DNA from: Bacteroidales bacterium
GTDB lineage: Bacteria; Bacteroidota; Bacteroidia; Bacteroidales; JACABE01
Length of the DNA: 64,000 nt
Assembly: GCA_038204725.1 (NCBI GenBank)
Contig: JBBRCQ010000002.1
Span: 50,846 to 114,845 of the forward strand
Reading direction: 5' to 3'
In this document: positions 1 to 64,000 of the stretch, one piece after another
Position numbering within the stretch: the stretch's first letter is position 1
How the letters are laid out: each line of letters starts with the position of its first letter
Position numbers and translations under genes: made by a program
The notes under the pieces: generated by a model
The model's input: the letters and a program-made list of their open reading frames with translations, nothing else
Databases searched by the model: none
What the model was told of the DNA's origin: nothing

Positions 1-1020
1 CATTTCATCATACATGTATTTAAAAACATCTTCCAATTGATAAGCAGGATGATTTTCTGCAGCTTCAAATTGTCTGTCAACCTCTTTTTTATATTCTATC
101 ACCAATTGATCTTCCTCTTTTTGAGTCCATATTTTTTTATTGATCAAATACTTGTTTAATCTGTACAAAGGGTCTTTGAGTCCCCAAACGGTTTCTTCTT
201 CCTTTGTCCTGTATTTAGTAGGATCATCAGATGTAGTATGCGCTCCTCTACGATAGGTTTCAGCTTCTATCAAAACCGGACCTTTTCCTGCTAATGCATG
301 TTCAGCAGCATTTTTTACAGCTTGATACATGGCGAAAAAATCATTTCCATCTACCTGTATGCCTTCCATACCATAAGCAACCGATTTAATAGCAATACCT
401 TTTGATACAGTTTGCATTTTAAATGGGGTAGAAATGCCGTATTGATTGTTTTGTACAATAAAAACCACGGGGACTTTCCATACAGCAGCAAAATTAAGTG
501 ATTCATGAAAATCACCTTCCGATGTTCCACCATCACCCACAAATGCAAAAACAACTTGCTCTTTTTTATTGTATTTTATTTCATAGCCAATTCCTGTAGC
601 ATGCGCTAATTGTGAAGCAATGGGAACCGACATCGGTAGCATATTATTGGCGTTTTTAAAAATGGCACCTTCTTCGTTGCCCATAAAAACAAGAAAAATT
701 TCTTTAAGTGTAGCACCCTTAGCTATATAAGCACCCAATTCACGGAAAGCAGGTACCAACCAGTCTTCGTTGCGCATTACCATAGCTGTTGCTCCTGAAA
801 TAGCTTCTTGTCCGTGATTGGGAGGGTAAGTATATATTCGACCTTGTCGTTGGTAAGAAACAGTTTGTAAATCGGCTATTCTTGCAAAAAGCATATCTTT
901 GTATGCTTTTATCAGTTTTTTATCAGTAATTTCAGGCATCCATTTCTTATTGATAACTTTGCCTTCGTTATCAATTACCCTGAATATCTTTTCTTTTAAA
1001 GGATTATATTCTTCAAACAT
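1..1020 (-). CDS. TPP-dependent 2-oxo-acid dehydrogenase E1 alpha subunit (pyruvate/acetoin/branched-chain type); C-terminal part lies outside the window
   Basis: Absent from the ORF track because there is no stop inside the window. My translation of the minus strand from the ATG at 1018-1020 gives MFEEYNPLKEKIFRVIDNEGKVINKKWMPEITDKKLIKAY... It later contains the TPP-binding signature FVGDGGTSEGDFHESLNFAAVWKVP. The frame stays open to position 1. Confidence 0.85.
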   Translation of the reverse strand, partial: MFEEYNPLKEKIFRVIDNEGKVINKKWMPEITDKKLIKAYKDMLFARIADLQTVSYQRQGRIYTYPPNHGQEAISGATAMVMRNEDWLVPAFRELGAYIAKGATLKEIFLVFMGNEEGAIFKNANNMLPMSVPIASQLAHATGIGYEIKYNKKEQVVFAFVGDGGTSEGDFHESLNFAAVWKVPVVFIVQNNQYGISTPFKMQTVSKGIAIKSVAYGMEGIQVDGNDFFAMYQAVKNAAEHALAGKGPVLIEAETYRRGAHTTSDDPTKYRTKEEETVWGLKDPLYRLNKYLINKKIWTQKEEDQLVIEYKKEVDRQFEAAENHPAYQLEDVFKYMYDEM

Positions 1021-1119
1021 TTTCTCTTTAGTACTAATGAATAATTAATTTTAAGTTAATATAGAACAATTATAAATAGGAAAGGTTCAAAATGTAACTG
1101 AAAGTGATATGACGTTATT

Positions 1120-1536
1120 TCAATGGATTTTTTTTATCCCTTCCAGTAATTTAATAATTTTATCTAATTTTTCAACATCCAAAATATCCAGCTTTTTTGC
1201 CAAATCTTCAATTTCCAGTTTTGCATCAACATTAGTTTGGTAATCGGATTCAGCATGCATTCTGTCTCTTTCGTTTTGCCGGTTTTGTGCCATCATAATA
1301 ATTGGTGCTGCATAAGCAGCTTGAGTAGAAAAAACCAGATTAAGTAATATGAATGGATACACATCCCAATGAGCAATAAACCCGAACACATTCAATCCCA
1401 TCCAAAGAATTACCAAAATTGTTTGTATAATGATAAAACTCCATGACCCCATACCTGCAGCTACAGAATCAGCTAAACGATTCCCAAAAGTTAATGTTTC
1501 ACTATGTTTTTCATGCCAATTTTTATGATTTTTCAT
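1120..1536 (-). CDS. DUF1003-family membrane protein
   Basis: 138 aa. Two central TM helices (SWSFIIIQTILVILWMGLNVFGF; YPFILLNLVFSTQAAYAAPIIMMAQN), then RQNERDR and a coiled C-terminus. This layout is typical of DUF1003. Confidence 0.65.
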   Translation of the reverse strand: MKNHKNWHEKHSETLTFGNRLADSVAAGMGSWSFIIIQTILVILWMGLNVFGFIAHWDVYPFILLNLVFSTQAAYAAPIIMMAQNRQNERDRMHAESDYQTNVDAKLEIEDLAKKLDILDVEKLDKIIKLLEGIKKIH

Positions 1537-1703
1537 ATATAATTAAATTTATTTTTAGTGGTATAACATTCTATAAACAAATTTGTTGATAATATTTTAC
1601 GGTTCAAATCATGATAAAAACCTTATTGATTAAATTTCTTCAGATTATCACTTTTATCTTTTCTCAATTCAATTAACAAAAATAGTCTGCTGCTTAACAA
1701 TTT

Positions 1704-2486
1704 TTAAATATTACTTTTCACATTATTCTTTTCCGGTAAATAATTCCAGAATCGTTTTGGCATAAATTGCATTTGAACTTTTAAATTCTTACGCTCTTTA
1801 ATATTAATGGTTTCGAAATAGCTTTTCCAGAGAAGCTGGTAAGTTTCTTCCTTTTCTTCGAGCAATGAAGCATCTATTTTCCCAGAAGATTTGTTGACTC
1901 CAATTTGTTCTAATTTGATTTCTTCTACCGTTTTTAAATCATGATATAATCCATAATCTCTCACAGTATCATAAATAATCCAAACCTGATCGCGAAAGCG
2001 GTTCCTGAAATGATTCCCTATCAATGGAATGATATCATATTGTGGTTCAATAGGTGCAAAGTAGATATTGCTATTTGTTTTCTGAAACCTTACAAACATA
2101 TACATACGGTGTGCTTCTTTTTGAACCATTTGTTGGATTTGTCTGATTTGTAACACACTTTCTTCACGATAATTAACCGAAACGTTGTAATTAGCTGTAA
2201 ATGCCAGTTGTAAGTAACGGTAAATCACTATTTCAATATCTTTAATTTCCGAAAGAAAAGCATGATATAACATATCACAGGCTTTGGGATTGGTTTTAGC
2301 CTGCAAACCTTTCCAAACCCTTTCTGCTTTGAGAACATCTGTTTCAATTTCAAAAGGAAGATCCAAAAGGGATGTCTGATAATTGTTTTTTCCAGTTATT
2401 ATACAGTCCTTTATTTTCATATTAAATAATTCAAATACAACCGTTAACAAACCTTCAAATGTTTTATCGTATAAAAAAATGTTCAT
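1704..2486 (-). CDS. TIGR03915/DUF4130-like putative DNA metabolism protein (partner of the upstream radical SAM gene)
   Basis: 260 aa starting MNIFLYDKTFEGLLTVVFELF, a typical family N-terminus. It sits directly downstream of the TIGR03916-like radical SAM gene on the same strand. Confidence 0.7.
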   Translation of the reverse strand: MNIFLYDKTFEGLLTVVFELFNMKIKDCIITGKNNYQTSLLDLPFEIETDVLKAERVWKGLQAKTNPKACDMLYHAFLSEIKDIEIVIYRYLQLAFTANYNVSVNYREESVLQIRQIQQMVQKEAHRMYMFVRFQKTNSNIYFAPIEPQYDIIPLIGNHFRNRFRDQVWIIYDTVRDYGLYHDLKTVEEIKLEQIGVNKSSGKIDASLLEEKEETYQLLWKSYFETINIKERKNLKVQMQFMPKRFWNYLPEKNNVKSNI

Positions 2487-2588
2487 ATAGTCAGTTTGTA
2501 AAGTTTATTAAATTTATAAAATGTTTTCAGAATGGTTATTAAAGAATTAAAGAATTAAGTTATTAACTAATAACTTAATAACCAATAA

Positions 2589-3851
2589 CTAAATTCCAAA
2601 TAACGACAATTGATTTTCATCAAAACGTTTCAACAATTTATGCTTTTCGTTTATAATGTTACTGCGGATCACAGAAGGTAAAATGTCTGTATGACCATCC
2701 GTGATTTGATTACAAGTGATAAAATATTTAGCCCGTTTTAACACAATTCCCATTTTCTTTAAATTGCTTTCGTTGAGACGTCCATATCGTCTTGAATGAA
2801 CAATTAGTTTAGCTGAACGCACACCTATTCCTGGAACTCTCAGTATCATTTCATAGTCCGCTTTGTTGATGTCAATGGGGAAAATGTGAGGATTGCGCAA
2901 TGCATAACTAAGTTTGGGATCCAGTTCAAGATCCAGTTGTTGAAACGCTTCATTTACGATTTCATCTACCTTGAATTCATAAAATCTCAATAACCAATCT
3001 GCCTGATAAAGCCTGTTTTCTCTTATCAAAGGTGGTTGTTTCAATGCAGGAAGTCGATTGTCAATCAATGTAACCGGTACATATCCAGAATAATATACTC
3101 TTTTCAACTTTTGATTATTGTAAAAGCCCGATGCCAATTGAAGTATCTGCAGGTCGCTTTCTGGAGTTGCTCCAATAATCAGTTGTGTGCTTTGACCGGC
3201 AGGAGCAAATACAGGTGAATTCCTGTATTTTTTTCGCTCCTCCTTGCTGATGATAATGTTTTCTTTGATCAAAGCCATGGGTTGATACACGCTTGCAAAA
3301 TCTTTATCGGGGGCTAACAGCTTAAGGTTTTGTTCTGTAGGAATTTCAATATTTACACTCATACGGTCGGCGTATAGGCCTGCTTGTTTAATCAATTCAG
3401 GATTAGCACCGGGTATGGCTTTCAGATGAATGTATGCATTGAAATGATAAACTTCTCTTAATTTCTTTGCTACATTCATCAATCTTTCCATCGTATAATC
3501 AGGGTTTCTCATCACACCTGAACTTAAAAACAAGCCTTCAATGTAGTTTCTCCGGTAAAAATTGATGGTTAATTCTGCAATTTCATCTACAGTAAATGCT
3601 GCTCTCGGAATATCATTGCTGCTGCGGTTCACACAATAGGCACAATCATAAATACAATGATTACTCAGCAAAACTTTTAACAACGAAATGCATCTTCCGT
3701 CTTCGGTAAAGCTATGACAAATGCCACAACTCACCGTATTGCCGATATTTTTCCCATTATTGCTTCTGTTACTTCCACTCGAAGAACAGGATACATCATA
3801 CTTAGCAGCATTGGAAAGAATATTCAGTTTAGTAAGGAGGGTGTCGTTCAT
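2589..3851 (-). CDS. Putative DNA modification/repair radical SAM protein (TIGR03916-like)
   Basis: 420 aa. Radical SAM CxxxCxxC cluster in SNHCIYDCAYCVN. C-terminal helix-hairpin-helix-like LRVPGIGVRSAKLIV. Confidence 0.8.
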   Translation of the reverse strand: MNDTLLTKLNILSNAAKYDVSCSSSGSNRSNNGKNIGNTVSCGICHSFTEDGRCISLLKVLLSNHCIYDCAYCVNRSSNDIPRAAFTVDEIAELTINFYRRNYIEGLFLSSGVMRNPDYTMERLMNVAKKLREVYHFNAYIHLKAIPGANPELIKQAGLYADRMSVNIEIPTEQNLKLLAPDKDFASVYQPMALIKENIIISKEERKKYRNSPVFAPAGQSTQLIIGATPESDLQILQLASGFYNNQKLKRVYYSGYVPVTLIDNRLPALKQPPLIRENRLYQADWLLRFYEFKVDEIVNEAFQQLDLELDPKLSYALRNPHIFPIDINKADYEMILRVPGIGVRSAKLIVHSRRYGRLNESNLKKMGIVLKRAKYFITCNQITDGHTDILPSVIRSNIINEKHKLLKRFDENQLSLFGI

Positions 3852-4009
3852 ATGATTTAGTAATTTGGTAATTTTAAATGAATAAAGAACTATTCACTGT
3901 TTGTTGAATATTAGGTTGATAAGTTATTTTACTCCAAGAATTTATTAAGTTATATTTTAATGAGTACTTAATTTTGAAATAAAAAATTAGGAATTGAATA
4001 AATAAATAC

Positions 4010-4017
4010 TAATTTTG
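4010..4017 (+). promoter_or_regulatory. Candidate Bacteroidota -7 promoter box (TAATTTTG) for the LexA-like/dinB operon
   Basis: Matches TAnnTTTG, 59 nt upstream of the ATG at 4076. Overlaps the first AAATACTAAT repeat. A second similar box lies at 3969-3976. Confidence 0.35.
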
Positions 4018-4075
4018 TGCAACAAAAATACTAATAAAATTAGCAATAAGTAGTAATTTAGTAAAATTTAACAAT

Positions 4076-4870
4076 ATGCAATTTATTTCAGAGAATATCA
4101 AGTATTTACGTAAAAAAAAGCAATTAACACAGGACGAACTGGCTTTGAAAATAGGAGTGAAGCGATCGATGATCGGTTCCTATGAAGAATCCCGTGCAAT
4201 TCCTAAATTGTCATTGTTACAAGCCATTGCTTTTTATTTTAATGTATCTTTAAATGATATATTGGACAGAGATCTGAGTATATCTGATTCAAAAACAGCA
4301 ACTTCTAAAGTTTATCCTGATGGTAGTAATTTAAGGGTTTTATCTACCATTGTTGACAAAGATAATAAAGAACTCATGACTGTAGTACCTGTAAAAGCTG
4401 CAGCAGGTTATCTCAATGGCTACGCTGATGTAGAATTTGTTGAAAGTTTAACGGCTTTTTCATTACCCTTGCCCGAAATTTCTCACGATCGTACCTATCG
4501 TATTTTTCAGATAAAGGGCGATAGCATGGAACCTTTGCCCACAGGAACATACATTATTTGCAGGTATCTGGATAACTGGTTCAATGTTAAGGATGGCAAA
4601 ACCTATGTAGTCCTTACCAAAGATGATGGTATTGTTTATAAAAGATTGTACAACCGTTTGGAAGAAACCAAAACCCTGGAAATGATTTCTGATAATCCCA
4701 TGTATTCACCTTACAGCGTTCGTATCGAAAATATTTTAGAAGTATGGCAGGCCATTGGAATGATCAGTTTTCAGCTACCCGATTCGGATGTTCCATCGCT
4801 TTTTAAATTAAATACGATGTTTACCGAACTGAAAAGCGATATCGAAACGCTTAAAAAAGCAATCGGTTAA
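4076..4870 (+). CDS. LexA-like self-cleaving repressor (XRE-type HTH + peptidase S24 domain)
   Basis: 264 aa. N-terminal HTH (LRKKKQLTQDELALKIGVKRSMIGSYE). S24 elements: Ala-Gly site in VKAAAGY, Ser in IKGDSMEP, Lys in GIVYKRL. Confidence 0.8.
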   Translation: MQFISENIKYLRKKKQLTQDELALKIGVKRSMIGSYEESRAIPKLSLLQAIAFYFNVSLNDILDRDLSISDSKTATSKVYPDGSNLRVLSTIVDKDNKELMTVVPVKAAAGYLNGYADVEFVESLTAFSLPLPEISHDRTYRIFQIKGDSMEPLPTGTYIICRYLDNWFNVKDGKTYVVLTKDDGIVYKRLYNRLEETKTLEMISDNPMYSPYSVRIENILEVWQAIGMISFQLPDSDVPSLFKLNTMFTELKSDIETLKKAIG

Positions 4871-4873
4871 ATA

Positions 4874-5944
4874 ATGATTAAAAAAATCATACACATTGAT
4901 ATGGATGCTTTTTATGCTTCTGTCGAACAACGGGATAATCCTGATTTGAGAGGAAAACCGATTGCTGTTGGATGGGACAAAGAGCGCAGTGTAGTTAGCA
5001 CAGCAAGTTATGAAGCTCGTAAATTCGGAGTACATTCGGCTTTACCTTCTGTTATTGCCCGGAAGAAATGTCCGGAATTGATTTTTGTGGAACCTCATTT
5101 TGAAGTTTATCATTTGGTTTCAAAACAAATCAGAGAAATATTTCTTGAATATACTGATTTGGTGGAACCTTTGTCGTTGGATGAAGCTTATCTGGATGTT
5201 ACCGAAAACAAAAAGAACATTGCATCAGCCAGCCTGATTGCCAGAGAAATAAAAGATAAAATTAAAGAAGTAACCGGTTTAACAGCTTCTGCTGGTGTTT
5301 CCTACAATAAATTTCTGGCTAAAATTGCTTCCGATTATCAGAAACCGGATGGTTTGTGTGTGATAAAACCTAAAGAAGCGCTTTTATTTATTGAACAACT
5401 GGATATTGAAAAGTTTCATGGAATAGGTAAAGTAACTGCCCTTAAAATGCATAAAATGGGTATTCACAAGGGAATTGATTTAAAGCATTTATCAGAAAAT
5501 GAATTGATTAAATTATTTGGGAAACAAGGTTCTTATTATTATGGCATTGCCAACGGAATTGACGAAAGAGAAGTAATCCCGCACAGAGAAAGGAAATCTT
5601 TAGGTTCGGAATATACTTTTGAAAAGGATTTAACCAAAAAGTTTGAAGTAATCACCGAATTGTATAAAATTGAAAAAGATTTGATGCAAACCATTGAAAA
5701 ATATCAATATTATGGCAAAACCCTTACCTTAAAGGTTAAATATGCCGATTTTAAACAACATACTAAAAGTAAGTCCCTTGATTTTGACATTTGCGATTTC
5801 CAGCTTTTACATAAAACAGTCAAAGAACTCTTGAAAGCTGTTCCATTTAATGATACAAACTTGAAAATAAGATTATTAGGATTGAGTGTGTCAAATTTTA
5901 AAAGTTATAAAAATGAAAATAAACAAATGAAATTAAAATTGTAA
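4874..5944 (+). CDS. dinB: DNA polymerase IV (Y-family translesion polymerase)
   Basis: 356 aa starting MIKKIIHIDMDAFYASVEQRDNPDLRGKPIAVG, with SLDEAYLDV. Starts 3 nt after the repressor stop. Confidence 0.9.
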   Translation: MIKKIIHIDMDAFYASVEQRDNPDLRGKPIAVGWDKERSVVSTASYEARKFGVHSALPSVIARKKCPELIFVEPHFEVYHLVSKQIREIFLEYTDLVEPLSLDEAYLDVTENKKNIASASLIAREIKDKIKEVTGLTASAGVSYNKFLAKIASDYQKPDGLCVIKPKEALLFIEQLDIEKFHGIGKVTALKMHKMGIHKGIDLKHLSENELIKLFGKQGSYYYGIANGIDEREVIPHRERKSLGSEYTFEKDLTKKFEVITELYKIEKDLMQTIEKYQYYGKTLTLKVKYADFKQHTKSKSLDFDICDFQLLHKTVKELLKAVPFNDTNLKIRLLGLSVSNFKSYKNENKQMKLKL

Positions 5945-6007
5945 CAGATTTTTGTATCTTTACCCTCTTTTTTATTAATTATTAACCATTTATAAAATAA
6001 ATGAACC

Positions 6008-7021
6008 ATGAAAGTTTTAAAAATTACCGGAATTATTTTAGGTGTAATTATCTTATTATTTCTGTTTATTGGCATGTTTTTGCCAAAAAACGTATCTATT
6101 GAGGAGTCCGTAGAAATAAAAGCTCCTGCAAATGTTATTTTTGCACAAATAAACAACTTTACTAAATGGAGCCAATGGTCACCATTCCTGGATTCAACAG
6201 AGTTAATGAAAACAACCTATGAAGGACAGGAAGAAGGAGTAGGTTCCATTATGAAATGGGAGAGTGAAAAACAGGGTAATGGAAGTATGACAATTGTTGA
6301 TGTTGCACCTAATCAATACATTAAAGCTGAGCTGAGTATGGAAGATCACGGGAAGTCTTTTATTAATTGGGATTTTAAGCCTACACAGGATGGAACTTTG
6401 GTTGTTTGGGGTATTGCTATGCAGGATTTATCCTATCCGATCGGAAAATGGATGGGTTTGTTAATGAAAGGTATGATGCATAACGATTTTAAAAAGGGTT
6501 TGAATACATTGAAAGATCTATGCGAAAGTGGAAAAGCAATGGGAAACAATCCTTGGATAACATCGGAAGTTGTTGAAAAAGAAGTTGCTCCAATGATGGC
6601 ATTGTCGATTAAAGATTCTTGTACCATCAATGAGTTCGATCAGAAGTTTGGAGAAATTTATTCGAAAATCAACACTTATGTTGATAAAATGAAAGTTGAA
6701 CAAACTGGTGCTCCTTTTACTATTTATTATACCTGGAACCCTGAAGGACTTACTGTTTTTGAAGCAGGAATCCCAATTAATAAAAAAATAAAAGGGAATG
6801 GTAGCATAATGTTTTCGGATATTCCGGCTAAAAAAGCTGTAACAGCATCACAGTTTGGGCCTTATGAAACCAGTGGATTTGCGCATGAAGCTATAGAAAA
6901 TTACCTGATAGATAAGAGTTTAACCTGTATAGGTGCTCCTTGGGAAGTGTATGTTACCGATCCCGGCAAAGAAACTGATACAGCAAAATGGGAAACTCAG
7001 GTTTATTATCCTGTTCAATAA
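6008..7021 (+). CDS. Membrane-anchored SRPBCC domain + GyrI-like small-molecule-binding domain protein
   Basis: 337 aa. N-terminal TM helix, an SRPBCC-like half (IKAPANVIFAQINNFTKWSQWSPF) and a GyrI-like C-terminal half ending WETQVYYPVQ. Confidence 0.6.
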   Translation: MKVLKITGIILGVIILLFLFIGMFLPKNVSIEESVEIKAPANVIFAQINNFTKWSQWSPFLDSTELMKTTYEGQEEGVGSIMKWESEKQGNGSMTIVDVAPNQYIKAELSMEDHGKSFINWDFKPTQDGTLVVWGIAMQDLSYPIGKWMGLLMKGMMHNDFKKGLNTLKDLCESGKAMGNNPWITSEVVEKEVAPMMALSIKDSCTINEFDQKFGEIYSKINTYVDKMKVEQTGAPFTIYYTWNPEGLTVFEAGIPINKKIKGNGSIMFSDIPAKKAVTASQFGPYETSGFAHEAIENYLIDKSLTCIGAPWEVYVTDPGKETDTAKWETQVYYPVQ

Positions 7022-7040
7022 ATGATCCAATACTAAAACA

Positions 7041-7077
7041 AAATGGGAGCCAAATCTGATAGAATTGACTCCCATTT
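7041..7077. terminator. Bidirectional hairpin terminator
   Basis: AAATGGGAG (7041-7049) pairs with CTCCCATTT (7069-7077). There is a T/A-rich run on both sides, 20 nt after the stop of 6008..7021. Confidence 0.6.
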
Positions 7078-8099
7078 CATCTTTTAATAGCCATAGCCTT
7101 TAAAAGATGTCAAGCTACTGTTTATATGACCTTCCTTTGTGGTTTGCATCCTTACGGTTGCATCCTTTAAGGTTTTCGTTTTTTGAACGGTTTCATTCTT
7201 TGCAGAATTTCGCCCTTCTCAAACTTTGCTTTTCGAAATTAACGCTGATTTCGTTTTTCCTTGCGGATGCGTTTTCCAGTGTTACATCTTACTCCACTAT
7301 TTCTTTTACAAGTTTTCGTCTTTCAGATTTTTCATTCTCAAGCCAGCCTTTTATCTCTTACTTGATGAAACAAAGATACATCAAAATCAGTCGTTTGTCA
7401 AGTGTTTTCAGCTTCTATTTATAAACAATTTACAAACAATAGTTATCAACAATTTGTTAATAACTTTTAATTTATTAAACGTTTGTTTTGTTGCACATTA
7501 AGTCGGATTGTAAAAATAATCAACAGGGTTTATTAACAAATTACGATTTAATAATATAATAATCTAATTATTTTTTTTGTATTTTTGCTATTTGGGAATA
7601 AATTATTCATTATATAGTTTTGTAATTTGCTGGGAAATATTATCAAAAGTAATAAATCTAAGTTCAATGAAAATATTATTCTATTCATTTCATGCAATTT
7701 TAATTTTAATATTATAGTAAATTTCCTGTTTCTTAGAGTGGTATTAATGTTGGCAAACAAAAAAATAAATTTTGTTATCACTGATTCATGAAATAATTGT
7801 AATTTTGGCAATGATTATAAGCTATCAATGCAATTTAAATTTGAAAATGTTTGATATTCATCTGAATTTTTAATCAATTTACAATTTGAAATATTATTTA
7901 GACTTTTAAATTGTCAATTGATTTTAGCATTTCTATTGCAAAATAATGATAAAAATACGTTTAAATTTGTTCATATTATCAGGAATTGTTACAAATACAT
8001 TAAGAATGTAATTTGAGATATCTGACTGAAGAACATATGCATGCTGGCGTTAATCATAACATTTATTTAGGGTAAGGCATCCGATTTTCATTTTATTAT

Positions 8100-9356
8100 A
8101 TGAACAAACAGAGGTATAAAGATTATATTGTTACTTTTATTACTGAAGCTTTTGTACTGATAGCCGGTATATTGGTTTATAAGTTTGCGAACAATCTGAT
8201 TGGAGATACATCTTTTTCTGAATATGCACTTGTAAAAAGGACACTATCTTTTATACAACCTATTTTAATGCTGGGAATGGGAGTTGGAATTCCCCGATAT
8301 ATTGCGTTTGCCCTAGGAAAAGGAAAAAAGAAAGATTCAATTTCCTATTTTTTTAATGGTTTTATGATGGTATTGTTTTTAGGGCTGGTATTAGCATTGT
8401 TTTTATTACTGTTCCCTTCAGCTTTCTCTTTTTTGTTTTTTGGGAATACCTCGTATTTTTATCTGATTTATCCATTGTTACTCATGTGCATTGGATTGTT
8501 ACTTCATTCTTCTATTTATTCATACTTTAGAGGAAATATCATGATGTTTCCAGCAAACCTTTTACAGATTATTAATTTAGGAATTGTTCCTATTATTTCC
8601 TTTGCATTTTCAAAAGATATAGTCGTTGTTTTTTATTTGAACGGAATATTTTGGGTTTTTGTATCAATAATGTTCTTTTTAAAAATACTGATTAAAAATT
8701 ATACAGTTTTACATTTTAATTTTAAAATTGCCAGGGAATTACTAATTTACGGAGTACAAAGAATGCCAGGTGACATTGCTATTGCAGGTCTTTTTAGTTT
8801 ACCTGCATTTTATGCAGCTCATTACAAAGGGGTTAAGGAAGCCGGTTATGTTGCGTTTGGCATTATTCTGTTAAATATGGTGGGTGCTGCATTTGGACCC
8901 ATCTGTTTAATTTTGCTTCCTGAATCCAGCAAGATGATATCGGAAAACAGACTGGCCGATTTATTAAAAACTGCCCACAGATTAACTTTAGGAACCTTGA
9001 TAATCACATTGATAGGATTTGTTGTTTATTATATATTTGCAGCTCAGATATTGACGTTGTATTTTGGAACTGTTGATCCTGCCCTGATTGAAATTTCTAA
9101 AATAATAATGCTTGGATGTTTTGGATATACATTATATATTTCATTGCGAAGTATTTTAGATGCATTTTATATTAAAGCTGTAAATACAAAAAATATTTTC
9201 ATAGTTTTTATTATATTTCTAATCACATCTTTTATCATCTTATTATTTTCTGATAATTTTAATTTTGTGCTTTTTTCATTGGCCATATCACTTAATATAC
9301 TTGGTTTACTTACACTCTTAGAAATCAATAAAATAAAAAAAAATAATTCGATTTAA
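8100..9356 (+). CDS. Polysaccharide flippase (Wzx/MOP superfamily-like)
   Basis: 418 aa, multi-pass hydrophobic protein. First gene of a plus-strand glycan locus. Confidence 0.6.
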   Translation: MNKQRYKDYIVTFITEAFVLIAGILVYKFANNLIGDTSFSEYALVKRTLSFIQPILMLGMGVGIPRYIAFALGKGKKKDSISYFFNGFMMVLFLGLVLALFLLLFPSAFSFLFFGNTSYFYLIYPLLLMCIGLLLHSSIYSYFRGNIMMFPANLLQIINLGIVPIISFAFSKDIVVVFYLNGIFWVFVSIMFFLKILIKNYTVLHFNFKIARELLIYGVQRMPGDIAIAGLFSLPAFYAAHYKGVKEAGYVAFGIILLNMVGAAFGPICLILLPESSKMISENRLADLLKTAHRLTLGTLIITLIGFVVYYIFAAQILTLYFGTVDPALIEISKIIMLGCFGYTLYISLRSILDAFYIKAVNTKNIFIVFIIFLITSFIILLFSDNFNFVLFSLAISLNILGLLTLLEINKIKKNNSI

Positions 9357-9358
9357 AT

Positions 9359-10816
9359 ATGAATTTTATTTTAATACTCACATTTTATACCCTGCTTTAT
9401 TTTTTCTTATCATGGAAAGTGTGGAAGCAAACTAAAGAATATGTCCTTCAATTTGGATTGTTTTTTTTATTTTATTGGACTTTATTAGGTGCCTGGGTTT
9501 TTACTATAGATGCTTTAACAGGCTTTAATGGAGCTAAAATTGGCTTATCTTATTATTATATTTCAGAAAAATTATTTCCTTTCAAATTAGATCATAATTA
9601 TTTATTGGCAATTAATTATTTGGGACTTTTTTTACTTTTAATTCCATCTTTCCTTTTGGTTTTTATGAAACGATCCAACAAATCGCTTAAAAAACTTCAA
9701 ACTGAAATTAAAGGACAAATTAAAACTGTATATATAAATCATTATATTTTGATTTTAATTGGCTTAATATCAATTATATTTAGCTTTTTTTTAATTTATA
9801 AAGAAATATTTTTAGCAATTAATAAAGGATTGTCTATTTATACCATAACTCGAAGTTTACCAAATAAATGGTATACATTACATCAACTTTTAAATCAAGT
9901 TTCAGTAGTCTCCTTATATATTGGGTTAACAATTCTGCTTTCTCAAAAAACCGGAAAATTTATCAAAGGAAATGATCATTTGATTATTAAATGGTTATAT
10001 TTAATTTCTTTTGTTATTATTGTTTTTTATTTAATGATTTTAGGGAATCGGAGAGAATTATTGTTTGCCGGTATATTATCAATAAGTTTATTTTGGTTGA
10101 ATAATAATAAAAAGATACATTTTCCTAATTTAAGTATTCTCTTTATTGCTTTTTTTGTTCCAATGTTTTTAAATCATTATTTCCGAAGAATGGCTACTCC
10201 AATGTTGCTGAATATCGTTCGTTTTTTTGGAGTTTCTTTCGATCATACGGTTATCATTTTACCTATGGATGACGTTCAGTTAGGTGGTATGTTTTCATCT
10301 TTGTTTTTATCGAATGAAATGTTTTTTGCTCATTTTTCAATGTATGGAATTTTATTGTTTAATCTTCCTTTTTCTTATGGTGGAAGTTTTGTAAATCTGA
10401 TTTCTTCAATAATCCCTAGAGCTATATATCCTTATAGACCTGAAACTGCTTATGATTTATATGTTTCCGGAGTTCATGCCGTTGGTGGACAGGGTTATAC
10501 GATAAATCATGCAGCTGCTTGGTATATTAACTTTGGCGTGTTGGGTATAATCATTGGTGCATTAATCCTTGGATATCTGATGTTTTATTTACTGAAGAAA
10601 CAAAACAAAATCGGTTATTTTAAATCTGATTTTAAAAATTTGTTTTTTTTATTAGCTTTTACTTCACTTATTGCATTTATTCCTTCAATTATTAGAAGCG
10701 GACCCGAAGTTTATAAGTCAGTTTTATTTGAAGCATTATTATTGCCATGTTGTACAATTTTTTTAGCTACATTATCTTATAAAAAAATAAAACATATCTT
10801 TAAAAGTAAGGGTTAA
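9359..10816 (+). CDS. Oligosaccharide repeat-unit polymerase-like membrane protein (Wzy-type)
   Basis: 485 aa with more than 10 predicted TM segments. Starts 2 nt after the flippase gene, in glycan-locus context. Confidence 0.5.
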   Translation: MNFILILTFYTLLYFFLSWKVWKQTKEYVLQFGLFFLFYWTLLGAWVFTIDALTGFNGAKIGLSYYYISEKLFPFKLDHNYLLAINYLGLFLLLIPSFLLVFMKRSNKSLKKLQTEIKGQIKTVYINHYILILIGLISIIFSFFLIYKEIFLAINKGLSIYTITRSLPNKWYTLHQLLNQVSVVSLYIGLTILLSQKTGKFIKGNDHLIIKWLYLISFVIIVFYLMILGNRRELLFAGILSISLFWLNNNKKIHFPNLSILFIAFFVPMFLNHYFRRMATPMLLNIVRFFGVSFDHTVIILPMDDVQLGGMFSSLFLSNEMFFAHFSMYGILLFNLPFSYGGSFVNLISSIIPRAIYPYRPETAYDLYVSGVHAVGGQGYTINHAAAWYINFGVLGIIIGALILGYLMFYLLKKQNKIGYFKSDFKNLFFLLAFTSLIAFIPSIIRSGPEVYKSVLFEALLLPCCTIFLATLSYKKIKHIFKSKG

Positions 10817-10817
10817 A

Positions 10818-11762
10818 ATGATGACTATTTTCATAACAGGCGCAGGAGGTTTTATCGGCAAACATTTGCTTAAAGAGCTTCATTTATTGAATGTTAAGCT
10901 GTTTTTGTTAATCAGAGAAAATGATAGTATACCTGCTTTTCAGTATGCTAATATCGAATGGATTAAGGGTGATTTAATCAATCCTGCCAGCTATCGTGAA
11001 TTTCTGAAAAAATCTGACGTAGTCATCCACATGGCTGCCGAATTGTATAATCCAAAGTATTTTATGGAAACAAATGTTGAAGCGGTTGATCTTATGATCA
11101 ATGAAATTAATGCTTCTTCAGTTAAAAGAGTTATTCATCTGAGCAGTGTTGGCGTTGTGGGGATGCAACATAGTTCCAAAAAAATCATAGTGAATGAAGT
11201 ATCGGCATGTTTTCCGAAAAATGAATATGAAAGAACCAAATTGATTTCCGAAAAATTATGGAAAGAAAAATTAATAAACAAAGATCTTGTAATTATAAGA
11301 CCCACCAATGTTTTTGGAGAAGAACATCCCCGAAAACACCTGAAAAATATTATTGAACATATTACCCATAAAAAATATTTTTTATGTTCAGCACATTCGA
11401 TGGTCAATTATGTATATGCAGGTGATATTGCATCATCCATTGCATTTTTTCTTGTAAATACTGAATTGAATGAAACCTATAATGTAGGTGAAAGCATCTC
11501 AATGCATCAGTTTGTAGCTATCATCAGAAAACATACAGCCTCTCAGTGTAAAATAATATTTATACCTGAAATGTTTTTTCGATTATTAAATGCATTTAAG
11601 TTTCTGTTTCCTTCAGAATTATTCAGTAAACTAATTTCGTTGAACAATAAGGTAGTTTATTCAGATGAAAAATTGAAAAAACTTCATCAATATACTTACG
11701 GTATTGAAACCGGATTAAAAAATACCTGTGATTATTATTTAGAACCTCGAAATCATGCTTAG
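10818..11762 (+). CDS. NAD-dependent epimerase/dehydratase (SDR family)
   Basis: 314 aa. Rossmann motif FITGAGGFIGKHL at the N-terminus. Confidence 0.8.
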   Translation: MMTIFITGAGGFIGKHLLKELHLLNVKLFLLIRENDSIPAFQYANIEWIKGDLINPASYREFLKKSDVVIHMAAELYNPKYFMETNVEAVDLMINEINASSVKRVIHLSSVGVVGMQHSSKKIIVNEVSACFPKNEYERTKLISEKLWKEKLINKDLVIIRPTNVFGEEHPRKHLKNIIEHITHKKYFLCSAHSMVNYVYAGDIASSIAFFLVNTELNETYNVGESISMHQFVAIIRKHTASQCKIIFIPEMFFRLLNAFKFLFPSELFSKLISLNNKVVYSDEKLKKLHQYTYGIETGLKNTCDYYLEPRNHA

Positions 11763-12834
11763 AATTTGTTTTTTAGCCGATGGGCAAAGTATTCATACAC
11801 AAAGGTGGTGCGATTATTTCAGCGGGCAAGGGCATGAAATACATCTGATAACTTTCCGTAAATCGGAAATCAAATCAGCAACTGTCCATTTTATTGATGT
11901 TGGAGGAATAAATGTTTCAGGAGGTAACTGGAAAACATTGTTGAGTGTTCCCAAAATCAAAAAAATATTGCAGCAAATTAAACCTGATATTTTACACGCC
12001 CATTATGCTACCAGCTATGGCATTGCCGGGGTTTTATGCAATTTTAAACCTTATATCATCACTACTTTAGGTTCTGATATTTTATTGAGCCCTCAAAATT
12101 CAATCATCATCCGGACTTTGTTGAAATTTGTCTTCAGAAAAGCTGTATGGATTACAGCTATGGCAGAACACATGAAAACTGTTATTATTGCTTTAGGAGC
12201 TGATGCATCCAAAGTATCGGTGGTTCCATTTGGAATTGATCCCATTGTTTTTAATGCAAATAACAGGCAATTGCCTGATGATAAATTTGTAATAACAAGC
12301 ACCAGAAATTTTGAGGATGTATATAACATTCCACATTTATTGAAAGCAGTATCTCTGATAAAAGATCAAATTCCCAATGTGAAGTTAAATTTGATCGGGG
12401 AGGGTTCGCAACGAAAAAAGATAGAACAAATGGTTATTGACCTAAATTTGAGCAATTGTACAACTTTTTACGGAAAAATCCCACAACCTCAGATTGCCGC
12501 ATTATTAAATCAATCCCATTTATTTATTAGTGTATCTTTGTCCGATGGAAACAACATTTCATTAAACGAAGCGATGGCATGTGGAACACTTTGTATTACA
12601 ACAGATATACCTGCTAATACTCAATGGATCACTGACAACGAAAATGGATTTTTAGTGAAAATTAACGATGTGAAAAGTTTAGCTGAAAAAATACTTCTTT
12701 CATACCATGATTATGATAAAATTCAGGCAATTGCTTCAGCAATAAACTTTGATATCATCGAAAAGCGAGCGATCTGGTCAAAAAATATGAAAATGGTTGA
12801 AGTTAAATATTTATCCATTTTACAAAAAACATAA
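11755..12834 (+). CDS. Glycosyltransferase family 4 (GT-B fold)
   Basis: 359 aa. The C-terminal half carries the typical GT4 signature (SLSDGNNISLNEAMACGTLCITTDIPANTQWI...GFLV). Confidence 0.75.
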   Translation: MLRICFLADGQSIHTQRWCDYFSGQGHEIHLITFRKSEIKSATVHFIDVGGINVSGGNWKTLLSVPKIKKILQQIKPDILHAHYATSYGIAGVLCNFKPYIITTLGSDILLSPQNSIIIRTLLKFVFRKAVWITAMAEHMKTVIIALGADASKVSVVPFGIDPIVFNANNRQLPDDKFVITSTRNFEDVYNIPHLLKAVSLIKDQIPNVKLNLIGEGSQRKKIEQMVIDLNLSNCTTFYGKIPQPQIAALLNQSHLFISVSLSDGNNISLNEAMACGTLCITTDIPANTQWITDNENGFLVKINDVKSLAEKILLSYHDYDKIQAIASAINFDIIEKRAIWSKNMKMVEVKYLSILQKT

Positions 12835-12919
12835 TACAACAATATTGTAAAATGGTTTTGCAATAGTTTTTAAATTAATATGAATGTAGCACTCTCAATC
12901 TGTTTTAAAAGAATATAAG

Positions 12920-13456
12920 ATGATTAAACCCAAAATTATACTGATAGGTGCCGGTGGTCATGGAAAAGTGCTTGTAGATGCAATTTTGTTGCAGGGAAAA
13001 TATGAAATTGCCGGCTTTGTTGATTCCACAATTGCAGTAGATACTGAAATATACAGAAATTATAAAGTGATTCTTTCACAAAACGAATTGAATAAAATAA
13101 GCAATTGTGCTGATTTTTTTATAGTTGCAATTGGAAACAATTCAATCCGTGAAAAACTATTTATTGAAGCCGGAAAATATATAAAACCCGCTATTATTAT
13201 TCATCCTTCTGCAATAATTGGTTCAGATGTTTCCATTGGAGACGGAACTGTGATTTTAATAAATTCAGTGATCAACAGCTGCAGCCGGATTGGGAAAAAT
13301 ACGATCGTTAATTCAGGTGTTATTATTGATCATGAATGCCAAATCGGAAATAATGTTCACCTTTCAATAGGTACGCTTGTTGGAAGCAATACTATGATTG
13401 AAAACAGCTTAACCACAACTATTGGACAACATATTCAGTCGTTTTCAAAAATCTAA
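12920..13456 (+). CDS. Sugar O-acyltransferase, NeuD/PglB/VioB hexapeptide-repeat family
   Basis: 178 aa. N-terminal ILIGAGGHGKV, then left-handed beta-helix hexapeptide repeats (IGDGTVILINSVINSCSRIGKNTIVNSGVII). Confidence 0.75.
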   Translation: MIKPKIILIGAGGHGKVLVDAILLQGKYEIAGFVDSTIAVDTEIYRNYKVILSQNELNKISNCADFFIVAIGNNSIREKLFIEAGKYIKPAIIIHPSAIIGSDVSIGDGTVILINSVINSCSRIGKNTIVNSGVIIDHECQIGNNVHLSIGTLVGSNTMIENSLTTTIGQHIQSFSKI

Positions 13457-13558
13457 AATGGAATATTTTTTCGACACAACAAAGGCAAGAGAAACTTTAC
13501 AATTCTAATAAAAATCTGTAAATAAAAATAGGATTCAATTAAATAATTAAATATACAG

Positions 13559-14572
13559 ATGAAAGTTAGCATTGTTATTCCCTGTAGAAATGAAGCACAG
13601 TATATTGGTGCATGTTTACTATCTATTGTAAAAAACGATTTTGATAAAAATGAACTTACAGTCCTGGTTTGTGATGGATTAAGTACTGATAATACCGTTG
13701 CAATCATCCATGAATTTGCATTAAAATATAATTATATTCATTGTATTGAAAATGCTAAAAAAACAACTCCTTTTGCATTGAATCTGGGTATCATCCAATC
13801 AATGAATTCAGACTTCATTATGATTTTAGGCGCTCATTCTGAATTGTCAGAAAATTATCTTACAGGAATATTAAAAACATTTGAACAACATCCGGATGCT
13901 GCATGTGTAGGGGGATATACCAATAATATCTATGAAAACGATAAAGCACTTTCTATTGGAAAAGCGATGTCTTCAAAGTTTGGTGTAGGAAATGCTCATT
14001 TTAGACTGGGAAATAAAAGTGGCTGGGTTGATACTGTTGCTTTTGGTACTTACAGACGAGTAGTTTTTCAAAATATCGGACTTTTTGATGAAGATTTAGC
14101 CCGTAACCAGGATGATGAATTCAGTTACAGAATGCAAAAAAATGGTTTGAAAATATATTTAAACAGTAATTGTTTGATTAATTATTATGTTAGATCATCC
14201 TATAAAAAATTATTCAGTCAGTATTATCAGTATGGTTTATGGAAAGTATATGTAAATAAAAAGCATAAAGCTGTTACTTCTGTTAGGCAAATTGTACCTT
14301 TTTTACTTGTTGGGTATACCGTTTTAGCAACAATTTTATCTTTTATTTTTCCTGAAGTTTTACCCTTTGCCGTTGGATGTTTATTGGTTTATTTTATAAC
14401 GGCATTCATGCTTGCATTTATCAATGGGGATAAATTAAAAGAAAAATCTGGTATTTTCTGGAGCTATTTATTATTGCACTATGGTTATGGTTTAGGTTAC
14501 CTATTTGGTATCATCAAATTTGTGATTTTGCGAATGCAACCCAATAAAAAGGATGAAGTTCTGACACGATAA
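13559..14572 (+). CDS. Glycosyltransferase family 2 with C-terminal TM segments
   Basis: 337 aa starting MKVSIVIPCRNEAQYI, with a DxD-like region (CDGLSTD) and QDDEFSYR. Confidence 0.8.
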   Translation: MKVSIVIPCRNEAQYIGACLLSIVKNDFDKNELTVLVCDGLSTDNTVAIIHEFALKYNYIHCIENAKKTTPFALNLGIIQSMNSDFIMILGAHSELSENYLTGILKTFEQHPDAACVGGYTNNIYENDKALSIGKAMSSKFGVGNAHFRLGNKSGWVDTVAFGTYRRVVFQNIGLFDEDLARNQDDEFSYRMQKNGLKIYLNSNCLINYYVRSSYKKLFSQYYQYGLWKVYVNKKHKAVTSVRQIVPFLLVGYTVLATILSFIFPEVLPFAVGCLLVYFITAFMLAFINGDKLKEKSGIFWSYLLLHYGYGLGYLFGIIKFVILRMQPNKKDEVLTR

Positions 14573-14707
14573 TATTGATTTTTATTTCTTATTTAAATTT
14601 GTATGGATATAAAATATTAATTTTAAAGATTTATTGAATTTAAAATGTAAACATAAAATTCTAATATATATAATAGAAAAACTCAAAAACAACTTAAATT
14701 AAATAGA

Positions 14708-16252
14708 ATGTTTCAATTAAAGAAAATCTGGGAAGAAAAAACATTGCTTTGTATTTTAACTATTGCATTTGCAGCAAGGTTAATAGCTGTGTTTTTTGCC
14801 AAAGGTTTTGGGATGCATGATGATCATTTTTTAGTGATAGAAGCAGCCCAATCATGGGTAGATGGAAGTGATTATAACAATTGGTTACCCTGGACACCCG
14901 GCAATACAGGTCCTTCAGGTCATAGCTTTTTTTATGTTGGGATACATTATGTCTTATTTACAATCATTAAATGGCTGCAAATTGAGGATCCTCAATCAAA
15001 AATGATTGTGATCAGGCTGGTGCATGCTGTATGGTCATTATTGGTAGTATATTTCGGATATAAAATTGTTGAAATAGCTGCCAATAAAAAGGTTGCCATT
15101 CAGGCAGGCTTGCTTTTGGCTTTGTGTTGGTTCTTCCCATGGATAAGTGTAAGAAATCTTCCGGAAGTAGCTTCTATCCCTTTTCTGATATGGGCAGTCT
15201 GGTTAATTTATAAAAAACAAAACATCAATGCCTTTGCCAGGGAATATTTATGGGCGGGAATTTTGTTCGGTCTAGCCTTTTCAATGCGTTTTCAAACTGC
15301 ATTGTTTATTTCAGGAATAGGATTGGTTATGTTGATTCGTTGGCAATGGAAACCAATTTTGTTGCTGGTTTCAGGCTTTTTGATTTCCATCTTTATATTT
15401 GAAGGATTGGTAGATTGGATTTTATGGGGTACTCCTTTTTCCGAAATGTTGGTTTATATTCAGTATAATATCGACCATTCAAATGATTATATTGTCACAG
15501 CCTGGTATACTTATTTATTATTAATAGGAGGAATACTGATACCTCCCGTCAGCTTGTTTCTGTTTGTCGGTTTCTTAAAAAGCTGGAAAAAATATTTATT
15601 ATTGTTTCTGCCAGCATTTATTTTTCTTGTTTTTCATAGTACATTTCCAAACAAACAGGAACGATTTATACTGACAATTATACCCTTTTTTATAATAGCC
15701 GGTATTTTAGGCTGGAATTTAATTATTAATAATTCTGATTTCTGGAAAAAAAGAAAAAAAACGTTGAAAGTTTGCTGGATCATATTCTGGGTGCTGAATT
15801 TTATTTTAATGCCATTTATATCTACACATTATTCTAAAAAATCGAGGGTGGAGTCTATGGTGTATTTGTCGCATTACAAAAACATAAAATATATACTTAC
15901 AGAAAATACAAATGCAGGCGATACTAAATTGTTGCCTGAGTTTTATTTAGGACAGTGGATACATACTTTCGATATCAGTCAAAGCTATTCTCTTGATTCG
16001 TTAAAAGGATTGTTGAACAATTCAAGATATGAAGATGTATTGCCGAGATTTTTTATTTTTGAAGAATCAAAAAATATAGGTGAAAGGGTTCACAATGTGA
16101 AGCGTTATTTTCCAAATATTGAATATGAAACTACAATATATCCCGGTTTTGTTGATAATTTGCTGTATCGTTTAAATCCTATCAATGCGAATCAAATACT
16201 CATTATATACAGAAATAAAGATTTTTATCCGCAAAAGTTGCAAATAAAATAA
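14708..16252 (+). CDS. GT-C fold mannosyltransferase-like membrane protein (GT22/PMT_2-like)
   Basis: 514 aa, multi-TM. The first-loop acidic motif GFGMHDDHFLVIE resembles the HPDE motif of GT22-type enzymes. Confidence 0.5.
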   Translation: MFQLKKIWEEKTLLCILTIAFAARLIAVFFAKGFGMHDDHFLVIEAAQSWVDGSDYNNWLPWTPGNTGPSGHSFFYVGIHYVLFTIIKWLQIEDPQSKMIVIRLVHAVWSLLVVYFGYKIVEIAANKKVAIQAGLLLALCWFFPWISVRNLPEVASIPFLIWAVWLIYKKQNINAFAREYLWAGILFGLAFSMRFQTALFISGIGLVMLIRWQWKPILLLVSGFLISIFIFEGLVDWILWGTPFSEMLVYIQYNIDHSNDYIVTAWYTYLLLIGGILIPPVSLFLFVGFLKSWKKYLLLFLPAFIFLVFHSTFPNKQERFILTIIPFFIIAGILGWNLIINNSDFWKKRKKTLKVCWIIFWVLNFILMPFISTHYSKKSRVESMVYLSHYKNIKYILTENTNAGDTKLLPEFYLGQWIHTFDISQSYSLDSLKGLLNNSRYEDVLPRFFIFEESKNIGERVHNVKRYFPNIEYETTIYPGFVDNLLYRLNPINANQILIIYRNKDFYPQKLQIK

Positions 16253-16255
16253 CAA

Positions 16256-17527
16256 ATGGAAAGATTGAAATCTCAATTAAAATTATTGAATTATTACGTA
16301 TTGTTGCTGTTGTTTTTCTTTGTGCCGTTATCAAAACAGATAACAGTATTGCTATTAATATTGTTGATGATAAATACTCTTATAACAGCAGATTACCGCT
16401 CAACATTCAGAGATTGTAAGAAAAATCCTAAAAATGCCGCAATATTGTTTTTTTCGTTGTTATATGTATTGTATCTTTTCGGATTGATCAACACTTTTAA
16501 TTTCGACTATGCATTCTTTGATCTGGAGGTTAAATTTTCTTTGTTGATGTTACCCGTAATTTTCTTTTTAATAAAGGATATTTTTTTTACTAAAGATTTA
16601 CTTTTAAAATACTTAAGGTTCTTCATAGCAGGTATATTAACAAATGTAGTAATTTGTTTATTGATTGCATGTTATAAATATCTTTTTATTTCACCCTCTT
16701 TGGACGCGTTTTTTTACAGTCCACTAAGTTTCTTTTTTCATCCTTCTTATTTTTCGATGTATTTAAATTTTGCTGTCATCATTATACTCTTTGCTTCATT
16801 TTCTGACATCATTTTATTTAATCATAAAAAATATATTACCGTCATTTTGCTCATCGTTTTTTCATTCGTAATATTTTTATTGAGTTCAAAAGCAGGTATC
16901 ATAAGTCTGATCCTTATTTATTTGATATATGTATTGGTAATTGTCATCACACAAAAGCGATACAAATCAGGATTGTTAATATTAACGCTATTGTTTTTGG
17001 CTGCTGTCATATTATTAACTACAATGCCATCAGTAAAACTCCGACTTAGTGTAGGTCTTGCTGCTTTTAAAAATAACAATAAAGGCATTACCACGAATGG
17101 CGAAAGTAGTTCCGACAGGATTCATATCTGGGGTGCATCATTGGACATCATTAAATTGCATCCTGTTTTTGGTGTGGGTACAGGCGATGTGAAAGATGTT
17201 TTGTTGGATAAATATAAGGAAAAAGAAATAAATTTTGCCTATCAACAAAAATTAAATGCCCATAATCAATACCTTCAAACATATATAGCTATTGGATTAC
17301 TTGGTTTTATTTTGCTGTTGCTGAGCTTTATTATCCCAATCATTTATTCATTCAGACACCGGTATTATTTGTATTTATTGTTTCTGTTGCTGTTAATGTT
17401 TAATCTGTTAGTTGAATCTATGTTTGAAAATCAGGCAGGTGTTGTTTTTTATGCGTTTATGAATTCTTTTCTTTTTATTATAGCCACTAAGACACAAAGA
17501 CACAAAGACACAATGAAAATAAAATAA
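16256..17527 (+). CDS. O-antigen ligase/Wzy_C-domain membrane protein
   Basis: 423 aa, multi-TM. AHNQYLQTYIAIGLLG-type motif in the periplasmic loop region. The last codons (TKTQRHKDTMKIK) are encoded by an octamer repeat. Confidence 0.6.
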   Translation: MERLKSQLKLLNYYVLLLLFFFVPLSKQITVLLLILLMINTLITADYRSTFRDCKKNPKNAAILFFSLLYVLYLFGLINTFNFDYAFFDLEVKFSLLMLPVIFFLIKDIFFTKDLLLKYLRFFIAGILTNVVICLLIACYKYLFISPSLDAFFYSPLSFFFHPSYFSMYLNFAVIIILFASFSDIILFNHKKYITVILLIVFSFVIFLLSSKAGIISLILIYLIYVLVIVITQKRYKSGLLILTLLFLAAVILLTTMPSVKLRLSVGLAAFKNNNKGITTNGESSSDRIHIWGASLDIIKLHPVFGVGTGDVKDVLLDKYKEKEINFAYQQKLNAHNQYLQTYIAIGLLGFILLLLSFIIPIIYSFRHRYYLYLLFLLLLMFNLLVESMFENQAGVVFYAFMNSFLFIIATKTQRHKDTMKIK

Positions 17528-17535
17528 AATAAAAT
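17491..17535. repeat. GACACAAA x2.75 (17491-17512) followed by (AAAAT)x4 (17516-17535) spanning the stop codon
   Basis: Direct reading of the sequence. The stop TAA at 17525-17527 lies inside the pentamer run. Confidence 0.9.
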
Positions 17536-17562
17536 AATTTAGAAAATTATCTATAAATATAA

Positions 17563-17590
17563 CACTTCGACTTTGCTTAGTGTTCAGTGA
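17563..17590. repeat. Single copy of the CACTTCGACT-N2-GCT-N-AGTG dispersed motif
   Basis: CACTTCGACTTTGCTTAGTGTTCAGTGA. Related to the 24-mer at 59323-59418 and to 63295-63315. Confidence 0.7.
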
Positions 17591-17597
17591 TTTTTTT

Positions 17598-17628
17598 GTC
17601 TTCTGTCTTCGGACTTTGGTCTTTCGAC
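17598..17628. repeat. Heptamer array GTCTTCT GTCTTCG GACTTTG GTCTTTC GAC
   Basis: Direct reading. Period 7, 4.4 units. Confidence 0.85.
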
Positions 17629-17702
17629 ATAAACTCCAATTTTCAACAAATATCGGTTGATAAAAAATGATAATTATTTTATTAACTCCGGTTCGCTTTC
17701 AT

Positions 17703-17710
17703 TACTTTTG
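17703..17710 (+). promoter_or_regulatory. Candidate -7 box TACTTTTG upstream of parE
   Basis: Matches TAnnTTTG, 16 nt upstream of the ATG at 17726. Confidence 0.4.
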
Positions 17711-17725
17711 TGCAAAATTTAAAAA

Positions 17726-19558
17726 ATGGTTGCAGAATATACCGAAGACAGTATTCGGTCATTGGAATGGCATGAGCACATCAGGTTGCGTCCCGGTATG
17801 TATATTGGGAAGTTGGGTGATGGAGCATCGCAGGATGATGGTATTTACGTACTTGTAAAAGAAATTGTAGATAACGCCATCGATGAGTTTGTGATGGGTT
17901 ATGGCAGAACCGTTGAAATTACGATTCAGGAACAGAAAGTAACCGTTAGAGATTATGGTCGTGGTATGCCTTTGGGTAAAGTTATTGACTGTGTTTCAAA
18001 GATCAATACAGGTGCAAAATACGACTCAAAAGTTTTTCAAAAAGCAGTGGGACTGAATGGGGTAGGAACCAAAGCAGTAAATGCACTTACTTCTTATTTT
18101 AAGGTTCAAGCCATTCGTGAAGGAAAAACTAAAATAGTGGAGTTCAGCAAAGGTGTATTGACAATAAATTCTGAAATTCAACCTTGTGAACAACGAAACG
18201 GCACCATCATTACTTTTATACCGGATGCTGAAATTTTCGGCAATTATCATTTTATAGATGAATACCTTGATAAATTGCTCTGGAATTATGCTTATCTTAA
18301 TAATGGACTTACCATTAATTTTAACGGTAATAAATTTTTTGCAAAAAACGGATTGCTCGATTTATTAGAAAGCAATATCAATGGATCCACAACTTATCCC
18401 ATCATTCATATTAAGGAAGACGATCTCGAATTTGCATTCTCGCACAGTACTACTCAATATATTGAAGAATATTTTTCGTTTGTAAACGGACAACATACCA
18501 CACAAGGTGGAACCCATCAAGCGGCATTTCGTGAAGCACTTGTGAAAACCATCCGTGAGTTTTATAAAAAAGATTTTGATCCCAGCGATATCAGGAGTTC
18601 CATTGTTGTAGCTCTGAGTTTTAAGATTCAGGAACCCGTTTTTGAGTCGCAGACTAAAACCAAATTAGGTTCTATGTATATTGAACCCAATGGAACAACG
18701 GTGCGTAATTACATCATGGATATTGTAAAGCGCAACCTTGATAATTTTTTGCATATCAATTCAGAAACTGCAGAATTGTTATTGCGAAAAATCATGCAAT
18801 CAGAAAAAGAGCGCAAAGACATGGCCAATATCAAAAAAGCGGCCCGTGAAAGTGTGAAAAAAGTAAGTTTACACAATAAAAAACTGAGAGATTGCCGTGT
18901 CCATTACGATAGCAATGATGAACGCCGTTTGGAAACTACATTATTCATTACTGAAGGTGATTCAGCGAGTGGTTCTATTACCAAATCAAGAGATGTCAAT
19001 TGTCAGGCTGTTTTTAGTTTAAAAGGGAAGCCTTTAAATTGTTATGGCATGACCAAGAAGATTGTGTATGAAAATGAAGAATTTAATTTGTTACAGGCTG
19101 CATTGAATATTGATGAAGATATTGAAAATCTAAGATATAATAATATAGTAGTAGCTACCGATGCCGATGTAGATGGGATGCACATCCGTTTATTGTTGCT
19201 TACATTTTTCCTTCAGTTTTTCCCGGATTTGGTAAAATTGGGACATTTATATATTCTGCAGACACCTTTGTTCAGGGTAAGGAACAAACAAAAAACGATT
19301 TATTGCTATTCCGAAGAAGAACGCATCAATGCTTTAGCACAGTTAGGTGTAAATCCTGAAATTACGCGATTTAAAGGTCTTGGAGAAATATCTCCTGATG
19401 AATTTCGCCATTTTATTGGTCAGAATATACGCTTAGAACCGGTAATTCTTAAAAAAGATGCATCCATTAAAAGTATATTAGAGTTTTATATGGGTAAAAA
19501 TACACCCGATCGCCAGGCATTTATCATCGAAAACCTGCGCGTTGAAATTGAAGCATAA
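17726..19558 (+). CDS. parE: DNA topoisomerase IV subunit B (type IIA topoisomerase ATPase subunit)
   Basis: 610 aa with [16 protein letters not shown], the GHKL ATPase motif [12 protein letters not shown] and the TOPRIM motif [12 protein letters not shown]. Length and N-terminus fit the Bacteroidota ParE type rather than GyrB. Confidence 0.8.
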
Positions 19559-19845
19559 TACCGTAAACTTTTTTCAGCCTACCGATAACTGATTTACCAA
19601 TTATTCTTTACCACATAAAAGCTATTTTTGTCTGTTATTTTTGAAGAAATAAAGAGAATATTCTTCTTATAAGATAAATTAATAAAAAAAATGACCGATT
19701 ATTTAAAAAAAAAGATAACTTTGCAATGTATTATATTGATAGAAGTATACTTTTAATAGTTTTGTTATCAAACAATTAGTCAATATTTTTGTTATATATA
19801 AAGTGATAATATCGTAATATTTTTTATTTTAAACATTTATATTTT

Positions 19846-21642
19846 ATGAAAGCTATGTATTTTTTACAGAAAAAAAGTATTTTATTGATTTGCTTTTCGC
19901 TGCTGATGGTCTCTGTGTATGCAGGTCCCGTTGGAAAAGAAAAAGCACAACGTGTAGCTCAGAACTTTTTGAACCGTGAAGTGAAAATGAATTCCGGAAA
20001 TTTTGTTGCTGCTTACGAAGCTGTGATGGATGTGAACAAAAGTCAAACTGTGATGCATGTTTTTTCAAGTGATCATTCATACATCGTAGTTTCTGCCGAT
20101 GACAGAGTATATCCGATTCTGGCCTATTCTAATGAAAGTTCATTTCCTGAAAAAGGAAAAGTTCCTCCTTTCGATTTTTGGATGGATCAATTATCTTCAG
20201 GAATTGTAGCGCAATCCCGATTAAAATCAACTGTTGCAGAAGATGTTGCTGCTGCCTGGGAATTGTATGATTCAAATCTTAAATCAGGAAGTACCCTTAA
20301 AAGTACAAATTCTGTAGCTCCACTGTTATCTACCTTCTGGAATCAGGATAACCGTTACAACTATTATTGTCCTACAGCTCCATCAGGGCCTGATGGAAAA
20401 TGTTATGCCGGTTGTGTTGCCGCTTCTATGGCACAGGTTATGAGATTTTACAATTATCCTGAAACAGGCAGAGGTACTTATGCTTATGAACATCCTGCTT
20501 ATGGATTGCTTTCTGCTGATTTTGGAAACACTACTTATGATTGGGCTAATATGGTAACAGATCTTACACAAATTATAATTACGGATACTGTTTCTCGTAA
20601 TGCCATTGCTAAGCTGATGTACCACTGTGGTGTTGCAGTTAATATGGATTACGCACCTTCCGGATCAGGTTCACAAACCGATTATGTTCCTGAAGCAATG
20701 TATAATTATTTCAAATACAGACGCCAAATTAATACTGCCAATAGAATTAATTATACAGATGATGAATGGAGAAATTTACTGGTAGAAAATCTTGATATGA
20801 GTTATCCTATGATTTACAGAGGAAATCCACCAACCGGTGGCGTGGGTCATGCTTGGGTTTTAGACGGATACCAAAGTACAAATTTTTTCCACTTTAATTT
20901 TGGTTGGGGTGGTTATGCTAACGGTAATTTTTTACTCAATAACTTAACACCTCCGGGAAATAATTTCAACGGAAACCAAGGTATTGTTTATAACATTGTT
21001 CCTGACAATACTACGTTATATCCATACTGTGATTCCAAAAAATATTTTGCTAAAAGTTATACGTTTACCGATGGCAGTTATACCGATAAATATCTGAATA
21101 ATACCAATTGCGAATGGTTGATCAAACCTGATACAATGCCAAATCAATCATTGACACTTTCATTTATTGAATTCAGAACTGAAGCCGGTAAAGATATTTT
21201 AACCGTATATGATGGCGAAAATTCATCAGGTACAATATTGGGTAGCTATTCCGGTAATACTTTACCTGCAACATTAACTTCAACAACAGGTGCATTCTTT
21301 TTGGTTTTTGTAACCGATGGAGCCAATAATGATTTTGGCTGGAAAGTTAAATATACTTCTCAGTTTTTAGGAGTTCAGGAAAATGAAGTAGCTGCACAAC
21401 TCAATGTATATCCAAATCCTGCTCACAATCAACTGAACATTTCAGGCGATTTTAAAGTTTCCGGAAATGTAAAATATTCAGTTGCAAATATTGTAGGAGC
21501 AACTGTATTATCTTCTGAAATGAATATTGCTGAAGGTATTCAAAACAAAACTATTGATATCAGCCAGTTAAAAGCCGGTATTTATATCTTGAATATTGAA
21601 AACGAAAAAGGGAATGCTTATACTAAATTTATTGTAGAATAA
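19846..21642 (+). CDS. Secreted C10-family (streptopain-like) cysteine peptidase with CUB-like domain and T9SS C-terminal sorting domain
   Basis: 598 aa. Signal peptide; pro-region AQRVAQNFL; catalytic Cys context CYAGCVAASMAQVMRFYNYP; CUB-like CEWLIKPD...ILTVYDGENSSGTILGSYSG; C-terminal sorting domain LNVYPNPAHNQLNI...GIYILNIE. Confidence 0.8.
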   Translation: MKAMYFLQKKSILLICFSLLMVSVYAGPVGKEKAQRVAQNFLNREVKMNSGNFVAAYEAVMDVNKSQTVMHVFSSDHSYIVVSADDRVYPILAYSNESSFPEKGKVPPFDFWMDQLSSGIVAQSRLKSTVAEDVAAAWELYDSNLKSGSTLKSTNSVAPLLSTFWNQDNRYNYYCPTAPSGPDGKCYAGCVAASMAQVMRFYNYPETGRGTYAYEHPAYGLLSADFGNTTYDWANMVTDLTQIIITDTVSRNAIAKLMYHCGVAVNMDYAPSGSGSQTDYVPEAMYNYFKYRRQINTANRINYTDDEWRNLLVENLDMSYPMIYRGNPPTGGVGHAWVLDGYQSTNFFHFNFGWGGYANGNFLLNNLTPPGNNFNGNQGIVYNIVPDNTTLYPYCDSKKYFAKSYTFTDGSYTDKYLNNTNCEWLIKPDTMPNQSLTLSFIEFRTEAGKDILTVYDGENSSGTILGSYSGNTLPATLTSTTGAFFLVFVTDGANNDFGWKVKYTSQFLGVQENEVAAQLNVYPNPAHNQLNISGDFKVSGNVKYSVANIVGATVLSSEMNIAEGIQNKTIDISQLKAGIYILNIENEKGNAYTKFIVE

Positions 21643-21664
21643 GCTTATTCTTTATAATAAAAAA

Positions 21665-21700
21665 ATAGCCATTTTCTTAAAGGAAATGGCTATTTTTTTT
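21665..21700 (+). terminator. Rho-independent terminator after the C10 peptidase gene
   Basis: ATAGCCATTT(TC) pairs with (GG)AAATGGCTAT, followed by T8. Confidence 0.8.
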
Positions 21701-21739
21701 GAAAAGTTAATTGTAAATGATTTTATCTGAGTATGAATT

Positions 21740-21916
21740 TTAGATGCTGCTGTAATGATTGGAGGATTTATTGCTTTAGGTGTTGGTGGACTCGCTTTAG
21801 CTCCATGAGTTGTAGCAGGTAGTGTAATTTATGGAATAGTTTCAATTTCTGGAGGTAGTGATTTGTTAAATTCTCAATTTGATTATTCGAAACAATTAAA
21901 TTTTATTCATCATTAA
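21740..21916 (+). pseudogene. Start-less gene fragment encoding a Gly-zipper/TM-like C-terminal peptide, with an in-frame TGA at 21806-21808
   Basis: Frame reads LDAAVMIGGFIALGVGGLALAP*VVAGSVIYGIVSISGGSDLLNSQFDYSKQLNFIHH*. There is no upstream start in this frame. Confidence 0.3.
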
Positions 21917-21933
21917 TCCAATCAATTGTTTTT

Positions 21934-22245
21934 ATGAAAGATTTATTATACATTTTATTTTTTAGTGTTGTAAGGGATGATGGAACAAATTCTTTACATA
22001 AGAGAACTATTTATTTAATTGAAGGCTTACTAACTCTGTTTTTTATAGCTTTGATAGAAATATTAATTGGAGTGTTTAATTTAAGAATGTCGAATTTTAT
22101 TTTATATATACTTATTATGTTACCTGCTCCTTTTATTTCTTATGTTCTTACGAAATCTATGTATGGAAAAGGAAAAGGAGAAATTATTGTAAATAATTAT
22201 ATAAATAAACGTAAAAGGATATTATATATTCTAATGGTGTTTTAG
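21934..22245 (+). CDS. Small hypothetical membrane protein (2-3 TM)
   Basis: 103 aa with hydrophobic stretches LIEGLLTLFFIALIEILIGVF and FILYILIMLPAPFISYVL. No family recognised. Lies in a decayed region. Confidence 0.35.
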   Translation: MKDLLYILFFSVVRDDGTNSLHKRTIYLIEGLLTLFFIALIEILIGVFNLRMSNFILYILIMLPAPFISYVLTKSMYGKGKGEIIVNNYINKRKRILYILMVF

Positions 22246-22302
22246 CCCCCTAAATAATCGGACAAGATTATAATTAGAAAAGTATTATTAATTTTGGCAA
22301 TT

Positions 22303-22368
22303 ATGAAAAAAAAACATTTACAAAAGAACAAAAATTAGCAATTTTAAAGGAAGCATACTACAAATGAC
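22303..22368 (+). pseudogene. Possible 5' remnant of an IS3-family orfA (HTH transposase)
   Basis: An ATG followed by an A9 run. With a 1-nt frame shift it reads MKKK-TFTKEQKLAILKEAYYK*, resembling IS3 OrfA N-termini. Only about 20 codons remain. Confidence 0.25.
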
Positions 22369-22467
22369 AGCATTCCTTCAATTGCTAAAACTATTAATGA
22401 AATGATAGCAACAGACAGCAACTTCAACCCAAGTTTAAACAAAGTAGCGGGTAAAAATGGAACGAAT

Positions 22468-22788
22468 GATATTTCCAGCTTTTCGGAAGGAGACATTCAT
22501 GTATATCCAAATCCTGTGCAGGATTAGCTGAATGTACAGTTCAAAGGTACTGTCACTGCAGATGGCTGCAGCTATCAATTGTATGATGGAGAAGGCAGGC
22601 TTTTTTCAAGTAATGGAAGTATGCAAATGCTCACAAAAGTAAATATGCAACCTGCTAAAAAAGGGGTTTACTATTTAGTAGTATTGGCTAAAGATGGGAA
22701 TGAGAATGTATTGGAAAGTGGTGATGCAGTAAATGGCCTATCCCCCTTGCCCCCTTTCCAAAAGAAAGGGGGTAAGAGTTCCTCCTGA
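22468..22788 (+). pseudogene. Relic T9SS C-terminal sorting domain with an in-frame TAG (22525-22527)
   Basis: Reads DISSFSEGDIHVYPNPVQD*LNVQFKGTVTADGCSYQLYDGEGRLF...KKGVYYLVVLAKDG. There is no N-terminal body upstream. Confidence 0.6.
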
Positions 22789-23031
22789 ATGGAATATAAT
22801 TTTTCCAAAGGAAATAGATAATAATAGTTGTTTTCTTAAACAATGGCCGTTTCGGTGCTTACATCTTTACCTGTATGATAGCAGGTAGAACTAAGCCTAT
22901 CCCCCTTGCACCTTTCCAAAAGAAAGGGGGTAAGAGTTCCTCCTGAATGGAATATAATTTTCCCAAAGGAAATAGATAAGGATAGTTGTTTTCTTAAACA
23001 ATAGCAGTTTCGGTGCTTACATCTTTACCGG
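22737..23031. repeat. Tandem direct duplication, 159-bp period (copy A 22737-22873, copy B 22896-23031)
   Basis: The copies are near-identical over about 137 nt. Each includes the hairpin CCCCCTTTC-CAAAA-GAAAGGGGG and the last 12 codons of the minus-strand gene 22994..23749. Confidence 0.9.
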
Positions 23032-23749
23032 TTTGCCGGCGTGTAGAGCGGGCTTTGAGCTGGGTTTTGTAATAAAGGATCAGATCATTCAATTCATTGG
23101 CCATGGTGGAATAATCAAGTTCTTCATATTCGTTAGCACAAAATTCGATGGCATCGAAAAAGGAAAAGACGGCTTTGTCGGTTATAATACGTATGCTGCG
23201 TGAATCAATTTTTTCTGTGGTTCCATTTTCACCGGTACGCTGTAAAAACAGTTTGTCAAATTCCGTATTAACGATAGAAAGCTGATCGAACCATAACTTT
23301 AGATTTAATCCTTCCACTGCAGTTTTTACCTCGGGTTTTGCATCATAATCCTTCAGGAAATCGGTTATACGTTTGGTTTCTGAATTGTAGTTGGCCGATG
23401 CTATATCACGGCCATGAATGTCGAGAAAATGATTTAATACTTTAACATGTGGAACAATGGAAGGCAGACTTAGTTTTTCCATCGTTTTAACCTGAGCTGA
23501 AATGGCATTAAACAATGTGTCGCGTTCATTGTCCAGTTCCAGCAATTGATTGCTGATGACATTGCTCATTTCATGTGCTTTTATTTTTTCCAGCACTGGA
23601 AGTTTAAGGGTGATACCCTGAAACGACTTTGTTAAATGCAATTCGGATGTGTCGTATTTCTTTACGATCCCGACAATCTGGTTCACAAACATTGTATATT
23701 CGCTGTTCCAGAGTGTGTTTATTGATAAACGAATAATTTTTATTTTCAT
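22994..23749 (-). CDS. Hypothetical all-alpha protein (Bacteroidota-restricted family, DUF6261-like by recollection)
   Basis: 251 aa with no catalytic motifs. The helical heptad-like sequence has conserved-looking LDNERDTLF and NYNSETKRI segments. Confidence 0.5.
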   Translation of the reverse strand: MKIKIIRLSINTLWNSEYTMFVNQIVGIVKKYDTSELHLTKSFQGITLKLPVLEKIKAHEMSNVISNQLLELDNERDTLFNAISAQVKTMEKLSLPSIVPHVKVLNHFLDIHGRDIASANYNSETKRITDFLKDYDAKPEVKTAVEGLNLKLWFDQLSIVNTEFDKLFLQRTGENGTTEKIDSRSIRIITDKAVFSFFDAIEFCANEYEELDYSTMANELNDLILYYKTQLKARSTRRQTGKDVSTETAIV

Positions 23750-23980
23750 AATTTTAAATGATTTGATGGTTAGCTTTAGGAAATTGTTAACACAAAGATA
23801 AGGTCATTCATCGCTTCGTGTATATTTTATTTTTATTATATTGTGTTAATTTCTGATTGATCTTTTCAACTTTACTTTTTTGTATAGCGAAATAAGTAAA
23901 ACAAGCTAATATCATCAGGCCTTTCATATCCGATGTATTATTATTCCCTTATAATGCAATTCATCTCTGCTTCGTTTGGA

Positions 23981-24247
23981 ACAAACTGAATCTGTTTTGA
24001 GCTAAACACGTGATGGAAAAGTCAAACTGAATCCGTTTTGAGCTAAACACTTGATGGAAAAGTCAAACTGAAACTGTTTTGAGCTAAACACGTGATGGAA
24101 ATGTCAAACTGAATCTGTTTTGAGCTAAACACGTGATGGAAAAGTCAAACTGAATCTGTTTTGAGCTAAACACTTGATGGAAATGTCAAACTGAATCTGT
24201 TTTGAGCTAAACACGTGATAGAAAAGGCAAACTGAATCTGTTTTTTT
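23981..24247. repeat. 41-bp tandem repeat x6.5 (TCAAACTGAATCTGTTTTGAGCTAAACACGTGATGGAAAAG)
   Basis: Units start at 23981, 24022, 24063, 24104, 24145, 24186 and 24227 (partial). Variation is confined to a few positions. CACGTG is present in units 1, 3, 4 and 6; CACTTG in units 2 and 5. Confidence 0.95.
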
Positions 24248-24367
24248 AACAAAAGTGATAGTCTCACTCGCAGTGAGGCTATCACAGAGCTACTTAATTG
24301 CAGTGAAGCTGTCACTGAGAGAAATATTACTTTTAAGGATTTAAGAATGAAAATGCAAATCTATTTT

Positions 24368-24375
24368 TATCTTTG
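24368..24375 (+). promoter_or_regulatory. Candidate -7 box TATCTTTG for the TonB-dependent receptor
   Basis: Matches TAnnTTTG. It lies inside the track ORF's first 18 codons and 26 nt before the ATG at 24401. Confidence 0.4.
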
Positions 24376-24400
24376 CATCTTATTTATACAGGCTTTGTTT

Positions 24401-26815
24401 ATGAGGAAATTAATTCTACTGATTGCTGTTTCGTTGATTTCAGGAATGGGGATTACACAAACGATTACAATTATCGACAAATCAGATTTGCAGGCTATCG
24501 CCAATGTAACTGTAACCGGTAATAATTATTCGACTACGAGCGGAAAAAATGGCAAAGTGGATCTAAGCAATTTTATGCAGGATGAGCTTCTGACGTTTAA
24601 ACACCTGGCTTATCAAACCATTACTGCCACCAGGAAAGAACTTGTAAATGCCGGCAATAGATTGCTAATGACCGAACATATTATAAAATTGAAAGAAGTA
24701 GTATTTTCTGCCAATAAAATAGAAGAAAGTAAGGCAGATATTCCGCATCACATAGAAGTAATCAGCAGTAAACAGATTGCGTTTAACAATCCACAGACCA
24801 CTGGTGATTTACTGCAACAGACCGGCAGTGTATTTATACAGCAAAGTCAGATGGGTGGAAGCAGTCCTGTGCTGAGAGGCTTCGAAGCCAACAAGGTGTT
24901 GATGGTGATGGATGGCGTACGTATGAACAATGCCATATACCGGTCAGGACATCTGCAGAATGTAATTACCATCGATCCCAATATGCTGGATAGGGTAGAA
25001 GTGGTTTTCGGACCGGGATCGGTACTATATGGCAGTGATGCAATAGGAGGGGTGATGGCATTTTTTACAAGACAACCCATACTTTCGTATAATGATAAGA
25101 TGTATGTAACATCAGGGATTTCAAGCCGATATTCATCTTCAAACAATGAGATGGCAGGTACTATTAATGTAAACCTGGGTTTTAAAAAATGGGCATTTTT
25201 AACCGTTATTTCATACAAAAACCTGGGCGATTTGCGCATGGGTGCAAGTGGAAGAGATCTCAAATACGGAGATTGGGGTAAAAGTTTATTTTTTGCAGAA
25301 AGGATCAACGCAAAAGATTCAATGTTGACCAATAGCAATCCAACTATCCAGAAAAATTCCGGGTATTCGCAATATGATATCCTGCAAAAAGTATTGTTTC
25401 AACCCAATACTCATATAAAATATATACTGAATCTGCAATATTCCAATTCCGGTGATGTGCCCCGTTACGACAGACTGACTGAAATGGATGCCGGCAAATT
25501 AAAATATGCCGATTGGTATTACGGACCTCAAAGCCGTATTTTTGCATCTTTAAGAACAGAACTTAAAGCGATACATGGTTTTTATGATAATGCTGTCATT
25601 ACCGCGGCTTATCAGAATATCAGCGAAGACCGTGTTAACAGGAGGTTCAATAAAACTGCCGAAAGTCATCAGGAGGAAACAGTAAACGCTTTGTCGCTGA
25701 ATGTTGATTTTATGAAGAACATCACCCTTAAAAATGAGTTGCGGTTCGGTATAGAAGCTGTTTACAATGCTGTAGGATCTATTGCTTATAATATCAATGT
25801 AAACACTCAATTAAAAACTTTTGACAATGTAAGTCGTTATCCCGACGATGGAAGCATTTATACGACGCTGGCTGCATTTGCGACCCATAACTGGGAACTT
25901 GGCAAGCAATTGGTTTTTTCGCAGGGGATTCGCCTCAGCAGCATTTATATGCATTCTGCATATACCGATACCATGATGAAGCTTACCAAATTTCCCTTCG
26001 ATAAAAGGATTGAACAAAATAATGCAGCTCTCTCCGGCAACCTGGGTTTGGTATATATGCCCGGTCATGACTGGCGATTTGCTTTAATGGGCTCGTCTGG
26101 TTTTCGTGCTCCCAATGTGGATGATGTAACCAAGATAAATGATTCTAAAGCAGGCAGTGTGATTGTTATACCCAATCCTGGTCTGAAACCTGAATATGCC
26201 TTCAATGCAGATTTTACAATCGGAAAAACATTTAACAATAAGCTTCAGCTTGAAATGAACTGTTTTTATACTTTAATAAAAGATGCCATTGTAGTAATTG
26301 CTTCTGAATTTAACGGACAGGATTCAATTGTATGGGGTGGATTACAAACTGCGGTACAAACTTCTTCCAATGCAGGGGAAGCGCATGTATATGGTATGCA
26401 GGGTAATATTTTGTTGCAATTGACCGAAAAAGTTTCTTTTAGTAGTAATTTGACTTATACTTATGGAAGGTTGAAAACCGGCAATTTGCCAATGGATCAT
26501 ATTCCTCCTGTTTTTGGTATGACTTCTTTTAAATTTGAAACCAAAAAGTTTAAAGCAGAGTTCTATTCCCGCTATAACGGATGGAAAAGGATAAATGATT
26601 ACAGTAACAGTGGTGAAGATAATTTGCAGCAGGCAACGGTGGATGGAACGCCATCATGGTATACACTAAATATCCGTACTGCTTACCAATTGAACAAAGT
26701 TTTGAATATACAACTAGGGATGGAAAATATACAGGACAGCTATTATCGGAACTTTGCTTCCGGCATCAGTGCATCTGGCCGAAATGTGGTGGTGGCTGTG
26801 AAAGCTAGGTTTTAA
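24401..26815 (+). CDS. TonB-dependent receptor, probably haem/haemoglobin type
   Basis: The track ORF starts at 24347, but a signal peptide (MRKLILLIAVSLISG) begins at 24401. CarboxypepD_reg-like N-domain, plug domain (VLRGFEANKVLMVMDGVRMNN), FRAP-like box (SSGFRAPNVDD), NPNL-like box (IPNPGLKPE), terminal F. Confidence 0.8.
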   Translation: MRKLILLIAVSLISGMGITQTITIIDKSDLQAIANVTVTGNNYSTTSGKNGKVDLSNFMQDELLTFKHLAYQTITATRKELVNAGNRLLMTEHIIKLKEVVFSANKIEESKADIPHHIEVISSKQIAFNNPQTTGDLLQQTGSVFIQQSQMGGSSPVLRGFEANKVLMVMDGVRMNNAIYRSGHLQNVITIDPNMLDRVEVVFGPGSVLYGSDAIGGVMAFFTRQPILSYNDKMYVTSGISSRYSSSNNEMAGTINVNLGFKKWAFLTVISYKNLGDLRMGASGRDLKYGDWGKSLFFAERINAKDSMLTNSNPTIQKNSGYSQYDILQKVLFQPNTHIKYILNLQYSNSGDVPRYDRLTEMDAGKLKYADWYYGPQSRIFASLRTELKAIHGFYDNAVITAAYQNISEDRVNRRFNKTAESHQEETVNALSLNVDFMKNITLKNELRFGIEAVYNAVGSIAYNINVNTQLKTFDNVSRYPDDGSIYTTLAAFATHNWELGKQLVFSQGIRLSSIYMHSAYTDTMMKLTKFPFDKRIEQNNAALSGNLGLVYMPGHDWRFALMGSSGFRAPNVDDVTKINDSKAGSVIVIPNPGLKPEYAFNADFTIGKTFNNKLQLEMNCFYTLIKDAIVVIASEFNGQDSIVWGGLQTAVQTSSNAGEAHVYGMQGNILLQLTEKVSFSSNLTYTYGRLKTGNLPMDHIPPVFGMTSFKFETKKFKAEFYSRYNGWKRINDYSNSGEDNLQQATVDGTPSWYTLNIRTAYQLNKVLNIQLGMENIQDSYYRNFASGISASGRNVVVAVKARF

Positions 26816-26873
26816 ATTGATAATAGAATAATTATATTTTCGGTCTTCCGACTTAATATCCAATAACTTTGAA

Positions 26874-26903
26874 ACCCTGACAGGTTTCAAACCCTGTCAG
26901 GGT
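26874..26903. terminator. Bidirectional hairpin between convergent genes (ACCCTGACAGG-tttcaaac-CCTGTCAGGGT)
   Basis: An 11-bp perfect stem in the convergent gap between the receptor stop (26815) and the J-domain gene stop (26976). Confidence 0.6.
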
Positions 26904-26940
26904 TATGTTAATCATTCTCTGTACTTTTGATTATCTTTGG

Positions 26941-26964
26941 ACTTCCGACTTCCGACTTCCGACT
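26941..26964. repeat. Heptamer array ACTTCCG x3.4
   Basis: Direct reading. Lies 12 nt from the stop of the minus-strand gene 26976..27425. Confidence 0.9.
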
Positions 26965-26975
26965 CAATCACCCAA

Positions 26976-27425
26976 TTAAGCAACCTGAAGATCTTTCTTA
27001 GATTTACGGTAGAGATAGGTATTAAAAATGTTTCTTTTCCCAAACCGGTATTGCTTGTCGGAATTTACCATTTTAGAAAATACAGTTTTAGAAACGCCGA
27101 AGTATTCATAAGTAGTGCCGTCTAAAAATGTAATTTCAAGCAATTGTCCTTTGTGTTTGAAATCGACGATACCGGATTCAGAGGTAGTGATTTTGTATTC
27201 TTCCAGGTTTGCTGCTTTTGTTTCGGGTGCAATACTCACAAGGAAATGGTAGGCATCAATAATCTGGCGACTTTTGATTTCAGCCTCGTTGAATAATTCA
27301 TCTCCATCCTGGAATTTATCGGGATGCCATTCTTTTACAAGGTTTCTGTAGGTGGTTTTTAATGTCTTAAGATCGGTGTCCGGTTCAACATTGAACAATT
27401 TTTTGTATTCGTTAATACGCTTCAT
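26976..27425 (-). CDS. J-domain (DnaJ N-terminal) + KTSC domain protein
   Basis: 149 aa. The J-domain has the HPD motif (YRNLVKEWHPDKF). The C-terminal half is KTSC-like (LEITFLDGTTYEYFGV). Confidence 0.7.
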   Translation of the reverse strand: MKRINEYKKLFNVEPDTDLKTLKTTYRNLVKEWHPDKFQDGDELFNEAEIKSRQIIDAYHFLVSIAPETKAANLEEYKITTSESGIVDFKHKGQLLEITFLDGTTYEYFGVSKTVFSKMVNSDKQYRFGKRNIFNTYLYRKSKKDLQVA

Positions 27426-27554
27426 GTATGTTTTATTTCTGAATTAATAGGGCTATAGAAATTTAAAGTGCTGAAATGCAAATGCCTTTTGTTTTTCTAA
27501 ACCGGGTGCAAAAGTAGTACTTTTATCGTTCAGAATGGAATTTAATTTAATAAA

Positions 27555-28493
27555 TTACTTCGAAGACAAAAATCTCTCGGCTTCGATGGCAGCCATACAA
27601 CCAGTACCGGCAGCAGTTACTGCCTGTCGGTAATAATGGTCCTGTACATCACCGGCAGCAAATACACCTTCGATATTGGTTAATGTAGATCCTGGTTTGG
27701 TTTTGATATAATCCATTGCATCCAATTCCAGTTTACCTTTAAATATTTCAGTATTGGGGGAGTGTCCGATAGCTACAAAAAAACCATGGATTGCTAATTG
27801 CTTGTTTTCTCCCGATTTTACATTTTGTAACAAAACTCCATTAACACCCGATAGATCTCCTAAGATTTCAAGAGCTGTATGATTCCACAATATTTCAATA
27901 TTGGGTGTATTGAAAACCTTTTCCTGCATGGCTTTAGATGCTCTTAATTGATCGCGTCTGACAATCATGTAAACTTTATTACATAATTTTGCCAGATAAG
28001 TAGCTTCTTCAGCGGCAGTATCACCACCACCTACGATGGCTACATCTTTTCCCCTGTAAAAAAAACCGTCGCAGGTAGCACATGCCGAAACACCCTGTCC
28101 GTTGTATTTTTTCTCAGATTCCAGACCTAACCATTTGGCCGAAGCTCCGGTAGCAATAATGACACTATCAGCCAATATTTTTTTGCCATCATCCGCCCAT
28201 ATTTTAAAAGGACGTTCTGTAAAGTCTACCTCTGTTACAATGCCCCATCTGGTTTCTGTACCAAATCGTTCAGCCTGTTTTTTCAATTGTTCCATCATAT
28301 CGGGTCCTTCAACTCCATCTGGATAACCGGGAAAATTGTCTACTTCAGTGGTAATGGTTAACTGTCCACCCGGTTGCAAGCCCTGATAAACTACTGGTTT
28401 TAGAGCAGCTCTGGAAGCGTAGATTGCTGCTGTATATCCTGCGGGGCCTGAGCCTATAATCAAACACTTTTGTTTCTCGAATTCTTGATTCAT
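27555..28493 (-). CDS. trxB: Thioredoxin-disulfide reductase
   Basis: 312 aa with GSGPAGYTAAIYA, the redox-active CATCDG, the GGGDTAAEEA NADPH motif and GVFAAGDV. Confidence 0.92.
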   Translation of the reverse strand: MNQEFEKQKCLIIGSGPAGYTAAIYASRAALKPVVYQGLQPGGQLTITTEVDNFPGYPDGVEGPDMMEQLKKQAERFGTETRWGIVTEVDFTERPFKIWADDGKKILADSVIIATGASAKWLGLESEKKYNGQGVSACATCDGFFYRGKDVAIVGGGDTAAEEATYLAKLCNKVYMIVRRDQLRASKAMQEKVFNTPNIEILWNHTALEILGDLSGVNGVLLQNVKSGENKQLAIHGFFVAIGHSPNTEIFKGKLELDAMDYIKTKPGSTLTNIEGVFAAGDVQDHYYRQAVTAAGTGCMAAIEAERFLSSK

Positions 28494-28561
28494 GATTAAG
28501 TCTATTATATTATTTTTATATTTAAAGTTAGCAATTTAGCTGTAATCAATCGAACATTGTA

Positions 28562-28594
28562 ACAAAAAAAAGTGTAAACAATAGATTTACACTT
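28562..28594 (-). terminator. Rho-independent terminator after 28716..29054
   Basis: On the minus strand, AAGTGTAAA-tctattg-TTTACACTT followed by T8. Confidence 0.6.
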
Positions 28595-28715
28595 TTAATT
28601 GCAAATAGTATTTTAACTGTTGGCATTGTTATGTTTCCGAAATGGTAACAGTTACAATTCTATCCCATTATCTTGAAATTCAATGGAGCCTATGCAGTGC
28701 TAAATATTAATTTCC

Positions 28716-29054
28716 TCAGAATTTCAATATCTTTTTAAAGATTCTGAAAAAGTTTTCTTCATTCGTATTGAATTCTCCAGTAGAATTCAAAAATTTGAAA
28801 ATTTCAGCAATGATTTTCTCAGCATTTTTTTCAGTATTAAAAAACTGCTCACGAAAAGATAAAATAGTTTCTATCCTTTCGATATCAGTATCTTTCTCAA
28901 ATATTTTATGAATATGCTGGTATTCTGTTTTGGTTGCTTTTAAAAGTATGCTTTCTTTTTCTTCTTTTGTAAGCTCAAAATCAGCATTGGCGGCAAATAA
29001 GAGTAGATACACCTTAAATTCGTGAGCATTCCAATTTAATATATTTTCATTCAT
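28716..29054 (-). CDS. Hypothetical helical protein
   Basis: 112 aa. No recognisable motif. Confidence 0.45.
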   Translation of the reverse strand: MNENILNWNAHEFKVYLLLFAANADFELTKEEKESILLKATKTEYQHIHKIFEKDTDIERIETILSFREQFFNTEKNAEKIIAEIFKFLNSTGEFNTNEENFFRIFKKILKF

Positions 29055-29158
29055 AGGTTTATTTTTAATGATTTATAGTGTAAATTGTTACATAGTTTTT
29101 CCTCTTTAAATGGGAAGGAAGCATATATGTTTTTGTTCACAAATTTCAATACAAAAAT

Positions 29159-29521
29159 TTATTCATCACTTTCGTCCATATCTTCGCTAATACTATCGGG
29201 CTCAATTTGATCAGAACCTAAATCTTCTTGTTCACTTTCGCTGTTTTCGGCCTCGGCAGCTTTTTCGGCAGCTCCGGAAACACCGCGAAATAGTAACTTG
29301 TCGAAATCTTCTTCGCTCATTTTATTGTCAACCTTTACATTTACTTTTACCAGAAAAGCGGCATCATCGGTATCTAATGGAACTACATAAATTACATCTT
29401 TATTGGGTTTTGTAATTTTTGTAATATAATCAGAATAACCATAAGGATACTTTTCTTTAAATGCTTCCAAAGCTTCAAGTGGAAGATTGTGATAACTAAT
29501 AATCACCTTTTTTTTATCCAT
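29159..29521 (-). CDS. Hypothetical protein with highly acidic C-terminal tail
   Basis: 120 aa. The tail reads AEAENSESEQEDLGSDQIEPDSISEDMDESDE. Confidence 0.5.
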   Translation of the reverse strand: MDKKKVIISYHNLPLEALEAFKEKYPYGYSDYITKITKPNKDVIYVVPLDTDDAAFLVKVNVKVDNKMSEEDFDKLLFRGVSGAAEKAAEAENSESEQEDLGSDQIEPDSISEDMDESDE

Positions 29522-29608
29522 CGTTTTACTATTCTTTTATTTTGCAATAATATTCATTTTTTTTAATAGAAAAAATAAAATTAATATTATTTTAGTATTT
29601 TTTTACTT

Positions 29609-30490
29609 TTATTTATAAATTTCTTTTTTTGCTGCTTTCAATGTATTCTGAAGTAGCGCTACAATCGTCATTAAACCAACTCCTCCCGGAACAGGTGAAA
29701 TAAAACTGCATTTTTTCGAAACGTTTGCAAAATCCACATCTCCAATTATTTTATACCCGGATTTTGTTTTGGTTGATTCAACACGATGAATACCAACATC
29801 AATCACAACAGCACCTCCTTTAACCATTTCAGCAGTAATAAAATGGGGTTTCCCAATAGCTGCAATTAAAATGTCAGCCTGAAGTGTAATTTCTTTCAGG
29901 TTTTTTGTTTTACTGTGACAAAGGGTAACGGTTGCATTGGCAAACTTGTTATTGCGTGACATCAAAATGCTAACAGGAGTTCCTACAATGTTGCTTCTTC
30001 CTATTACAACGCAATGTTTACCTTCAGTCTCAATTTTACTCCTTTCAAGCATTTGCATGATACCGTGAGGTGTTGCCGGAAGATAGGAGGGAAGACCTGC
30101 AAGCATCCTGCCACTATTGATGGGGTGAAATCCGTCTACATCTTTTTTTGGATCTATACTTTCAATAACTTTTTCAACAGAAATGTGATTTGGTAATGGC
30201 AATTGAACAATAAATCCATCAATTTCTTCATCATTATTTAAAAATTCAATTGCTTTTAACAGGTCTTTTTCTGTTATCGTTTCAGGATAGTGATAAACAG
30301 AAGAGATATATCCAACTTCTTTACAAGATCTTTCTTTACTTGCAACATAAGTTTGACTTGCGGGATCTTCTCCAACCAGAATTGCAGCTAAATGTGGTGC
30401 ATTTTTGCCCTCGTCAATCATTTTCCTTACTTCGTTAGCGATTTCATTCTTTATTTCATCGGCTATCAATTTACCGTCTATTATTTTCAT
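29609..30490 (-). CDS. folD: Bifunctional methylenetetrahydrofolate dehydrogenase/methenyl-THF cyclohydrolase
   Basis: 293 aa with LAAILVGEDPASQTYV, QLPLP and VIGRSNIVGTPV. Confidence 0.92.
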   Translation of the reverse strand: MKIIDGKLIADEIKNEIANEVRKMIDEGKNAPHLAAILVGEDPASQTYVASKERSCKEVGYISSVYHYPETITEKDLLKAIEFLNNDEEIDGFIVQLPLPNHISVEKVIESIDPKKDVDGFHPINSGRMLAGLPSYLPATPHGIMQMLERSKIETEGKHCVVIGRSNIVGTPVSILMSRNNKFANATVTLCHSKTKNLKEITLQADILIAAIGKPHFITAEMVKGGAVVIDVGIHRVESTKTKSGYKIIGDVDFANVSKKCSFISPVPGGVGLMTIVALLQNTLKAAKKEIYK

Positions 30491-30500
30491 AGTTGATGAT

Positions 30501-30569
30501 TGGTTATTTGTTAATTGTTAATTGTTAGTGGTAATTTGGGATTAGGTTAATAAGTCCGAAGTCCGAAGT
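30501..30569. repeat. Phased heptamers TGGTTAT TTGTTAA TTGTTAA TTGTTAG TGGTAAT ... (30501-30549), then GTCCGAA x2.3 (30554-30569)
   Basis: Direct reading. The array begins 10 nt upstream of the folD start and reads AACAATT/AACCAAT in the sense orientation. Confidence 0.85.
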
Positions 30570-30616
30570 AAAAAATACTTTTGTCATAAAAGAAGTAGAA
30601 GTACAGTCATTATTTA

Positions 30617-30646
30617 CTGATCACTGATCACTGTTCACTGATAACT
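30617..30646. repeat. Heptamer array CTGATCA CTGATCA CTGTTCA CTGATAA
   Basis: Direct reading. Lies 4 nt from the ffh stop and reads AGTGAAC/AGTGATC in the sense orientation. Confidence 0.9.
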
Positions 30647-30650
30647 CATT

Positions 30651-31985
30651 TTACCTTCGTTTCATATTTCCCATAGCTTGCATCATTTTACTTCCTTTGC
30701 CGCCGCTCATCATTTTCATCATTTTACGTGTTTCATCAAATTGTTTGATTAAGCGGTTTACTTCCTGGATATCGGTTCCACTTCCAACGGCCACTCTTTT
30801 TCTGCGGCTTCCGTTTAAAAGTGCAGGATTTGCTCTTTCTTTCGGTGTCATGGAAGTGATAATGGCTTCAATGCTTTTGAAAGCATCATCATCAATATCT
30901 ACATCTTTCAGCATTTTTCCCATACCAGGAATCATGCCTACCAGGTCTTTCATGTTTCCCATTTTTTTAATTTGTTTGATTTGAGAAAGAAAATCATCGA
31001 AATTAAAAGTATCCTGTTGTATCTTTTTCTGTAGTTTTTTAGCGGCTTCTTCATCAAATTGTTCCTGAGCACGTTCTACCAGTGAAACAATATCACCCAT
31101 TCCCAAAATACGGTCGGCCATACGTTCGGGGTAGAAAACATCCAAAGCATCCATTTTTTCGCCAATACCTACAAATTTGATTGGTTTTTCAACAACTGCG
31201 CGAATGGTAAGTGCTGCACCTCCTCTTGTATCGCCATCTAATTTTGTAAGGATCACTCCATCAAAATTTAAGATGTCGTTGAATGTTTTGGCTGTATTTA
31301 CGGCATCCTGTCCTGTCATGGCATCCACAACAAAAAGAGTTTCCTGAGGGTTGACTTCTTTTTTGATGGCAGCTATTTCGTTCATCATTTCCTGGTCGAT
31401 AGCCAAACGACCAGCTGTATCAATAATTACTGTTGTAATGCCTTTTTCTCTTGCATACGTAATTGCTTTTTTAGCAATTTGTACAGGTTCTTTGCTATCG
31501 ATCTGGGAAAATACTTCAACGCCGATTTGTTCGCCCAGTACTTTTAACTGTTCAATAGCAGCAGGGCGGTAAACATCACAAGCAACCAACAAAACATTGC
31601 GTCCTTTTTTGGTTTTCAGATAATTCGCTAATTTAGCAGAAAAAGTAGTTTTACCTGAACCTTGCAAACCCGACATTAAAATAATAGCAGGACTTCCTTT
31701 AAGGTTAATTTCAACTTTTTCGCCACCCATCAATGCAGCCAGTTCGTCGTGAACTATTTTTACCATTAACTGACTGGGAGATATAGCTGTAAGTACGTTC
31801 TGACCTAACGCTTTTTCTTTCACCGTTTCGGTAAACTGTTTTGCAATTTTAAAACTTACATCGGCATCCAGCAATGCTTTTCTGACTTCCTTGAGGGTTT
31901 CAGCTACATTGATTTCAGTAATACGTCCTTGTCCTTTAAGAACTTTAAATGCTCTGTCGAATTTCTCACTTAAACTTTCAAACAT
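30651..31985 (-). CDS. ffh: Signal recognition particle protein
   Basis: 444 aa. GTPase motifs GLQGSGKTT, DTAGR and TKLDGD. Met-rich M domain (MKMMSGGKGSKMMQAMGNM). Confidence 0.95.
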   Translation of the reverse strand: MFESLSEKFDRAFKVLKGQGRITEINVAETLKEVRKALLDADVSFKIAKQFTETVKEKALGQNVLTAISPSQLMVKIVHDELAALMGGEKVEINLKGSPAIILMSGLQGSGKTTFSAKLANYLKTKKGRNVLLVACDVYRPAAIEQLKVLGEQIGVEVFSQIDSKEPVQIAKKAITYAREKGITTVIIDTAGRLAIDQEMMNEIAAIKKEVNPQETLFVVDAMTGQDAVNTAKTFNDILNFDGVILTKLDGDTRGGAALTIRAVVEKPIKFVGIGEKMDALDVFYPERMADRILGMGDIVSLVERAQEQFDEEAAKKLQKKIQQDTFNFDDFLSQIKQIKKMGNMKDLVGMIPGMGKMLKDVDIDDDAFKSIEAIITSMTPKERANPALLNGSRRKRVAVGSGTDIQEVNRLIKQFDETRKMMKMMSGGKGSKMMQAMGNMKRR

Positions 31986-32065
31986 ATCTTTTCATTATTT
32001 TTAAGGAGTGCAAAATTAATAAAAAAGAATACAATATGCTGATAAAATAATAAGGATATACATAT

Positions 32066-32097
32066 TTTGACAAATCCAAAATAAAATTGTAACTTTG
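32066..32097 (+). promoter_or_regulatory. Candidate promoter for efp (-33 TTTG at 32066-32069; -7 TAACTTTG at 32090-32097)
   Basis: Both Bacteroidota sigma-A consensus elements are present with 20-nt spacing. The ATG at 32131 is 34 nt downstream. Confidence 0.5.
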
Positions 32098-32130
32098 CAT
32101 GCTTTTTTGTAAAACAATTAATAAAATGTA

Positions 32131-32700
32131 ATGGCAACAACACAAGATTTTAAGAACGGATTATGTATAGAATTTAATGGAGAATTATTTTCCATATTTG
32201 AGTTTCAACATGTCAAACCGGGTAAAGGACCTGCTTTTGTACGTACGAAATTAAAAAATTTAAAAACGGGCAAAGTAATACCCAATACTTTTACAGCCGG
32301 TGTAAAAATTGATATTGCACGGGTTGAAAGAAGACCGTATCAGTTTTTATATAAAGAAGATGGTGGATATAATTTTATGCATGCCGAAACTTTCGAACAA
32401 CTTTTAATTGATGAGGCGATCATCAATGCACCACAGTTCTTAAAAGAAGGTCAGACTGTTGAAATTACAGTTCATGCTGACACTGAAACTCCATTACAAT
32501 GTGAATTGCCTGCATTTGTAGAAATGATAATTACTTATACCGAGCCCGGTGAAAAAGGTAATACAGCCACCAATGTTATGAAAGAAGCTACTGTTGAAAC
32601 AGGAGCTATCATCAGAGTACCTTTGTTTATTGCTGAAGGTGAAAGAATCAAAGTAGATACACGCACAGGTGTTTATGCAGAAAGAGTAAAATCTTTTTAA
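32131..32700 (+). CDS. efp: Elongation factor P
   Basis: 189 aa starting [48 protein letters not shown]. Confidence 0.95.
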
Positions 32701-32735
32701 ATAATAAAATCTTTAAACAATATAACAAATAAAAG

Positions 32736-33683
32736 ATGAAATTATCGGTCCCATTAAAATTAAAAGAAGTAGCTTCGCTCATTAAAGCTGAATTTGAAGG
32801 CAATCCTGATTTTTTAATTACAGGAATCAATGAAATTCACATGGTTAAAGCCGGTGATTTAACTTTTGTTGATCATCCTAAATACTACAAAAAGGCACTT
32901 TCTTCAAAAGCAACTACCATTATTATTAATGCAAAAGTTGAATGTCCCGAAAATAAAGCCTTGCTTTTTTGTGAGGATCCATTTGAGGCTTATGTTTCTT
33001 TGGTAAGAAAATTCAGAGGCTTTCAGCCTTCTGCCTCTATTATCAGTCCAACTGCCCAGATAGGTGAAGGATCAATTATTCAGCCGGGAGCTTTTGTAGG
33101 CAATCATGTAAAAATAGGTAAAAATTGTATTATTCATGCCAACGTAAGTATATACGATTATACTGAGATTGGAAATAATGTAATCATTCATTCAAATACA
33201 GTAATTGGTGCTGATGCATATTATTTTCAACGCAAGCCTCAAGGTTATCGTAAAATGGAATCCTGTGGCAAGGTAGTTATTTCCGACGATGTTGAAATAG
33301 GTGCTTTGTGTGCAATTGACAAAGGCGTATCGGGAGATACTTTTATCGGTAAAGGTACCAAATTTGACAATCAGGTTCAGATAGGTCATGATACCCGTAT
33401 CGGTAAAAATTGTTTGATAGGTTCGCAATCTGCCATTGCAGGTGTTACTGTTATCGAGGATGATGTTATTATTTGGGCTAAAGTATCTATTAATAAAGAT
33501 TTAGTGGTAGGTAAAGGTGCTGTAGTACTAGCAACTTCAGGCGTTGATAAAAATTTGGAAGGAAATAAAGTTTACTTCGGTATTCCTGCTGATGAAGCAA
33601 GAAAAAAATGGAAAGAAATTGCTTACATGAAGCTGATTCCTGATTTTATGGAAAGCTGGAAAAAAGAATGTAAAGAATTATAA
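32736..33683 (+). CDS. lpxD: UDP-3-O-acylglucosamine N-acyltransferase
   Basis: 315 aa. LpxD-type N-domain (LKEVASLIKAEFEGNPDFLITGINEI), then hexapeptide repeats. Confidence 0.8.
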   Translation: MKLSVPLKLKEVASLIKAEFEGNPDFLITGINEIHMVKAGDLTFVDHPKYYKKALSSKATTIIINAKVECPENKALLFCEDPFEAYVSLVRKFRGFQPSASIISPTAQIGEGSIIQPGAFVGNHVKIGKNCIIHANVSIYDYTEIGNNVIIHSNTVIGADAYYFQRKPQGYRKMESCGKVVISDDVEIGALCAIDKGVSGDTFIGKGTKFDNQVQIGHDTRIGKNCLIGSQSAIAGVTVIEDDVIIWAKVSINKDLVVGKGAVVLATSGVDKNLEGNKVYFGIPADEARKKWKEIAYMKLIPDFMESWKKECKEL

Positions 33684-33717
33684 AAAAAAGCGGGACTATT
33701 AAGTTCCGCTTTTTTTT
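33682..33717. terminator. Bidirectional rho-independent terminator between lpxD and the convergent O-antigen-ligase-like gene
   Basis: A8 - AGCGGGAC-tattaa-GTTCCGCT - T8. Confidence 0.8.
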
Positions 33718-33755
33718 ATAAATATTGTAAGATGCATTTAGCGTAACATTTTAAT

Positions 33756-35222
33756 TTAACTACCGTTTCTATTCGAATTATGATTTAAGGCTATATTTTC
33801 AGTTTCTCCTTTTTTAAGATGATACACATCCAAAGCAACAATCATGGCAATAAATCCCCAAAATGGCACTGATGCTTTATCGGTATCCAGGAAGTTGTTC
33901 AGAAATCCATGCGTATAATACGTAATTAAACTTAATAAAGCAATCATCGTTAATAGCTTTATCTTTTTGTCATTCGACCCCCGGTATACTTTAAAAGCTG
34001 TGTAAATTGCTGTGATTGCAATAGCCAGTACTGACAATAAACCCAAAACACCTGTTTCGGCAAGTGGACCGATATATTCACTGTGTGCATTCCCTCTGTT
34101 TCCGGCATTGGTGCTTATTATTGTTCTTTCATAAGAATATTGAAACGGAGCATAACAAAACTGATAGGTGCCGGGACCAAATCCCCAAAAAGGCCGTTCT
34201 TTAAACATTCTGAATGCTGCTTCCCAACGATTCAATCTTTCAAGATTGGAAGCATCTGTTGAGATATTCGACATGGATTGAAGATGTTCAACCAGATTTT
34301 CGGAGGTATCCTGTTTATTCTTCTCCAGTTTCATGATAATATCGGTGCGAAGCATAAATAATAAACCAATACATATAACCAAAGTTAGCAGTATCCATTT
34401 ACGTTTGATTTTCAATTTAATGATTAACATAACTCCAAAGGCTGCAGCCAGACCCAGCCATGCTGCCCGGCTGTATGATAGATACAATCCGCCCAATAAT
34501 ATCACTGAGGTTATAAATGTGAAAAATCGTTGTATGTTTGAATACGATTTGTCAAAAAGAAAACCAAGTATAACCGGAATGAAAAAAGCAATCATTACTC
34601 CATAAGCAGTGTGATCGTTGTAAAAAGGATCCATAATCCAGTGACCAATATCTTCGCTGAAATTATATTTTGCATGCTTGATGGTTGTATAAATGATGAC
34701 AATGCTTAATGATAGCATATACATCCACGAAAATATTTTGAAGTTTTTTAAGTTTTTAAAAAGTTGAGTGGCCAAAAAGAAAAATGGTACTATAAACCAT
34801 AATTTAGCAATCAGAAACTTAAATGAAACCAATGGAATTTCACTGGTAATACTCGTTAAAAACATCCAGGATAAATAAAATAAAATAGCAATAGTAACAG
34901 GATGTTTAATAATTTTGATGTCATAAGCCTGATCAAAAAAGAGTTTGTACAGATAGATGATCAATACACCAACCATAAGTGGTTCTGTAGGTAAAGCAAT
35001 CCCCAGCTGAGCATCATAATTGCTTAATGTTACCGAAAGTGGAGTTAATAATGTAATTAATAATAATACTTTGTCTAATGAAGTAAAATACATCAACAAC
35101 AAAAAACCTAGTAAAGGAATAGCCATGAACCAGAAAAATTCATTGGCAATCAATATGGCATTGATCAGGATAAATACCCCGCTAATGCTATAAATAATAC
35201 ATAGTTTTTGTTTATTTGTCAA
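33756..35222 (-). CDS. O-antigen ligase/Wzy_C-domain membrane protein
   Basis: 488 aa, multi-TM, with YSRAAWLGLAAAF and NAHSEYIGPLAETGVLG motifs. Confidence 0.65.
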   Translation of the reverse strand: MTNKQKLCIIYSISGVFILINAILIANEFFWFMAIPLLGFLLLMYFTSLDKVLLLITLLTPLSVTLSNYDAQLGIALPTEPLMVGVLIIYLYKLFFDQAYDIKIIKHPVTIAILFYLSWMFLTSITSEIPLVSFKFLIAKLWFIVPFFFLATQLFKNLKNFKIFSWMYMLSLSIVIIYTTIKHAKYNFSEDIGHWIMDPFYNDHTAYGVMIAFFIPVILGFLFDKSYSNIQRFFTFITSVILLGGLYLSYSRAAWLGLAAAFGVMLIIKLKIKRKWILLTLVICIGLLFMLRTDIIMKLEKNKQDTSENLVEHLQSMSNISTDASNLERLNRWEAAFRMFKERPFWGFGPGTYQFCYAPFQYSYERTIISTNAGNRGNAHSEYIGPLAETGVLGLLSVLAIAITAIYTAFKVYRGSNDKKIKLLTMIALLSLITYYTHGFLNNFLDTDKASVPFWGFIAMIVALDVYHLKKGETENIALNHNSNRNGS

Positions 35223-35240
35223 TGATAATAAAATTGAGAA

Positions 35241-36263
35241 TTAGGATTTCAAAATGTTTTTCTTATAAATATTTTCGATAAATATGAGCACCAGTATGGA
35301 AAGCATAAATGCAGAAAAAGATGAAACCAGTACGATTAACCAGCGAACAGGTGTTGTTTTCTTTTCAGCGATATAAGCTGAATCAACTACAAATTTCTGT
35401 GGCATATATTCTTCAGCATCTATTTTGGCTTCATCATATTTTGATTTAACCCTGCTTAATTGTTCTATTTTGTATACAAGCAGGTTGCGTAAAGTAACAT
35501 AGATGCCGCCATATTTCGACAACGTATCAAGTTTTGCATTTAGGCTCTTAATGCCTGCTTTGTTTGCTTTACCTATCTGAATGGCTAATTCCTGATTTGT
35601 CATTTCAGCCTGGGTTTCATAATCGTTGATTCCTTTTTCACGTATAATTTTCAGGGAATCATTGATATAAGCTATTTCTTTTTGGATGCTTTCATAATTT
35701 GTCTTTACGATTTCAAAACCTCTGATTGCACGTTCTTTTTGCATTGCATTTTTGGTAGAATCCAATAAATTGGAAATGGTATTGGCGATATCTGCAGCCA
35801 TTTTAGGGTCTTTGTCCAATACCGAAATCTCAACTGCCATAAATTCGGTTCTCTTAAAACTGATGTTGTCTTTATATTCCAGATTCAAATAGGTATTTTT
35901 GAATTTTGCATCTGCTTTGATGTTATAATGTTTAGCCAGATCAAAGCGTTGGATTACCTTATCTCTGATTATACTTGAGTTTAATATCTGTAATAATTGC
36001 TCAGCTTGTTCTTCTTCTCCAAAATCAAGAATATCTGTTTTATTTCCGGGATTTTCACTCAATAAAGCTTTAGAAATGGAATTGGATGAAGTTGGGAATA
36101 AGATTACTGTTGATTTAAATTTTGGTGTAATTAAAAATGATGCTGCTGCTGATAGAATTGCAGATGCCAATGTAACTATTATTAGTGTTTTACGCCAATT
36201 CCATAAAAAAATAAAAAAATTGGTCGAATTAAAATCAGTAGTATTTTTATTGATTTCTGTCAT
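35241..36263 (-). CDS. Polysaccharide chain-length determinant (Wzz-like, PCP family)
   Basis: 340 aa. N- and C-terminal TM helices flank a long coiled region, in glycan-locus context. Confidence 0.6.
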   Translation of the reverse strand: MTEINKNTTDFNSTNFFIFLWNWRKTLIIVTLASAILSAAASFLITPKFKSTVILFPTSSNSISKALLSENPGNKTDILDFGEEEQAEQLLQILNSSIIRDKVIQRFDLAKHYNIKADAKFKNTYLNLEYKDNISFKRTEFMAVEISVLDKDPKMAADIANTISNLLDSTKNAMQKERAIRGFEIVKTNYESIQKEIAYINDSLKIIREKGINDYETQAEMTNQELAIQIGKANKAGIKSLNAKLDTLSKYGGIYVTLRNLLVYKIEQLSRVKSKYDEAKIDAEEYMPQKFVVDSAYIAEKKTTPVRWLIVLVSSFSAFMLSILVLIFIENIYKKNILKS

Positions 36264-36338
36264 ATAAATTGAATTTTTCAGGCAAAAATAGGAAATTTTA
36301 TTGATATAGCGTTAAAGAGATTGAGTTTTTAGTGATTA

Positions 36339-36377
36339 GGTTAATGGGTTATTGGGTTACTGAGCTTTTTACTCAGT
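36339..36377. repeat. Mosaic modules A (GGTTAAT GGGTTAT TGGGTTA) and B (hairpin ACTGAG-N7-CTCAGT)
   Basis: Direct reading. The counterpart in inverted orientation is at 63387-63415. Confidence 0.85.
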
Positions 36378-36420
36378 CACGAGCTGCAATTTCTTACGAA
36401 GTAAGGTTTCTGAGTGAGAT

Positions 36421-36537
36421 CGACGCTAAGCGACAGCTCAGTCCCGAGCCACAATTTCTCGACGCTAAGCGACAGCTTAGTCCCGAGCCACAATTTCTCG
36501 ACGCTAAGCGACAGCTTAGTCCCGAGCTACAATTTCT
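36421..36537. repeat. Mosaic module C: 39-nt unit x3 head-to-tail (CGACGCTAAGCGACAGCTYAGTCCCGAGCYACAATTTCT)
   Basis: Units at 36421, 36460 and 36499, with a partial copy at 36378-36403. Each contains the hairpin CTAAGC-N4-GCTTAG. Confidence 0.95.
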
Positions 36538-36550
36538 TACGAAGTATGAG

Positions 36551-36636
36551 TTAGAAATTGTTATTCGGGAAGTTAGAAATTGTTATTCGGGAAGTTAGAA
36601 ATTGTTATTCGGGAAGTTAGAAATTGTTATTCGGGA
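36551..36636. repeat. Mosaic module D: 22-nt unit x4 (TTAGAAATTGTTATTCGGGAAG)
   Basis: Units at 36551, 36573, 36595 and 36617. They abut with no spacers. Confidence 0.95.
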
Positions 36637-36684
36637 TTGAGTTATTTTAGTCTATTAGGCTATTAATAACTGATAACTATTTAG

Positions 36685-36747
36685 CTGTTCACTATTCACT
36701 ATTCACTATTCACTTTTCACTTTTCGCTGTTCACTGTTCACTATTCG
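36685..36747. repeat. Mosaic module E: nine phased heptamers (CTGTTCA/CTATTCA/CTTTTCA...)
   Basis: Direct reading. The array ends 4 nt from the flippase stop codon at 36752 and reads AGTGAAY in the sense orientation. Confidence 0.95.
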
Positions 36748-36751
36748 CCTA

Positions 36752-38206
36752 TCATTTCGATTTATTTTGAATGAGTGTAAGCAGCGATTTGAAATTTAAT
36801 AATTTTAGGAATGAAGCATAAACAATAGATAAAAATACCATCCCAATAAAGTTATACATCCATTTAGTTTCAATAAAATGTTTTGAAAAAATATTGATAA
36901 ATACTACACCGATAGCAAAAGCAAGTATTGAAATTAAAAAACGATAATCTACTTTGAATTTAAATACTTTTTGGGCAATGATTACCTGAATAATTGCACT
37001 CAGAAATTGTGTGATGATGCTTGAATAAGCTGATCCAACAGCTTCTAATCGTGGGATTAAAATAAAATTAAGCGAAATATTCAACAGCATTCCTGTAGCA
37101 GCTATAAAATTCAATTCTTTAAGATTTCCGTTTGCAGTGAGCAATGTTCCAAATACATAAGTAGTTGAAACTGCAATAAATCCCATCATCAGCCATTTAA
37201 AAACAGCTGCGGATTCTTCAACATGACTGGTATATAACAATCCCATAATTTCCATGCTGTAAAAAAAAGAACCGATGGCTACTACCAATGCTAATGTAAT
37301 AAGGAGTTTGTATGATAATTTTACAATATGCACAATCTCTTCTCCGTTTTTAAGCATTTTTGAAAACAATGGAAGCAAAAGCACGGCAAAAAGATATGCT
37401 ATCATATTGGTAGCATCCAGCAAACGATAGGAAGAAGCATAAATTCCAGCTTGTTCGTCACCTTTTGTATTGGGTAACAGCCTTTCTAGCATTACTGAAT
37501 CGATACGGTTGTAGAATGTCATCAACAAAGCCAGGATAGCAAAAGGAAAGCTTTGTTTTATAATCATTATAAAAAATGGTCGATTCCAATTGAGGCGGGT
37601 AAAAGCAGATTTTCGTTTGACAACAATAAATGCAATAATTGCAGTTATCAGATAAGCAGCAGTTTGTGCATATACAAACCATTCTATCTGGAAAGGACCT
37701 GAAATAACATTGCCCCATATCAAGATTCCACAAAATATAATCATTAGCGTTCTGTCCAATACCGAGACAATGCTATCGGTTTTAAACAGCAATAACCCTG
37801 AGATATTGCTTCTTAAGTACAAAACAAAAGAAATTAAAAACTGGTTGAATATCATCCAGCCCAATATATATAACTGATGGTTGCTATATCCAACCAACAG
37901 ACCAAAACTGAGCGTTAATACAGCAAAAACGAAGGCTAACATTAACTTAAGAATCAATATACCCGAAAAGTGTTTGTTGAGCAAATGATTGTTTTGGGCT
38001 ATGTTTTTGTTGTTGAAATTGGTAATGCCAAAGTCTAATAAAATATTGAAAAGAAAAGAAAAATTAAAGATTGCAAAATAAAACCCATAATCAGCAGCAC
38101 CTACCATATTTTGGACAGATCTGTCAATCCCTAAAATCCAAAATGGTTTGATTAAAAGATTTAAAGCTAACAGGAAGATAAGATTGGTAAGAAATTTTCG
38201 CTGCAT
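36752..38206 (-). CDS. Polysaccharide flippase (MOP/Wzx-like)
   Basis: 484 aa with about 12-14 TM segments, in glycan-locus context. Confidence 0.65.
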   Translation of the reverse strand: MQRKFLTNLIFLLALNLLIKPFWILGIDRSVQNMVGAADYGFYFAIFNFSFLFNILLDFGITNFNNKNIAQNNHLLNKHFSGILILKLMLAFVFAVLTLSFGLLVGYSNHQLYILGWMIFNQFLISFVLYLRSNISGLLLFKTDSIVSVLDRTLMIIFCGILIWGNVISGPFQIEWFVYAQTAAYLITAIIAFIVVKRKSAFTRLNWNRPFFIMIIKQSFPFAILALLMTFYNRIDSVMLERLLPNTKGDEQAGIYASSYRLLDATNMIAYLFAVLLLPLFSKMLKNGEEIVHIVKLSYKLLITLALVVAIGSFFYSMEIMGLLYTSHVEESAAVFKWLMMGFIAVSTTYVFGTLLTANGNLKELNFIAATGMLLNISLNFILIPRLEAVGSAYSSIITQFLSAIIQVIIAQKVFKFKVDYRFLISILAFAIGVVFINIFSKHFIETKWMYNFIGMVFLSIVYASFLKLLNFKSLLTLIQNKSK

Positions 38207-38373
38207 ATCGATAATTTAATCTGCAAAATTAACAAAGCTTTTCAAAATTCCTAAAAATATTGTCATTTACAAGCATAGTTTGTATAATTTTGTAAAATTA
38301 TAATAGAAAATGTAGGTTGAATTTTACTTGAACTTCAAACGCAAAGGATACATCTCTGTTTAAAAGACTAATA

Positions 38374-39498
38374 TTGATGATAATAGCTGTAAATACAAGA
38401 CTTTTGTTGAAAGATAAATTGGATGGAATCGGATGGTTTGCTTTCGAAACATTTAAACGGATTACACAACAACATCCTGAGCATCAATTTATATTTTTCT
38501 TTGATCGGCCTTTTCATAATGATTTTGTTTTTGCTGAAAATGTTACACCGGTTGTGCTTCATCCGCCTTCCCGTCATCCGGTATTGTGGTATCTTTTTTT
38601 TGAATGGAGCGTTGTTAAAGCTCTTAAGAAATATAAGGCTGATGTATTTATCTCACCTGATGGTTGGCTTTCATTACGCACTAAAGTGAAGTCTCTAGCA
38701 GTGATTCATGATTTGAATTTCGAACATTTTCCTCAGTTTGTTAAGTTCTCTCACCGCTTATACATGAATTATTTTTTTCATCGCTTTGCCCGAAAGGCCG
38801 ATCGAATTGTCACTGTTTCTGAATATTCCAAGAACGATATTGCAACCATGTATGGCATTTCAAAAGATAAAATTGATGTGGTGTTCAATGGTTCTCACGA
38901 TTTGTATAAACCGGTTAATGATGAAATTAAAAATAAAATAAGAGTAACATTTACCGATGGGAATCCTTATTTTATATTTATTGGATCGTTGCATCCGCGT
39001 AAAAATCTTGTCAATTTATTTAAAGCGTTCGATGTCTTCAGGAAAACCTATACAACAAAAACAAAGTTAGTATTGGTTGGTCATAAACAATGGTGGAACA
39101 ACGAAATCTCCGAAACCTATAATAATATGGAGTTTAAAGAAGAAGTTGTTTTTACAGGAAGACTGGCGCCAGAAATATTGAATGAATTGTTGGCTTCCTC
39201 TCTTGCATTAACTTATGTTTCCCTTTTTGAAGGATTTGGAATTCCAATTGTAGAAGCTTTTTATGCTGAAACTGCAGTAATTACCTCAAATGTTACTTCT
39301 ATGCCTGAAATAGCTGGTGATGCTGCTTTACTGGTGGATCCTTTTTCGATTACTTCTATCGCTGAAGCTATGCATAAAATTGACTCTGATAAAGAATTGC
39401 GGGATTCATTAATAGAAAAGGGTAGAATAAGACGGTTGAACTATAGCTGGGGTCTGACTGCAGAAAAATTATGGGAATCCATTGAAAAGATTTTATAA
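38374..39498 (+). CDS. Glycosyltransferase family 4
   Basis: 374 aa starting MMIIAVNTRLLLKDKLDGIGWF, with the GT4 C-terminal signature SLFEGFGIPIVEAFYAETAVITSNVTSMPEIAGDAALLVDP. Confidence 0.8.
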   Translation: MMIIAVNTRLLLKDKLDGIGWFAFETFKRITQQHPEHQFIFFFDRPFHNDFVFAENVTPVVLHPPSRHPVLWYLFFEWSVVKALKKYKADVFISPDGWLSLRTKVKSLAVIHDLNFEHFPQFVKFSHRLYMNYFFHRFARKADRIVTVSEYSKNDIATMYGISKDKIDVVFNGSHDLYKPVNDEIKNKIRVTFTDGNPYFIFIGSLHPRKNLVNLFKAFDVFRKTYTTKTKLVLVGHKQWWNNEISETYNNMEFKEEVVFTGRLAPEILNELLASSLALTYVSLFEGFGIPIVEAFYAETAVITSNVTSMPEIAGDAALLVDPFSITSIAEAMHKIDSDKELRDSLIEKGRIRRLNYSWGLTAEKLWESIEKIL

Positions 39499-39581
39499 TT
39501 TATGGTTACAAAATCCGTTATATAGGAAACAATACATGAAATTCTGATTCATCGAACGAATCGTTGAAATGTTTGACAATT

Positions 39582-39630
39582 AAGACTGATATATAGTATC
39601 ATTTGCTAAAGTATGATGATACAGTCTTTT
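39582..39630 (+). terminator. Long hairpin + T-run after the GT4 gene
   Basis: AAGACTG...GTATCAT-loop-ATGATAC...CAGTCTT, followed by TTTT. Confidence 0.5.
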
Positions 39631-39648
39631 AAAAACGAATAAAAAAAA

Positions 39649-40281
39649 TTGAAATTGAGTAAAGATATATTGTTAGATCAGGGAAAAAAACTTCCTGTAA
39701 TGGAAGAATTTTACAGTTTGCAGGGAGAAGGATTTCATACAGGTGAAGCAGCCTATTTTATAAGGGTCGGTGGATGTGATGTTGGATGTTATTGGTGCGA
39801 TGTAAAAGAATCGTGGAATGCTGATACACATCCTGCAATTTTTACCGATGCTATCATCGAAAGAGCAACTGGTTTTCCTGCAAAAGCAGTTATTGTAACC
39901 GGTGGTGAACCATTAAATTATAACCTGAATTACATATGCGATCAACTTCAACAAAGAGGCATAAAAACATTTTTAGAAACATCGGGTTCTCTTCCCATGA
40001 GTGGAAAATGGGACTGGATTTGTCTTTCTCCCAAACAAAATATACCACCTGTTGCAGCCAACTTTTTGTTGGCAGGCGAATTGAAAGTAATTATTTCTGA
40101 AGATGCTGACTTTGGATGGGCTGAACTGAATGCCGCAAAAGTAAAACACGGATGTATTATGTATCTGCAACCCGAATGGAGCAAAAGAAATGAAATGATG
40201 CCTAAAATTGTTGACTATGTAATGATGCATCCAGAATGGAAAATATCGTTGCAAAGTCATAAGTATATGAGGATTCCTTAA
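39649..40281 (+). CDS. queE: 7-carboxy-7-deazaguanine synthase (radical SAM)
   Basis: 210 aa with EEFYSLQGEGFHTGEAAYFIRVGGCDVGCYWCD. The track start is TTG at 39649; an ATG (MEEFYSLQ) at 39700 is an alternative start. Confidence 0.85.
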   Translation: MKLSKDILLDQGKKLPVMEEFYSLQGEGFHTGEAAYFIRVGGCDVGCYWCDVKESWNADTHPAIFTDAIIERATGFPAKAVIVTGGEPLNYNLNYICDQLQQRGIKTFLETSGSLPMSGKWDWICLSPKQNIPPVAANFLLAGELKVIISEDADFGWAELNAAKVKHGCIMYLQPEWSKRNEMMPKIVDYVMMHPEWKISLQSHKYMRIP

Positions 40282-40291
40282 GTAAGAGAGA

Positions 40292-40417
40292 TAAGTCGGA
40301 AGTCGGAAGTCGGAAGTCGGAAGTCCGAAGTCGGAAGTCGGAAGTCCGAAGATTGAAGATTGAAGATTGAAGATTGAAGATTGAAGATTGAAGATTGAAG
40401 ATTGAAGATTGAAGATT
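40292..40417. repeat. 18 phased heptamers: 8 x GAAGTC(G/C), then 10 x GAAGATT
   Basis: Direct reading. The GAAGATT copies start at 40348, 40355 ... 40411. Confidence 0.97.
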
Positions 40418-40459
40418 GAAAAAGACCAATTACCAATAATATAATAACTAAAATATAGA

Positions 40460-42418
40460 ATGCAAAGACATAACCTGGTAAGAACAATATTGCTGTTATT
40501 GATGATGGTCTTTATGACAAGTATTTCTTATTCGCAAAAAGGAGTACCATTAAGTTCGAAATCGAAAAAAGCCATCAAGTATTATGAAAATGCCACGCGT
40601 TTTTATGATGCGCGTAATAATTTGTTATGCATTGAAGAATTACACAAAGCTGTGGATGAAGATCCTGAATTTATTGAAGCTTATTTTTTAATGGCAGCAG
40701 TTTACAATGATTTACGGAAAAAGGAAGATGCCATTGTTGCCTATCAAAAAGCCATCGCCATCAAAGAAGATTTTTATCCGGGTGCCCTTTTTGCGCTGGG
40801 TAATCTTCAGCTTTCAATCGGTAGATACGAAGATGCAGGCATCAACTATCAAAAATATTTAGAACTAGATCAAGGATCACCTGTTAATCTTAAGGCGGCA
40901 AAAAAAGCATTGAAAATTATTGATTTTGCCATGTATCAACTTGCTCATCCTGTACCTTTCAACCTGATAAATATGGGAAGCAATGTGAATTCTGAAAATG
41001 ATGAGTATCTACCGGCCATCACTGCTGATGAACAAACGCTTGTAATTACAGTTTGTCGTCAGAGAGATGATCATACGATCGGTCAGGGAAATAAGCTGGA
41101 AGAAGACTTCTATATAAGCCATAAAGTCAACGGTGTTTGGTCGAAAGCCGAAAATATGGGGCCACCATTGAATACGCATGGAAACGAAGGTGCACAATGT
41201 ATTTCGCCGGATGGACAAAATATTTATTTTACCGCCTGCAACCGTGACGATGGTTATGGAAGCTGTGATATTTATTATACCCATAAAATTGGGAATGCAT
41301 GGACAATACCGGTAAATCTTGGTGAAACTGTAAATACATCTAAATGGGAATCCCAACCTTCAATATCATCGGATGGAAAAACTTTATATTTTACAAGTGC
41401 ACGTGATGGAGGAAAAGGAGGTATGGATATATGGAAAACTATATTAAATGAAGAGGGGAAATGGAGTGTTCCGGTTAATTTGGGAGATAGTATCAATACT
41501 ATATTTGATGAAGTCTCACCTTTTATTCATCCTGATAATCAAACACTTTATTTTTCTTCGGACGGGAGATTGGGTATGGGAGGCAAAGATATTTATTATT
41601 CTCGTAAAAATGTGAAGGGAGAATGGGGTAGACCTGTAAATATTGGTTATCCCATCAATACCTATGCCGACGAGATTAATCTCGTAGTAAATGCCAAAGG
41701 TGATTTGGCTTATTTCTCCTCTAACAAACCCGGTGGAATGGGCAGACTCGATTTGTATAGTTTTGAACTGTATCCTGAAGCACGGCCATTGGCAGTTAAT
41801 TATATGAAAGGCAAAGTTTACGACAGCGAAACCAACAGGAATTTAGAAGCCAGATTTGAATTGATCAACCTTGAAAATGGTGAAATGGTTATGCAATCCA
41901 AGTCCAATGCTTTGTCAGGTGAATTTTTAGTGTGTCTTCCGGTGGATAAAAACTACGCATTGAATATTTCAAAAGAAGGTTATTTGTTTTATTCCGAAAA
42001 TTTTTCCATGGAAGGAAATCATTCCGAAATGAAACCTTTTTTGAAAGACTTACCATTAAAACCTATTAAAGTTGGAGCCTCTGTAGTGTTGAAAAATATA
42101 TTCTTTGAAACCGATCAGTTTAATTTAAAACCTGAATCCAAAGTGGAATTGAATAAGCTGATGACTTTTTTGATGCAAAATCCTCGCATGAAGATAGAAA
42201 TCAGTGGCCATACCGATAATGTCGGTACCGAAAAATACAATCTTACCTTATCGGACAACAGAGCAAAATCAGTTTTTGATTATTTGATTGCCAATGGAGT
42301 TGTATCAACACGATTGACATACAAAGGCTACGGATGGTCAAAGCCAATTGAAAGTAATGATACTGAAAGTGGAAGAGCAAATAACAGGAGGACAGAATTT
42401 AAAGTGGTTGCGAATTAA
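40460..42418 (+). CDS. OmpA-family protein with N-terminal TPR repeats and TolB-like (PD40/WD40-like) beta-propeller repeats
   Basis: 652 aa. Signal peptide, TPR region, repeated SPDGQNIYF/SSDGKTLYFTS motifs, and an OmpA_C domain (ISGHTDNVGTEKYNLTLSDNRAKSV...NRRTEFKV). Confidence 0.85.
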   Translation: MQRHNLVRTILLLLMMVFMTSISYSQKGVPLSSKSKKAIKYYENATRFYDARNNLLCIEELHKAVDEDPEFIEAYFLMAAVYNDLRKKEDAIVAYQKAIAIKEDFYPGALFALGNLQLSIGRYEDAGINYQKYLELDQGSPVNLKAAKKALKIIDFAMYQLAHPVPFNLINMGSNVNSENDEYLPAITADEQTLVITVCRQRDDHTIGQGNKLEEDFYISHKVNGVWSKAENMGPPLNTHGNEGAQCISPDGQNIYFTACNRDDGYGSCDIYYTHKIGNAWTIPVNLGETVNTSKWESQPSISSDGKTLYFTSARDGGKGGMDIWKTILNEEGKWSVPVNLGDSINTIFDEVSPFIHPDNQTLYFSSDGRLGMGGKDIYYSRKNVKGEWGRPVNIGYPINTYADEINLVVNAKGDLAYFSSNKPGGMGRLDLYSFELYPEARPLAVNYMKGKVYDSETNRNLEARFELINLENGEMVMQSKSNALSGEFLVCLPVDKNYALNISKEGYLFYSENFSMEGNHSEMKPFLKDLPLKPIKVGASVVLKNIFFETDQFNLKPESKVELNKLMTFLMQNPRMKIEISGHTDNVGTEKYNLTLSDNRAKSVFDYLIANGVVSTRLTYKGYGWSKPIESNDTESGRANNRRTEFKVVAN

Positions 42419-42468
42419 TTTGGAATCTTTTTGATTTGTTTTATGTTTCCAATTTTATCGCTTATTGA

Positions 42469-42741
42469 ATGAATTTCAATAGCATCTTGTTGAATGGCAA
42501 AAGTATCCGGTTGAATGTCAAAAGCATCCGTATGAGTAGCAAAAGCTTATTAACGAATTAAAAAACCAACCGGATGAATAGCAAAAGTATTCGGGTGAGT
42601 GATAAAACCATCCAGATGAATTGCAAAAGCATACTGACGAATGATAAAACCAACCGGACGAATTGCAAATGCATCTGAATAAATACCAAAAGCATTCCCG
42701 TGAATGGCAATACTGTTTCATTGAATTGCTGTAAAGGATTT
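42469..42741. repeat. Degenerate 21-nt tandem repeat, about 13 units (consensus RTGAATNGCAAAAGCATCCGG)
   Basis: Units were phased by eye from 42469. Stops occur in all frames. Confidence 0.8.
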
Positions 42742-43018
42742 GTGAAAGTAAACAAGATTTTTATTGTATAAAAATCTTGTTTACTTTTGATATTTAAGCT
42801 ATGCCATTTAAAAAAACACCTTTGTTCCTTTGTATCTGTAATATAATGAGCGTATAGCATTTCTGCTGATCACTAATTATCTTGCTTTAACATAAAAATT
42901 TAATAAAATATTAATTAATTTAAAAATTATTAGGATTTGAAATCTTTTGATATATTTTTGTCAAAAATTTATTGTTAATCAATTCACAGCACTTACTGAT
43001 TTTTAAAAAATTAAAACG

Positions 43019-43702
43019 ATGAAAAAGGTTTTATTACAAAAATTTAGGATGTATGGCAGTCTAAGAAATGTTTTAACATCCAATGATCTTATCTGGATCA
43101 GTTCTTTGCCATTAAAACAGAAGGTTGAAGAATTTTATGCTTATATGGAAAGTATTGAGAAAAAAGATCATGGTCGGAAAAGTTCAAAGAGTTTTACAAA
43201 AGAAAAAACTCAGGTGTTTGAAAAGATGCTGGATGCCACTCTAATTGTATGTAGTGCTGGAGCTGCTTATGCAGGGGTAATGAACGACGAAAAATTAAAA
43301 GAAGTATTTAACTTTACAAAAAGTTCTTTGAAATTCGGTTACGAAGAAGACGTACAGGAACGTTGCCGGAAAATTGGTGAGGATGCAGCATTAATAGCTG
43401 ATAAGCTTGTTGACTATAATATTTCGAAGGCACAGCTTGATGAACTAAATATAGCTGTAGTAGATTTCTATAAATTAATGGATGTACCCGGTAATGTTAG
43501 GGATAAAAGCAGAGATTTAAATCAGGAAATGATAGCTTTGTTTGATAAATGTGATAAATTACTGAATGAAATCATAGACAAAATGATGCAGACTTATAAA
43601 AACAACCATCCTGATTTTTTTCTGGAATATACCAATGCAAGGCATATAGGGGGATGGAGTAAGAAAAAGAAAGATGAAGGGGAAGAAAAGATTGTATCAT
43701 AG
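43019..43702 (+). CDS. Hypothetical helical protein
   Basis: 227 aa, no recognisable motif. Lys/Glu-rich tail. Confidence 0.5.
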   Translation: MKKVLLQKFRMYGSLRNVLTSNDLIWISSLPLKQKVEEFYAYMESIEKKDHGRKSSKSFTKEKTQVFEKMLDATLIVCSAGAAYAGVMNDEKLKEVFNFTKSSLKFGYEEDVQERCRKIGEDAALIADKLVDYNISKAQLDELNIAVVDFYKLMDVPGNVRDKSRDLNQEMIALFDKCDKLLNEIIDKMMQTYKNNHPDFFLEYTNARHIGGWSKKKKDEGEEKIVS

Positions 43703-43932
43703 GCGGATTGCTGCTTCATTTATTTAAAAAGGTGTAATGTTTGGTAGGGCATTGCATCTTTTTTTGCAAGAATTTGGTGTTTTGTATACTTAGCGATTTA
43801 ATTCGTATCATGATGTACTTTAAAAACTTTATGAACTTTAAAAAATGTTGCATTTTGTTAGCAAATAAAGAAAAGAATGTCTAATATTAAAAAGGTATTT
43901 ATATAAGAAAAATAGAATTTAAAGAATAAAAA

Positions 43933-44697
43933 ATGTCCTACAATCCCAACCGCCATCATCGCCGAAGCATCCGCCTGAAAGGATATGATTATTCGCAGAC
44001 GGGGATGTATTTTATTACAATTTGTTGCCATAACCATAACTATCGTTTTGGGAAAATCGAGAAAGGGAAAATGAAACTGAATAATTATGGTGAAATTGCC
44101 GGAATAGAATGGTTTTGTTTACAGGAAAGGTTTAGTAATATACGATTAGATGCGTTTGTTGTAATGCCTAATCATATTCATTGTATTATCATTATCAAAA
44201 AAAATAAATATACGGGGGCGGGGTTTACCCCCGCCAATACCCTAACCCCAACGTATAATTCCGTAGGGGCGGGGCTTGCCCCCGCCCTAATAGGACAACC
44301 CGCAAATCAAAATTCAGGGATCAACACCGGTCAGATAATCAACCAATATCAATTGGAAGATAAAAACGAAAAGGGCGATCGTAAAGATCGCCCCAACGAC
44401 GAATCAGAAGGGCTAGACGCAGAGGGCGACCGTAAAGGTCGCCCTGACGAACCAATGGACGAAAGGGAAGAAGAAAAGAAGGTGACCATTGGCGCAATCA
44501 TTGGAGCATATAAGTCTTTGGTGTTTAATAATTGTCTGAAATCAGCCAAAGAAAATAATCTGTATTTAGGTAAGTTCTGGCAAAGAGATTTTTTTGAAAA
44601 TATTGTACGCAATGAAGCAGCTTATAAGAAAATAACTGACTATATTATTCATAATCCTGAAAGATGGGAAGATGATAAATTTTATACTAAAGATTAA
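43933..44697 (+). CDS. REP-associated tyrosine transposase (RAYT; IS200-like Y1 HUH family) with about 85-codon internal insertion
   Basis: 254 aa. N-terminal HRRSIRLKGYDYSQTGMYFITICC, HUH motif VMPNHIHCII, WQRDFFENIVRNE, and a catalytic-Tyr helix ITDYIIHNPERW. Confidence 0.8.
   Translation: MSYNPNRHHRRSIRLKGYDYSQTGMYFITICCHNHNYRFGKIEKGKMKLNNYGEIAGIEWFCLQERFSNIRLDAFVVMPNHIHCIIIIKKNKYTGAGFTPANTLTPTYNSVGAGLAPALIGQPANQNSGINTGQIINQYQLEDKNEKGDRKDRPNDESEGLDAEGDRKGRPDEPMDEREEEKKVTIGAIIGAYKSLVFNNCLKSAKENNLYLGKFWQRDFFENIVRNEAAYKKITDYIIHNPERWEDDKFYTKD
44217..44444. repeat. Four GC-rich perfect stem-loops inside the RAYT CDS (44217-44235, 44267-44287, 44373-44393, 44424-44444)
   Basis: GGCGGGG/CCCCGCC; GGGCGGGG/CCCCGCCC (preceded by GTAG at 44263-44266); GGGCGATC/GATCGCCC; GGGCGACC/GGTCGCCC. 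Confidence 0.95.
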
Positions 44698-44700
44698 TTT

Positions 44701-44817
44701 ATGAAATTTACTGATGAATCTCTCGAACTTGCCGTAATCGAATTGTTTGAAATGGAACAAATAGAAACTGCCGGAGATCATCCCGCAACAATACATCACT
44801 CATTTCTTTGTGAATAA
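44701..44817 (+). pseudogene. 38-codon fragment resembling the N-terminus of a type I restriction enzyme R subunit (HsdR)
   Basis: MKFTDESLELAVIELFEMEQIETAGDHPATIHHSFLCE*. The first roughly 20 residues resemble HsdR N-termini (M-x-F/L-T/N-E..LE.A.IELF). The ORF then truncates. Confidence 0.35.
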
Positions 44818-44867
44818 AAAACCCATTGCAATGCGGTTCACATTGGAAAGAATTTAGTAAATATTAT

Positions 44868-45734
44868 TTAAATCCTCTCCAGCACTTTTCCCACCAATTC
44901 TCTTACCGGTTTTTTGTAATCCTGACTGAATTGCTTGGAAACACGGTTGGCAATCAATACACAAATGGTAAGGGTTTCGTGTCCCAGCATAGCGCCTAAA
45001 CCATATAAAGCAGAAGTTTCCATTTCCAGGTTACATATTCTATGATTGTTGTAACGGAATGTTTCCAGTTTATCGTTGATGTCGGGATAGGCGAGTTCTA
45101 AACGTATTTGCCTGCCTTGTGGTCCGTAAAAACCAGGTGCAGTTGCTGTTATTCCTTTATTGAAATCAATTCCTATTTTATCCATTAGTTTTTGAGAAGC
45201 TTTTACAACATAGGGTGTAGGCAGATTTTTACCCCATTGCGTATGTTTGATAAAGGCTGCTGTCATATCATGATCATTAACATCATTGGATGCTTTATAG
45301 AAATGCAACATGCCGTCTAATCCCAGACCATATTCAGACATCATAAATGAATCCACCTCCAGGTCGCCTTGCAAAGCTCCGGAAGTGCCCAGTCTAATGA
45401 TATTTAAGCTAGTGTGTTTGTCTTTTGGCTCCCGCTTTATAAGGTCTACATTTACTAAAGCATCCAGTTCGTTCATCACGATATCAATGTTATCGGGTCC
45501 CATGCCGGTTGAGACAACGCTGATGCGTTTATTGTTGAAATAACCTGTATGTGTACACAATTCGCGATTGAGCACTTTAAATTCAATAGAATCAAACAAT
45601 GCTGATATTTCGGGTACCCGACCGGGGTCACCCACAACGATAATATTTTCAGCTAAATTTTCCGGATGAAGCTTTAGGTGATAGATGCTACCATCGGGAC
45701 TGATAATTAATTCAGATTCTTTTATTTTTGTCAT
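44868..45734 (-). CDS. Nucleoside phosphorylase (PNP/UDP family 1, uridine-phosphorylase-like)
   Basis: 288 aa with IVVGDPGRV, VSTGMGPDNIDIVMNEL, RLGTSGAL and EMETSALY motifs. Confidence 0.75.
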   Translation of the reverse strand: MTKIKESELIISPDGSIYHLKLHPENLAENIIVVGDPGRVPEISALFDSIEFKVLNRELCTHTGYFNNKRISVVSTGMGPDNIDIVMNELDALVNVDLIKREPKDKHTSLNIIRLGTSGALQGDLEVDSFMMSEYGLGLDGMLHFYKASNDVNDHDMTAAFIKHTQWGKNLPTPYVVKASQKLMDKIGIDFNKGITATAPGFYGPQGRQIRLELAYPDINDKLETFRYNNHRICNLEMETSALYGLGAMLGHETLTICVLIANRVSKQFSQDYKKPVRELVGKVLERI

Positions 45735-45819
45735 TGTTAAAACAATTTATTTATTACATTTGTTTAGTTTTTCAAAATTAAGAAATTATACAATATAAAT
45801 ACTATCATTTATAAAAAAT

Positions 45820-46701
45820 ATGAACGGAAAAAAAAACATTCTGGTACCTGTAGATTTTAATCAAAAATCATTGATTGCATTGCAACAAGCTACAAATATT
45901 GCTAAATTACTGAATCATGATATCATGCTGTTGTATGTTCATGAAGAAACCGGGATCTTTTCGAAACTTTTTTCTGATACACAGGACGAAGATAAAATAT
46001 TGGCGACACTTCAACTTAAAATGGATGAAATTGCTAATCAGTATAATACTTCATCGGGTATAAGCATCAAAAGTATGATTGCCAAAGGAAGGGTTTCGTC
46101 AAAAATTGTTGAAATTGCAGAACTGATCGATTCGCAATTGATCATCATGGGTACAAACAGTGAAGTTGAATTTAAAGCAACTATAGGTGCCAATACGCAC
46201 AAGGTAATACGATGGGCAAAGTCGCCCGTAATTACAATCAATGGTCTGCATCACCAGAATGGGTGCAGAAGTATTTTGTTACCGCTTGATTTAAGCATAG
46301 AAACCCGTCAAAAAGTTAGTAAAGCTATTGAAATGGCAAAACATTTTGGAGCAAGCATTAAAGTTGTTTCCGCATTATGGTCAAAAAGTAATGTAGAAGT
46401 TAGCAAAAGATTACAAGCTCAGATGAATCAGGTAATCAACTACATTACTGAAAGAAATGTAGTCTGTCAATCTGAAATTCTGGAAAGTTCGATTTCTGAA
46501 AAAACCTTGGTTCCTATTTTTCTTAAATATGCGAAGGAACAGGGAGATGTTGATCTTATTATGATTATGACGCAAAAAGAAATTGGATTTGTCGATTATT
46601 TTATGGATTCCTATGCTCAGGAAACCATCAGAACTTCTGAAATTCCGGTAATGTGCATTGCTCCTAAAGAAATTGGGATTATTCAATCAAAAGGGTTCTA
46701 A
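45820..46701 (+). CDS. Tandem universal stress protein (UspA) domain protein
   Basis: 293 aa. Two Usp-like halves (NILVPVDFNQKS...; ILLPLDLSIETRQK...). Confidence 0.7.
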   Translation: MNGKKNILVPVDFNQKSLIALQQATNIAKLLNHDIMLLYVHEETGIFSKLFSDTQDEDKILATLQLKMDEIANQYNTSSGISIKSMIAKGRVSSKIVEIAELIDSQLIIMGTNSEVEFKATIGANTHKVIRWAKSPVITINGLHHQNGCRSILLPLDLSIETRQKVSKAIEMAKHFGASIKVVSALWSKSNVEVSKRLQAQMNQVINYITERNVVCQSEILESSISEKTLVPIFLKYAKEQGDVDLIMIMTQKEIGFVDYFMDSYAQETIRTSEIPVMCIAPKEIGIIQSKGF

Positions 46702-46803
46702 TCTAACTTTACCATTGATGCGTGAACGGTTGACTTTTTGTTAGCTTGTATCACCTGTTACCTCATTGATAAAATAAATTTTAATTGTAGTAGAAATAAA
46801 AGA

Positions 46804-48045
46804 ATGATAGCTGAAATAATAAGCATTGGAGATGAATTGCTGATAGGGCAAGTGATCAATACCAACTCTTCGTGGATGGCAATGCAACTAAATATGATCG
46901 GAATTGATGTTACAAAGATGACTGTAATTCCTGATCAGAAAACTGCAATTTTACAAAGTTTGGATGCTGCTTTTCAACATGCGGATATACTATTTATGAC
47001 CGGTGGACTGGGGCCTACCAATGACGATATTACCAAACTCTGTCTTTGTGAATATTATGACTCAAAACTGATTTTTGATCAGGCAAGTTATGAGCGGATT
47101 GAGAAACTGTTTGCGCAAAGAGGCTTTGCTGTAACAGAACTCAATCGTCAACAGGCTGAAGTGCCGGATAAATGCATGGTAATACCGAATATGAACGGTA
47201 CTGCATCTGGAATGTGGTTCGAAAAAAACGGGAAAATACTAATTGCCATGCCGGGTGTTCCTTTTGAAATGAAATCAATGATGAGTAACTTTGTGATTCC
47301 TCGTTTAAAAGATCAGAGTAAAATAGCGCTGTTTAATAAAACCATTCATGTTCAGGGAGTCGGAGAGTCGTTTCTGGCAGAATTGATTAAGGACTGGGAA
47401 GCTCAACTGCCTATGCATATAAAATTAGCCTATTTGCCTCAACCTGGAATTGTAAGGTTAAGACTGAGTGCAAAAGGAGAACAGGAAGATTTGCTGAAAA
47501 TACAAGTGGATTTAGAAATCGAAAAACTTCAAAAACTAATTTCTGACTTGATATTTGGTTATGATGATGATACGCTGGAAGCTATCATTGGTGAATTATT
47601 GCTTTTAAAAAACAAAACGGTATCAACTGCCGAAAGTTGCACTGGTGGTTATCTTTCTCATTTGATTACTTCTGTACCGGGTAGCTCTGCATATTACAAA
47701 GGAAGCGTTGTAGCTTATTCTAATGAAGTTAAAATGAAAATCCTGGGTGTAAGCTCAGCATGCCTCGAAAATTACGGAGCCGTTAGCAAACAGACTGTAA
47801 TTGAAATGGCATCAGGCATTCGTAATATAATGCAAACCGATTATGCGGTATCTGTTTCGGGGATTGCAGGACCTGATGGAGGTTCGGAGGAAAAACCGGT
47901 AGGGACTATATGGATAGCAATAGCCAGTGAAAATGGTGTTGTTGCCGAAAAATTCCTGCATGGTGAAGATCGTGGACGTAATATAAGAAAAGCCGCATTA
48001 TCAGCATTGAACCTATTGAGGAAAGTTATACAGCAGGAATGTTGA
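46804..48045 (+). CDS. cinA: CinA-family competence/damage-inducible protein (MoCF-binding domain + nicotinamide-nucleotide amidohydrolase PncC domain)
   Basis: The track ORF begins at 46738, but the conserved N-terminus MIAEIISIGDELLIGQVINTNS starts at the ATG at 46804. The C-terminal half carries TAESCTGG. Confidence 0.88.
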   Translation: MIAEIISIGDELLIGQVINTNSSWMAMQLNMIGIDVTKMTVIPDQKTAILQSLDAAFQHADILFMTGGLGPTNDDITKLCLCEYYDSKLIFDQASYERIEKLFAQRGFAVTELNRQQAEVPDKCMVIPNMNGTASGMWFEKNGKILIAMPGVPFEMKSMMSNFVIPRLKDQSKIALFNKTIHVQGVGESFLAELIKDWEAQLPMHIKLAYLPQPGIVRLRLSAKGEQEDLLKIQVDLEIEKLQKLISDLIFGYDDDTLEAIIGELLLLKNKTVSTAESCTGGYLSHLITSVPGSSAYYKGSVVAYSNEVKMKILGVSSACLENYGAVSKQTVIEMASGIRNIMQTDYAVSVSGIAGPDGGSEEKPVGTIWIAIASENGVVAEKFLHGEDRGRNIRKAALSALNLLRKVIQQEC

Positions 48046-48097
48046 TAAAAACAATGTTTTTTTTGTGAAATATAGTTGTAGTTAAAAAATATTTTTG

Positions 48098-48105
48098 TAC
48101 TTTTG
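48098..48105 (+). promoter_or_regulatory. Candidate -7 box TACTTTTG upstream of rpmB
   Basis: Matches TAnnTTTG, 43 nt before the ATG at 48148. Confidence 0.4.
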
Positions 48106-48147
48106 CACTCCATTTTTGAAATGAGTCATTAAAAAAAACGTATAAAA

Positions 48148-48387
48148 ATGTCTAAAATTTGCGATATTACAGGGAAAAAAGTGATTACTGGAAATAGAGT
48201 ATCTCACTCAAATATAAAAAGTAAAAGAAGGTTTTATCCAAATCTTCAAACCAAGAAATTTTACATTCCGGAAGAAGAGTGCTGGATTACATTAAAAGTA
48301 TCTGCAAATGCGATTAGAACAATCAGCAAAAAAGGCATTTCTGCTTGTTTGAAAGATGCAGAAAAAAAAGGTTTGATAATTTTCTAA
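48148..48387 (+). CDS. rpmB: 50S ribosomal protein L28
   Basis: 79 aa starting MSKICDITGKKVITGNRVSHSNIKSKRRFYPNLQ. Confidence 0.93.
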   Translation: MSKICDITGKKVITGNRVSHSNIKSKRRFYPNLQTKKFYIPEEECWITLKVSANAIRTISKKGISACLKDAEKKGLIIF

Positions 48388-48411
48388 ACCTGAAAAATAT
48401 AGCGTAAAAAA

Positions 48412-48441
48412 GACTGAATGTTATCATTCGGTCTTTTTTTT
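48412..48441 (+). terminator. Rho-independent terminator after rpmB
   Basis: GACTGAATG-ttat-CATTCGGTC (one G-U pair), followed by T8. Confidence 0.8.
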
Positions 48442-48538
48442 GCCTATAACTGATTTAATCCTACCGTTAACTTTTTCTTAATTGTTTGTGTAATTTTTTA
48501 ATTACTTTTACCACATTATTAACTTAAAAGATGAAACG

Positions 48539-50266
48539 ATGAAAAAAATTACATTTTTAATGGTATTAATTACCGGAATGGTAATTTCTGCAAATTCACA
48601 AACTCTTCATAGCGATACACTTTCAATTAATAATATCAAAGCCCTGGTTAGAGCAGGAGGGATGCAATTTTGGGAAGGTTTTGGTAATTTACCCATTTAT
48701 CAATATCCCAATGGAAGTGGAAAAACCACTATTTATACCAGTAGCCTATGGTTAGGTGGAATGGATATAAATTCACAGTTACATTTGGCAGCAGAACGTT
48801 TTTGTCAAAACGGAACCGATTTTTGGGGTGGTCCTTTAACAACAGATGGTACAGCTTCAACTACATCTACTATAGCTGCAAACTGGGATAAAGTTTGGAA
48901 AATAAATAAGCAAGATTTACTTATTTATTTGAATAGTACAGCTTATCCATCAAATCCTCCTGCTTTTGTACTCAATTGGCCGGCTCATGGGGATACTCTT
49001 CTGCATCAAAGTTATCAATTAGCTCCTTTTGTAGATGTAAATAATAATGGGAATTATGAACCACTTTTGGGAGATTACCCCAAAATATATGGTGATCAAT
49101 GTATCTTTTTTATTATTAATGACCAGAAAATACATACTGAAACAGCAGGAATACCTATAGGTGCTGAAATTCATGTTTTTGCCTATGCTTTTGATAATCC
49201 TTCTGATTCCTCATTATACAATGCTATTTTTTACAAATATAAAATTATTAACCGTTCAGTAAATACATATACAAATTTCTATTTAGGTCATTTTACAGAT
49301 ATTGATATTGGATATTCTATTGATGATTACGTTGCCTGTGATGTTGAACGATCTACTTATTACGGATACAATGGGAGAGCTGTTGACGGATGGGGTTCGT
49401 TTAATTGTTACGATTCTTTACCTCCTGCACAAGGTGTTACAATTTTAGGAGGACCTACAATGGATAAAGACGGTATAGATAATCCAAGCGGAGGATGTGA
49501 TTTTAGTGTCAATGGATTGAATTTTGGAGATAATATTATTGACAATGAAAGAATAGGTATGAGTCGTTTTATTTATTATAATAATTCTATTCACAATATT
49601 TATGGGGAACCTGATACTATATCTCATTACTATAATTTTATGACAGGGTTATGGAAAAATGGAACACCATTAACTTGGGATAGTAGCGGTTATAATCCTC
49701 TTTCTTCAACTACAGCAAGATTTATGTTTCCCGGGTTATCGGATACTTTAAATTGGGGAACAGGTTGTGGCGTTAGACCTACACCCAATGATTGGTCTGA
49801 GGTTGATATGCAAAACGCTCCAGGTGATAGGCGTGGATTGGCTTCAATGGGACCTTTTACTTTTAATGCCGGAGCTACTCAGTATGTTGATATCGTTTAT
49901 ACTACTGCTACATCTTATAATTTTAAATCTTCTTCTGTAGATGTGATGAAACAAAGAATTGATCATATTCGGGATCTGTTTGTAAACTCTCCGGAAATCT
50001 TTCAAGGTTATGTGGGCGTTTCAGAAAAGGAAGAAATGAAGTTTAATATTTATCCAAATCCTGCTTCTGAATATATTATGATTGAAGGAATTGGTTTAAA
50101 AAAGTCAAACTACATACTTTACAATATTGTAGGGCAATCAGTTATGGTTGGAAAATTAGAAAATAACAGTTCAAAAATAGATATTGCGAGATTAAATTCA
50201 GGCATCTATTTTATGCAGTTAAAAACAGAAAACTTAACCAGAACGATTAAGTTTATTAAAAGATAA
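48539..50266 (+). CDS. Secreted hypothetical protein with T9SS C-terminal sorting domain
   Basis: 575 aa. Signal peptide; C-terminal sorting domain FNIYPNPASEYIMIEG...GIYFMQLKTENLTRTIKFIK. Confidence 0.7.
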   Translation: MKKITFLMVLITGMVISANSQTLHSDTLSINNIKALVRAGGMQFWEGFGNLPIYQYPNGSGKTTIYTSSLWLGGMDINSQLHLAAERFCQNGTDFWGGPLTTDGTASTTSTIAANWDKVWKINKQDLLIYLNSTAYPSNPPAFVLNWPAHGDTLLHQSYQLAPFVDVNNNGNYEPLLGDYPKIYGDQCIFFIINDQKIHTETAGIPIGAEIHVFAYAFDNPSDSSLYNAIFYKYKIINRSVNTYTNFYLGHFTDIDIGYSIDDYVACDVERSTYYGYNGRAVDGWGSFNCYDSLPPAQGVTILGGPTMDKDGIDNPSGGCDFSVNGLNFGDNIIDNERIGMSRFIYYNNSIHNIYGEPDTISHYYNFMTGLWKNGTPLTWDSSGYNPLSSTTARFMFPGLSDTLNWGTGCGVRPTPNDWSEVDMQNAPGDRRGLASMGPFTFNAGATQYVDIVYTTATSYNFKSSSVDVMKQRIDHIRDLFVNSPEIFQGYVGVSEKEEMKFNIYPNPASEYIMIEGIGLKKSNYILYNIVGQSVMVGKLENNSSKIDIARLNSGIYFMQLKTENLTRTIKFIKR

Positions 50267-50308
50267 TGCAATTTGTATTTGTTTTTTGTTTTAAAGATTA
50301 ATTACCAG

Positions 50309-50340
50309 ACCCATAAAACTATTTTATGGGTTTTTTATTT
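50309..50340 (+). terminator. Rho-independent terminator after the T9SS cargo gene
   Basis: ACCCATAAAA-ctat-TTTATGGGT, followed by a T-run. Confidence 0.8.
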
Positions 50341-50594
50341 TTACATACCTTAAACAAAAACTTTCGTACGCTGAATTTGTTTTAAAAATGAAATAAGTTT
50401 TACAACAAAAAATTATATAAAAACTAAATCGATTAAGATTAACAATAAATTAATATGTTAATTTATTGAGTTTAAAAGTAATTTGATTAATTTTGGCTTT
50501 TAAATTCAATATTATGTTTTTCTTACTATTTTAGCTTAAAAAAACCTTATTTTTCAAGAAAATAATTTTGTCCTTTTTTAAATAAAAATTACAA

Positions 50595-50732
50595 ATGAAA
50601 GAAGAAAAAAAAACAGCGTCTTCCAAAATTTCCAAAATAAATGAAACCACAGCATCTCAAGAAATAAATAATCAATATTTACATTCATTTCAACAGCGTG
50701 AACATGCTGAGTTTCATAATTGTCATACTTAA
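50595..50732 (+). CDS. Possible small ORF (45 aa, His-rich C-terminus)
   Basis: Below the track cutoff; my translation gives MKEEKKTASSKISKINETTASQEINNQYLHSFQQREHAEFHNCHT*. A TAATTTTG -7-like box lies at 50563-50570. No other support. Confidence 0.2.
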   Translation: MKEEKKTASSKISKINETTASQEINNQYLHSFQQREHAEFHNCHT

Positions 50733-50834
50733 CAAAGTGTAAAAGATGATATTGCTTTTTTGAAAGTAATTTATAAAGACAAATTAGATCTGTAAGAAGA
50801 TGATGTAAATATTGATTTGGTCAATAATTTAAAA

Positions 50835-52061
50835 ATGATCAGTAAAGATATCTATTTCTTTCTCAAAACGCTTGAGTATGATTTAACGCCGCAGAATTAT
50901 ATCAAAAGTAAATATGAGTTTATTCGTCACAAAATACCCAATGGAAATCCTCATCTGTTTTATCTGGCCTGGAATGGATTAATCAAAAACGACAGTTTTC
51001 GACGATTGTTGCTACAGACATTTAGTTTGAATAAATTCAATGATTTGTTGTGTCCTCAAAATATTCCGGTAGTGGGTTCGCAAATGACACGATACAGAAC
51101 CAAGCTTGTTTTGGCAAACGACATGGCAACCAATGAGGATGGCACACAGAGAACCACCGGAAGGTTGTTGGATGATGGAAGTGGATTGAATATGAAGGAA
51201 GGAATTGTATGGCTTCCCAATGAAAAAGCGATTCCACTTTTTCCTCAGGGTTATGTACCGTTGAATCAAACACAAGTTATTTTAGTTCGTCATGGAAAAT
51301 CTATCCATGAATCGGGTGGCGAAAATCCTGAATTTGTTGGTTCCGGTTACAGGGATATATGGGATAAAAACAGACGTATTTCCGGTGCTCAAAGTAATTT
51401 TTTGAAAGAGGAAGGAATTACAACTGCTAGAGAACTGGGTAAAGATTTTAAAATTGCCGTTGATATCCTTGATAAAAGCGGTTTCCCGTTATGGTCATGG
51501 TCAAAAGATTCACCGGTTCCGGTTTATGGAAGTGAATCGGAAAATACTGAACAAACTTCGCGATATTTCTTACAGGAATCCGGTTATACAAATATTGCCT
51601 TTAATGCATTGTTTGGATTAAATTCTCAAAAATACGGTGGTTTAACCTTTATGCTTAAAAATGAAGTAACAGCGGCAGCCTTAAAAATATATAGTCATGG
51701 GAATGAGCCAGGTGCAGAAGTTAAAACACAGGTTTCAAAGATGTTTAAAAATCGTTTTTATCATTATCCTGAGGGCGAAACATTGTTGGAAGCCGATTGG
51801 AGAATTGCATACAGTTTTATTGATTTATTGAATAAAAATCTGGGGAAGAGAATCATGTTATGTGACCATTCCGGTGCAATCAGAGTCTTTGAAGCCATAA
51901 TAAGAACGCTGGATTTTGCTGAATACAGTACCATTAAACAAGCTCAGGATTCTATAATTGCTTTGTGTTATCAACCGGGTCGCAATTTGCGCTATGATTA
52001 CCTCCAGAAAAAAGAGTTTCCTTTGCGTAAACGCGAAAAAATAATAAATAACTGTCTATGA
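50835..52061 (+). CDS. Histidine-phosphatase (PGM/SixA-type) domain protein with an unassigned N-terminal domain of about 150 aa
   Basis: The track start is TTG at 50817; the first ATG is at 50835 (MISKDIYFF). It carries VILVRHGKS (RHG catalytic motif), SESENTEQTSRYF, EGETLLEADWR and LCDHSGAIRVF (second catalytic His). Confidence 0.65.
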   Translation: MISKDIYFFLKTLEYDLTPQNYIKSKYEFIRHKIPNGNPHLFYLAWNGLIKNDSFRRLLLQTFSLNKFNDLLCPQNIPVVGSQMTRYRTKLVLANDMATNEDGTQRTTGRLLDDGSGLNMKEGIVWLPNEKAIPLFPQGYVPLNQTQVILVRHGKSIHESGGENPEFVGSGYRDIWDKNRRISGAQSNFLKEEGITTARELGKDFKIAVDILDKSGFPLWSWSKDSPVPVYGSESENTEQTSRYFLQESGYTNIAFNALFGLNSQKYGGLTFMLKNEVTAAALKIYSHGNEPGAEVKTQVSKMFKNRFYHYPEGETLLEADWRIAYSFIDLLNKNLGKRIMLCDHSGAIRVFEAIIRTLDFAEYSTIKQAQDSIIALCYQPGRNLRYDYLQKKEFPLRKREKIINNCL

Positions 52062-52621
52062 TGTTTTTAATTATTGCCTTGATCTTATTGATCGTATCAA
52101 ATTGTATTTTTTTTTATTTGATGATTCGTTTTATGAAAAAATCAGTAACAGATGAACTTACCGGTTTAAATAATTTCAGGTATTTAAAATTATATTTAAA
52201 AAACAAAAGGAAAAACAATCAATTAGGATTAGCCATTTTGGATATTAATAATTTTAAAGTATTCAACAATATCAGCATACATAAAGGAGATAACATATTA
52301 CAAGAGTTTTCTGAAGAAATGAAAATGCTTTTAGGTGAAAATGTATTAATCTGCAGATATCGACTGGGAGATGAATTTGCATTGGTATTTCTCAATAAAA
52401 GTAAATCAGAAATTCAGGTCGCATTACAAGTTATGATAACCTATTTTAATACGTTTTTTTTCAAATGTTTGGAAGAAGATATGCCGGACTACAGCATCAG
52501 CTTTTGTTATGGAATAAGTGAACTTGCAACAGATGAAGCCAATTTTGAAACTCTTTTTTACAAAGCAGAATCGGAACTTGCAACTGCTAAAAGGGAAAAA
52601 GAGTTGAAAATGAGTCAGTAA
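52058..52621 (+). CDS. Minimal membrane-anchored GGDEF-like domain protein (RLGDEF variant)
   Basis: 187 aa. One TM helix, then DELTGLNNFRYL, LAILDINNFKVFNNISIHKGDNILQEF and RYRLGDEFALVF. An ATGA overlap links it to the upstream gene. Confidence 0.7.
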   Translation: MMFLIIALILLIVSNCIFFYLMIRFMKKSVTDELTGLNNFRYLKLYLKNKRKNNQLGLAILDINNFKVFNNISIHKGDNILQEFSEEMKMLLGENVLICRYRLGDEFALVFLNKSKSEIQVALQVMITYFNTFFFKCLEEDMPDYSISFCYGISELATDEANFETLFYKAESELATAKREKELKMSQ

Positions 52622-52627
52622 TGTTTA

Positions 52628-53080
52628 TTAAATGGATACTTTTTTCTTTTCAAGCAATTTTATTTCTTCAATACACATTTCTTTATCTACTGCTTTACAC
52701 ATATCGTAAATAGTGAGTAAAGCAATACTCACAGCAGTTAGGGCTTCCATTTCTATACCCGTTTGTCCGGTACATTTAGCATAACCTATTACTTTAACTC
52801 CATTTTCTGTCAACGTAGCTTTTACATCTAGTTTACTGATCATCAAAGGATGACACAAAGGAATGAGTTCGCTGGTTTTTTTTCCACCCTGTATACCGGC
52901 AATTTCGGCTATGGTGAGCACATCGCCTTTTTTAATCTGGTTTTCCTTAATCAACAGCAAAGTTGCAGCCATGAGACAAATATGGCCACTAGCAATGGCT
53001 GTTCTAACCTGATTGGGCTTGGAGCTTACATCCACCATATTGGCTTTTCCTTGCTCATCTGTGTGACTTAATCTGGACAT
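52628..53080 (-). CDS. moaC: Cyclic pyranopterin monophosphate synthase accessory protein
   Basis: 150 aa starting MSRLSHTDEQGKANMVDVSSKP, with LIPLCHPL and TGIEMEALTAVSIALLTIYDMCKA. Confidence 0.92.
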   Translation of the reverse strand: MSRLSHTDEQGKANMVDVSSKPNQVRTAIASGHICLMAATLLLIKENQIKKGDVLTIAEIAGIQGGKKTSELIPLCHPLMISKLDVKATLTENGVKVIGYAKCTGQTGIEMEALTAVSIALLTIYDMCKAVDKEMCIEEIKLLEKKKVSI

Positions 53081-53100
53081 GGGTGTTGGTTGTTGATAAA

Positions 53101-53156
53101 TGGTTAATGGTTAATGGTTATCAAGACGGAAGACTGAAGTCGGAAGACCGAAGACA
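53101..53156. repeat. Eight phased heptamers: TGGTTAA x2, TGGTTAT, then CAAGACG GAAGACT GAAGTCG GAAGACC GAAGACA
   Basis: Direct reading. Starts 20 nt upstream of the moaC start and reads TAACCAT x3 in the sense orientation. Confidence 0.95.
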
Positions 53157-53191
53157 TTTAACTACGGACACGTGGTATTGGTTTTAGGTTT

Positions 53192-53224
53192 TTCGAAATT
53201 CGTAATTTGTAATTCGTAATTTTT
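53192..53224. repeat. Heptamer array TTCGAAA TTCGTAA TTTGTAA TTCGTAA abutting the moaA stop codon
   Basis: Direct reading. Confidence 0.9.
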
Positions 53225-54025
53225 TCAGCCTCCGATATTGTTAAAGTGGTTGATTTCGTTAAATGATCCACACTTAGGTTTTTGAGAAGTTGCAGCTAGT
53301 AGCGCTTCTTTAATACTCATTTTCCGTATGTCAAATTCTAAGTTGTTGAATAGGCAAGGCTTTATTTTGCCGTCGGCAGTTAAGCGCAAGCGGTTGCAAT
53401 TTTCGCAATCACCACCATCGCCACCTTCAACAATAGCAAAATGACCTGTCTTTAAGTTCATTTGATGAATAAATCGAACTTCAAGACCGTTGTTTTTACA
53501 AAAATCTTCAACGGCCATGGCATCTGATTCTTCTCTGGAATCTTTGATCACACAATTGATTTTGATAGGGGAGAGTCCTGCTTTTTTTGCTTCAAGTATG
53601 CCTCCTTTTACTTTTTCGATATCACCACCCCGTGTAATTTCGCGGAATTTATCTGCATCCATTGTGTCTAAACTAATATTTACCCTGTGCAAACCTTTTT
53701 CTTTTAATTCTTTGGCAAATTGAGAAAGTAAAATACCATTGGTAGTCATACTCAGATCTTTGATGCCTTTAATAGAAGCTAGCATTTCAATTAAGATCAC
53801 AATGTCTTTTCTAACCAAAGGCTCTCCTCCTGTAATTCTAACTTTGTTAACGCCTAATATTACAGCTTCTGTCACTACTTCTTTAATTTCCTCAAAGCTT
53901 AAAATGCCACTATGAGGCAACAATGTTACACCTTCTTCGGGCATACAATAGGTGCAGCGAAGATTGCATCTGTCGGTTACAGAAATTCTCAGGTAATTTA
54001 ATGTGCGGTTATAATTGTCTAACAT
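53225..54025 (-). CDS. moaA: GTP 3',8-cyclase (radical SAM), short form
   Basis: 266 aa with LRISVTDRCNLRCTYCMP, a second-cluster region CENCNRLRLTADGKIKPCLF and a terminal GG. It is about 50-60 aa shorter than the forms I know (E. coli MoaA is 329 aa). Confidence 0.8.
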   Translation of the reverse strand: MLDNYNRTLNYLRISVTDRCNLRCTYCMPEEGVTLLPHSGILSFEEIKEVVTEAVILGVNKVRITGGEPLVRKDIVILIEMLASIKGIKDLSMTTNGILLSQFAKELKEKGLHRVNISLDTMDADKFREITRGGDIEKVKGGILEAKKAGLSPIKINCVIKDSREESDAMAVEDFCKNNGLEVRFIHQMNLKTGHFAIVEGGDGGDCENCNRLRLTADGKIKPCLFNNLEFDIRKMSIKEALLAATSQKPKCGSFNEINHFNNIGG

Positions 54026-55184
54026 GAACTTTTTCTCCTTTTTTCAAAGCTAAAATGCCTTTTTCCATGGCAATAATTCCATTTGCAAATACGTAGGAAT
54101 GTATGTGAGCTGAACCATGGTATTCAACAGGAAATACTTCTCCATTTTGAATACTCACAGGTAAAAATGATTTACGTTGGGTTTTTTTACGGTGAAGATC
54201 GCTGCCCATTGGTAAAATTATTTCAGAATTTTTAGTCAGATTGCCCATCATCTTTTGAATCAAAGGTTTTACAAGCATTTCAAACTGAACAAAAGATGAA
54301 ACCGGATTTCCGGGGAGTCCGAATATATATATATTGTCTTTTATACCAAACACAGTAGGTCTTCCTGGTTGAACAGCTATACTTTTGAACAATATATCAA
54401 TCCCGATTTTCTGCATGATTTCAGGAACATAATCAAACTCGCCCATGGAAACACCACCAGTAAGCAAAACGATATCGTTGTTTTGTAAAGCATTTGAAAT
54501 TTTTTCAAAAGTAGCTTCTTTCGTATCAGCAGCTATACCTTCATAATAAGCTGAAGCCCCTGCTTTTTCAACCTGAGCCATTAACTGCCATGCATTGGAG
54601 TTTCTGATCTGGGAAAGTGCAGGTTTTATGTTGGGTTCAACCAATTCGTCACCGGTAGATATAACGCCAACTTTAGGTTTTGAGTATACTTTAGGTTTCC
54701 AGGCTCCAACTGATGCAAGCACTGCAATATGTTGCGGCTGAATCAAAGTTCCTTTTGTTAATACCAAATCATTGATATGTAAGTCTTCTGAAAGATAACA
54801 AATATTAATTCCGGTTTTTTCTCTGACAAATCTGATGGTATTATCAATAACTTCAGTATCTTCGACCATTACCACACAATCTGCACCTTGAGGAAGCATG
54901 GCACCTGTCATTATTTTAGAACATTGTCCTTGTGAAATTACTTTTTCAGGACTTTTTCCTGCAGGAATGATTTCTATGATTTCCAGATTTATTTTATTGT
55001 TGAAATCATCTTGCTTACAAGCAAAACCATCAACAGCTGATTTATCGAAAGGTGGCATATTCATATCAGAATATATGTCTGTTGCCAATACCCTGTCCAC
55101 TGATTTGAGCAATTCAACTTCTTCAAAAGGTAAAGGTTGTGCTGAATTCAATACTATTTTTAATGCGTCCTCAAAAGCGATCAT
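54009..55184 (-). CDS. moeA: Molybdopterin molybdenumtransferase
   Basis: 391 aa with MPPFDKSAVDGFA, the MoCF-binding core VGVISTGDELVEP, and GLPGNPVSS. Its end overlaps the moaA start by 17 nt. Confidence 0.88.
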   Translation of the reverse strand: MIAFEDALKIVLNSAQPLPFEEVELLKSVDRVLATDIYSDMNMPPFDKSAVDGFACKQDDFNNKINLEIIEIIPAGKSPEKVISQGQCSKIMTGAMLPQGADCVVMVEDTEVIDNTIRFVREKTGINICYLSEDLHINDLVLTKGTLIQPQHIAVLASVGAWKPKVYSKPKVGVISTGDELVEPNIKPALSQIRNSNAWQLMAQVEKAGASAYYEGIAADTKEATFEKISNALQNNDIVLLTGGVSMGEFDYVPEIMQKIGIDILFKSIAVQPGRPTVFGIKDNIYIFGLPGNPVSSFVQFEMLVKPLIQKMMGNLTKNSEIILPMGSDLHRKKTQRKSFLPVSIQNGEVFPVEYHGSAHIHSYVFANGIIAMEKGILALKKGEKVHVRQL

Positions 55185-55203
55185 AACTTACCTGATTCTT
55201 TCT

Positions 55204-55689
55204 TTATTTAATCTTCTTCATTTTAAAATCAATCCTTTTTCCATAACCTTCAATCCAGGCGAATAATGATTTTTTATTTAACTTCAAATAATTGACAGAT
55301 GTCGGAAAATCATGGGAGAGATTTTCAAATCTAAATAGATTTTTGTCTGCATTTTCAGCTAATTTAAACCTAACTGCTTTTCCATTATTTTGTCCAACAA
55401 CTTCGGCTATATAAAATATTCCATTTATTGTTTTCACTATTGAAATTTGCTCATTGATTATGGTATCATTTAATTTTATTGTATAGGATCTTCCTTTTAA
55501 TAAGGTGTCGTTGACCCAATTCCATTCCTCTATGGTATTTTCGGGAGAGTTATCACATTTCCAAATTCCTGTAAGCCAGCTAAATTTCTTTAGATTATCA
55601 ATCTTTTGAATTTTACTCTGTCCGTTTACGATAGTGCCAAAAAAGAATAGAAAAAGTATTGAAATTCCTGTAAGTATGGTTTTATTCAT
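55204..55689 (-). CDS. Hypothetical secreted protein (lipocalin-like, DUF6265-like by recollection)
   Basis: 161 aa. Signal peptide, WLTGIWKC motif and a beta-rich sequence. Confidence 0.5.
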   Translation of the reverse strand: MNKTILTGISILFLFFFGTIVNGQSKIQKIDNLKKFSWLTGIWKCDNSPENTIEEWNWVNDTLLKGRSYTIKLNDTIINEQISIVKTINGIFYIAEVVGQNNGKAVRFKLAENADKNLFRFENLSHDFPTSVNYLKLNKKSLFAWIEGYGKRIDFKMKKIK

Positions 55690-55758
55690 CTGGAATAAGT
55701 ATTTTGTATAAGGATTTATTTATGATTAATACAATAAGTTTGATGAAATTAAAATTTA

Positions 55759-58113
55759 TTAAAATGTCAAAATCAACCCAAAACTAGGCATAAAAGGAAG
55801 TTGATTTACGCGCTCGTTCCGGAGTGTATTAAAGTAGAACAGATTATCCCTGTTGTATGCGTTGGTGATACTTAAGTTCATTTCTAATGTTGAGTTTTTA
55901 GCAATTTCAAATTTCTTTTTCAGTGTAAAATCCAACCGGTGGTATTCAGGTAATCTTCCTTTGTTGTATTCATCATAAAGTGTTCCTATATTTCCATTGG
56001 TAGTAGTAATGTCTTGATTGATGTCAGAAAATGGTAGCTTTTCATAATTCCCAGTTGTTTTTGTAAAAGGAAAACCTGAACCATAATTCCAACGTATATT
56101 TACTTCCCAATCTAATTTAGCCCCTATTACATAAGATAATAACAAATTAATATTGTGGCGTCTGTCGAAATGTGGAACATAGTCTTCTAATTCATCGCTA
56201 CGGTTTACAAATCCTAACGAATAAACTGCCCAGATGTAAATTCTTTTGTAATCGTATTTCATGCTGTAATCCAAACCGTAGGCATTTCCATTTTCGATAA
56301 TAAAATCTTTGCGTAAATATTCAGATTTATAAAGTGGGTTTGCTACACCGTTAATAAACTTATCAGTATATGGTGAAACATCATTAAAAATTTTGTTTCT
56401 GTTGATGTTGGAGAGCTGGGAAAAGTTTTTGTAATAACCTTCCAGATTAATCGTTAAATGGCTCATGATATCATATTCTATACCTAAAATAGCATGTTGT
56501 GCTTTTTGAAGTTTACTGGTGATGTCATCGCCTTTGTATTTTTCAGGTAAATTTTCGGGACCTGATAAAAAGCCATAGAAAAGATTCACCACATCTCTGT
56601 CTGATTTAGCATCAATCAGGTTTTGTGAATAAATTCCTCCTGCAAATTTTATTCTGATTTTATCTGAAGCTAAAAATTTCATGGCATATCGAGGCTCTAT
56701 TACCATTTCTGAAAGTGACGCATAATATTGAAGTCTTATACTTGGTTCAAACAAAAACTTTCCAACAGTTGATTTGTATTTAAAAAAACCTGCAATTTCT
56801 GTTGTGCTTTCCGATTGTCTGAGTTCACGTTTTACTGCATTATAAAAGGTGTAATCTGTTTTAAAGCCTTGTAATTCAATGCCATATTTAAACTGGTCTT
56901 TACCTAAAAAATAAGTGAAGTTTAAACCCATATTGAATCCATTGATTTCACTTTGCTTAGGTAAAGCATCTTTATCTACCATTGTAATGATATAGTTTGA
57001 ATAAGCTACAATCCCTTCCATCAGAACGGAAGAATTGGATGGAACGACGATGAAATTAGCTCCAAAACCTGAAGTTTTCCAGTTAAAATCAGCCAACGCC
57101 TGATAGTTTTTTACATTATCTTTAAAATGGAAACCAAACAAGTTTAACTTACTGCCATTATTACCAATAAAAGATAATTTTGCATATAAATCGGTGAAAT
57201 TAAATGGTAAACCAGCTGTATCAATGTATTTATAAAAGATTTTAGAGCTTTCGGCTAAATAAGAATTTTTGGCAGAAAAAATAAATGAAGTGGAGTTTGA
57301 GTTGTTGTTTTTTTCTTTGATAATGGGACCTTCGAGTAACAAACCTGCTCCAAAAGTACTGGTACTGAATTTACCTCCTAAGCGTTTTTTATTACCTTCT
57401 CGGGTTTTAATGTCCATTACTGAAGAAATTCTATCACCGTATTCTGCTCCAAAACCTCCGGTGTATACATCAGCATTGCGGATAATTTCTGTATCGAATA
57501 CGGAAAATAGTCCTATGGAATGAAATGGGTTGTAAATAACCATACCATCGAGTAATACTTTGTTTTGAATAGGAGAGCCTCCCCTAATGTATAACTGACC
57601 ACCCTGGTCTCCGGTAAAGATAACACCGGGGATCACCTGCAGATATTGAGCTAAATCGGCTTGACCACCAATACTGGGTATTTGTTTTAGTTGCTTGGGT
57701 GTTACTTTGGTGACAGAAGTTTTGGTTTCCTGCCTGGCTTCTTCTCTTTCTGCTGAAATATTCACTACATCCAATGTGTATGCTGCCTTTGTAAGAATGA
57801 GTTTTTTTGTGATTACTTCATCTACTTTAACAGTAACTGGCATTATTATTGAATCGTAGCCTAAATACGTAACCATCAGTGTGTAATTTCCAGGTGGTAT
57901 TTTGGAAATTACAAAATAACCATTTACATCTGTGGTTCCTCCAATGGAGGTTTTTTTTAAATAAACATTGGTAAAAATAATGGGTTCGCCGGTTTCCTTT
58001 TCATATACAAAACCTTTTATGGTTCCATATTGTGCTTGTACTGTTTTGTTGGAAAAGAAAAAGAAAAAAGTGATAATGAAAAATATTTTAAATGTATTGT
58101 TTATGAATGACAT
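55759..58113 (-). CDS. TonB-dependent receptor (CarboxypepD_reg-like N-domain + plug + barrel)
   Basis: 784 aa with GTIKGFVYEKETGEPI...VNGYFVISKIPPGNYTLMVTYLGY, a plug domain (LYIRGGSPIQNKVLLDGMVIYNPFH) and a terminal LILTF. Confidence 0.85.
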   Translation of the reverse strand: MSFINNTFKIFFIITFFFFFSNKTVQAQYGTIKGFVYEKETGEPIIFTNVYLKKTSIGGTTDVNGYFVISKIPPGNYTLMVTYLGYDSIIMPVTVKVDEVITKKLILTKAAYTLDVVNISAEREEARQETKTSVTKVTPKQLKQIPSIGGQADLAQYLQVIPGVIFTGDQGGQLYIRGGSPIQNKVLLDGMVIYNPFHSIGLFSVFDTEIIRNADVYTGGFGAEYGDRISSVMDIKTREGNKKRLGGKFSTSTFGAGLLLEGPIIKEKNNNSNSTSFIFSAKNSYLAESSKIFYKYIDTAGLPFNFTDLYAKLSFIGNNGSKLNLFGFHFKDNVKNYQALADFNWKTSGFGANFIVVPSNSSVLMEGIVAYSNYIITMVDKDALPKQSEINGFNMGLNFTYFLGKDQFKYGIELQGFKTDYTFYNAVKRELRQSESTTEIAGFFKYKSTVGKFLFEPSIRLQYYASLSEMVIEPRYAMKFLASDKIRIKFAGGIYSQNLIDAKSDRDVVNLFYGFLSGPENLPEKYKGDDITSKLQKAQHAILGIEYDIMSHLTINLEGYYKNFSQLSNINRNKIFNDVSPYTDKFINGVANPLYKSEYLRKDFIIENGNAYGLDYSMKYDYKRIYIWAVYSLGFVNRSDELEDYVPHFDRRHNINLLLSYVIGAKLDWEVNIRWNYGSGFPFTKTTGNYEKLPFSDINQDITTTNGNIGTLYDEYNKGRLPEYHRLDFTLKKKFEIAKNSTLEMNLSITNAYNRDNLFYFNTLRNERVNQLPFMPSFGLILTF

Positions 58114-58287
58114 AGTATGAGAAATTAAAGCGAATTTATAGCATTATTATTTAGCAAAGTTAATTTTTTTTATCAAATTCATATTATAATATTGAAATAA
58201 AAGATGATAAATATATTTCCGGAACTCAATTATATCGTCAGTATGCAGTATAAAAGTACATTCTTTTATTGATTTATAGTATAAAAA

Positions 58288-59286
58288 TTAATGTAATATT
58301 TTAAAAATCAATTCTTTCATCAATTCTCCATCTGTAGCAGATACATTATCGACACCTTTTGACTTAACATCGTATTCTCTTAATAAAGCAATAATTTGAT
58401 GCAATTGTATTCTGGAATATTTATTTGAAGCTGTTTCATAGTCTTTTACAAAGTAAGGATTTACACTTAGTACAGAAGCTGCATTTCTTTGTGATTTATC
58501 CGTTAATTCAATGTAGGTTAATACTTTGACAAAATAGACATAGAGTATGGGTAATATTTTTACCAATGGATTTTCTTTTGGATTGGAAGTAAAATAATTG
58601 ATGATCTGGTTCGCTTTGAGCACATCTTTAGTTCCTAATGCTTTTTGCAACTCAAATACATTAAAATCTTTACTGATACCTATGTTTTCTTCAATAAGTT
58701 CTGGAGTAATCGTTGTATTTTGAGGAACATTGATGATCAGTTTGATGATTTCATTTACAATTTTTTGTAAATCAGTTCCTAAATAATCTGCCAGTAATTT
58801 ACAAGCATCGGTTGAAATCTGATATTGTTTCTTTTTTAAATAATTGGTAATCCAAGCAGGTATTTCATTATCATAAAGTTTTTTGGATTCAAAAAAGACA
58901 CCTTTTTTATCGATATTTTTTTTAAAAATGGTGCGACCGTCCACTTTTTTATACTTGTAGCAAAGTACTAAAATTGTAGATTGCTGGATGTTGTCTAAAT
59001 ATGTATTGAGTTCTTCAATTTTTTCAATTCCTTGTGCTTCTTTTACAATCACAACTTGGTAATTGGCCATCATAGGGAATCGTTTGGCGCTGTTAATAAT
59101 TGTAGCTACATCAACATCTTTACCATATAATACACTTTGGTTAAATTCCTTTTCATCCTCGGTGAGGGTGTGTTTTTCAATATAATCAGCAATTTCATCA
59201 ATATAGTAAGGCTCTTCGCCAGCTAATAAATAAATAGGACGATATATTTTGTTTTTTAAATCTGTGAGAATTTGATCAAATGTCAT
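58288..59286 (-). CDS. holA: DNA polymerase III delta subunit
   Basis: 332 aa starting MTFDQILTDLKNKIYRPIYLLAGEEPYYIDEI, a typical HolA N-terminus. Confidence 0.85.
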   Translation of the reverse strand: MTFDQILTDLKNKIYRPIYLLAGEEPYYIDEIADYIEKHTLTEDEKEFNQSVLYGKDVDVATIINSAKRFPMMANYQVVIVKEAQGIEKIEELNTYLDNIQQSTILVLCYKYKKVDGRTIFKKNIDKKGVFFESKKLYDNEIPAWITNYLKKKQYQISTDACKLLADYLGTDLQKIVNEIIKLIINVPQNTTITPELIEENIGISKDFNVFELQKALGTKDVLKANQIINYFTSNPKENPLVKILPILYVYFVKVLTYIELTDKSQRNAASVLSVNPYFVKDYETASNKYSRIQLHQIIALLREYDVKSKGVDNVSATDGELMKELIFKILH

Positions 59287-59288
59287 GA

Positions 59289-59320
59289 AAATTAAAAATT
59301 AAAAATTAAAAATTAAAAAG
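59289..59320. repeat. Heptamer array AAAATTA x4.5, starting 2 nt upstream of the holA start
   Basis: Direct reading. Confidence 0.9.
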
Positions 59321-59322
59321 TA

Positions 59323-59418
59323 GCACTTCGACTATGCTCAGTGACCGCACTTCGACTATGCTCAGTGACCGCACTTCGACTATGCTCAGTGACCGCACTT
59401 CGACTATGCTCAGTGGCC
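59323..59418. repeat. 24-nt tandem repeat x4 (GCACTTCGACTATGCTCAGTGACC)
   Basis: Units at 59323, 59347, 59371 and 59395 (the last has G for A). They abut with no spacers. Confidence 0.97.
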
Positions 59419-59459
59419 GGATATTTTGTCTTTGATCTTCCGTCTCAATAATCCGGCAA

Positions 59460-60248
59460 TTAATATTGATTGTTATAGTCAAAATATAAATGCTTGACAG
59501 TTTGTCCTTTATTGATTAATTGCTTTAATGAATCAATACCGATATCGAGATGCTCTGCTAAATATTTATCTGAAACTTTTTTATCAATTTCTTCTGTTTT
59601 TACACCTTCTGAAATCATAGGCTGGTCAGTAACCAATAATAATGCTCCTGAAGGGATGTGATTGTAAAAACCAACTATAAAAATTGTAGCAGTTTCCATA
59701 TCGATGGCCATCGCACGCATGGTCCGGAGATAGACTTTGAATTCCTCATCATGCTCCCATACTCTGCGATTGGTGGTATAGACGGTACCTGTCCAGTAAT
59801 CTCGGTTATAGTCTCTGATTGTTGTGGAAATAGCTTTTTGCAGGTTAAATGCCGGTAAAGCAGGTACTTCCTTGGGGAAATAATCTCTGGATGTTCCTTC
59901 GCCTCTGATAGCTGCAATGGGCAGAATTAAGTCGCCTAAATTGTTTTTCTTTTTTAAGCCTCCGCATTTTCCAAGGAATAATACAGCTTTTGGATGAATG
60001 GCACTTAATAAATCCATGATAGTGGCAGCATTAGCACTACCCATTCCAAAGTTAATGATGGTAATGTTATTTGCAGTAGAACTCTGCATTGCTTTTTCGT
60101 TACCCATGATAGGTACTTTAAATTTAGCCGAAAACAATTCAAGGTATTTTGAAAAATTGACTAAAATTATATATTTACCAAAATCTTTTAATGCTGTTCC
60201 TGTATAGCGTGGTAGCCAGTTTTCAACAATTTCTTCTTTTGTCTTCAT
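59460..60248 (-). CDS. amn: AMP nucleosidase (short Bacteroidota type)
   Basis: 262 aa starting MKTKEEIVENWLPRYTG, with a PNP_UDP_1-like core (GMGSANAATIMDLL, AIDMETATIF). Confidence 0.75.
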   Translation of the reverse strand: MKTKEEIVENWLPRYTGTALKDFGKYIILVNFSKYLELFSAKFKVPIMGNEKAMQSSTANNITIINFGMGSANAATIMDLLSAIHPKAVLFLGKCGGLKKKNNLGDLILPIAAIRGEGTSRDYFPKEVPALPAFNLQKAISTTIRDYNRDYWTGTVYTTNRRVWEHDEEFKVYLRTMRAMAIDMETATIFIVGFYNHIPSGALLLVTDQPMISEGVKTEEIDKKVSDKYLAEHLDIGIDSLKQLINKGQTVKHLYFDYNNQY

Positions 60249-60354
60249 ACCGAAATACTTTGTTTATAATAGAAAATAGAGTACAAATTTACATATTTTT
60301 TGATAGTCTTGAATTGTTCTTTATGAAAAACATAATGTATGTATGCATTATTAC

Positions 60355-61725
60355 TTAAAACAAATAGTTTAAATTAATGTAAAATGCTGAATTTCCGTCT
60401 TGTGGGTCGTAAGCCCTGCCATATGTGAAATTAATTATAAAATTTGAATTCAATACAAAATGCAAGCTACTTCCGTAACCAATGTGCAATTTTTCTTTAT
60501 TGTCATCAATGTTGTAATTTTGTGGGATATTTTTTTTGTTAAAGGTATAAGGTTGAATCACTTCGCCTAAGTCAGTAAAACCACTTAATGCAATGTAGAA
60601 ATTTTGGTTGAATAAACGGGTGCGTAAAAATTTCCACCGAAGTTCGAAATTGCTATAAAACATACCTTCTCCAACCAATCGATTGCGCAATACACCTCTT
60701 ATGGTTTTGGCTCCACCTAATCCGTCTTGTGTAGGTTTATTGGATGCAAATAAAAATGGCAACATGTAAAATGGCATTTCTCCTGCTATTTTGCCTTGAT
60801 AGGCTATCCTGCATGCCAGATTCAATACTTCCCTTTTCAGTGTAAAATACTGACGATGACTAATGGCAAATTGCGCATAGTTGTATTTATTTCCAATAAT
60901 GGAAGGAGACAGCAACAACAAGGCTTCCGACCAGATACCTCGCATTGGATTTGGCTCATTATCACGGGTATCGTAAACAAGACCTATTTTGATAATTTGA
61001 GTGGTTCCTCCGGTTTGCTGTTCTTTGGGAATGATTCCCCAATTTTTATATTTTTCAAATAAGCTTGTTGTCGTATCAACAGCAGGAAGAATTTTGTCAG
61101 CATCTTGACCTTTATTCAATTTATTAATATCAACGTTTCCAATATTGTTATCGTATAAACCATATCCCAATACCCATTGCAAGGCTTTATCCTTGCGTAA
61201 ACTAAGAAAATCAAAAGTTAAACGAAACAATTGCCGGTTGATGCGATAATACATACGTGATAAATATGATATATTGTTTGGGTCATCTACCTCGAAATTG
61301 TGATTATAAGTAGCCTGGTAACCGTTAAAACCATAAAAATCCAAGGCTTGTTCCTGGAAATAGCTTATGTCACCTGTAAAACGTATGCCTTTTATCAAAT
61401 ATTTAGAATCATAAGTAATCTGATTGATTCCGCTTCCTTTTGTTGTTCTTGTCCATTCCAGATAAATGGAATGACGATAACCGGGGTATAATGTGCCATT
61501 TCCGTAATCAAACAGGTTGAGAACAGCCCCATACTTAAACCCAATATCAGAATCAAAGGCTATGGCCGGGATTGCGGCAAAACTCCAGCCTTTAATTTGC
61601 TTTTCTTTAGTTAAGGTGGTTGCAGTTGTGTCCTTAGTTTGTTGACTGAAAACAAATAGAGGGAACAAAATACAAAACAAAACGATGTATAAATTTTTTT
61701 TCAAAATGTTATAGTGTTGAATCAA
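60355..61725 (-). CDS. Outer-membrane beta-barrel protein (Omp85/D15 surface-antigen-like)
   Basis: 456 aa. Signal peptide, alternating beta-strand pattern, and a C-terminal YINLNYLF with terminal aromatic residue. Confidence 0.55.
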   Translation of the reverse strand: MIQHYNILKKNLYIVLFCILFPLFVFSQQTKDTTATTLTKEKQIKGWSFAAIPAIAFDSDIGFKYGAVLNLFDYGNGTLYPGYRHSIYLEWTRTTKGSGINQITYDSKYLIKGIRFTGDISYFQEQALDFYGFNGYQATYNHNFEVDDPNNISYLSRMYYRINRQLFRLTFDFLSLRKDKALQWVLGYGLYDNNIGNVDINKLNKGQDADKILPAVDTTTSLFEKYKNWGIIPKEQQTGGTTQIIKIGLVYDTRDNEPNPMRGIWSEALLLLSPSIIGNKYNYAQFAISHRQYFTLKREVLNLACRIAYQGKIAGEMPFYMLPFLFASNKPTQDGLGGAKTIRGVLRNRLVGEGMFYSNFELRWKFLRTRLFNQNFYIALSGFTDLGEVIQPYTFNKKNIPQNYNIDDNKEKLHIGYGSSLHFVLNSNFIINFTYGRAYDPQDGNSAFYINLNYLF

Positions 61726-62497
61726 TATAGGTTAACAAAATAATTAAATCATTCTCATTCTTAGGAGAAATCTTTTTATCTTTAATAAATTTCTGTATTT
61801 CAGGATTATTGTTAAATGAATTTATAAACTTCTTTTTGTTTTTATTTACTAATTTAAGTTCATTATTGATAAATAAATAATAATTCTTTACTATCATTAA
61901 CTCATCATCTCTGCTTCCAACGTCCAGTGCTTCATTGTATTTGGCTTCTTTTACTTTAGCAGAATAGTTACACAGAAGAGATGTTTTTTTATTATAAACC
62001 ACTTTAGAAAAACCATTTAATATATAATCACCTAAAGCATTTCGTGTAATAAAAACTTCATTTTTTTCTTTTAATTTTAATAAACTTGTCAGATGAGCCG
62101 GTAATATTTTAATTTCAGCAACATCCTTAATTTCAATAACATTGTATAAAACATCAATTTTAACATACACATTTTGGATGACCCCTGAATCTTTAATAAT
62201 TTTTATATCAGCAAGTTGCCAATCGTCGTAAATATAACTTGAGCCTGTTATGGTTTTGTTGTAACTCTTTTCAGTAATATTATAAGTATCAAATCGGAGT
62301 GTCTGAGGAGTGTTGCCAGTTTCGGTATAAATTATCTGACTGATAGCAACTTTGGTAAGTAGAAAAAGACCAACCATAAAACTTCCAGTAATGCTTTTCT
62401 TTGAAAATAAAATCATTTTTTTATATATTTGAGAGATTAATGAAATCCTTTTTTTAGGTAAAGATACTAATTTATCGATTAATACCTTTAATTTCAC
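61709..62497 (-). CDS. Hypothetical secreted/membrane-anchored protein
   Basis: 262 aa in the track. A signal-like segment begins at Met28 (MILFSKKSITGSFMVGLFLLTKVAISQ), so a start at 62416 is plausible. Confidence 0.45.
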   Translation of the reverse strand: MKLKVLIDKLVSLPKKRISLISQIYKKMILFSKKSITGSFMVGLFLLTKVAISQIIYTETGNTPQTLRFDTYNITEKSYNKTITGSSYIYDDWQLADIKIIKDSGVIQNVYVKIDVLYNVIEIKDVAEIKILPAHLTSLLKLKEKNEVFITRNALGDYILNGFSKVVYNKKTSLLCNYSAKVKEAKYNEALDVGSRDDELMIVKNYYLFINNELKLVNKNKKKFINSFNNNPEIQKFIKDKKISPKNENDLIILLTYIDSTL

Positions 62498-62653
62498 AAT
62501 ATATGCTGTACCAAATTCAATACGTTTAATCAGATGAAAATATTCAATCCTGATAAATACTTATTTTTTTTGTAAAAATACAATTCCTTTTCATACTATT
62601 GACATTTGAATTAAGAAAAAGATTGTAGATTTGTAAAATTAAATTAATTATTT

Positions 62654-63100
62654 ATGATTCCGCTTAATTTCCCATCATTTCCATTTAAAATTAGAAAAAC
62701 ACAGAAAGGTGAAGAGATTTTTGATATAATCCGGAAGAAATATGTTGCATTTACTGAAGAGGAATGGGTAAGGCAGCATTGTATTGCCTATCTGATCAGT
62801 GAAAAAAAATATCCTGCATCACTTATGGCAGTAGAAAAAGGACTTAGCGTAAACGGACTTAAGAAAAGAACTGATATTGTTACTTTTACAAAGGATGGAA
62901 ACCCTAAACTGATTGTTGAATGTAAAGCTCCACATATTGAGATTACGAATGATACATTTGATCAGATTGCTCGTTACAACATGACGTTGAAAGTTAATTA
63001 TCTATTGGTTACCAATGGATTGCAACATTTTTGCTGTGTTATTGATCATCAGGAAGGCAGTTACAGATTTTTGGAAGAAGTGCCTGAGTATGGTCAGTGA
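62654..63100 (+). CDS. Stand-alone type I restriction enzyme HsdR N-terminal-domain-like (HSDR_N_2) protein
   Basis: 148 aa with LNFPSFPFKIRKTQKGEEIFDIIRKKYVAFTEEEWVRQH...RTDIVTF...LIVECKAP, a PD-(D/E)xK-like core. The family is common in Bacteroidota. Confidence 0.7.
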   Translation: MIPLNFPSFPFKIRKTQKGEEIFDIIRKKYVAFTEEEWVRQHCIAYLISEKKYPASLMAVEKGLSVNGLKKRTDIVTFTKDGNPKLIVECKAPHIEITNDTFDQIARYNMTLKVNYLLVTNGLQHFCCVIDHQEGSYRFLEEVPEYGQ

Positions 63101-63150
63101 AGAGTGAAGAGTGAAGAGTGAAGAGTGAATAGAGAATAGTGAATAGTGAA
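63094..63150. repeat. Heptamer array (AGAGTGA x4, ATAGAGA, ATAGTGA x2) that includes the TGA stop of the upstream gene
   Basis: Direct reading. The stop at 63098-63100 is in phase with the array. Confidence 0.95.
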
Positions 63151-63210
63151 TTTATTTATCCCGACGGGTACGAAGTTCCCGACGGGTTAAATAAGAAGTA
63201 ATCAATTATT

Positions 63211-63245
63211 AGTGAACAGTGAATAGTGAATAGTGAACAGTGAAT
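63211..63245. repeat. Heptamer array AGTGAAC AGTGAAT AGTGAAT AGTGAAC AGTGAAT
   Basis: Direct reading. It is the reverse complement of module E at 36685-36747. Confidence 0.95.
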
Positions 63246-63270
63246 AATAACTATTAACCATTAAATCAAT

Positions 63271-63415
63271 CCCGAATAACAATTTCTAACTCATGCTTCG
63301 ACTCCGCTCAGCAACAACTTCGTAAGAAATTGTAAATCGGGACTAAGCTATCGCTTAGCATACTTCGTAAGAAATTGTAGCTCGGGACTGAGCAAAAGCT
63401 CAGTAACCATTAACC
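63271..63415. repeat. Mosaic modules D (63271-63290), CTTCGACT motif (63295-63315), C x2 (63318-63393), B hairpin (63387-63404) and A (63405-63415), inverted relative to 36339-36636
   Basis: Direct comparison of the reverse complement with 36339-36640. Confidence 0.9.
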
Positions 63416-63430
63416 AAAAACAAAACAAAG

Positions 63431-64000
63431 ATGAAAGCAATGATATTTGCAGCTGGTATTGGATCGCGATTGAGACCGCTTACCAATGATGTACCCAAAG
63501 CTCTGATTCAGTTTAATGGAGAACCATTGATTGCAGGAGTTATAAAAAAACTTGTTAATGCAGGCGTTACAGAAATTGTGGTCAATTTACATCACTTTGC
63601 CAATGAATTACGCGATTATCTGAACGGTAATAAATGGAATGCTGATATTTATTTTTCGGACGAAAGTCGATTTTTATTGGATACAGGAGGTGGTTTAAAA
63701 AAAGCGGCTTCATTCTTTAACGACGGCAAGCCATTTTTTGCTTACAACGTTGATATTTTATCTAATATTGACCTTGTGAAATTGTATCAACAACACCTCG
63801 AAAACAATGTTGCTGCAACATTGGCTGTAAGAAACCGAAATAGTTCCCGTTTTTTGCTTTTTGATCATGAGAATTATTTATGTGGATGGGAAAATATAAT
63901 CAGTAACGAGTTACGACTTGTAAAAGGTCGAAGAAAGAACTTGCATTCACTGGCATTTAGCGGGATTCAGGTAATTGATCCTGTAGTTATTGAACAAATG
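63431..64000 (+). CDS. Sugar-phosphate nucleotidyltransferase (MurU/mannose-1-P guanylyltransferase-like); 3' end outside the window
   Basis: Not in the track because it runs off the window. It reads MKAMIFAAGIGSRLRPLTNDVPKALIQFNGEPLI..., the classic G-x-G-x-R-L NTP_transferase N-terminus. The frame is open to 64000. Confidence 0.8.
   Translation, partial: MKAMIFAAGIGSRLRPLTNDVPKALIQFNGEPLIAGVIKKLVNAGVTEIVVNLHHFANELRDYLNGNKWNADIYFSDESRFLLDTGGGLKKAASFFNDGKPFFAYNVDILSNIDLVKLYQQHLENNVAATLAVRNRNSSRFLLFDHENYLCGWENIISNELRLVKGRRKNLHSLAFSGIQVIDPVVIEQM

Follow-up and report, generated by a model that had tools for sequence, protein, structure and literature searches.

The locus occupies positions 1704-5944 of a 64-kb stretch of DNA, called the window here, from a Bacteroidota genome of the Marinilabiliales/Bacteroidales type. 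It consists of four open reading frames, two on the minus strand and two on the plus strand, and the two pairs are separated by a divergent spacer. The features, including those immediately downstream, are as follows.

1704-2486, minus strand: standalone DUF4130/TIGR03915 protein of 260 amino acids, encoded second in the radical SAM operon (profile matches)
2487-2588, minus strand: intergenic spacer of 102 nt that separates the radical SAM gene from the DUF4130 gene and contains an AT-rich hairpin (RNAfold, -10.9 kcal/mol)
2589-3851, minus strand: TIGR03916 radical SAM protein of 420 amino acids (profile matches)
3852-4075, no strand: shared divergent control region of 224 bp (open reading frame coordinates; conserved core in a six-way alignment)
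4010-4017, plus strand: candidate -7 promoter box TAATTTTG of the repressor-dinB operon (putative; aligned position kept)
4023-4030, minus strand: candidate -7 promoter box TATTTTTG of the radical SAM-DUF4130 operon (putative; directly adjoins the operator)
4031-4043, no strand: operator CTAATAAAATTAG, a perfect CTAA-N5-TTAG palindrome (exact motif match)
4057-4061, plus strand: TTTAG element, 14 nt before the start codon of the repressor (its columns do not vary in the six-way alignment)
4076-4870, plus strand: non-canonical LexA of 264 amino acids (HTH_3 and Peptidase_S24 profile matches, residue conservation, structural model)
4874-5944, plus strand: dinB, encoding DNA polymerase IV of 356 amino acids (NF002677; IMS, IMS_C, and IMS_HHH domains)
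6008-7021, plus strand: SRPBCC and GyrI-like protein of 337 amino acids (Polyketide_cyc2 and GyrI-like domains)
7041-7087, plus strand: hairpin at 7041-7077 with a T-rich tail behind it (RNAfold, -15.5 kcal/mol)

A preliminary description of the locus had named the four reading frames, the 224-bp spacer, the 3-nt gap between lexA and dinB, the repressor motifs VKAAAGY, GDSMEP, and VYKRL, and, in the radical SAM protein, the motif SNHCIYDCAYC and the helix-hairpin-helix sequence LRVPGIGVRSAKLIV. Every one of these is found in the sequence or its translations.

The repressor matches HTH_3 (E 5e-13) and Peptidase_S24 (E 2e-10) in profile searches. It comprises an XRE/CI-type helix-turn-helix (residues 1-73), a linker containing Ala110-Gly111, an S24 core with Ser150 and Lys189, and an extra C-terminal helix (residues 242-263). 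The putative cleavage site Ala110-Gly111 and the residues Ser150 and Lys189 are invariant across 28 homologues that are 49-100% identical. In an AF2 model, the S24 core fits the C-terminal domain of E. coli LexA at 2.6-2.9 A over about 95 columns, and, at full length, lambda CI and Thermotoga LexA match best; residues 73-150, which hold the linker and the putative cleavage site, are modeled with low confidence (pLDDT <50). Canonical LexA of the E. coli type likewise has an S24 C-terminal domain, which is self-cleaving there and predicted to be so here, and is an autoregulated SOS repressor with dinB in its regulon. However, canonical LexA has a winged-helix domain (PF01726) and a different operator, whereas the window repressor carries the extra C-terminal helix and has no PF01726 (LexA_DNA_bind) or LexA NCBIfam match in Pfam and NCBIfam profile searches. 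These searches bear out the earlier statement that the protein is of the XRE-HTH type, not a winged-helix LexA.

A repressor of this type has been described in the Bacteroidetes, in which a non-canonical LexA binds CTAA-N5-TTAG (Sanchez-Osuna et al., Nucleic Acids Res 2021; PMC8565304). The operator was validated by EMSA and mutagenesis with the Pontibacter actiniarum protein WP_025606010.1, and the regulon, which includes dinB, a COG4277 radical SAM operon, and TIGR03916/TIGR03915 genes, is induced by mitomycin C as measured by RT-qPCR (PMC8565304). The window repressor shares the CI-type helix-turn-helix, the Ala-Gly linker, the S24 Ser/Lys core, and the extra C-terminal helix with the P. 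actiniarum protein, to which it is 44% identical (161 bits) over the whole C-terminal domain, versus 36% (89 bits) for a protein of the GGA-N5-TCC group. [quoted passage not shown] The data set of that study includes the related genera Draconibacterium, Prolixibacteraceae, Labilibaculum, and Salinivirga, labeled LexA group 2 / motif 2 (PMC8565304).

The minus-strand proteins were called TIGR03916-like and TIGR03915/DUF4130-like in the preliminary description, and profile scores far above the curated cut-offs place them in these families. The radical SAM protein scores 661.6 bits for TIGR03916 (cut-off, 343.5) and also matches Radical_SAM (PF04055). The cysteines of its CX3CX2C cluster (Cys66, Cys70, and Cys73) are invariant in 25 homologues. 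Its C-terminal helix-hairpin-helix, at approximately residues 324-369, gives a weak HHH_3 match (22.8 bits, under the 27-bit cut-off) and matches ComEA (2duy). The DUF4130 protein scores 258.1 bits for TIGR03915 (cut-off, 112.25) and matches PF13566 with an E value of 3.9e-51. The spacer between the two genes is just 3-25 nt in the related loci L004, L005, L007, and L008.

Two known systems are similar to the pair. The putative uracil-DNA glycosylase (UDG) base-excision SOS operon COG1573-COG4277 (TIGR03914/TIGR03915-TIGR03916), as cited in PMC8565304, is LexA-regulated in Verrucomicrobia, Alphaproteobacteria, and Bacteroidetes. It shares with the window pair the TIGR03916 family, the DUF4130 partner family, and DNA-damage-linked regulation. 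In contrast to that operon, which includes a family-4 UDG domain, the window partner consists of DUF4130 alone: a domain search found no UDG domain in this protein or its best 120 homologues, which match PF13566 only and are 185-286 amino acids long (all but one, 252-286). Also, no UDG gene adjoins the pair in any of the eight annotated genomic contexts. The uracil-excision interpretation of that operon thus does not hold for the window locus as it stands. The second system, SplB-like enzymes or spore photoproduct lyases (COG1533, 'PA0069 family radical SAM protein'), consists of DNA-acting radical SAM proteins that are SOS-regulated in many bacteria, but the analogy is functional only. They form a different family: the window protein is above the cut-off for TIGR03916 only, its PDB matches with E values of 1 or less include no spore photoproduct lyase chain, and the SplB-like and TIGR03916 families are separate members of the 2021 regulon (PMC8565304).

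According to the preliminary description, no chemistry is established for the pair, and this still holds for the literature that could be searched. The pair might repair lesions, or it might instead, under the same regulation, modify nucleic acids, for example by methylating, methylthiolating, or marking single-stranded DNA or RNA during the SOS response. The latter is suggested by a 2026 preprint that compares the predicted radical SAM-DUF4130 complex with RlmN, Cfr, and MiaB, and by a proposal from Aravind's group that the pair 'might modify thymines' and is related to mutagenesis; the NCBIfam name is compatible with repair or modification. However, three unrelated regulators, namely LexA, non-canonical LexA, and DdaA, control the pair along with repair and translesion genes; in the case of DdaA, both genes belong to the DNA-damage regulon of Acinetobacter (PMC12392091). 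Other lineages have the pair fused to, or linked with, a domain of the uracil-DNA glycosylase family. The pair is also co-operonic with dinB in L006 and L018, and domain profile searches of the window pair detect no methyl-donor or cobalamin domain. We therefore regard a modification enzyme as rather unlikely, and a step in the repair or processing of damaged DNA as the preferred role.

The operator CTAATAAAATTAG is the single exact CTAA-N5-TTAG sequence in the window, and it lies in the 224-bp spacer. Because 1.36 such sequences are expected by chance per window and about 0.005 per 224 bp, its location in the spacer is more than chance. An extended consensus, TA-CTAA-N5-TTAG-YA, covers positions 4029-4045. 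At least one perfect box is present in 16 of 21 unique related spacers, and four of the five spacers that have none carry a variant right half, ..CAG. The -7 promoter consensus of Bacteroidetes is TAnnTTTG. The rightward candidate, TAATTTTG, is found at the same aligned position in the window, L002, L003, L004, L006, L011, L014, and L016, and the operator begins 13 nt downstream of it. Alternately, the actual lexA promoter could be a -7-like box, TAATTTAG, at 4054-4061; the conserved TTTAG element could be part of this box or an operator half-site. The leftward candidate, TATTTTTG, is the sole CAAAnnTA (leftward TAnnTTTG) in the window's spacer, and the columns ACAAA..TAC.AA are invariant in the six-way alignment. 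A point against this placement is the leader, which would be 171 nt long in the window, versus 57-65 nt in L003, L004, and L011.

So placed, the two divergent promoters overlap and appear to share one operator. The operator might instead serve only lexA-dinB, with the radical SAM-DUF4130 operon being a neighbor that has its own unregulated promoter within the 170 bp closest to its start codon. Consistent with such an arrangement, 179 nt lie between the box and the radical SAM ATG but only 32 nt between the box and the repressor ATG, the spacer has no second box with at most one mismatch, and the promoter positions are predicted. However, the only leftward -7 candidate of the spacer directly adjoins the box, and of 21 unique spacers, 13 keep a CAAAnnTA that adjoins a box with at most one mismatch, this box being perfect in 10. 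Moreover, boxes flank a -7 box on both sides in L005, L007, L013, and L018, and partially in L009 and L022, with 4-47 nt between them and the radical SAM start codon, and the published regulon predicts TIGR03916/TIGR03915 sites in many Bacteroidetes, even away from lexA (PMC8565304). An operator dedicated to lexA-dinB is therefore improbable, and shared control of both operons is preferred.

On the plus strand, dinB scores 460 bits for NF002677 (cut-off, 256), and because its ATG is 3 nt past the repressor stop codon, it is expected to be co-transcribed with the repressor. The GyrI-like gene is possibly a third member of this operon: no terminator-like site was found between it and dinB, and the same gene comes after dinB in L011 and L004. 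The hairpin with its T-rich tail at 7041-7087 is likely the intrinsic terminator that closes the transcription unit.

Of the 19 loci whose repressor is at least 50% identical to that of the window, 17 keep the radical SAM gene in the divergent position, versus 3 of 51 more distant loci. The dinB gene is downstream of lexA in L002, L003, L004, and L011, and behind the radical SAM gene in L006 and L018. The module of operator and -7 boxes is kept in relatives with repressor identity as low as 41%. Although the best PHROG match of the repressor is a family of phage transcriptional repressors (phrog_4, E 3.8e-25), its helix-turn-helix is similar to those of phage and toxin-antitoxin regulators, and a phage origin of the repressor family has been argued (PMC8565304), it is very improbable that the protein is an immunity repressor of a prophage or mobile element, because the flanks have no phage or mobile-element genes (the neighbors are DUF1003, a polysaccharide locus, and a topoisomerase), neither the radical SAM protein nor the DUF4130 protein matches an entry of PHROG or PADLOC, the chromosomal arrangement is kept across genomes with repressors at 41-55% identity, and the operator is the chromosomal SOS box already described in the literature.

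The damage-inducible control by an XRE-HTH/S24 repressor that was first read from the gene arrangement is supported, since the published operator of this family of repressors is present in the spacer. This analysis establishes which genes and families are present, the operator, and that the architecture is conserved, and the locus is quite probably the master-switch region for the SOS response of this genome, with the following mechanism. A dimer of the repressor would bind the single palindrome. Because the operator directly adjoins the leftward -7 box (4030-4023), it would occupy the gap between the -33 and -7 elements of that promoter, and it would lie at about +8 to +20 of the rightward one. 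One bound dimer should thus shut off radical SAM-DUF4130 leftward and lexA-dinB rightward, perhaps together with the GyrI-like gene. Upon DNA damage, RecA-ssDNA filaments would presumably trigger self-cleavage at Ala110-Gly111 by Ser150 and Lys189, release of the cleaved repressor would induce both operons, and fresh repressor would later restore repression by autoregulation. Induced Pol IV would carry out translesion synthesis. The radical SAM protein, with its [4Fe-4S] cluster, SAM, and DNA-binding helix-hairpin-helix tail, most likely associates with DUF4130 as the nucleic-acid-binding subunit, and this complex, for which an AF3 model in the literature reached ipSAE 0.80, may use radical chemistry to repair or process damaged DNA.

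The locus is a real copy of the published, already known non-canonical LexA SOS switch of Bacteroidetes, and nothing essential differs. The main text of that study makes no mention of a divergent arrangement, as judged by the word 'divergently', and one divergent pair, from Arenibacter, is in its Table S5 (PMC8565304). The window locus makes small additions to the published system: a DUF4130 partner without a glycosylase domain, one operator apparently used for both promoters, and, in the subclade of the window, a radical SAM operon that is a conserved divergent neighbor of the repressor gene.

The cassette consists of two divergent gene pairs, each starting from a common spacer. All four open reading frames and the spacer are found at the coordinates claimed for them in the preliminary description, with the dinB ATG 3 nt past the repressor stop codon. 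The motifs quoted there (SNHCIYDCAYC, LRVPGIGVRSAKLIV, VKAAAGY, GDSMEP and VYKRL) are all present in the translations.

1704-2486, minus strand: DUF4130/TIGR03915 gene, directly behind the radical SAM gene
2589-3851, minus strand: TIGR03916 radical SAM gene
3852-4075: spacer, 224 bp
4010-4017, plus strand: candidate rightward -7 box, TAATTTTG, 5 bases left of the leftward box, facing the repressor gene
4023-4030, minus strand: candidate leftward -7 box, CAAAAATA (TATTTTTG on the minus strand), abutting the operator and facing the radical SAM gene
4031-4043: operator, CTAATAAAATTAG
4054-4061: alternative -7-like element, TAATTTAG, which includes a TTTAG that is invariant in a six-way alignment
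4076-4870, plus strand: repressor gene
4874-5944, plus strand: dinB
6008-7021, plus strand: gene for an SRPBCC and GyrI-like protein, next after dinB
7041-7087, plus strand: probable terminator, a clean hairpin with a T-run, 3' of the GyrI-like gene

The repressor had been described as an XRE-HTH protein with an S24 domain and not as a winged-helix LexA, and profile searches agree. Pfam matches HTH_3 (PF01381, E 5.2e-13) in the N-terminus and Peptidase_S24 (E 2.2e-10) in the C-terminus, and neither Pfam nor NCBIfam detects the winged helix of canonical LexA (LexA_DNA_bind, PF01726). An alignment of 28 homologues (49-100% identity) shows no variation at Ala110, Gly111, Ser150 or Lys189, from which we infer that the repressor would undergo RecA-stimulated self-cleavage. 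Queried with the repressor by itself or with a profile of 28 sequences, the PDB yields only HTH domains at the sequence level and no LexA, CI or UmuD. Structure prediction followed by Foldseek confirms the S24 fold. The AlphaFold model, built on the 28-homologue alignment, is moderate overall (pLDDT 64), with a confident HTH (residues 1-73; helices at 2-73, pLDDT 81-90) and an S24 core of acceptable confidence (158-231). Its best full-length folds in the PDB are lambda repressor (3bdn, 7jvt) and Thermotoga LexA (3k2z). The C-terminal domain fits that of E. coli LexA at 2.6-2.9 A over about 95 columns, with an rmsd of 2.6 A for a superposition of 96 columns, and the N-terminus matches SinR, CylR2, lambda CI and 434-type HTHs. 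In the model a terminal helix (242-263) follows the S24 core; an alpha-helix in this position is a trait of Bacteroidetes non-canonical LexA and is absent from LexA and CI.

Bacteroidetes non-canonical LexA binds CTAA-N5-TTAG or GGA-N5-TCC (Sanchez-Osuna et al., PMC8565304). For orthologues, EMSA on site-directed mutants established binding, and RT-qPCR showed that mitomycin C induces the target genes (PMC8565304). Among the members of the published regulon are dinB and "a two-gene operon ... (COG1573-COG4277)", the latter being that of the radical SAM gene, and in Arenibacter a TIGR03915 gene and a LexA-family gene have common sites (PMC8565304). Comparison with the C-terminal sequences printed in the supplementary alignment of that paper places the window repressor closer to the CTAA group. 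It is 44% identical to the validated CTAA-binder of Pontibacter actiniarum (161 bits, E 8e-55), in an alignment that extends through the terminal helix to residue 261, versus 36% (88.6 bits) for the GGA-N5-TCC binder of Salegentibacter.

According to the 2021 paper (PMC8565304), neither repressor group occurs in the order Bacteroidales, whereas several close homologues of the window repressor come from metagenome-assembled genomes labelled "Bacteroidales bacterium". This conflict is probably a difference in taxonomic labelling, because the named relatives are Marinilabiliales genera. Homologues in a large protein database belong to Bacteroidota metagenome-assembled genomes labelled Bacteroidales or Marinilabiliales, and a few already carry the name "LexA family transcriptional regulator". 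Draconibacterium, Prolixibacteraceae, Labilibaculum and Salinivirga, which are related to the window organism, appear in the 2021 data set as group 2, motif 2 (PMC8565304). Draconibacterium orientale, Labilibaculum antarcticum and Mangrovibacterium marinum are examples of cultured relatives with a member of the family.

The sole exact CTAA-N5-TTAG of the 64-kb window is the operator within the spacer, and it lies 32 nt before the repressor ATG. Shuffling leads to an expectation of 1.36 exact matches per window, and thus about 0.005 in 224 bp. Allowing one mismatch adds no further box in the spacer; the rest of the window has a few intergenic ones, none of them remarkable. The other published motif, GGA-N5-TCC, was rejected as the operator; it has 14 matches in the window versus 7.6 expected, with none in the spacer.

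Promoters of Bacteroidetes have a -7 consensus of TAnnTTTG, and it is from sequence that we infer the positions of the leftward and rightward promoters. Given the position of the box relative to both -7 boxes, a single dimer on the operator would occupy the interval that separates -33 from -7 in the leftward promoter and, in the rightward promoter, roughly positions +8 to +20. The box is also a candidate site for autoregulation, since it would lie in the repressor's own promoter. A scan for sigma-70 promoters, a model that is not applicable to Bacteroidetes promoters, gives counts no higher than shuffle expectation. The leader of the radical SAM gene is long. In the window (3852-3990) and the related locus L002 (5828-5915), approximately 60-115 additional AT-rich bases separate the conserved core of promoter and operator from the start codon of the radical SAM gene. 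Tandem AATCTTTG repeats occur in the additional bases of L002. Rfam matches nothing in this stretch of the leader. An Rfam scan of window positions 1-9000 with E up to 1 finds only chance-level matches, and no riboswitch or sRNA in the radical SAM leader.

Contexts of repressor homologues were collected by exact-protein look-up (8 contexts) and by family profile (80 metagenomic loci); a scan of genome contigs with the single repressor sequence has an unrelated Firmicutes HTH as its sole match. Where the repressor shares at least 50% identity with that of the window, 17 of 19 loci have the TIGR03916 gene directly upstream and divergent; with more distant repressors, this is so in 3 of 51 assessable loci. 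A DUF4130 match is present in 16 of the 20 divergent loci among the relatives. At least one perfect box is found in 16 of 21 unique radical SAM-repressor spacers. The leftward -7 box adjoins a perfect box in 10 of these 21 spacers and a box with at most one mismatch in 13. In four relatives (L005, L007, L013 and L018) a -7 box is sandwiched between two boxes, 4-47 nt from the radical SAM start codon, and two others (L009 and L022) have a partial sandwich. A six-way alignment of spacers contains a conserved island, ACAAA..TAC.AA..A....AG, in otherwise unalignable AT-rich DNA, and counts of flanking bases extend the operator to TA-CTAA-N5-TTAG-YA.

Taken together, the linkage counts, abutting boxes, sandwiches and conserved island speak for direct repression of the radical SAM operon and not for mere proximity to the repressor gene. 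Tight linkage within the subclade also suggests that the radical SAM pair belongs to the core SOS effectors and is not an accessory. The alternative of an operator that serves only lexA and dinB is weakened by the conserved abutment of -7 box and box and by the two-box sandwiches in relatives. In L006, L008, L012 and L024, the right half of the box next to the -7 element departs from ..TTAG: three of these loci read C(T/C)AAT.AAAACAG, and L024 reads CTCATTAAATCAG. These variants could reflect operator drift or altered specificity. Motif divergence among paralogues is reported in the 2021 paper (PMC8565304).

The repressor matches a phage repressor family in PHROGs (phrog_4), as would be expected of CI-type immunity in a prophage or mobile element. 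This origin is unlikely, however, because the flanking genes are chromosomal, the arrangement is kept in synteny across diverged genomes, and neither the radical SAM protein nor the DUF4130 protein matches PHROGs or PADLOC. Neither PADLOC nor PHROGs supports a defence-system or phage role for the radical SAM pair. The flanking features on the repressor side are as follows.

7100-8100: about 1 kb of very AT-rich non-coding DNA (GC down to 0.20), between the terminator and the polysaccharide locus
8100-17527: polysaccharide-biosynthesis locus with a MatE-like flippase, epimerase, glycosyltransferases and Wzy-like polymerase
17726-19558, plus strand: type IIA topoisomerase B-subunit gene (ParE/GyrB-like)
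19846-21642, plus strand: secreted Peptidase C10 (streptopain-like) with an inhibitor I69 prodomain, CUB domain and type IX secretion sorting tail

Regulation of parE-parC by the SOS response is reported for Bacteroidetes (PMC8565304). The best box upstream of the window topoisomerase gene has 2 mismatches.

The dinB assignment holds, with 460 bits to the DNA polymerase IV model NF002677 (cut-off 256) and matches to IMS, IMS_HHH and IMS_C. The gene directly follows the repressor gene only in the closest relatives (L002, L003, L004 and L011), and a different dinB follows the distant repressors of L029, L034, L035, L038 and L040. In L006 (1121-3562) a dinB-like gene lies behind the radical SAM gene, without DUF4130, and in L018 (1192-4360) the order is radical SAM-DUF4130-dinB. 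Thus, dinB moves between the two divergent operons. The GyrI-like gene may be the third gene of the repressor-dinB operon, because no terminator-like site was found between it and dinB, the same order is present in L011 and L004, and the GyrI-like gene of E. coli, sbmC/gyrI, is SOS-induced.

The preliminary description called the minus-strand proteins TIGR03916-like and TIGR03915-like, and profile searches place them in these families rather than in unrelated ones. The radical SAM protein is highly conserved. It scores 661.6 bits against TIGR03916 (cut-off 343.5), covering model positions 2-415 of 415, and Cys66, Cys70 and Cys73 (CX3CX2C) are invariant across homologues, as are many other positions. 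Its C-terminal HhH gives a weak HHH_3 match (22.8 bits) that is supported by a match to ComEA in the PDB. Sequence and profile searches of the PDB with this protein return only the Fe-S loop (HydG, ThiH, HydE) and the HhH (ComEA), and no spore photoproduct lyase chain is among the matches with E up to 1. With no available homologue below 63% identity, AlphaFold gives a model of the radical SAM protein with a pLDDT of 50.7, which is unusable. The DUF4130 protein scores 258.1 bits against TIGR03915 (cut-off 112.25; DUF4130 E 3.9e-51) and has no match in the PDB. Neither protein has a relative of solved structure.

The window DUF4130 partner has 260 amino acids and contains only PF13566. Its 120 best homologues are 185-286 amino acids in length (all but one 252-286) and likewise contain only PF13566, so that a fused UDG domain is found in none of these proteins. 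Nor is a UDG gene adjacent in the 8 annotated contexts. The locus thus differs from the version of the operon linked to a family-4 uracil-DNA glycosylase (COG1573), and is not described by the name "UDG base excision repair system" under which the operon was published. The gap between the radical SAM and DUF4130 genes is 102 nt in the window (2487-2588), with an AT-rich hairpin of -10.9 kcal/mol, 117 nt in L002, 251 nt in L009 and 3-25 nt in several relatives. In L003, a close relative with 80% repressor identity, a DDE transposase gene (3482-4384) lies between the two genes, both of which look intact.

That the pair has no established chemistry, as initially stated, still stands: to judge from titles and abstracts, no biochemical work on TIGR03916, TIGR03915 or COG4277 is apparent in the 10 papers that a literature search returned. 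Aravind's group earlier tied DUF4130 to mutagenesis and repair. A 2026 preprint presents a confident predicted radical SAM-DUF4130 heterodimer, with SAM beside the cluster, and proposes DUF4130 as a non-catalytic subunit that binds nucleic acid. Both genes also occur in Acinetobacter, as part of the DNA-damage regulon that the WYL activator DdaA controls (PMC12392091). With more than 8000 relatives at E < 1e-20, the pair is very widespread and repeatedly damage-regulated.

The initial observation is confirmed and its interpretation supported. The SOS system at this locus is already known, and it has little weight as a discovery because the 2021 paper already described the regulator family with its operator and placed dinB and the radical SAM/DUF4130 genes in the regulon. 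The additions are modest: divergent linkage across a subclade, a single, apparently shared operator against a candidate -7 box, a glycosylase-free partner and the mobility of dinB between operons. The locus is nevertheless a clean and compact example, with one operator between two predicted divergent promoters and a DUF4130 partner without a glycosylase domain, and thus a good template for work on how the radical SAM pair acts on DNA. Because no other gene set is linked as closely to the repressor (17 of 19 loci, with an apparently common operator), and dinB moves between operons, perhaps radical SAM and glycosylase-free DUF4130 in this Bacteroidia subclade form a self-contained, SOS-induced enzyme that reverses or processes a replication-blocking lesion by radical chemistry, alongside Pol IV; we regard this proposal as tentative. 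If true, it would add a second chemistry of radical-SAM DNA repair to that of spore photoproduct lyase, and the "UDG base-excision" label of the operon would be wrong for many genomes.

Follow-up and report, generated by a model that had tools for sequence, protein, structure and literature searches.

Why should the spacer between ffh and folD in a Bacteroidales genome be filled with tandem 7-nt words, and why should the word change between one gene's stop and the next gene's start? An earlier note on this DNA had tied the type and orientation of such words to neighbouring stop and start codons in many spacers of the window, by which we mean the whole 64,000-nt stretch analysed here, and had offered operon punctuation, unstructured A/C-rich leaders or selfish slippage-prone DNA as possible roles. 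Our preferred reading, to which we assign a probability of about 0.6, is that these are STRR/LSSR-type arrays made by slippage, partly dispersed as modules and subject to a strand-specific filter, with no sign of a function specific to the locus. The last of the three proposed roles fits best; the arrays are missing from four orthologous spacers in relatives.

The ffh product is SRP54 by Pfam, which also supports the other gene names used in the earlier note. Three arrays occupy the minus-strand spacer downstream of this gene. In sense orientation, (AGTGAWC)x4.4 (30616..30646) lies 4-10 nt past the ffh stop (30651) and belongs to the stop-side class with AGT in sense; (ACTTCGG)x2.6 (30552..30569), which is the GAAGNCG family in its C-rich orientation, lies mid-spacer, with 81 nt to the ffh stop and 61 nt to the folD start; and the leader array TAACAAT TAACAAT TAACAAA TAACCAA (30501..30535) ends 12 nt before the folD ATG (30490). 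The moaA-moaC spacer, also on the minus strand, runs in sense from (AATTACG/AATTACA)x4.3 (53192..53221), 3 nt past the moaA stop (53225), through mid-spacer (GTCTTCN/GACTTCA)x4.7 (53123..53155) to (TAACCAT)x3.1 (53099..53120), 18 nt before the moaC ATG (53080). Distances to starts are approximate here and throughout because gene calls were ORF-based (ATG starts, at least 60-80 aa).

Two further spacers flank surface-polysaccharide genes and an HSDR_N gene. On the minus strand, (AGTGAAY)x10 in sense (36676..36746) lies 5-9 nt past the stop (36752) of a polysaccharide flippase gene, and the words TAACCCAA TAACCCAT TAACCTAA (36335..36359; TAACCCAW) stand about 75-100 nt 5' of the Wzz start, upstream of the TATTTTTG box (36283-36290) that itself precedes Wzz. 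On the plus strand, the HSDR_N gene terminates at a TGA (63098-63100) that belongs to the first unit of (AGTGAAG/AGTGAAT)x7.9 (63096..63150); there follow (AGTGAAY)x4.9 (63211..63244), out of phase with the 63096 array, a copy of a composite core (63262-63403) and TAACCATTAACC (63402-63415), 16 nt before the nucleotidyltransferase ATG. Past the stop of a radical-SAM (queE-like) gene, also on the plus strand, (AAGTCGG/AAGTCCG)x8.4 (40293..40351) begins after 11 nt and is contiguous and in phase with (GAAGATT)x10.4 (40348..40420), which leaves 39 nt to the OmpA-like start and, as a G-rich array on the start side, is an exception. The (TAATTTT)x4.6 array (59288..59319, minus strand, sense) abuts the holA ATG (59286) and is T-rich, not A/C-rich.

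Upstream of parE, the plus-strand sense words GTCTTCT GTCTTCG GACTTTG GTCTTTC (17598..17628) come after a hairpin with a T-run (17566-17597) and stand upstream of the TACTTTTG box (17703-17710) 5' of the gene. On the minus strand, mixed period-7/8 words (TTATTGG, TTATTAAG and related; 2534..2604) follow the stop of a radical-SAM gene and are succeeded by TTAATTCT x2.6 and TAACCATT, upstream of the DUF4130 gene. Every array that the earlier note named exists, within a few bases at most of where it was placed, and most have the period of 7 it gave to all; those at 36335-36359 and at 2538-2558 (TTAATTCT) have period 8. A convergent spacer holds a GAAGTC-family array that had not been listed, (GGAAGTC)x3.6 in the sense of a DnaJ/KTSC gene (26940..26964, minus strand), 11 nt past the stop (26976).

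Arrays in the window were called with TRF and an autocorrelation scan, giving 12-13 head-to-tail 7-nt arrays of 2.6-10.4 copies. The 11.1 kb of intergenic DNA contains 12 period-7 arrays with a score of at least 10, where 200 dinucleotide-preserving shuffles averaged 0.11 and never exceeded 2, and the same scan of the 52.9 kb of coding DNA in the window returned none. Period 7 is dominant (13 runs, 469 nt), with 3-9 runs at periods 4-6 and 8-11. Word families recur at several sites: AGTGAAN at four, GAAGNCG or its complement at 5-6 and TAACCAT/TAACAAT at three. Arrays are present in 6-8 of the 50 spacers of the window (about 12-16%), compared with 25 of 1096 same-strand spacers elsewhere in other Bacteroidota (2.3%), and divergent spacers are depleted of them about six-fold. 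The lineage thus carries a bloom of heptamer arrays. No Rfam 15 family matched either strand of the whole window at the gathering score. Tandem, non-coding, dispersed as families and labile between relatives, the arrays have all the properties of heptanucleotide simple repeats of the STRR/LSSR kind.

The tie between word orientation and gene position holds statistically outside the window. We took an unselected census of 2.4 Mb, with 160 Bacteroidota loci outside the window. Read in sense, stop-adjacent arrays were G>C in 30 cases versus C>G in 7, and start-adjacent arrays were C>G in 13 versus G>C in 5 (orientation by position, Fisher p=2e-4; p=0.002 with the window excluded; p=0.004 collapsed per spacer), arrays from related genomes remaining partly non-independent even after de-duplication. 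AGT words outnumber ACT words 19 to 2 at stops and stand at 2 to 5 at starts (p=0.004). The window by itself, with six G>C versus one C>G at stops and one versus three at starts, is suggestive only (p=0.09). To the proposal that A/C-rich words directly precede start codons, (GAAGATT)x10 and (TAATTTT)x4.6 are counter-examples.

The same polarity is seen in viral contigs, where arrays chosen by word and lying no more than 12 nt from a stop were compared with random placement within the spacer. In sense orientation, AGTGAAY occurs there 20 times versus 6.0 expected, GAAGTCN 12 versus 3.9 and TCAGTTA 13 versus 5.5; the reverse orientations of these three words have no stop-side excess in the viral contigs. 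Arrays that read TCAGTTA in the mRNA lie at a median of 7 nt from the stop, and those that read TAACTGA lie nearer the start (p=0.0135). This word pair has no G/C skew and still follows the orientation rule, which is seen in phage contigs spanning 26% to 70% GC. Word usage departs from neutral slippage of random seeds: AGTGAAY in three copies was found in 80 viral stretches, whereas two scrambled words with equal composition were found in 15 and 6, and AGT, GAA, CAG and GTC are enriched among stop-side words. Such non-random usage points to a sequence-specific factor or process.

Several possible sources of the polarity were considered and rejected. In array-free same-strand spacers the G-C skew is just -0.02 past stops and -0.03 ahead of starts, too slight for background composition to be the cause. 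An array could serve as a run of stop codons in all frames, which is true of AGTGAAY; GAAGTCG and TCAGTTA contain no stop codon, yet abut stops. Avoidance of Rho loading does not fit either, as stop-side TCAGTTA has a YC dinucleotide and start-side TAACTGA has none. Replication-strand bias is at odds with opposite orientations 50 nt apart in one spacer, and with arrays on both strands within 64 kb. Terminator-like hairpins were found in 18 of 137 spacers, and none was found in the ffh-folD spacer; a split around intrinsic terminators, with AGT before and ACT after, had no association (p=0.6). Complementary array pairs that could form a hairpin are present at L180, L328 and L114, are absent from the window and are not general.

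The Bacteroidota -7 box (TANNTTTG) is not enriched (118 versus 109 expected); such boxes were seen before Wzz and parE, and none was sense-oriented in five other array-bearing spacers. In most array spacers between same-strand genes neither a terminator nor a -7 box can be recognised, and it is therefore most likely that the arrays are transcribed, as intercistronic, trailing or leader RNA. Selection for unstructured RNA found no support: compared with random or letter-shuffled heptamers, array units show no deficit in folding (p=0.2 and 0.36), and array spacers give z=+0.8, 0.0 and -2.3 relative to shuffles.

Comparison with relatives shows that the arrays are labile. The ffh-folD spacer measures 160 nt here but about 66 nt in L005, whose ffh is 93% identical, and about 37 nt in L001, at 90%, and neither shorter spacer contains an array; L005 has the unexpanded leader caccattaaccaattacaaataaacaacc where the folD leader array stands in the window. 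In the syntenic L512, whose OmpA-like protein is 81% identical, the window arrays are missing from the flippase-Wzz, queE-OmpA and moaA-moaC spacers, which instead hold unrelated short repeats: ATAACTGA x3.5 (period 8), which precedes the OmpA-like start, CAAATCAY x3 and a 14-nt duplication. Orthologous spacers without the window arrays, in relatives with the same gene order (L005, L001 and L512), thus number four, and the arrays appear dispensable for the flanking genes, since these relatives do without them. Absence from close relatives with no change in expression had been named in the earlier note as grounds for giving up its reading, and the first half of this, absence from the four spacers, is what we found. 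Of 158 Bacteroidota loci, 12 have acquired arrays, built from different words, in the spacer 3' of ffh. There is no evidence that the genes at the ffh-folD locus depend on an array function. A metagenome scan for relatives found none closer than 78%.

A slippage origin is suggested by one case of copy-number polymorphism and by word transitions that stay in phase. Two viral contigs with 98.9% identical flanks carry four versus five copies, the sole such case, and the transition from GAAGTCG to GAAGATT occurs without a phase break. Phase, said to be kept across changes of word, is indeed kept in contiguous arrays, with 17 consecutive GAAG at the same residue modulo 7 (40299-40411); it is not kept between the separated AGTGAA arrays at 63096 and 63211 (5 against 1 modulo 7), the one testable pair. 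Slipped-strand mispairing in the untranslated DNA at gene ends would multiply AT-rich 7-nt words into head-to-tail copies, and arrays may also move between loci by recombination or within a composite repeat.

Such a composite repeat is present in the window. Between the two arrays of the flippase-Wzz spacer lies a structured core (36367..36644, minus strand) in which a 22-mer in four copies (TCCCGAATAACAATTTCTAACT) pairs with 39-mer units to form nested hairpins. The core runs TCCCGAATAACAATTTCTAACT ... GAAATTGTAGCTCGGGACT, and a separate 24-mer is ACTTCGACNNGGCTCAGTRACC. The second copy (63262-63403, plus strand) has the same ordered modules; over the spacers 36264-36751 (minus) and 63101-63430 (plus) the module order is the same, with blocks 93-100% identical and both in sense. 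Both cores fold far beyond their shuffles (z=-6.0 and -7.6, the latter at 36367..36644). The ffh-folD spacer and one of the two core-bearing spacers have the junction words AGTTATCAGT and ATTAACCTAA in common, and the 16-mer TTCGGTCTTCCGACTT is common, in sense, to the 53123..53155 array and 26841-26858. Junction 10-mers, as well as the 16-mer, recur between window spacers in sense orientation. That identical words and junctions return in several spacers, oriented alike with respect to the genes, indicates that arrays also spread as modules.

REP and BIME elements of enterobacteria are dispersed modular repeats in same-strand or convergent spacers, often within about 15 nt of a stop; RAYT transposases mobilise REPs, which are imperfect palindromes. 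The composite core is a structured module of this general sort, whereas the heptamer arrays lack dyad symmetry and repeat directly in tandem, and the window showed no RAYT gene. The positional order could instead be due mainly to a directional composite mobile element (MITE- or BIME-like) that inserts between genes in one orientation, with an AGTGAAY array, the hairpin core and a TAACC tail as its parts, and that later decays. The shared order, identity, folding and junction words of the two core-bearing spacers favour this; only two full copies are visible, however, the queE-OmpA and moaA-moaC array spacers have no core, and no transposase, target duplication or terminal inverted repeat of the whole unit was seen. 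The element was absent among about 600 other loci searched. Many genomes and phage contigs have also come to the same polarity independently and with words that are unrelated, so a single element cannot explain it, and we regard this account as unlikely.

Heptamer repeats have gone unexplained in some bacterial genomes since 1990, when Mazel et al. reportedly described the STRR words CCCCAGT, TTGGTCA and CAACAGT from heterocystous cyanobacteria. To our knowledge, the definition of STRRs included no rule of position or orientation. The comparison with STRRs drawn in the earlier note is apt: both are tandem 7-nt intergenic units with few word families across many loci, and the window word GAACAGT (= AGTGAAC) is one base from the STRR3 word CAACAGT, with a common CAGT core. 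The window arrays differ in phylum (a Bacteroidota MAG lineage) and in their AT-rich words, and no array of the three STRR words was found in the window, which sets them outside STRRs sensu stricto. In a survey of long simple sequence repeats (LSSRs) in prokaryotic genomes (Mrazek et al. 2007; summary in PMC4679880), heptanucleotides were the most abundant class, and the cause proposed was slippage of a polymerase whose footprint is about 7 nt. The window arrays resemble LSSRs, as summarised there, in the over-representation of period 7 among 5-11-nt units, in being non-coding and in their sporadic phylogenetic distribution; unlike them, the window arrays have a word-specific orientation relative to stops and starts, a feature that these summaries do not give.

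Two published systems come closer, and the phenomenon is of a kind already known, although the earlier note was aware of neither a Bacteroidota equivalent nor a described positional ordering. Five Bacteroidetes carry direct repeats of TAACTGA and of further heptamers, and TAACTGA repeats are also known from Beggiatoaceae and cyanobacteria (MacGregor 2015, PMC4679880). TAACTGA arrays stand forward before start codons, with a reversed set right after a stop in Flexibacter litoralis; the other heptamer repeats share Bacteroidetes spacers with them, and close relatives have no repeats (PMC4679880). The window words follow an analogous rule of forward before starts and reversed past stops, and our viral-contig test reproduces and extends MacGregor's rule for TAACTGA. 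The leader words TAACCAT and TAACAAT have TAAC in common with this family, with which the ffh array, ending ...ACTGATAACT on the plus strand, was also compared. No TAACTGA array lies in the window; unlike that family, the window arrays draw on five or more other word families, and stop-side arrays are a major class among them.

Strand and position bias were reported for the heptamers GGGAATC in Xanthomonas and GGGGA(C/T)T in Nostoc, the same polarity as here (Rehm et al. 2015, PMC4692102). There the G-rich strand is coding 0-50 nt from stops, often overlapping them, and non-coding 0-50 nt from starts; the repeats are under-represented between divergent genes and vary in length and sequence among relatives (PMC4692102). 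The strand and position bias and the divergent-gene depletion of window-type arrays are identical to these. Most Xanthomonas repeats are kept between the same genes in two species, whereas the window arrays are absent from relatives; and the words of Rehm et al. form G-quadruplexes and prefer four units, whereas the window words cannot. Our advance is incremental: the rule covers words unable to form G-quadruplexes, and the stop-side words have an AGT core.

G-quadruplexes or other non-B structures in DNA or RNA, proposed to modulate transcription for GGGAATC and GGGGAYT, are accordingly a scarcely credible cause here. No window unit has more than two consecutive G, so a quadruplex, which needs runs of three or more, is impossible for these words; the spacers fold no better than their shuffles, and the skew-free TCAGTTA/TAACTGA obeys the rule. 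As the rule holds for AT-rich words without this capacity and for a word without skew, G-quadruplexes are removed as its general explanation. Phase variation, in which a change in copy number would switch neighbouring genes, could draw on slippage-prone arrays, some of which flank surface-polysaccharide genes (flippase, Wzz, Wzy). Most, however, lie past stops or between housekeeping genes (ffh-folD, moaA-moaC, amn-holA) and not within a 5' coding region or between promoter elements, coding DNA has none, and the divergent spacers, mostly promoter DNA, are those depleted of arrays; we hold such contingency repeats to be very unlikely.

A role as functional cis-acting platforms of RNA or single-stranded DNA is possible, although on the improbable side. 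Each 7-nt unit would match the footprint of an OB-fold protein (cold-shock-domain or S1), and the factors drawn to AGT words on the stop side would differ from those drawn to ACT, TAAC or GTCTTC words on the start side; these factors would govern mRNA stability, antitermination or Shine-Dalgarno-independent initiation. The binding site of Bacillus subtilis CspB is a heptanucleotide, with the consensus 5'-GTCTTTG/T-3', C at position 3 and T at 2, 4 and 6 (PMC1904285). The array period equals this site, and the mid-spacer words GTCTTCT, GTCTTCG, GACTTTG and GTCTTTC match 5-6 of its 7 positions, a resemblance by sequence alone; word usage is non-random and orientation-specific across phyla, and MacGregor proposed the same candidate proteins for TAACTGA (PMC4679880). 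Against this, relatives' orthologous spacers lack the arrays, only about 2% of Bacteroidota spacers have one, dozens of unrelated words are in use, start-side words are mostly unlike the Csp consensus, and Rehm et al. found no link between repeats and regulation (PMC4692102).

We do not read the orientation rule as a punctuation code specific to Bacteroidota. In our preferred account of slippage with a strand-specific filter, the rule would be independent of phylum: the G>C strand, usually with AGT, would be sense where the array abuts a stop, typically at 0-12 nt, and the complementary C>G strand, with ACT- or TAAC-type words, would be sense nearer the next start. The filter would most likely act on the transcript, each orientation being tolerated or mildly useful at its own end of the spacer. 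A stronger proposal, that bacteria and phages have one strand-specific heptamer grammar, with AGT (often CAGT or AGTC) 0-12 nt past stops and complements or TAAC in the next leader regardless of G/C skew or G-quadruplex capacity, strikes us as doubtful. If true, it would require some conserved reader or generator whose step is 7 nt, such as a cold-shock-domain or S1-type OB-fold protein on untranslated RNA or a termination-coupled process, and the Bacteroidota window would be one especially rich instance. With G-quadruplexes removed, the search narrows to a strand-specific process with a 7-nt step, probably at the level of the transcript or linked to translation termination.

The arrays also have a practical side. 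They break short-read assemblies and make 'conserved spacer motifs' appear more numerous than they are; annotators would do well to recognise them. In an independent short-read assembly (Logan SRR19962012), contig L511 is 100% identical to window positions 59386-63124; both of its ends fall within repeats, and the arrays are therefore present in the reads.

Heptanucleotide repeats dominate the short tandem repeats of the window (GC 33%), which belongs to an uncultured Bacteroidota lineage whose closest species representatives are two metagenome-assembled genomes with ffh identities of 93% and 90%. Both Tandem Repeats Finder and an autocorrelation scan reveal this dominance, with 13 period-7 runs covering 469 nt, versus 3–9 runs at periods 4–6 and 8–11. 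With ORF-based gene calls, the intergenic DNA (11.1 kb) holds 12 arrays and the coding DNA (52.9 kb) none, while 200 dinucleotide-preserving shuffles of the intergenic pieces averaged 0.11 arrays and never produced more than 2. An independent short-read assembly of run SRR19962012 (Logan contig L511) matches window positions 59386–63124 at 100% and breaks off inside a repeat at both ends, one within a 24-mer repeat and the other within an AGTGAAG array; the repeats are therefore present in the reads and fragment short-read assemblies.

The coordinates cited in the earlier note are correct to within a few bases and its gene names are backed by Pfam, although its description of the arrays needs adjustment. 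Two of the cited sites have period 8 rather than 7, at 36335–36359 (TAACCCAW) and 2538–2558 (TTAATTCT). The placement of A/C-rich words directly before start codons has exceptions in (GAAGATT)x10, which ends 39 nt upstream of the OmpA-like start, and (TAATTTT)x4.6, which abuts the holA start. Phase is indeed kept across gapless changes of word, as in the 17 consecutive GAAG motifs that share a single residue modulo 7 over 40299–40411, but the one pair of similar arrays that lie apart, with AGTGAA at 63096 and at 63211, does not keep phase. An in-phase, gapless change of word would be the expected outcome of unit mutation followed by slippage. A further GAAGTC array, missing from the original list, lies at 26940–26964, 11 nt 3′ of the stop codon of a DnaJ/KTSC gene. 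Near the centre of a spacer between convergent genes, a near-perfect palindrome at 26870–26903 (GAAACCCTGACAGG-TTTCAAA-CCCTGTCAGGGTT) carries a member of the GAAGTC/GACTTC family at either side and is a candidate bidirectional terminator.

Read on the sense strand of the adjoining gene, arrays next to stop codons in the window are mostly richer in G than C (6 against 1), and those next to starts richer in C (3 against 1; p = 0.09, small numbers). Because these counts are small, we built a census not selected by word from 160 ffh-centred Bacteroidota loci and the window (2.4 Mb), which contains 61 period-7 arrays, 58 of them intergenic. Where the nearest gene end is a stop, 30 arrays have G>C and 7 C>G; where it is a start, 13 have C>G and 5 G>C (Fisher p = 2e-4). 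The claim that orientation depends on stop or start position thus holds in the 160 loci outside the window (p = 0.002), and the polarity persists when collapsed per spacer (p = 0.004, or 0.014 excluding the window). AGT occurs in 19 of 35 stop-side words versus 7.2 expected, with GAA, CAG and GTC likewise enriched, and the ratio of AGT to ACT is 19 to 2 next to stops and 2 to 5 next to starts (p = 0.004). Divergent spacers have an array density per kilobase about one-sixth that of same-strand or convergent spacers.

We also scanned IMG/VR contigs (GC 26–70%) for three tandem copies of individual words, de-duplicating those in same-strand spacers. AGTGAAY gave 80 stretches (32 sense, 14 antisense in such spacers); sense copies lie a median of 6 nt from the stop, with 20 within 12 nt versus 6.0 expected, and antisense copies lie nearer the start (Fisher p = 0.008). 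For GAAGTCN (103 stretches; 23 sense, 9 antisense), the sense median is 12 nt from the stop, with 12 within 12 nt versus 3.9 expected (p = 0.006). TAACTGA (107 stretches) is nearer the start in the 14 spacers where the mRNA reads TAACTGA, while in the 20 reading TCAGTTA the median distance from the stop is 7 nt and 13 lie within 12 nt versus 5.5 expected (p = 0.0135 for the word). TAACMAT (more than 120 stretches; 43 sense, 17 antisense) shows no significant placement bias in these contigs (p = 0.25), and AGTTAGG (26 stretches; 8 sense, 9 antisense) follows the predicted direction without reaching significance. Since TAACTGA has no G/C skew, skew is not the sole variable, and the orientation containing AGT is the better description. 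Scrambled words of AGTGAAY composition gave only 15 and 6 stretches versus 80, a 5- to 13-fold unevenness in the choice of words.

What imposes this polarity was approached through several readings. Background composition was set aside because same-strand spacers lacking arrays are almost unskewed (−0.02 and −0.03). Selection for unstructured RNA was tested and set aside as the cause of AGT orientation at stops, as were a supply of stop codons, avoidance of Rho loading, replication-strand bias and a split around intrinsic terminators. Stop-side and start-side arrays are near reverse complements in three comparison loci, L180 (6209–6296), L328 and L114 (AATTAGG x4/CCTAACT x5; GGAAGTCGG/CCGATTTCC; AGTGAAT/ATTCACA), and could form a long imperfect hairpin across the spacer, yet such paired arms are not general. 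A sense-oriented TANNTTTG box is absent from 5 of 7 array-bearing same-strand spacers and few of these spacers hold terminator-like hairpins, so the arrays are probably transcribed between cistrons. The main rival, which we consider unlikely, is that the arrays would serve as protein-binding platforms with a 7-nt step: Bacillus subtilis CspB has a heptanucleotide binding site with consensus GTCTTTG/T (PMC1904285), which the mid-spacer sense words GTCTTCT, GTCTTCG, GACTTTG and GTCTTTC match at 5–6 of 7 positions, but most other window words bear no resemblance to it. We instead favor, with a probability of about 0.6 for the whole, heptamer arrays that would be made by slippage, partly spread as modules and turned over fast under a strand-specific filter. 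This filter probably acts on the transcript and would be common to many bacteria and phages.

Comparison with relatives reveals how labile the arrays are. The ffh–folD spacer measures 160 nt in the window, ~66 nt in L005 and ~37 nt in L001, two relatives with the same gene order whose ffh–folD spacers are array-free; at the position of TAACAAT x3.6, L005 shows the A/C-rich leader caccattaaccaattacaaataaacaacc in unexpanded form. The syntenic metagenome contig L512, whose OmpA-like protein is 81% identical, spans the flippase–Wzz, queE–OmpA and moaA–moaC spacers and has none of the window's arrays in them, and the 40 nt surrounding the Wzz promoter-like box are conserved. Ahead of the OmpA-like start, L512 has ATAACTGA x3.5 at period 8: its queE–OmpA spacer (9931–10000) carries TAACTGAA TAATTGAA TAACTGAA TAACTGAA in sense orientation, 13–20 nt before the start. 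The word is the TAACTGA of Beggiatoaceae and cyanobacteria, here repeated every 8 nt. Other short repeats in L512 are CAAATCAY x3 and a 14-nt duplication. Downstream of ffh, 12 of 158 Bacteroidota loci (within L001–L080 and L161–L240) carry a period-7 array, versus ~2.3% of spacers generally, making this spacer a recurrent hot spot. All 12 obey the polarity and the word differs each time; array gains are therefore recurrent and independent. Between viral contigs with 98.9% identical flanks, copy number differs (4 versus 5).

Two spacers, 36264–36751 (minus) and 63101–63430 (plus), have in common an ordered, sense-oriented set of modules with 93–100% identical blocks: an AGTGAAY array, the 22-mer TCCCGAATAACAATTTCTAACT, at least one ~39-nt unit containing GAAATTGTRGCTCGGGACTAAGC...GCTTAG, the hairpin CTGAGC-AAAA-GCTCAG, TAACC words and the start codon. 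The dispersed, highly structured core holds four copies of the 22-mer TCCCGAATAACAATTTCTAACT and 3–4 of the units GAAATTGTRGCTCGGGACTAAGC-tgtc-GCTTAGCGTCGA at 36367–36644 (minus), and one and two, respectively, at 63262–63403 (plus). The 22-mer is predicted to pair with the ~39-nt units into nested hairpins (z = −7.6 and −6.0), and the 5′ and 3′ arms vary together in copy number. The core has no Rfam match and could be a MITE-like element or a structured RNA. Junction 10-mers and one 16-mer recur in sense orientation in other spacers, so part of the array order derives from copying of directional modules rather than growth in place alone.

STRR heptamers have been known from cyanobacteria since 1990. 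The earlier note's observation is confirmed and its interpretation partly supported, but its view that Bacteroidota had no described equivalent or positional ordering does not stand. MacGregor 2015 (PMC4679880), which cites Mrazek 2007 for the finding that heptanucleotides are the commonest class among prokaryotic long simple sequence repeats, reports TAACTGA and other heptamers in five Bacteroidetes, with relatives lacking them; the repeats run forward before starts, with one set reversed after a stop. Rehm 2015 (PMC4692102) describes GGGAATC and GGGGAYT repeats, found no function for them, and reports exactly the bias seen here, including depletion between divergent genes. The window is thus a new, rich instance of an already described type of repeat. 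Within a limited literature search, in which a prior report may have been missed, two points seem to go beyond these papers: the polarity extends to AT-rich words incapable of G-quadruplexes and to phage contigs, and stop-side words have an AGT core in common.

Longer repeats also occur. A 24-nt unit, GCACTTCGACTATGCTCAGTGACC x4 (59323–59419), has single related copies in two further window spacers (17566–17586 and 63296–63316) and a relative, ATACTTCGACCAGGCTCAGTAACC x7, directly 3′ of a stop codon in a Flavobacteriales genome (L032, 5155–5325); it looks like a repeat family widespread in Bacteroidota. The 41-nt unit CAAACTGAATCTGTTTTGAGCTAAACACGTGATGGAAAAGT x6.4 (23982–24244, 93% identity) precedes a TonB-dependent receptor gene (24347–26815) by ~100 nt, and a 158-nt unit x1.9 (22736–23032, 94% identity) overlaps a DUF6261 gene (22994–23749, minus) at its 3′ end. 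Just downstream of the OmpA-like gene, 42469–42710 shows degenerate 21/42/84-nt periodicity, across which the ORFs do not resemble real proteins; a 42-nt periodicity also marks the equivalent place in L512 (~12190–12400).

Follow-up and report, generated by a model that had tools for sequence, protein, structure and literature searches.

Polar tandem-repeat arrays and a hairpin element of about 67 nt in two intergenic mosaics of a Bacteroidales genome

The heptamer arrays (STRR) of cyanobacteria reportedly carry small dispersed repeats (SDR) of 21-27 nt, which Elhai and colleagues are said to have described in 2008. The REP, BIME and REPIN elements of Proteobacteria are mobilised by RAYT transposases (PMC2817692, PMC3116915). 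Heptamers of the TAACTGA type are found in Beggiatoaceae, cyanobacteria and a few Bacteroidetes, including Paludibacter of the Bacteroidales; they run forward where they immediately precede start codons and in reverse just behind a stop codon, and a translational role has been proposed for them (MacGregor 2015, PMC4679880). In Elizabethkingia, two nearly identical intergenic regions contain "larger assemblages of heptamer repeats" (PMC4679880).

Here, we analysed a 64-kb stretch of DNA from a Bacteroidales genome (the window), in which two spacers carry related mosaics of repeats. The original prediction had divided these mosaics into five modules, A to E, for which it saw no feature class. 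Every module lies where it had been predicted or a few bases away, but the five modules reduce to polar tandem-repeat families and a hairpin element, both of which have precedents. The mosaics are a broadly known kind of repeat DNA, and not a new class of genetic feature.

The two mosaics and their polar arrays

The segment 36332-36751 of the window (locus 1) resembles the reverse complement of 63094-63430 (locus 2), where every module was located again, in unchanged order relative to the flanking genes. According to the ORF listing and Pfam, locus 1 is flanked by minus-strand genes for a Polysacc_synt/MurJ flippase (36752-38206) and Wzz (35241-36263), and locus 2 by plus-strand genes for HSDR_N_2 (62654-63100) and NTP_transferase (63431 onward). 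As predicted, the two mosaics have the same orientation relative to transcription, and their similarity excludes the flanking genes, which are unrelated. When 25-mer and 22-mer probes were searched with three mismatches allowed, they gave four and five matches in the window, respectively, every one inside locus 1 or locus 2, while shuffled sequences lead one to expect 0.00. The 64 kb contain two loci of the element, both extragenic.

The strain is also covered by a short-read assembly (Logan SRR19962012, L002), which agrees with mosaic 1 at every one of its initial 206 nt and then breaks off within the 39-nt array. Since this independent assembly repeats the 206 nt exactly, the sequence of mosaic 1 is real, and the copy numbers of its 39-nt and 22-nt repeats are those of one assembly. 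The mosaics also fragment short-read assemblies, as Logan contigs from the same sample end in repeats.

At locus 1, the E-type array (36676-36748, minus strand) begins 3-4 nt past the flippase stop codon and comprises about ten heptamers (TRF period 7 x10), with the sense sequence (AGTGAAY/AAAGTGA)n. The A-type array lies at the other end of the mosaic (36335-36359, minus strand; sense strand AACCCAATAACCCATTAACC). It had been described as GGTTAAT-type heptamers; the array itself was recovered, but with a TRF period of 8 (ATTGGGTT x3.1) in place of the heptamer period. Beyond the inserted element, the A-type array resumes as degenerate octamers (ATTGAGTT ATTTTAGT CTATTAGG and so on; 36637-36675, minus strand), within which TRF detected TTAGGCTA x2.4 at 36647-36665. 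The whole of mosaic 1 is located upstream of a promoter-like block, TATCAATAAAATTTCCTATTTTTGCCTGA (36278-36306, minus strand), which precedes Wzz, is conserved without change in an alignment of six genomes and matches TAnnTTTG, the -7 motif of Bacteroidota, at 36283-36290.

The E-type array of locus 2 is divided into two parts, both on the plus strand. The first, (AGTGAAG/AGTGAAT)n at 63096-63150 (TRF period 7 x7.9), overlaps the stop codon of HSDR_N_2, and the second, five copies of AGTGAAC/AGTGAAT, occupies 63211-63245 (TRF period 7 x4.9). Between them lies a second small palindromic insert, TTTATTTATCCCGACGGGTACGAAGTTCCCGACGGGTTAAATAAG... (63151-63210, plus strand; predicted fold -19.3 kcal/mol, z -3.5), which is present at locus 2 only; its CCCGACGGG occurs in the window at 63160 and 63178 and nowhere else. 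A-type sequence is found on both sides of the element, as AATAACTATTAACCATTAAATCAA (63246-63269, plus strand) and as AACCATTAACC (63405-63415, plus strand), the latter separated by 15 nt from the start codon of NTP_transferase (ATG at 63431). Given that AATAACTATTAACCATTAAATCAA is on the stop-codon side, the element of locus 2 lies inside an A-type array. A motif scan detected no sense-strand TAnnTTTG in this mosaic, and in a relative only 11 nt separate the same two genes; the locus 2 mosaic is therefore probably transcribed with its operon.

Both array families occur throughout the clade, in many spacers of the window genome and of related genomes. The A-type sense units (AACCATT, AATAACC and AAATCACC; TAACC-type) are G-poor and stand directly before start codons, while the E-type units (AGTGAAY; AGTGAA-type) stand directly behind stop codons. 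We counted this polarity in 88 co-directional spacers of eight loci. AGTGAA was sense and stop-proximal in 23 of its 27 occurrences (0, 0 and 4 in the remaining three classes), and TAACC was sense and start-proximal 32 times versus 5, 4 and 4 in the other classes. Among the true spacers bearing TAACC, all eight carried it on the sense strand and close to the start codon. The original prediction had raised the possibility that modules are oriented at random relative to genes; this does not apply to A and E, which are strongly polar, but the X segment described below and its 24-mer relative, as well as the CTTCGGA/AAGTCGG heptamers, do occur in both orientations. In the orthologous spacers of relatives the array types recur with changed units and copy numbers, and the consistency of the polarity across related genomes, despite this turnover, has some independent value. 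The exact TAACTGA heptamer is only occasional (in L037, and as TCAGTTA after stop codons). Bacteroidota lack Shine-Dalgarno sequences, and the polarity of the A-type repeats near start codons may reflect selection for unstructured, G-poor leaders in these SD-less bacteria.

Anatomy and distribution of the hairpin element

Modules B, C and D all belong to a single hairpin element, about 67 nt in length. Its first part is a small hairpin, ACTRAGC-N4-GCTYAGT, with a 6-7-bp stem. Next come two 17-nt arms, TCCCGAGCTACAATTTCT and AGAAATTGTTATTCGGGA, which form an imperfect inverted repeat enclosing a loop of 14 nt and are complementary at 14-15 of the 17 positions; the small hairpin is external to the left arm. 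The statement that the mosaic has no terminal inverted repeats was thus mistaken, since the C core and D form an imperfect inverted repeat. In the predicted fold of either strand, they pair into a 6+9-bp stem with the 14-nt loop. The 67-nt unit is predicted to fold with -20 to -28 kcal/mol (z about -6), and the whole spacers reach z-scores of -6.5 and -4.4, with the D copies nested against the C copies. The element is AT-rich, with a GC content of about 40%. On the sense strand, CTCGGG is preceded by a variable tetranucleotide (GTAG, n=2; GTGG, n=2; GCAG, n=1; GTAA, n=2), which lies 7 nt from the small hairpin.

Locus 1 contains one complete unit at 36504-36570 (covariance model 97.5 bits), consisting of the hairpin CTAAGC-GACA-GCTTAG, the left arm TCCCGAGCTACAATTTCT, the loop TACGAAGTATGAGT and the right arm AGAAATTGTTATTCGGGA, for which a fold with two hairpins is predicted at -24 to -28 kcal/mol (z about -6.3). 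A truncated unit at 36359-36403 (27.5 bits; 91% to the copy at 36515) retains the hairpin ACTGAG-CTTTTTA-CTCAGT, which is module B (ACTGAGCTTTTTACTCAGT, 36359-36377), the left arm CACGAGCTGCAATTTCT and half of the loop. Module C is a 39-nt tandem array at 36420-36537 (TRF x3.0, 97% matches), with a partial copy at 36372-36403; each 39-nt unit combines the tail of an X segment (TCGACG) with the small hairpin and left arm. Module D is the right arm, AGTTAGAAATTGTTATTCGGGA, repeated at 36549-36636 in 100% identical tandem copies (TRF 22 nt x4.0), which are predicted to pair with the C cores. The X segment, AGGTTTCTGAGTGAGATCGACG at 36404-36425, was identified by eye: its homologues are the X carried in the locus 2 loop and, in reverse complement, a 24-mer array at 59323-59419, with a core match of about 14/16 positions (CTGAGYGRAGWTCGAMGC) as compared by eye.

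The complete unit of locus 2 (63270-63359, plus strand, which is the sense strand; 77.8 bits) runs from the right arm (D, 63270-63291) through an X-bearing loop and the left arm to the small hairpin CTAAGC-GATA-GCTTAG. The 22-nt X insert at 63295-63316 lies in the loop of the predicted fold (-26.6 kcal/mol, z -5.3). A truncated unit at 63360-63404 (plus strand; repeat match 97%) comprises half a loop, the left arm and the hairpin ACTGAGC-AAAA-GCTCAGT. The internal build of the two mosaics therefore differs: locus 1 has X between its units, and at locus 2 X occupies the loop. The module copy numbers are also unequal, as originally reported: D is present four times versus once, and the 39-nt unit three times plus a partial copy versus two C cores (63317-63341 and 63362-63386). 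Counted as arms, locus 1 shows a run of four left copies, all oriented alike, and then four right copies, against two left and one right at locus 2.

A scan of genome contigs with the C core returned a single match, in an uncultured Bacteroidales MAG (L001). This contig carries one clean unit at 860-926, in phase inside an octamer array, (ATTTGGTG)n, between unrelated genes. The unit is 94% identical to window 36504-36570 over 67 nt, with 41 consecutive identical bases, and there is no further resemblance to the window beyond it; a comparison of the contig with the window and its relatives revealed no common genes. The element is thus found in three unrelated gene contexts. Searches of about 220 kb with nhmmer and a covariance model detected no copies other than those of locus 1, locus 2 and L001. 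An exact-match scan of JGI metagenomes with the D unit yielded 22 matches, all attributable to chance and none with a neighbouring C module, and two exact-pattern scans of viral contigs (C core plus loop) yielded none. In Rfam, the whole window had no match at gathering thresholds, and the locus, searched at E-values up to 10, had chance-level matches only. Given the lack of a match in Rfam and of exact copies in the metagenome and viral scans, the element constitutes a previously undescribed family.

The syntenic relatives of the window share 78-86% protein identity with it. In five of them the orthologous flippase-to-Wzz spacer measures 152-224 nt and lacks the element; these spacers have the promoter-like block and short AAATCAYC repeats in common, and nothing else. 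The orthologous HSDR_N-to-NTP_transferase spacer measures 11 nt (L027) or 71 nt (L031), likewise without the element. Judged from the sequences searched, the presence of the element, known from two genomes, appears to be lineage-specific.

Array units border the element on both sides at all three sites, being A-type repeats at both window loci and in phase in L001, and each of the three copies is placed within a short-tandem-repeat array of the A type. Its orientation relative to transcription is also identical at the three sites, although, with three known insertion sites, chance alone would align them with a probability of 0.25, and any target preference is anecdotal. A target-site duplication is unreadable because the target itself is an array with a period of 7-8 nt.

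A gene for a RAYT-like Y1 (HUH) transposase (43933-44697, plus strand) lies 7 kb from locus 1. Its product matched NCBIfam REP_Tyr_transpos (E 4e-16, 59 bits, under the cutoff of 80), Pfam Y1_Tnp (22.2 bits, under the cutoff of 23) and TnpA_REP of PDB 4er8 (E 1e-3). The gene is missing from the syntenic position in relatives, and its family is very large and widespread, with homologues in the thousands, the closest 54% identical. The nhmmer and covariance-model searches detected no copies of the element in the flanks of the gene. An insertion sequence with the ends of the element was absent from the window, and an autonomous partner with matching ends was not found. This gene is only a candidate mobiliser of the element.

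Origin of the mosaics

We consider it probable that both mosaics are composites in which non-coding, rapidly evolving repeats are nested in three layers. The first would be the arrays of 7-8-nt units in the spacers of this Bacteroidales lineage, with their polarity fixed relative to the genes. The hairpin element would form the second layer, placed within an A-type array in one orientation relative to the array. In the window genome, a third layer would have arisen by tandem amplification of the hairpin plus left arm (x3) and of the right arm (x4), and by gain of the 22-nt X segment, in the loop or between units, most likely through replication slippage or unequal recombination. The common module order and orientation result from three things together: the way the element is ordered internally, its constant direction within a polar array and the polarity of the array itself; a new organising principle is unnecessary. 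The element appears to be a present or former mobile, non-autonomous element, and a transposase of the Y1/RAYT type, similar to the 43933-44697 product, may mobilise it through hairpins in single-stranded DNA. Effects on expression, such as a 3'-end barrier or the uncoupling of adjacent genes as in REP/BIME, would be secondary.

The strongest competing explanation, although an unlikely one, is that the mosaics are selected as functional structured RNA in intercistronic regions or 3'-UTRs, where the hairpins would stabilise the upstream mRNA, block exonucleases, attenuate readthrough or tune downstream expression, and the A and E arrays would serve as protein- or ribosome-binding tracts. The uniform orientation relative to transcription, the very strong predicted structure and the probable co-transcription of locus 2, whose two flanking genes are separated by 11 nt in a relative, are all consistent with this, as are the A/E polarity kept across genomes at orthologous spacers and the translational role proposed for comparable heptamers (PMC4679880). 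Furthermore, in the hairpin copy at 36426-36441, an A.C mismatch becomes a G.U pair on the sense strand. Yet the antisense strand is predicted to fold slightly more stably than the sense strand (-26 and -28 versus -20 and -24 kcal/mol), and covariation in the small hairpin is limited to a single compensatory pair and lacks significance, as 64 of 500 shuffles did no worse. A scan for intrinsic terminators detected no terminator-like site, and hence no U-tract terminator; a sigma-70 promoter scan also found none. Together with the lack of an Rfam match, the missing element in the orthologous spacers of all relatives examined argues against such a function, and the four perfect 22-nt copies point to very recent slippage rather than to a conserved design.

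A broader version of a functional reading, which we regard as speculative and distinctly unlikely, is that polar arrays and nested hairpins form a clade-wide system of operon punctuation, with A as sites of SD-independent translation initiation or RNA-binding proteins, E as 3'-end signals and the element as a mobile module that rewires the coupling of neighbouring genes. If true, SD-less Bacteroidota would possess an intergenic code that is both functional and evolvable, and the TAACTGA-type repeats, so far unexplained in Beggiatoaceae and cyanobacteria, would be accounted for too.

Segmental duplication or gene conversion, in which one mosaic was copied from the other or both were homogenised without any mobile element, seems very unlikely. 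It would explain the equal module order, the GGTT common to both loci left of B and the junction similarity that reaches 8 nt past D (CGGGATTGAGTTA versus CGGGATTGATTTA), but similar A-type targets account for this extra similarity. The unrelated flanking genes, the differences in X placement, copy numbers and the palindromic insert of locus 2, and the third copy in another MAG, within a different octamer array and among unrelated neighbours, argue against it.

Even less credible is a de novo origin of the long units from heptamer arrays by mutation and longer-period slippage, with common mutational bias behind their likeness. The TTACGAA heptamers at 53192 do resemble the TTACGAAGT loop, and the CTTCGGA/AAGTCGG arrays resemble the X core TCGAAG; the 24-mer is a further example of motifs common to heptamers and longer modules. 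However, independent slippage could not attain 41 consecutive identical bases in another organism, nor do the 25-mer and 22-mer matches fit a chance expectation of 0, and the near-identical L001 copy largely refutes this origin. Finally, an assembly artefact, which repeats readily invite, or a small antisense protein gene, for which a plus-strand ORF of 88 aa (36332-36598) covers modules A to D, can be practically dismissed, since the first 206 nt recur identically in the independent short-read assembly and the ORF is translated tandem repeats without a Pfam match, antisense to the operon.

The composite of arrays and element described above, once on record, should keep similar mosaics in metagenome-assembled Bacteroidales from being over-interpreted.

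Comparison with known repeat systems

The closest parallels of the element itself are with REP and its derivatives. As in REP/REPIN, it is an extragenic, imperfect palindrome with two inverted arms that form a long hairpin, and as in REP/BIME, it occurs in modular mosaic clusters with variable copy number and with presence or absence between related genomes. The same 64 kb also hold a RAYT-like Y1 transposase gene, as in REP systems. REPs occur in high copy number, upwards of about 100 per genome, and the 64 kb contain two extragenic loci of the element. REPs have a conserved GTAG/GTGG head that abuts the palindrome; the tetranucleotide here is variable, being GTAG or GTGG in some copies and GCAG or GTAA in others, and is set off from the small hairpin. 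On the other hand, a rayt gene is flanked by two inverted cognate REPs, whereas the RAYT-like gene has no flanking copies of the element. The element further departs from REP/REPIN in its AT-richness, its Bacteroidales host and its embedding in tandem-repeat arrays. The mosaics do not have the build of BIMEs, in which regularly spaced REPs alternate in orientation with their modules head to tail, while the arms here are amplified in blocks, left x4 and then right x4. An undescribed family with such block-amplified arms has some value in its own right.

Like a MITE, the element is small and non-coding, with terminal-like inverted repeats, dispersed copies and presence or absence between relatives. 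It differs in its additional hairpin outside the inverted repeat, and its 67 nt are at the low end of the size range; a target-site duplication is not recognisable, as any would be hidden by the periodic target, and the window contains no cognate insertion sequence with matching ends. A CRISPR array, already rejected in the original prediction, does not fit, as the units are contiguous and without unique spacers, and no cas gene was present among the proteins examined. A riboswitch or other known RNA family was likewise set aside in view of the Rfam results.

The architecture as a whole recalls the cyanobacterial STRR/SDR composites, in which a small hairpin element is nested in intergenic tandem heptamer or octamer arrays to give composite spacers. 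Unlike the 21-27-nt SDRs, the element is about 67 nt long, has distinct arms and an additional hairpin, and belongs to another phylum. We know of no sequence similarity between the element and SDRs, and the likeness is an analogy, not family membership.

The A and E arrays, in turn, resemble the TAACTGA-type repeats in that they have the same polarity and in that relatives lack arrays at the same gene neighbourhoods (PMC4679880). Their units (AACCATT, AATAACC and AAATCACC for A, AGTGAAY for E) are related to TAACTGA but not identical with it, and the arrays here contain a hairpin element, while none is described in PMC4679880. The A/E polarity thereby carries the unexplained heptamer phenomenon of that study into an uncultured Bacteroidales clade, which, with syntenic genomes that do and do not carry the arrays, provides a comparative system for the effects of such tracts on translation and transcript ends.

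Two mosaics and one hairpin element

The window has a GC content of ~33% and carries genes typical of Bacteroidota (LpxD, EF-P, Wzy_C, Wzz, Polysacc_synt/MurJ flippase, glycosyltransferases and TonB-dependent receptors). The nearest homologues of its proteins belong to uncultured Bacteroidales MAGs (78-86% identity), with Lentimicrobium homologues at ~60%. All of the predicted repeat modules, A to E, were found in the flippase-to-Wzz spacer (mosaic 1, 36332-36751), exactly or a few bases off, and they recur in the same order in the reverse complement of 63094-63430, in the HSDR_N-to-NTP_transferase spacer (mosaic 2). In mosaic 1, the 22-nt unit of module D is present in 4.0 copies that are 100% identical (36549-36636), the 39-nt unit of module C in 3.0 copies (36420-36537) and the heptamers of module E in ten (36676-36746). 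Module A had been described as heptamers; the array is present, but its units are a mix of 7 and 8 nt (ATTGGGTT x3.1). The claimed flanking genes are confirmed and differ in strand between the two loci, and therefore both mosaics are oriented alike relative to transcription. Outside these two loci, the window holds no match to probes for the C core and D, and shuffles give an expectation of 0.00 matches. The mosaic sequence is real, since the first 206 nt of mosaic 1 recur without a difference in an independent short-read assembly of this strain, which then stops within the 39-nt array. Sister contigs of that assembly stop in heptamer arrays. The copy numbers of the mosaic 1 arrays are those of the window sequence, as the short-read check spans these first 206 nt.

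Behind the five modules are two components, one element (B, C and D) and the arrays A and E. The C core (TCCCGAGCTACAATTTCT) and D (AGAAATTGTTATTCGGGA) are imperfect inverted repeats separated by the loop TACGAAGTATGAGT, so the earlier statement that terminal inverted repeats are absent was wrong. The small hairpin B also opens each C unit, as ACTGAGC-N4-GCTCAGT or CTAAGC-N4-GCTTAG (small-hairpin alignment A2). Among 185,579 species-representative genomes, the sole match was L001, an uncultured Bacteroidales MAG from Lake Loclat. There, a lone 67-nt copy, consisting of the small hairpin, left arm, loop and right arm, breaks a (ATTTGGTG)n array in phase, with unrelated genes on either side. It shares 94% identity with window 36504-36570, and no other L001 sequence resembles the window. 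This single 67-nt copy is the basic unit of the element, and the window loci are elaborations of it. The L001 copy lies directly downstream of a gene (950-1333, minus strand; PF05635, E 1e-16) whose product is a 23S rRNA intervening-sequence (four-helix-bundle) protein; this gene is placed between an aconitase-family gene and an HD-domain gene.

The unit is predicted to fold as two hairpins on either strand (-20 to -28 kcal/mol, z ~-6). Locus 2 is composed of a truncated unit and a full unit bearing a 22-nt segment, X, in its loop. Locus 1 comprises, in order, a truncated unit, X, the 39-nt array x3 (hairpin and left arm) and three extra right arms, the full unit beginning with the last copy of the array. 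Predicted whole-spacer folds nest the D copies against the C copies (z -6.5 and -4.4). X, present in both mosaics, is related in reverse complement to a 24-mer that forms a x4 array (59323-59419) and occurs singly near 17563. The array (GCACTTCGACTATGCTCAGTGACC x4) follows (AAAATTA) x4.6 in the holA-to-PNP_UDP spacer (59288-59419); in relatives, the orthologous spacers span 57-138 nt and lack these arrays.

Polar tandem arrays around the element

Arrays A and E are not specific to the two mosaic loci. A-type repeats flank the element on both sides at 3/3 sites: GGGTTATTGGGTT and ATTGAGTTATTTTAGT at locus 1, TGGTTAATGGTT and TTGATTTAATGGTTAATAGTT at locus 2, and octamers on either side in L001. 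In the window, element-free A-type arrays occur directly upstream of the start codons at 30503 and 53099, and an E-like array lies past a stop codon at 30616. Polarity was counted in the window, L001 and six loci of related genomes, over 15.4 kb in 88 co-directional spacers. AGTGAA fell 23 times in the half of the spacer next to the stop codon, on the sense strand (0, 0 and 4 in the other three classes), and TAACC 32 times in the half next to the start codon, again on the sense strand (5, 4 and 4 elsewhere). Counted by spacer, TAACC arrays were sense-strand and start-proximal in 8/8 true spacers. The orthologous spacers of relatives carry the same kinds of array with other units and copy numbers. 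The Ffh-to-FolD spacer contains (AACCATT)n in L037 and (AACYTAAT)n in L034, with CAGTGAG/CAGTAAT or TCAGTTA past the stop codon in the relatives, and the QueE-to-OmpA-like spacer of L038 has AGTAAACAGTGAACAGTGAAT past the stop codon and (AATAACC)n ahead of the start. The AAGTCGG/CTTCGGA heptamers and the X/24-mer, found in both orientations, are non-polar. Bacteroidota largely lack Shine-Dalgarno sequences, and a plausible source of the A-type polarity is selection that keeps leaders poor in G and free of structure.

Other repeats were seen in the window. Between the radical-SAM (QueE-like) and OmpA/TPR genes, (AAGTCGG) x8 is directly followed by (GAAGATT) x10 (40293-40420), at a position where the spacers of relatives measure 70-119 nt and contain other heptamers or octamers. 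The convergent spacer 26816-26975 holds another hairpin inside a heptamer array, a perfect 12-bp one (AACCCTGACAGG / CCTGTCAGGGTT; -22 kcal/mol, z -5.6) among (GACTTCC)n fragments. A TonB-dependent receptor gene is preceded, in its divergent upstream spacer, by a 41-nt unit x6.4 (CAAACTGAATCTGTTTTGAGCTAAACACGTGATGGAAAAGT, 23982-24244) and followed downstream by a 158-nt unit x1.9 with a CCCCCTTTCC-AAAA-GAAAGGGGG hairpin (22736-23032). Just past the OmpA-like gene, a degenerate array with 21/42/84-nt periods (42469-42710; ~11.5 copies, 61-81% matches, ATGAATAGCAAAAGCATCCGG) overlaps a doubtful 100-aa ORF that has no Pfam match.

Syntenic relatives

Gene order is kept over tens of kilobases in L027/L037, L034, L035, L038 and L031. 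The flippase-to-Wzz spacer measures 488 nt in the window and 152-224 nt in five relatives, which have in common with it only AAATCAYC octamers and one invariant block. Located ~15-45 nt before the Wzz ATG, this 29-nt block (TATCAATAAAwTTTCyTAyTTTTGCCTGA; 36278-36306, minus strand) does not vary across six genomes (alignment A1; the window, L034, L035, L037, L038 and L040) and includes the Bacteroidota -7 motif TAnnTTTG. It appears to be a strongly conserved promoter-like element, promoter or operator, for the Wzz-Wzy genes, and mosaic 1 thus sits between the flippase stop codon and this promoter-like element. The HSDR_N-to-NTP_transferase spacer is 330 nt in the window, 11 nt in L027 and 71 nt in L031. 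Given this short gap in relatives and the absence of sense-strand TAnnTTTG from the window spacer, mosaic 2 is probably an expansion of a gap that elsewhere lies within an operon, and is probably transcribed. In another relative (L028, L029 and L030), a B12-binding methionine-synthase-like operon lies downstream of HSDR_N, and the 290-350-nt spacer (5266-5616 in L028) has a conserved GC-richer segment, a putative riboswitch-type leader.

Searches with nhmmer and a covariance model of the unit over ~220 kb, ~150 kb of it from relatives, found no copies beyond the two window loci and L001. On this sequence distribution, the element is a recent, lineage-restricted gain rather than part of the conserved regulation of these genes.

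Origin of the mosaics and known systems

We favour, with moderate confidence, an origin in which slippage-prone tandem arrays with gene-relative polarity would be a clade trait, a small non-autonomous hairpin element would insert into the A-type arrays, and its subparts would then amplify in tandem via slippage or unequal exchange. With four D copies that do not differ at all, amplification appears to have been very recent. The common orientation relative to transcription needs no special cause, because the arrays are polar and the element is fixed in orientation within them. Cumulative GC skew has no evident reversal across the stretch holding both loci, yet the element takes opposite absolute orientations there, and its orientation therefore seems to track genes or arrays rather than replication direction.

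A functional structured RNA is unlikely, though less so at locus 2: the element is absent from all orthologous spacers, the antisense strand is predicted to fold slightly better than the sense strand, covariation is not significant, and a terminator scan and Rfam gave no match. A functional, clade-wide "punctuation" role for polar arrays and hairpins would be interesting if true, but we hold it to be quite improbable. Segmental duplication of the mosaics is unlikely, given the unrelated flanks, the differing internal architecture of the two loci and the third copy in L001. The exact short-read match argues against an assembly artefact, and the lack of a Pfam match against a coding reading of the 88-aa antisense ORF. 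Independent de novo origin is excluded by a 41-nt identical stretch in common with L001.

A RAYT-like Y1 transposase gene (43933-44697, plus strand) is a candidate mobiliser. Its protein matches NCBIfam REP_Tyr_transpos (E 4e-16, under the curated cutoff), Pfam Y1_Tnp (just under cutoff) and PDB 4er8 TnpA_REP (E 1e-3), and the segment holding the gene is missing at the syntenic position in relatives. The defining RAYT and REP arrangement is a transposase gene flanked by its element (PMC2817692). No element copies flank the RAYT-like gene, whose family is very large, and its link to the hairpin element is weak and doubtful. An insert of ~85 aa (44216-44445) separates its HUH and tyrosine regions and consists of four palindromes (GGGGCGGGG-TTTA-CCCCCGCC, GGGGCGGGG-CTTG-CCCCCGCCC, GGGCGATCG-TAA-AGATCGCCC and GGGCGACCG-TAA-AGGTCGCCC), GC-rich as compared to the 33% GC genome and without further copies in the window; homologues of 173-348 aa suggest that the insert is variable.

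The homology and polarity put forward in the original prediction hold, but the novelty of the class does not. The window case behaves like cyanobacterial heptamer arrays into which small dispersed repeats are reportedly inserted (Elhai, 2008), one of the closest classes. It also behaves like REP/REPIN/BIME (PMC2817692, PMC3116915), but falls outside REP and BIME as defined: its head tetranucleotide is variable and offset, its arms are amplified in blocks rather than in BIME-type alternation, and no copies of the element flank the RAYT-like gene. A third precedent that it resembles is the TAACTGA-type heptamers, which run forward upstream of start codons and in reverse past a stop codon, occur in a few Bacteroidetes hosts, Paludibacter included, are lost in close relatives, and in Elizabethkingia form two nearly identical spacers with 'larger assemblages of heptamer repeats' (PMC4679880). 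We would class the window case as a new family of hairpin elements in Bacteroidales that sits nested within polar tandem arrays.
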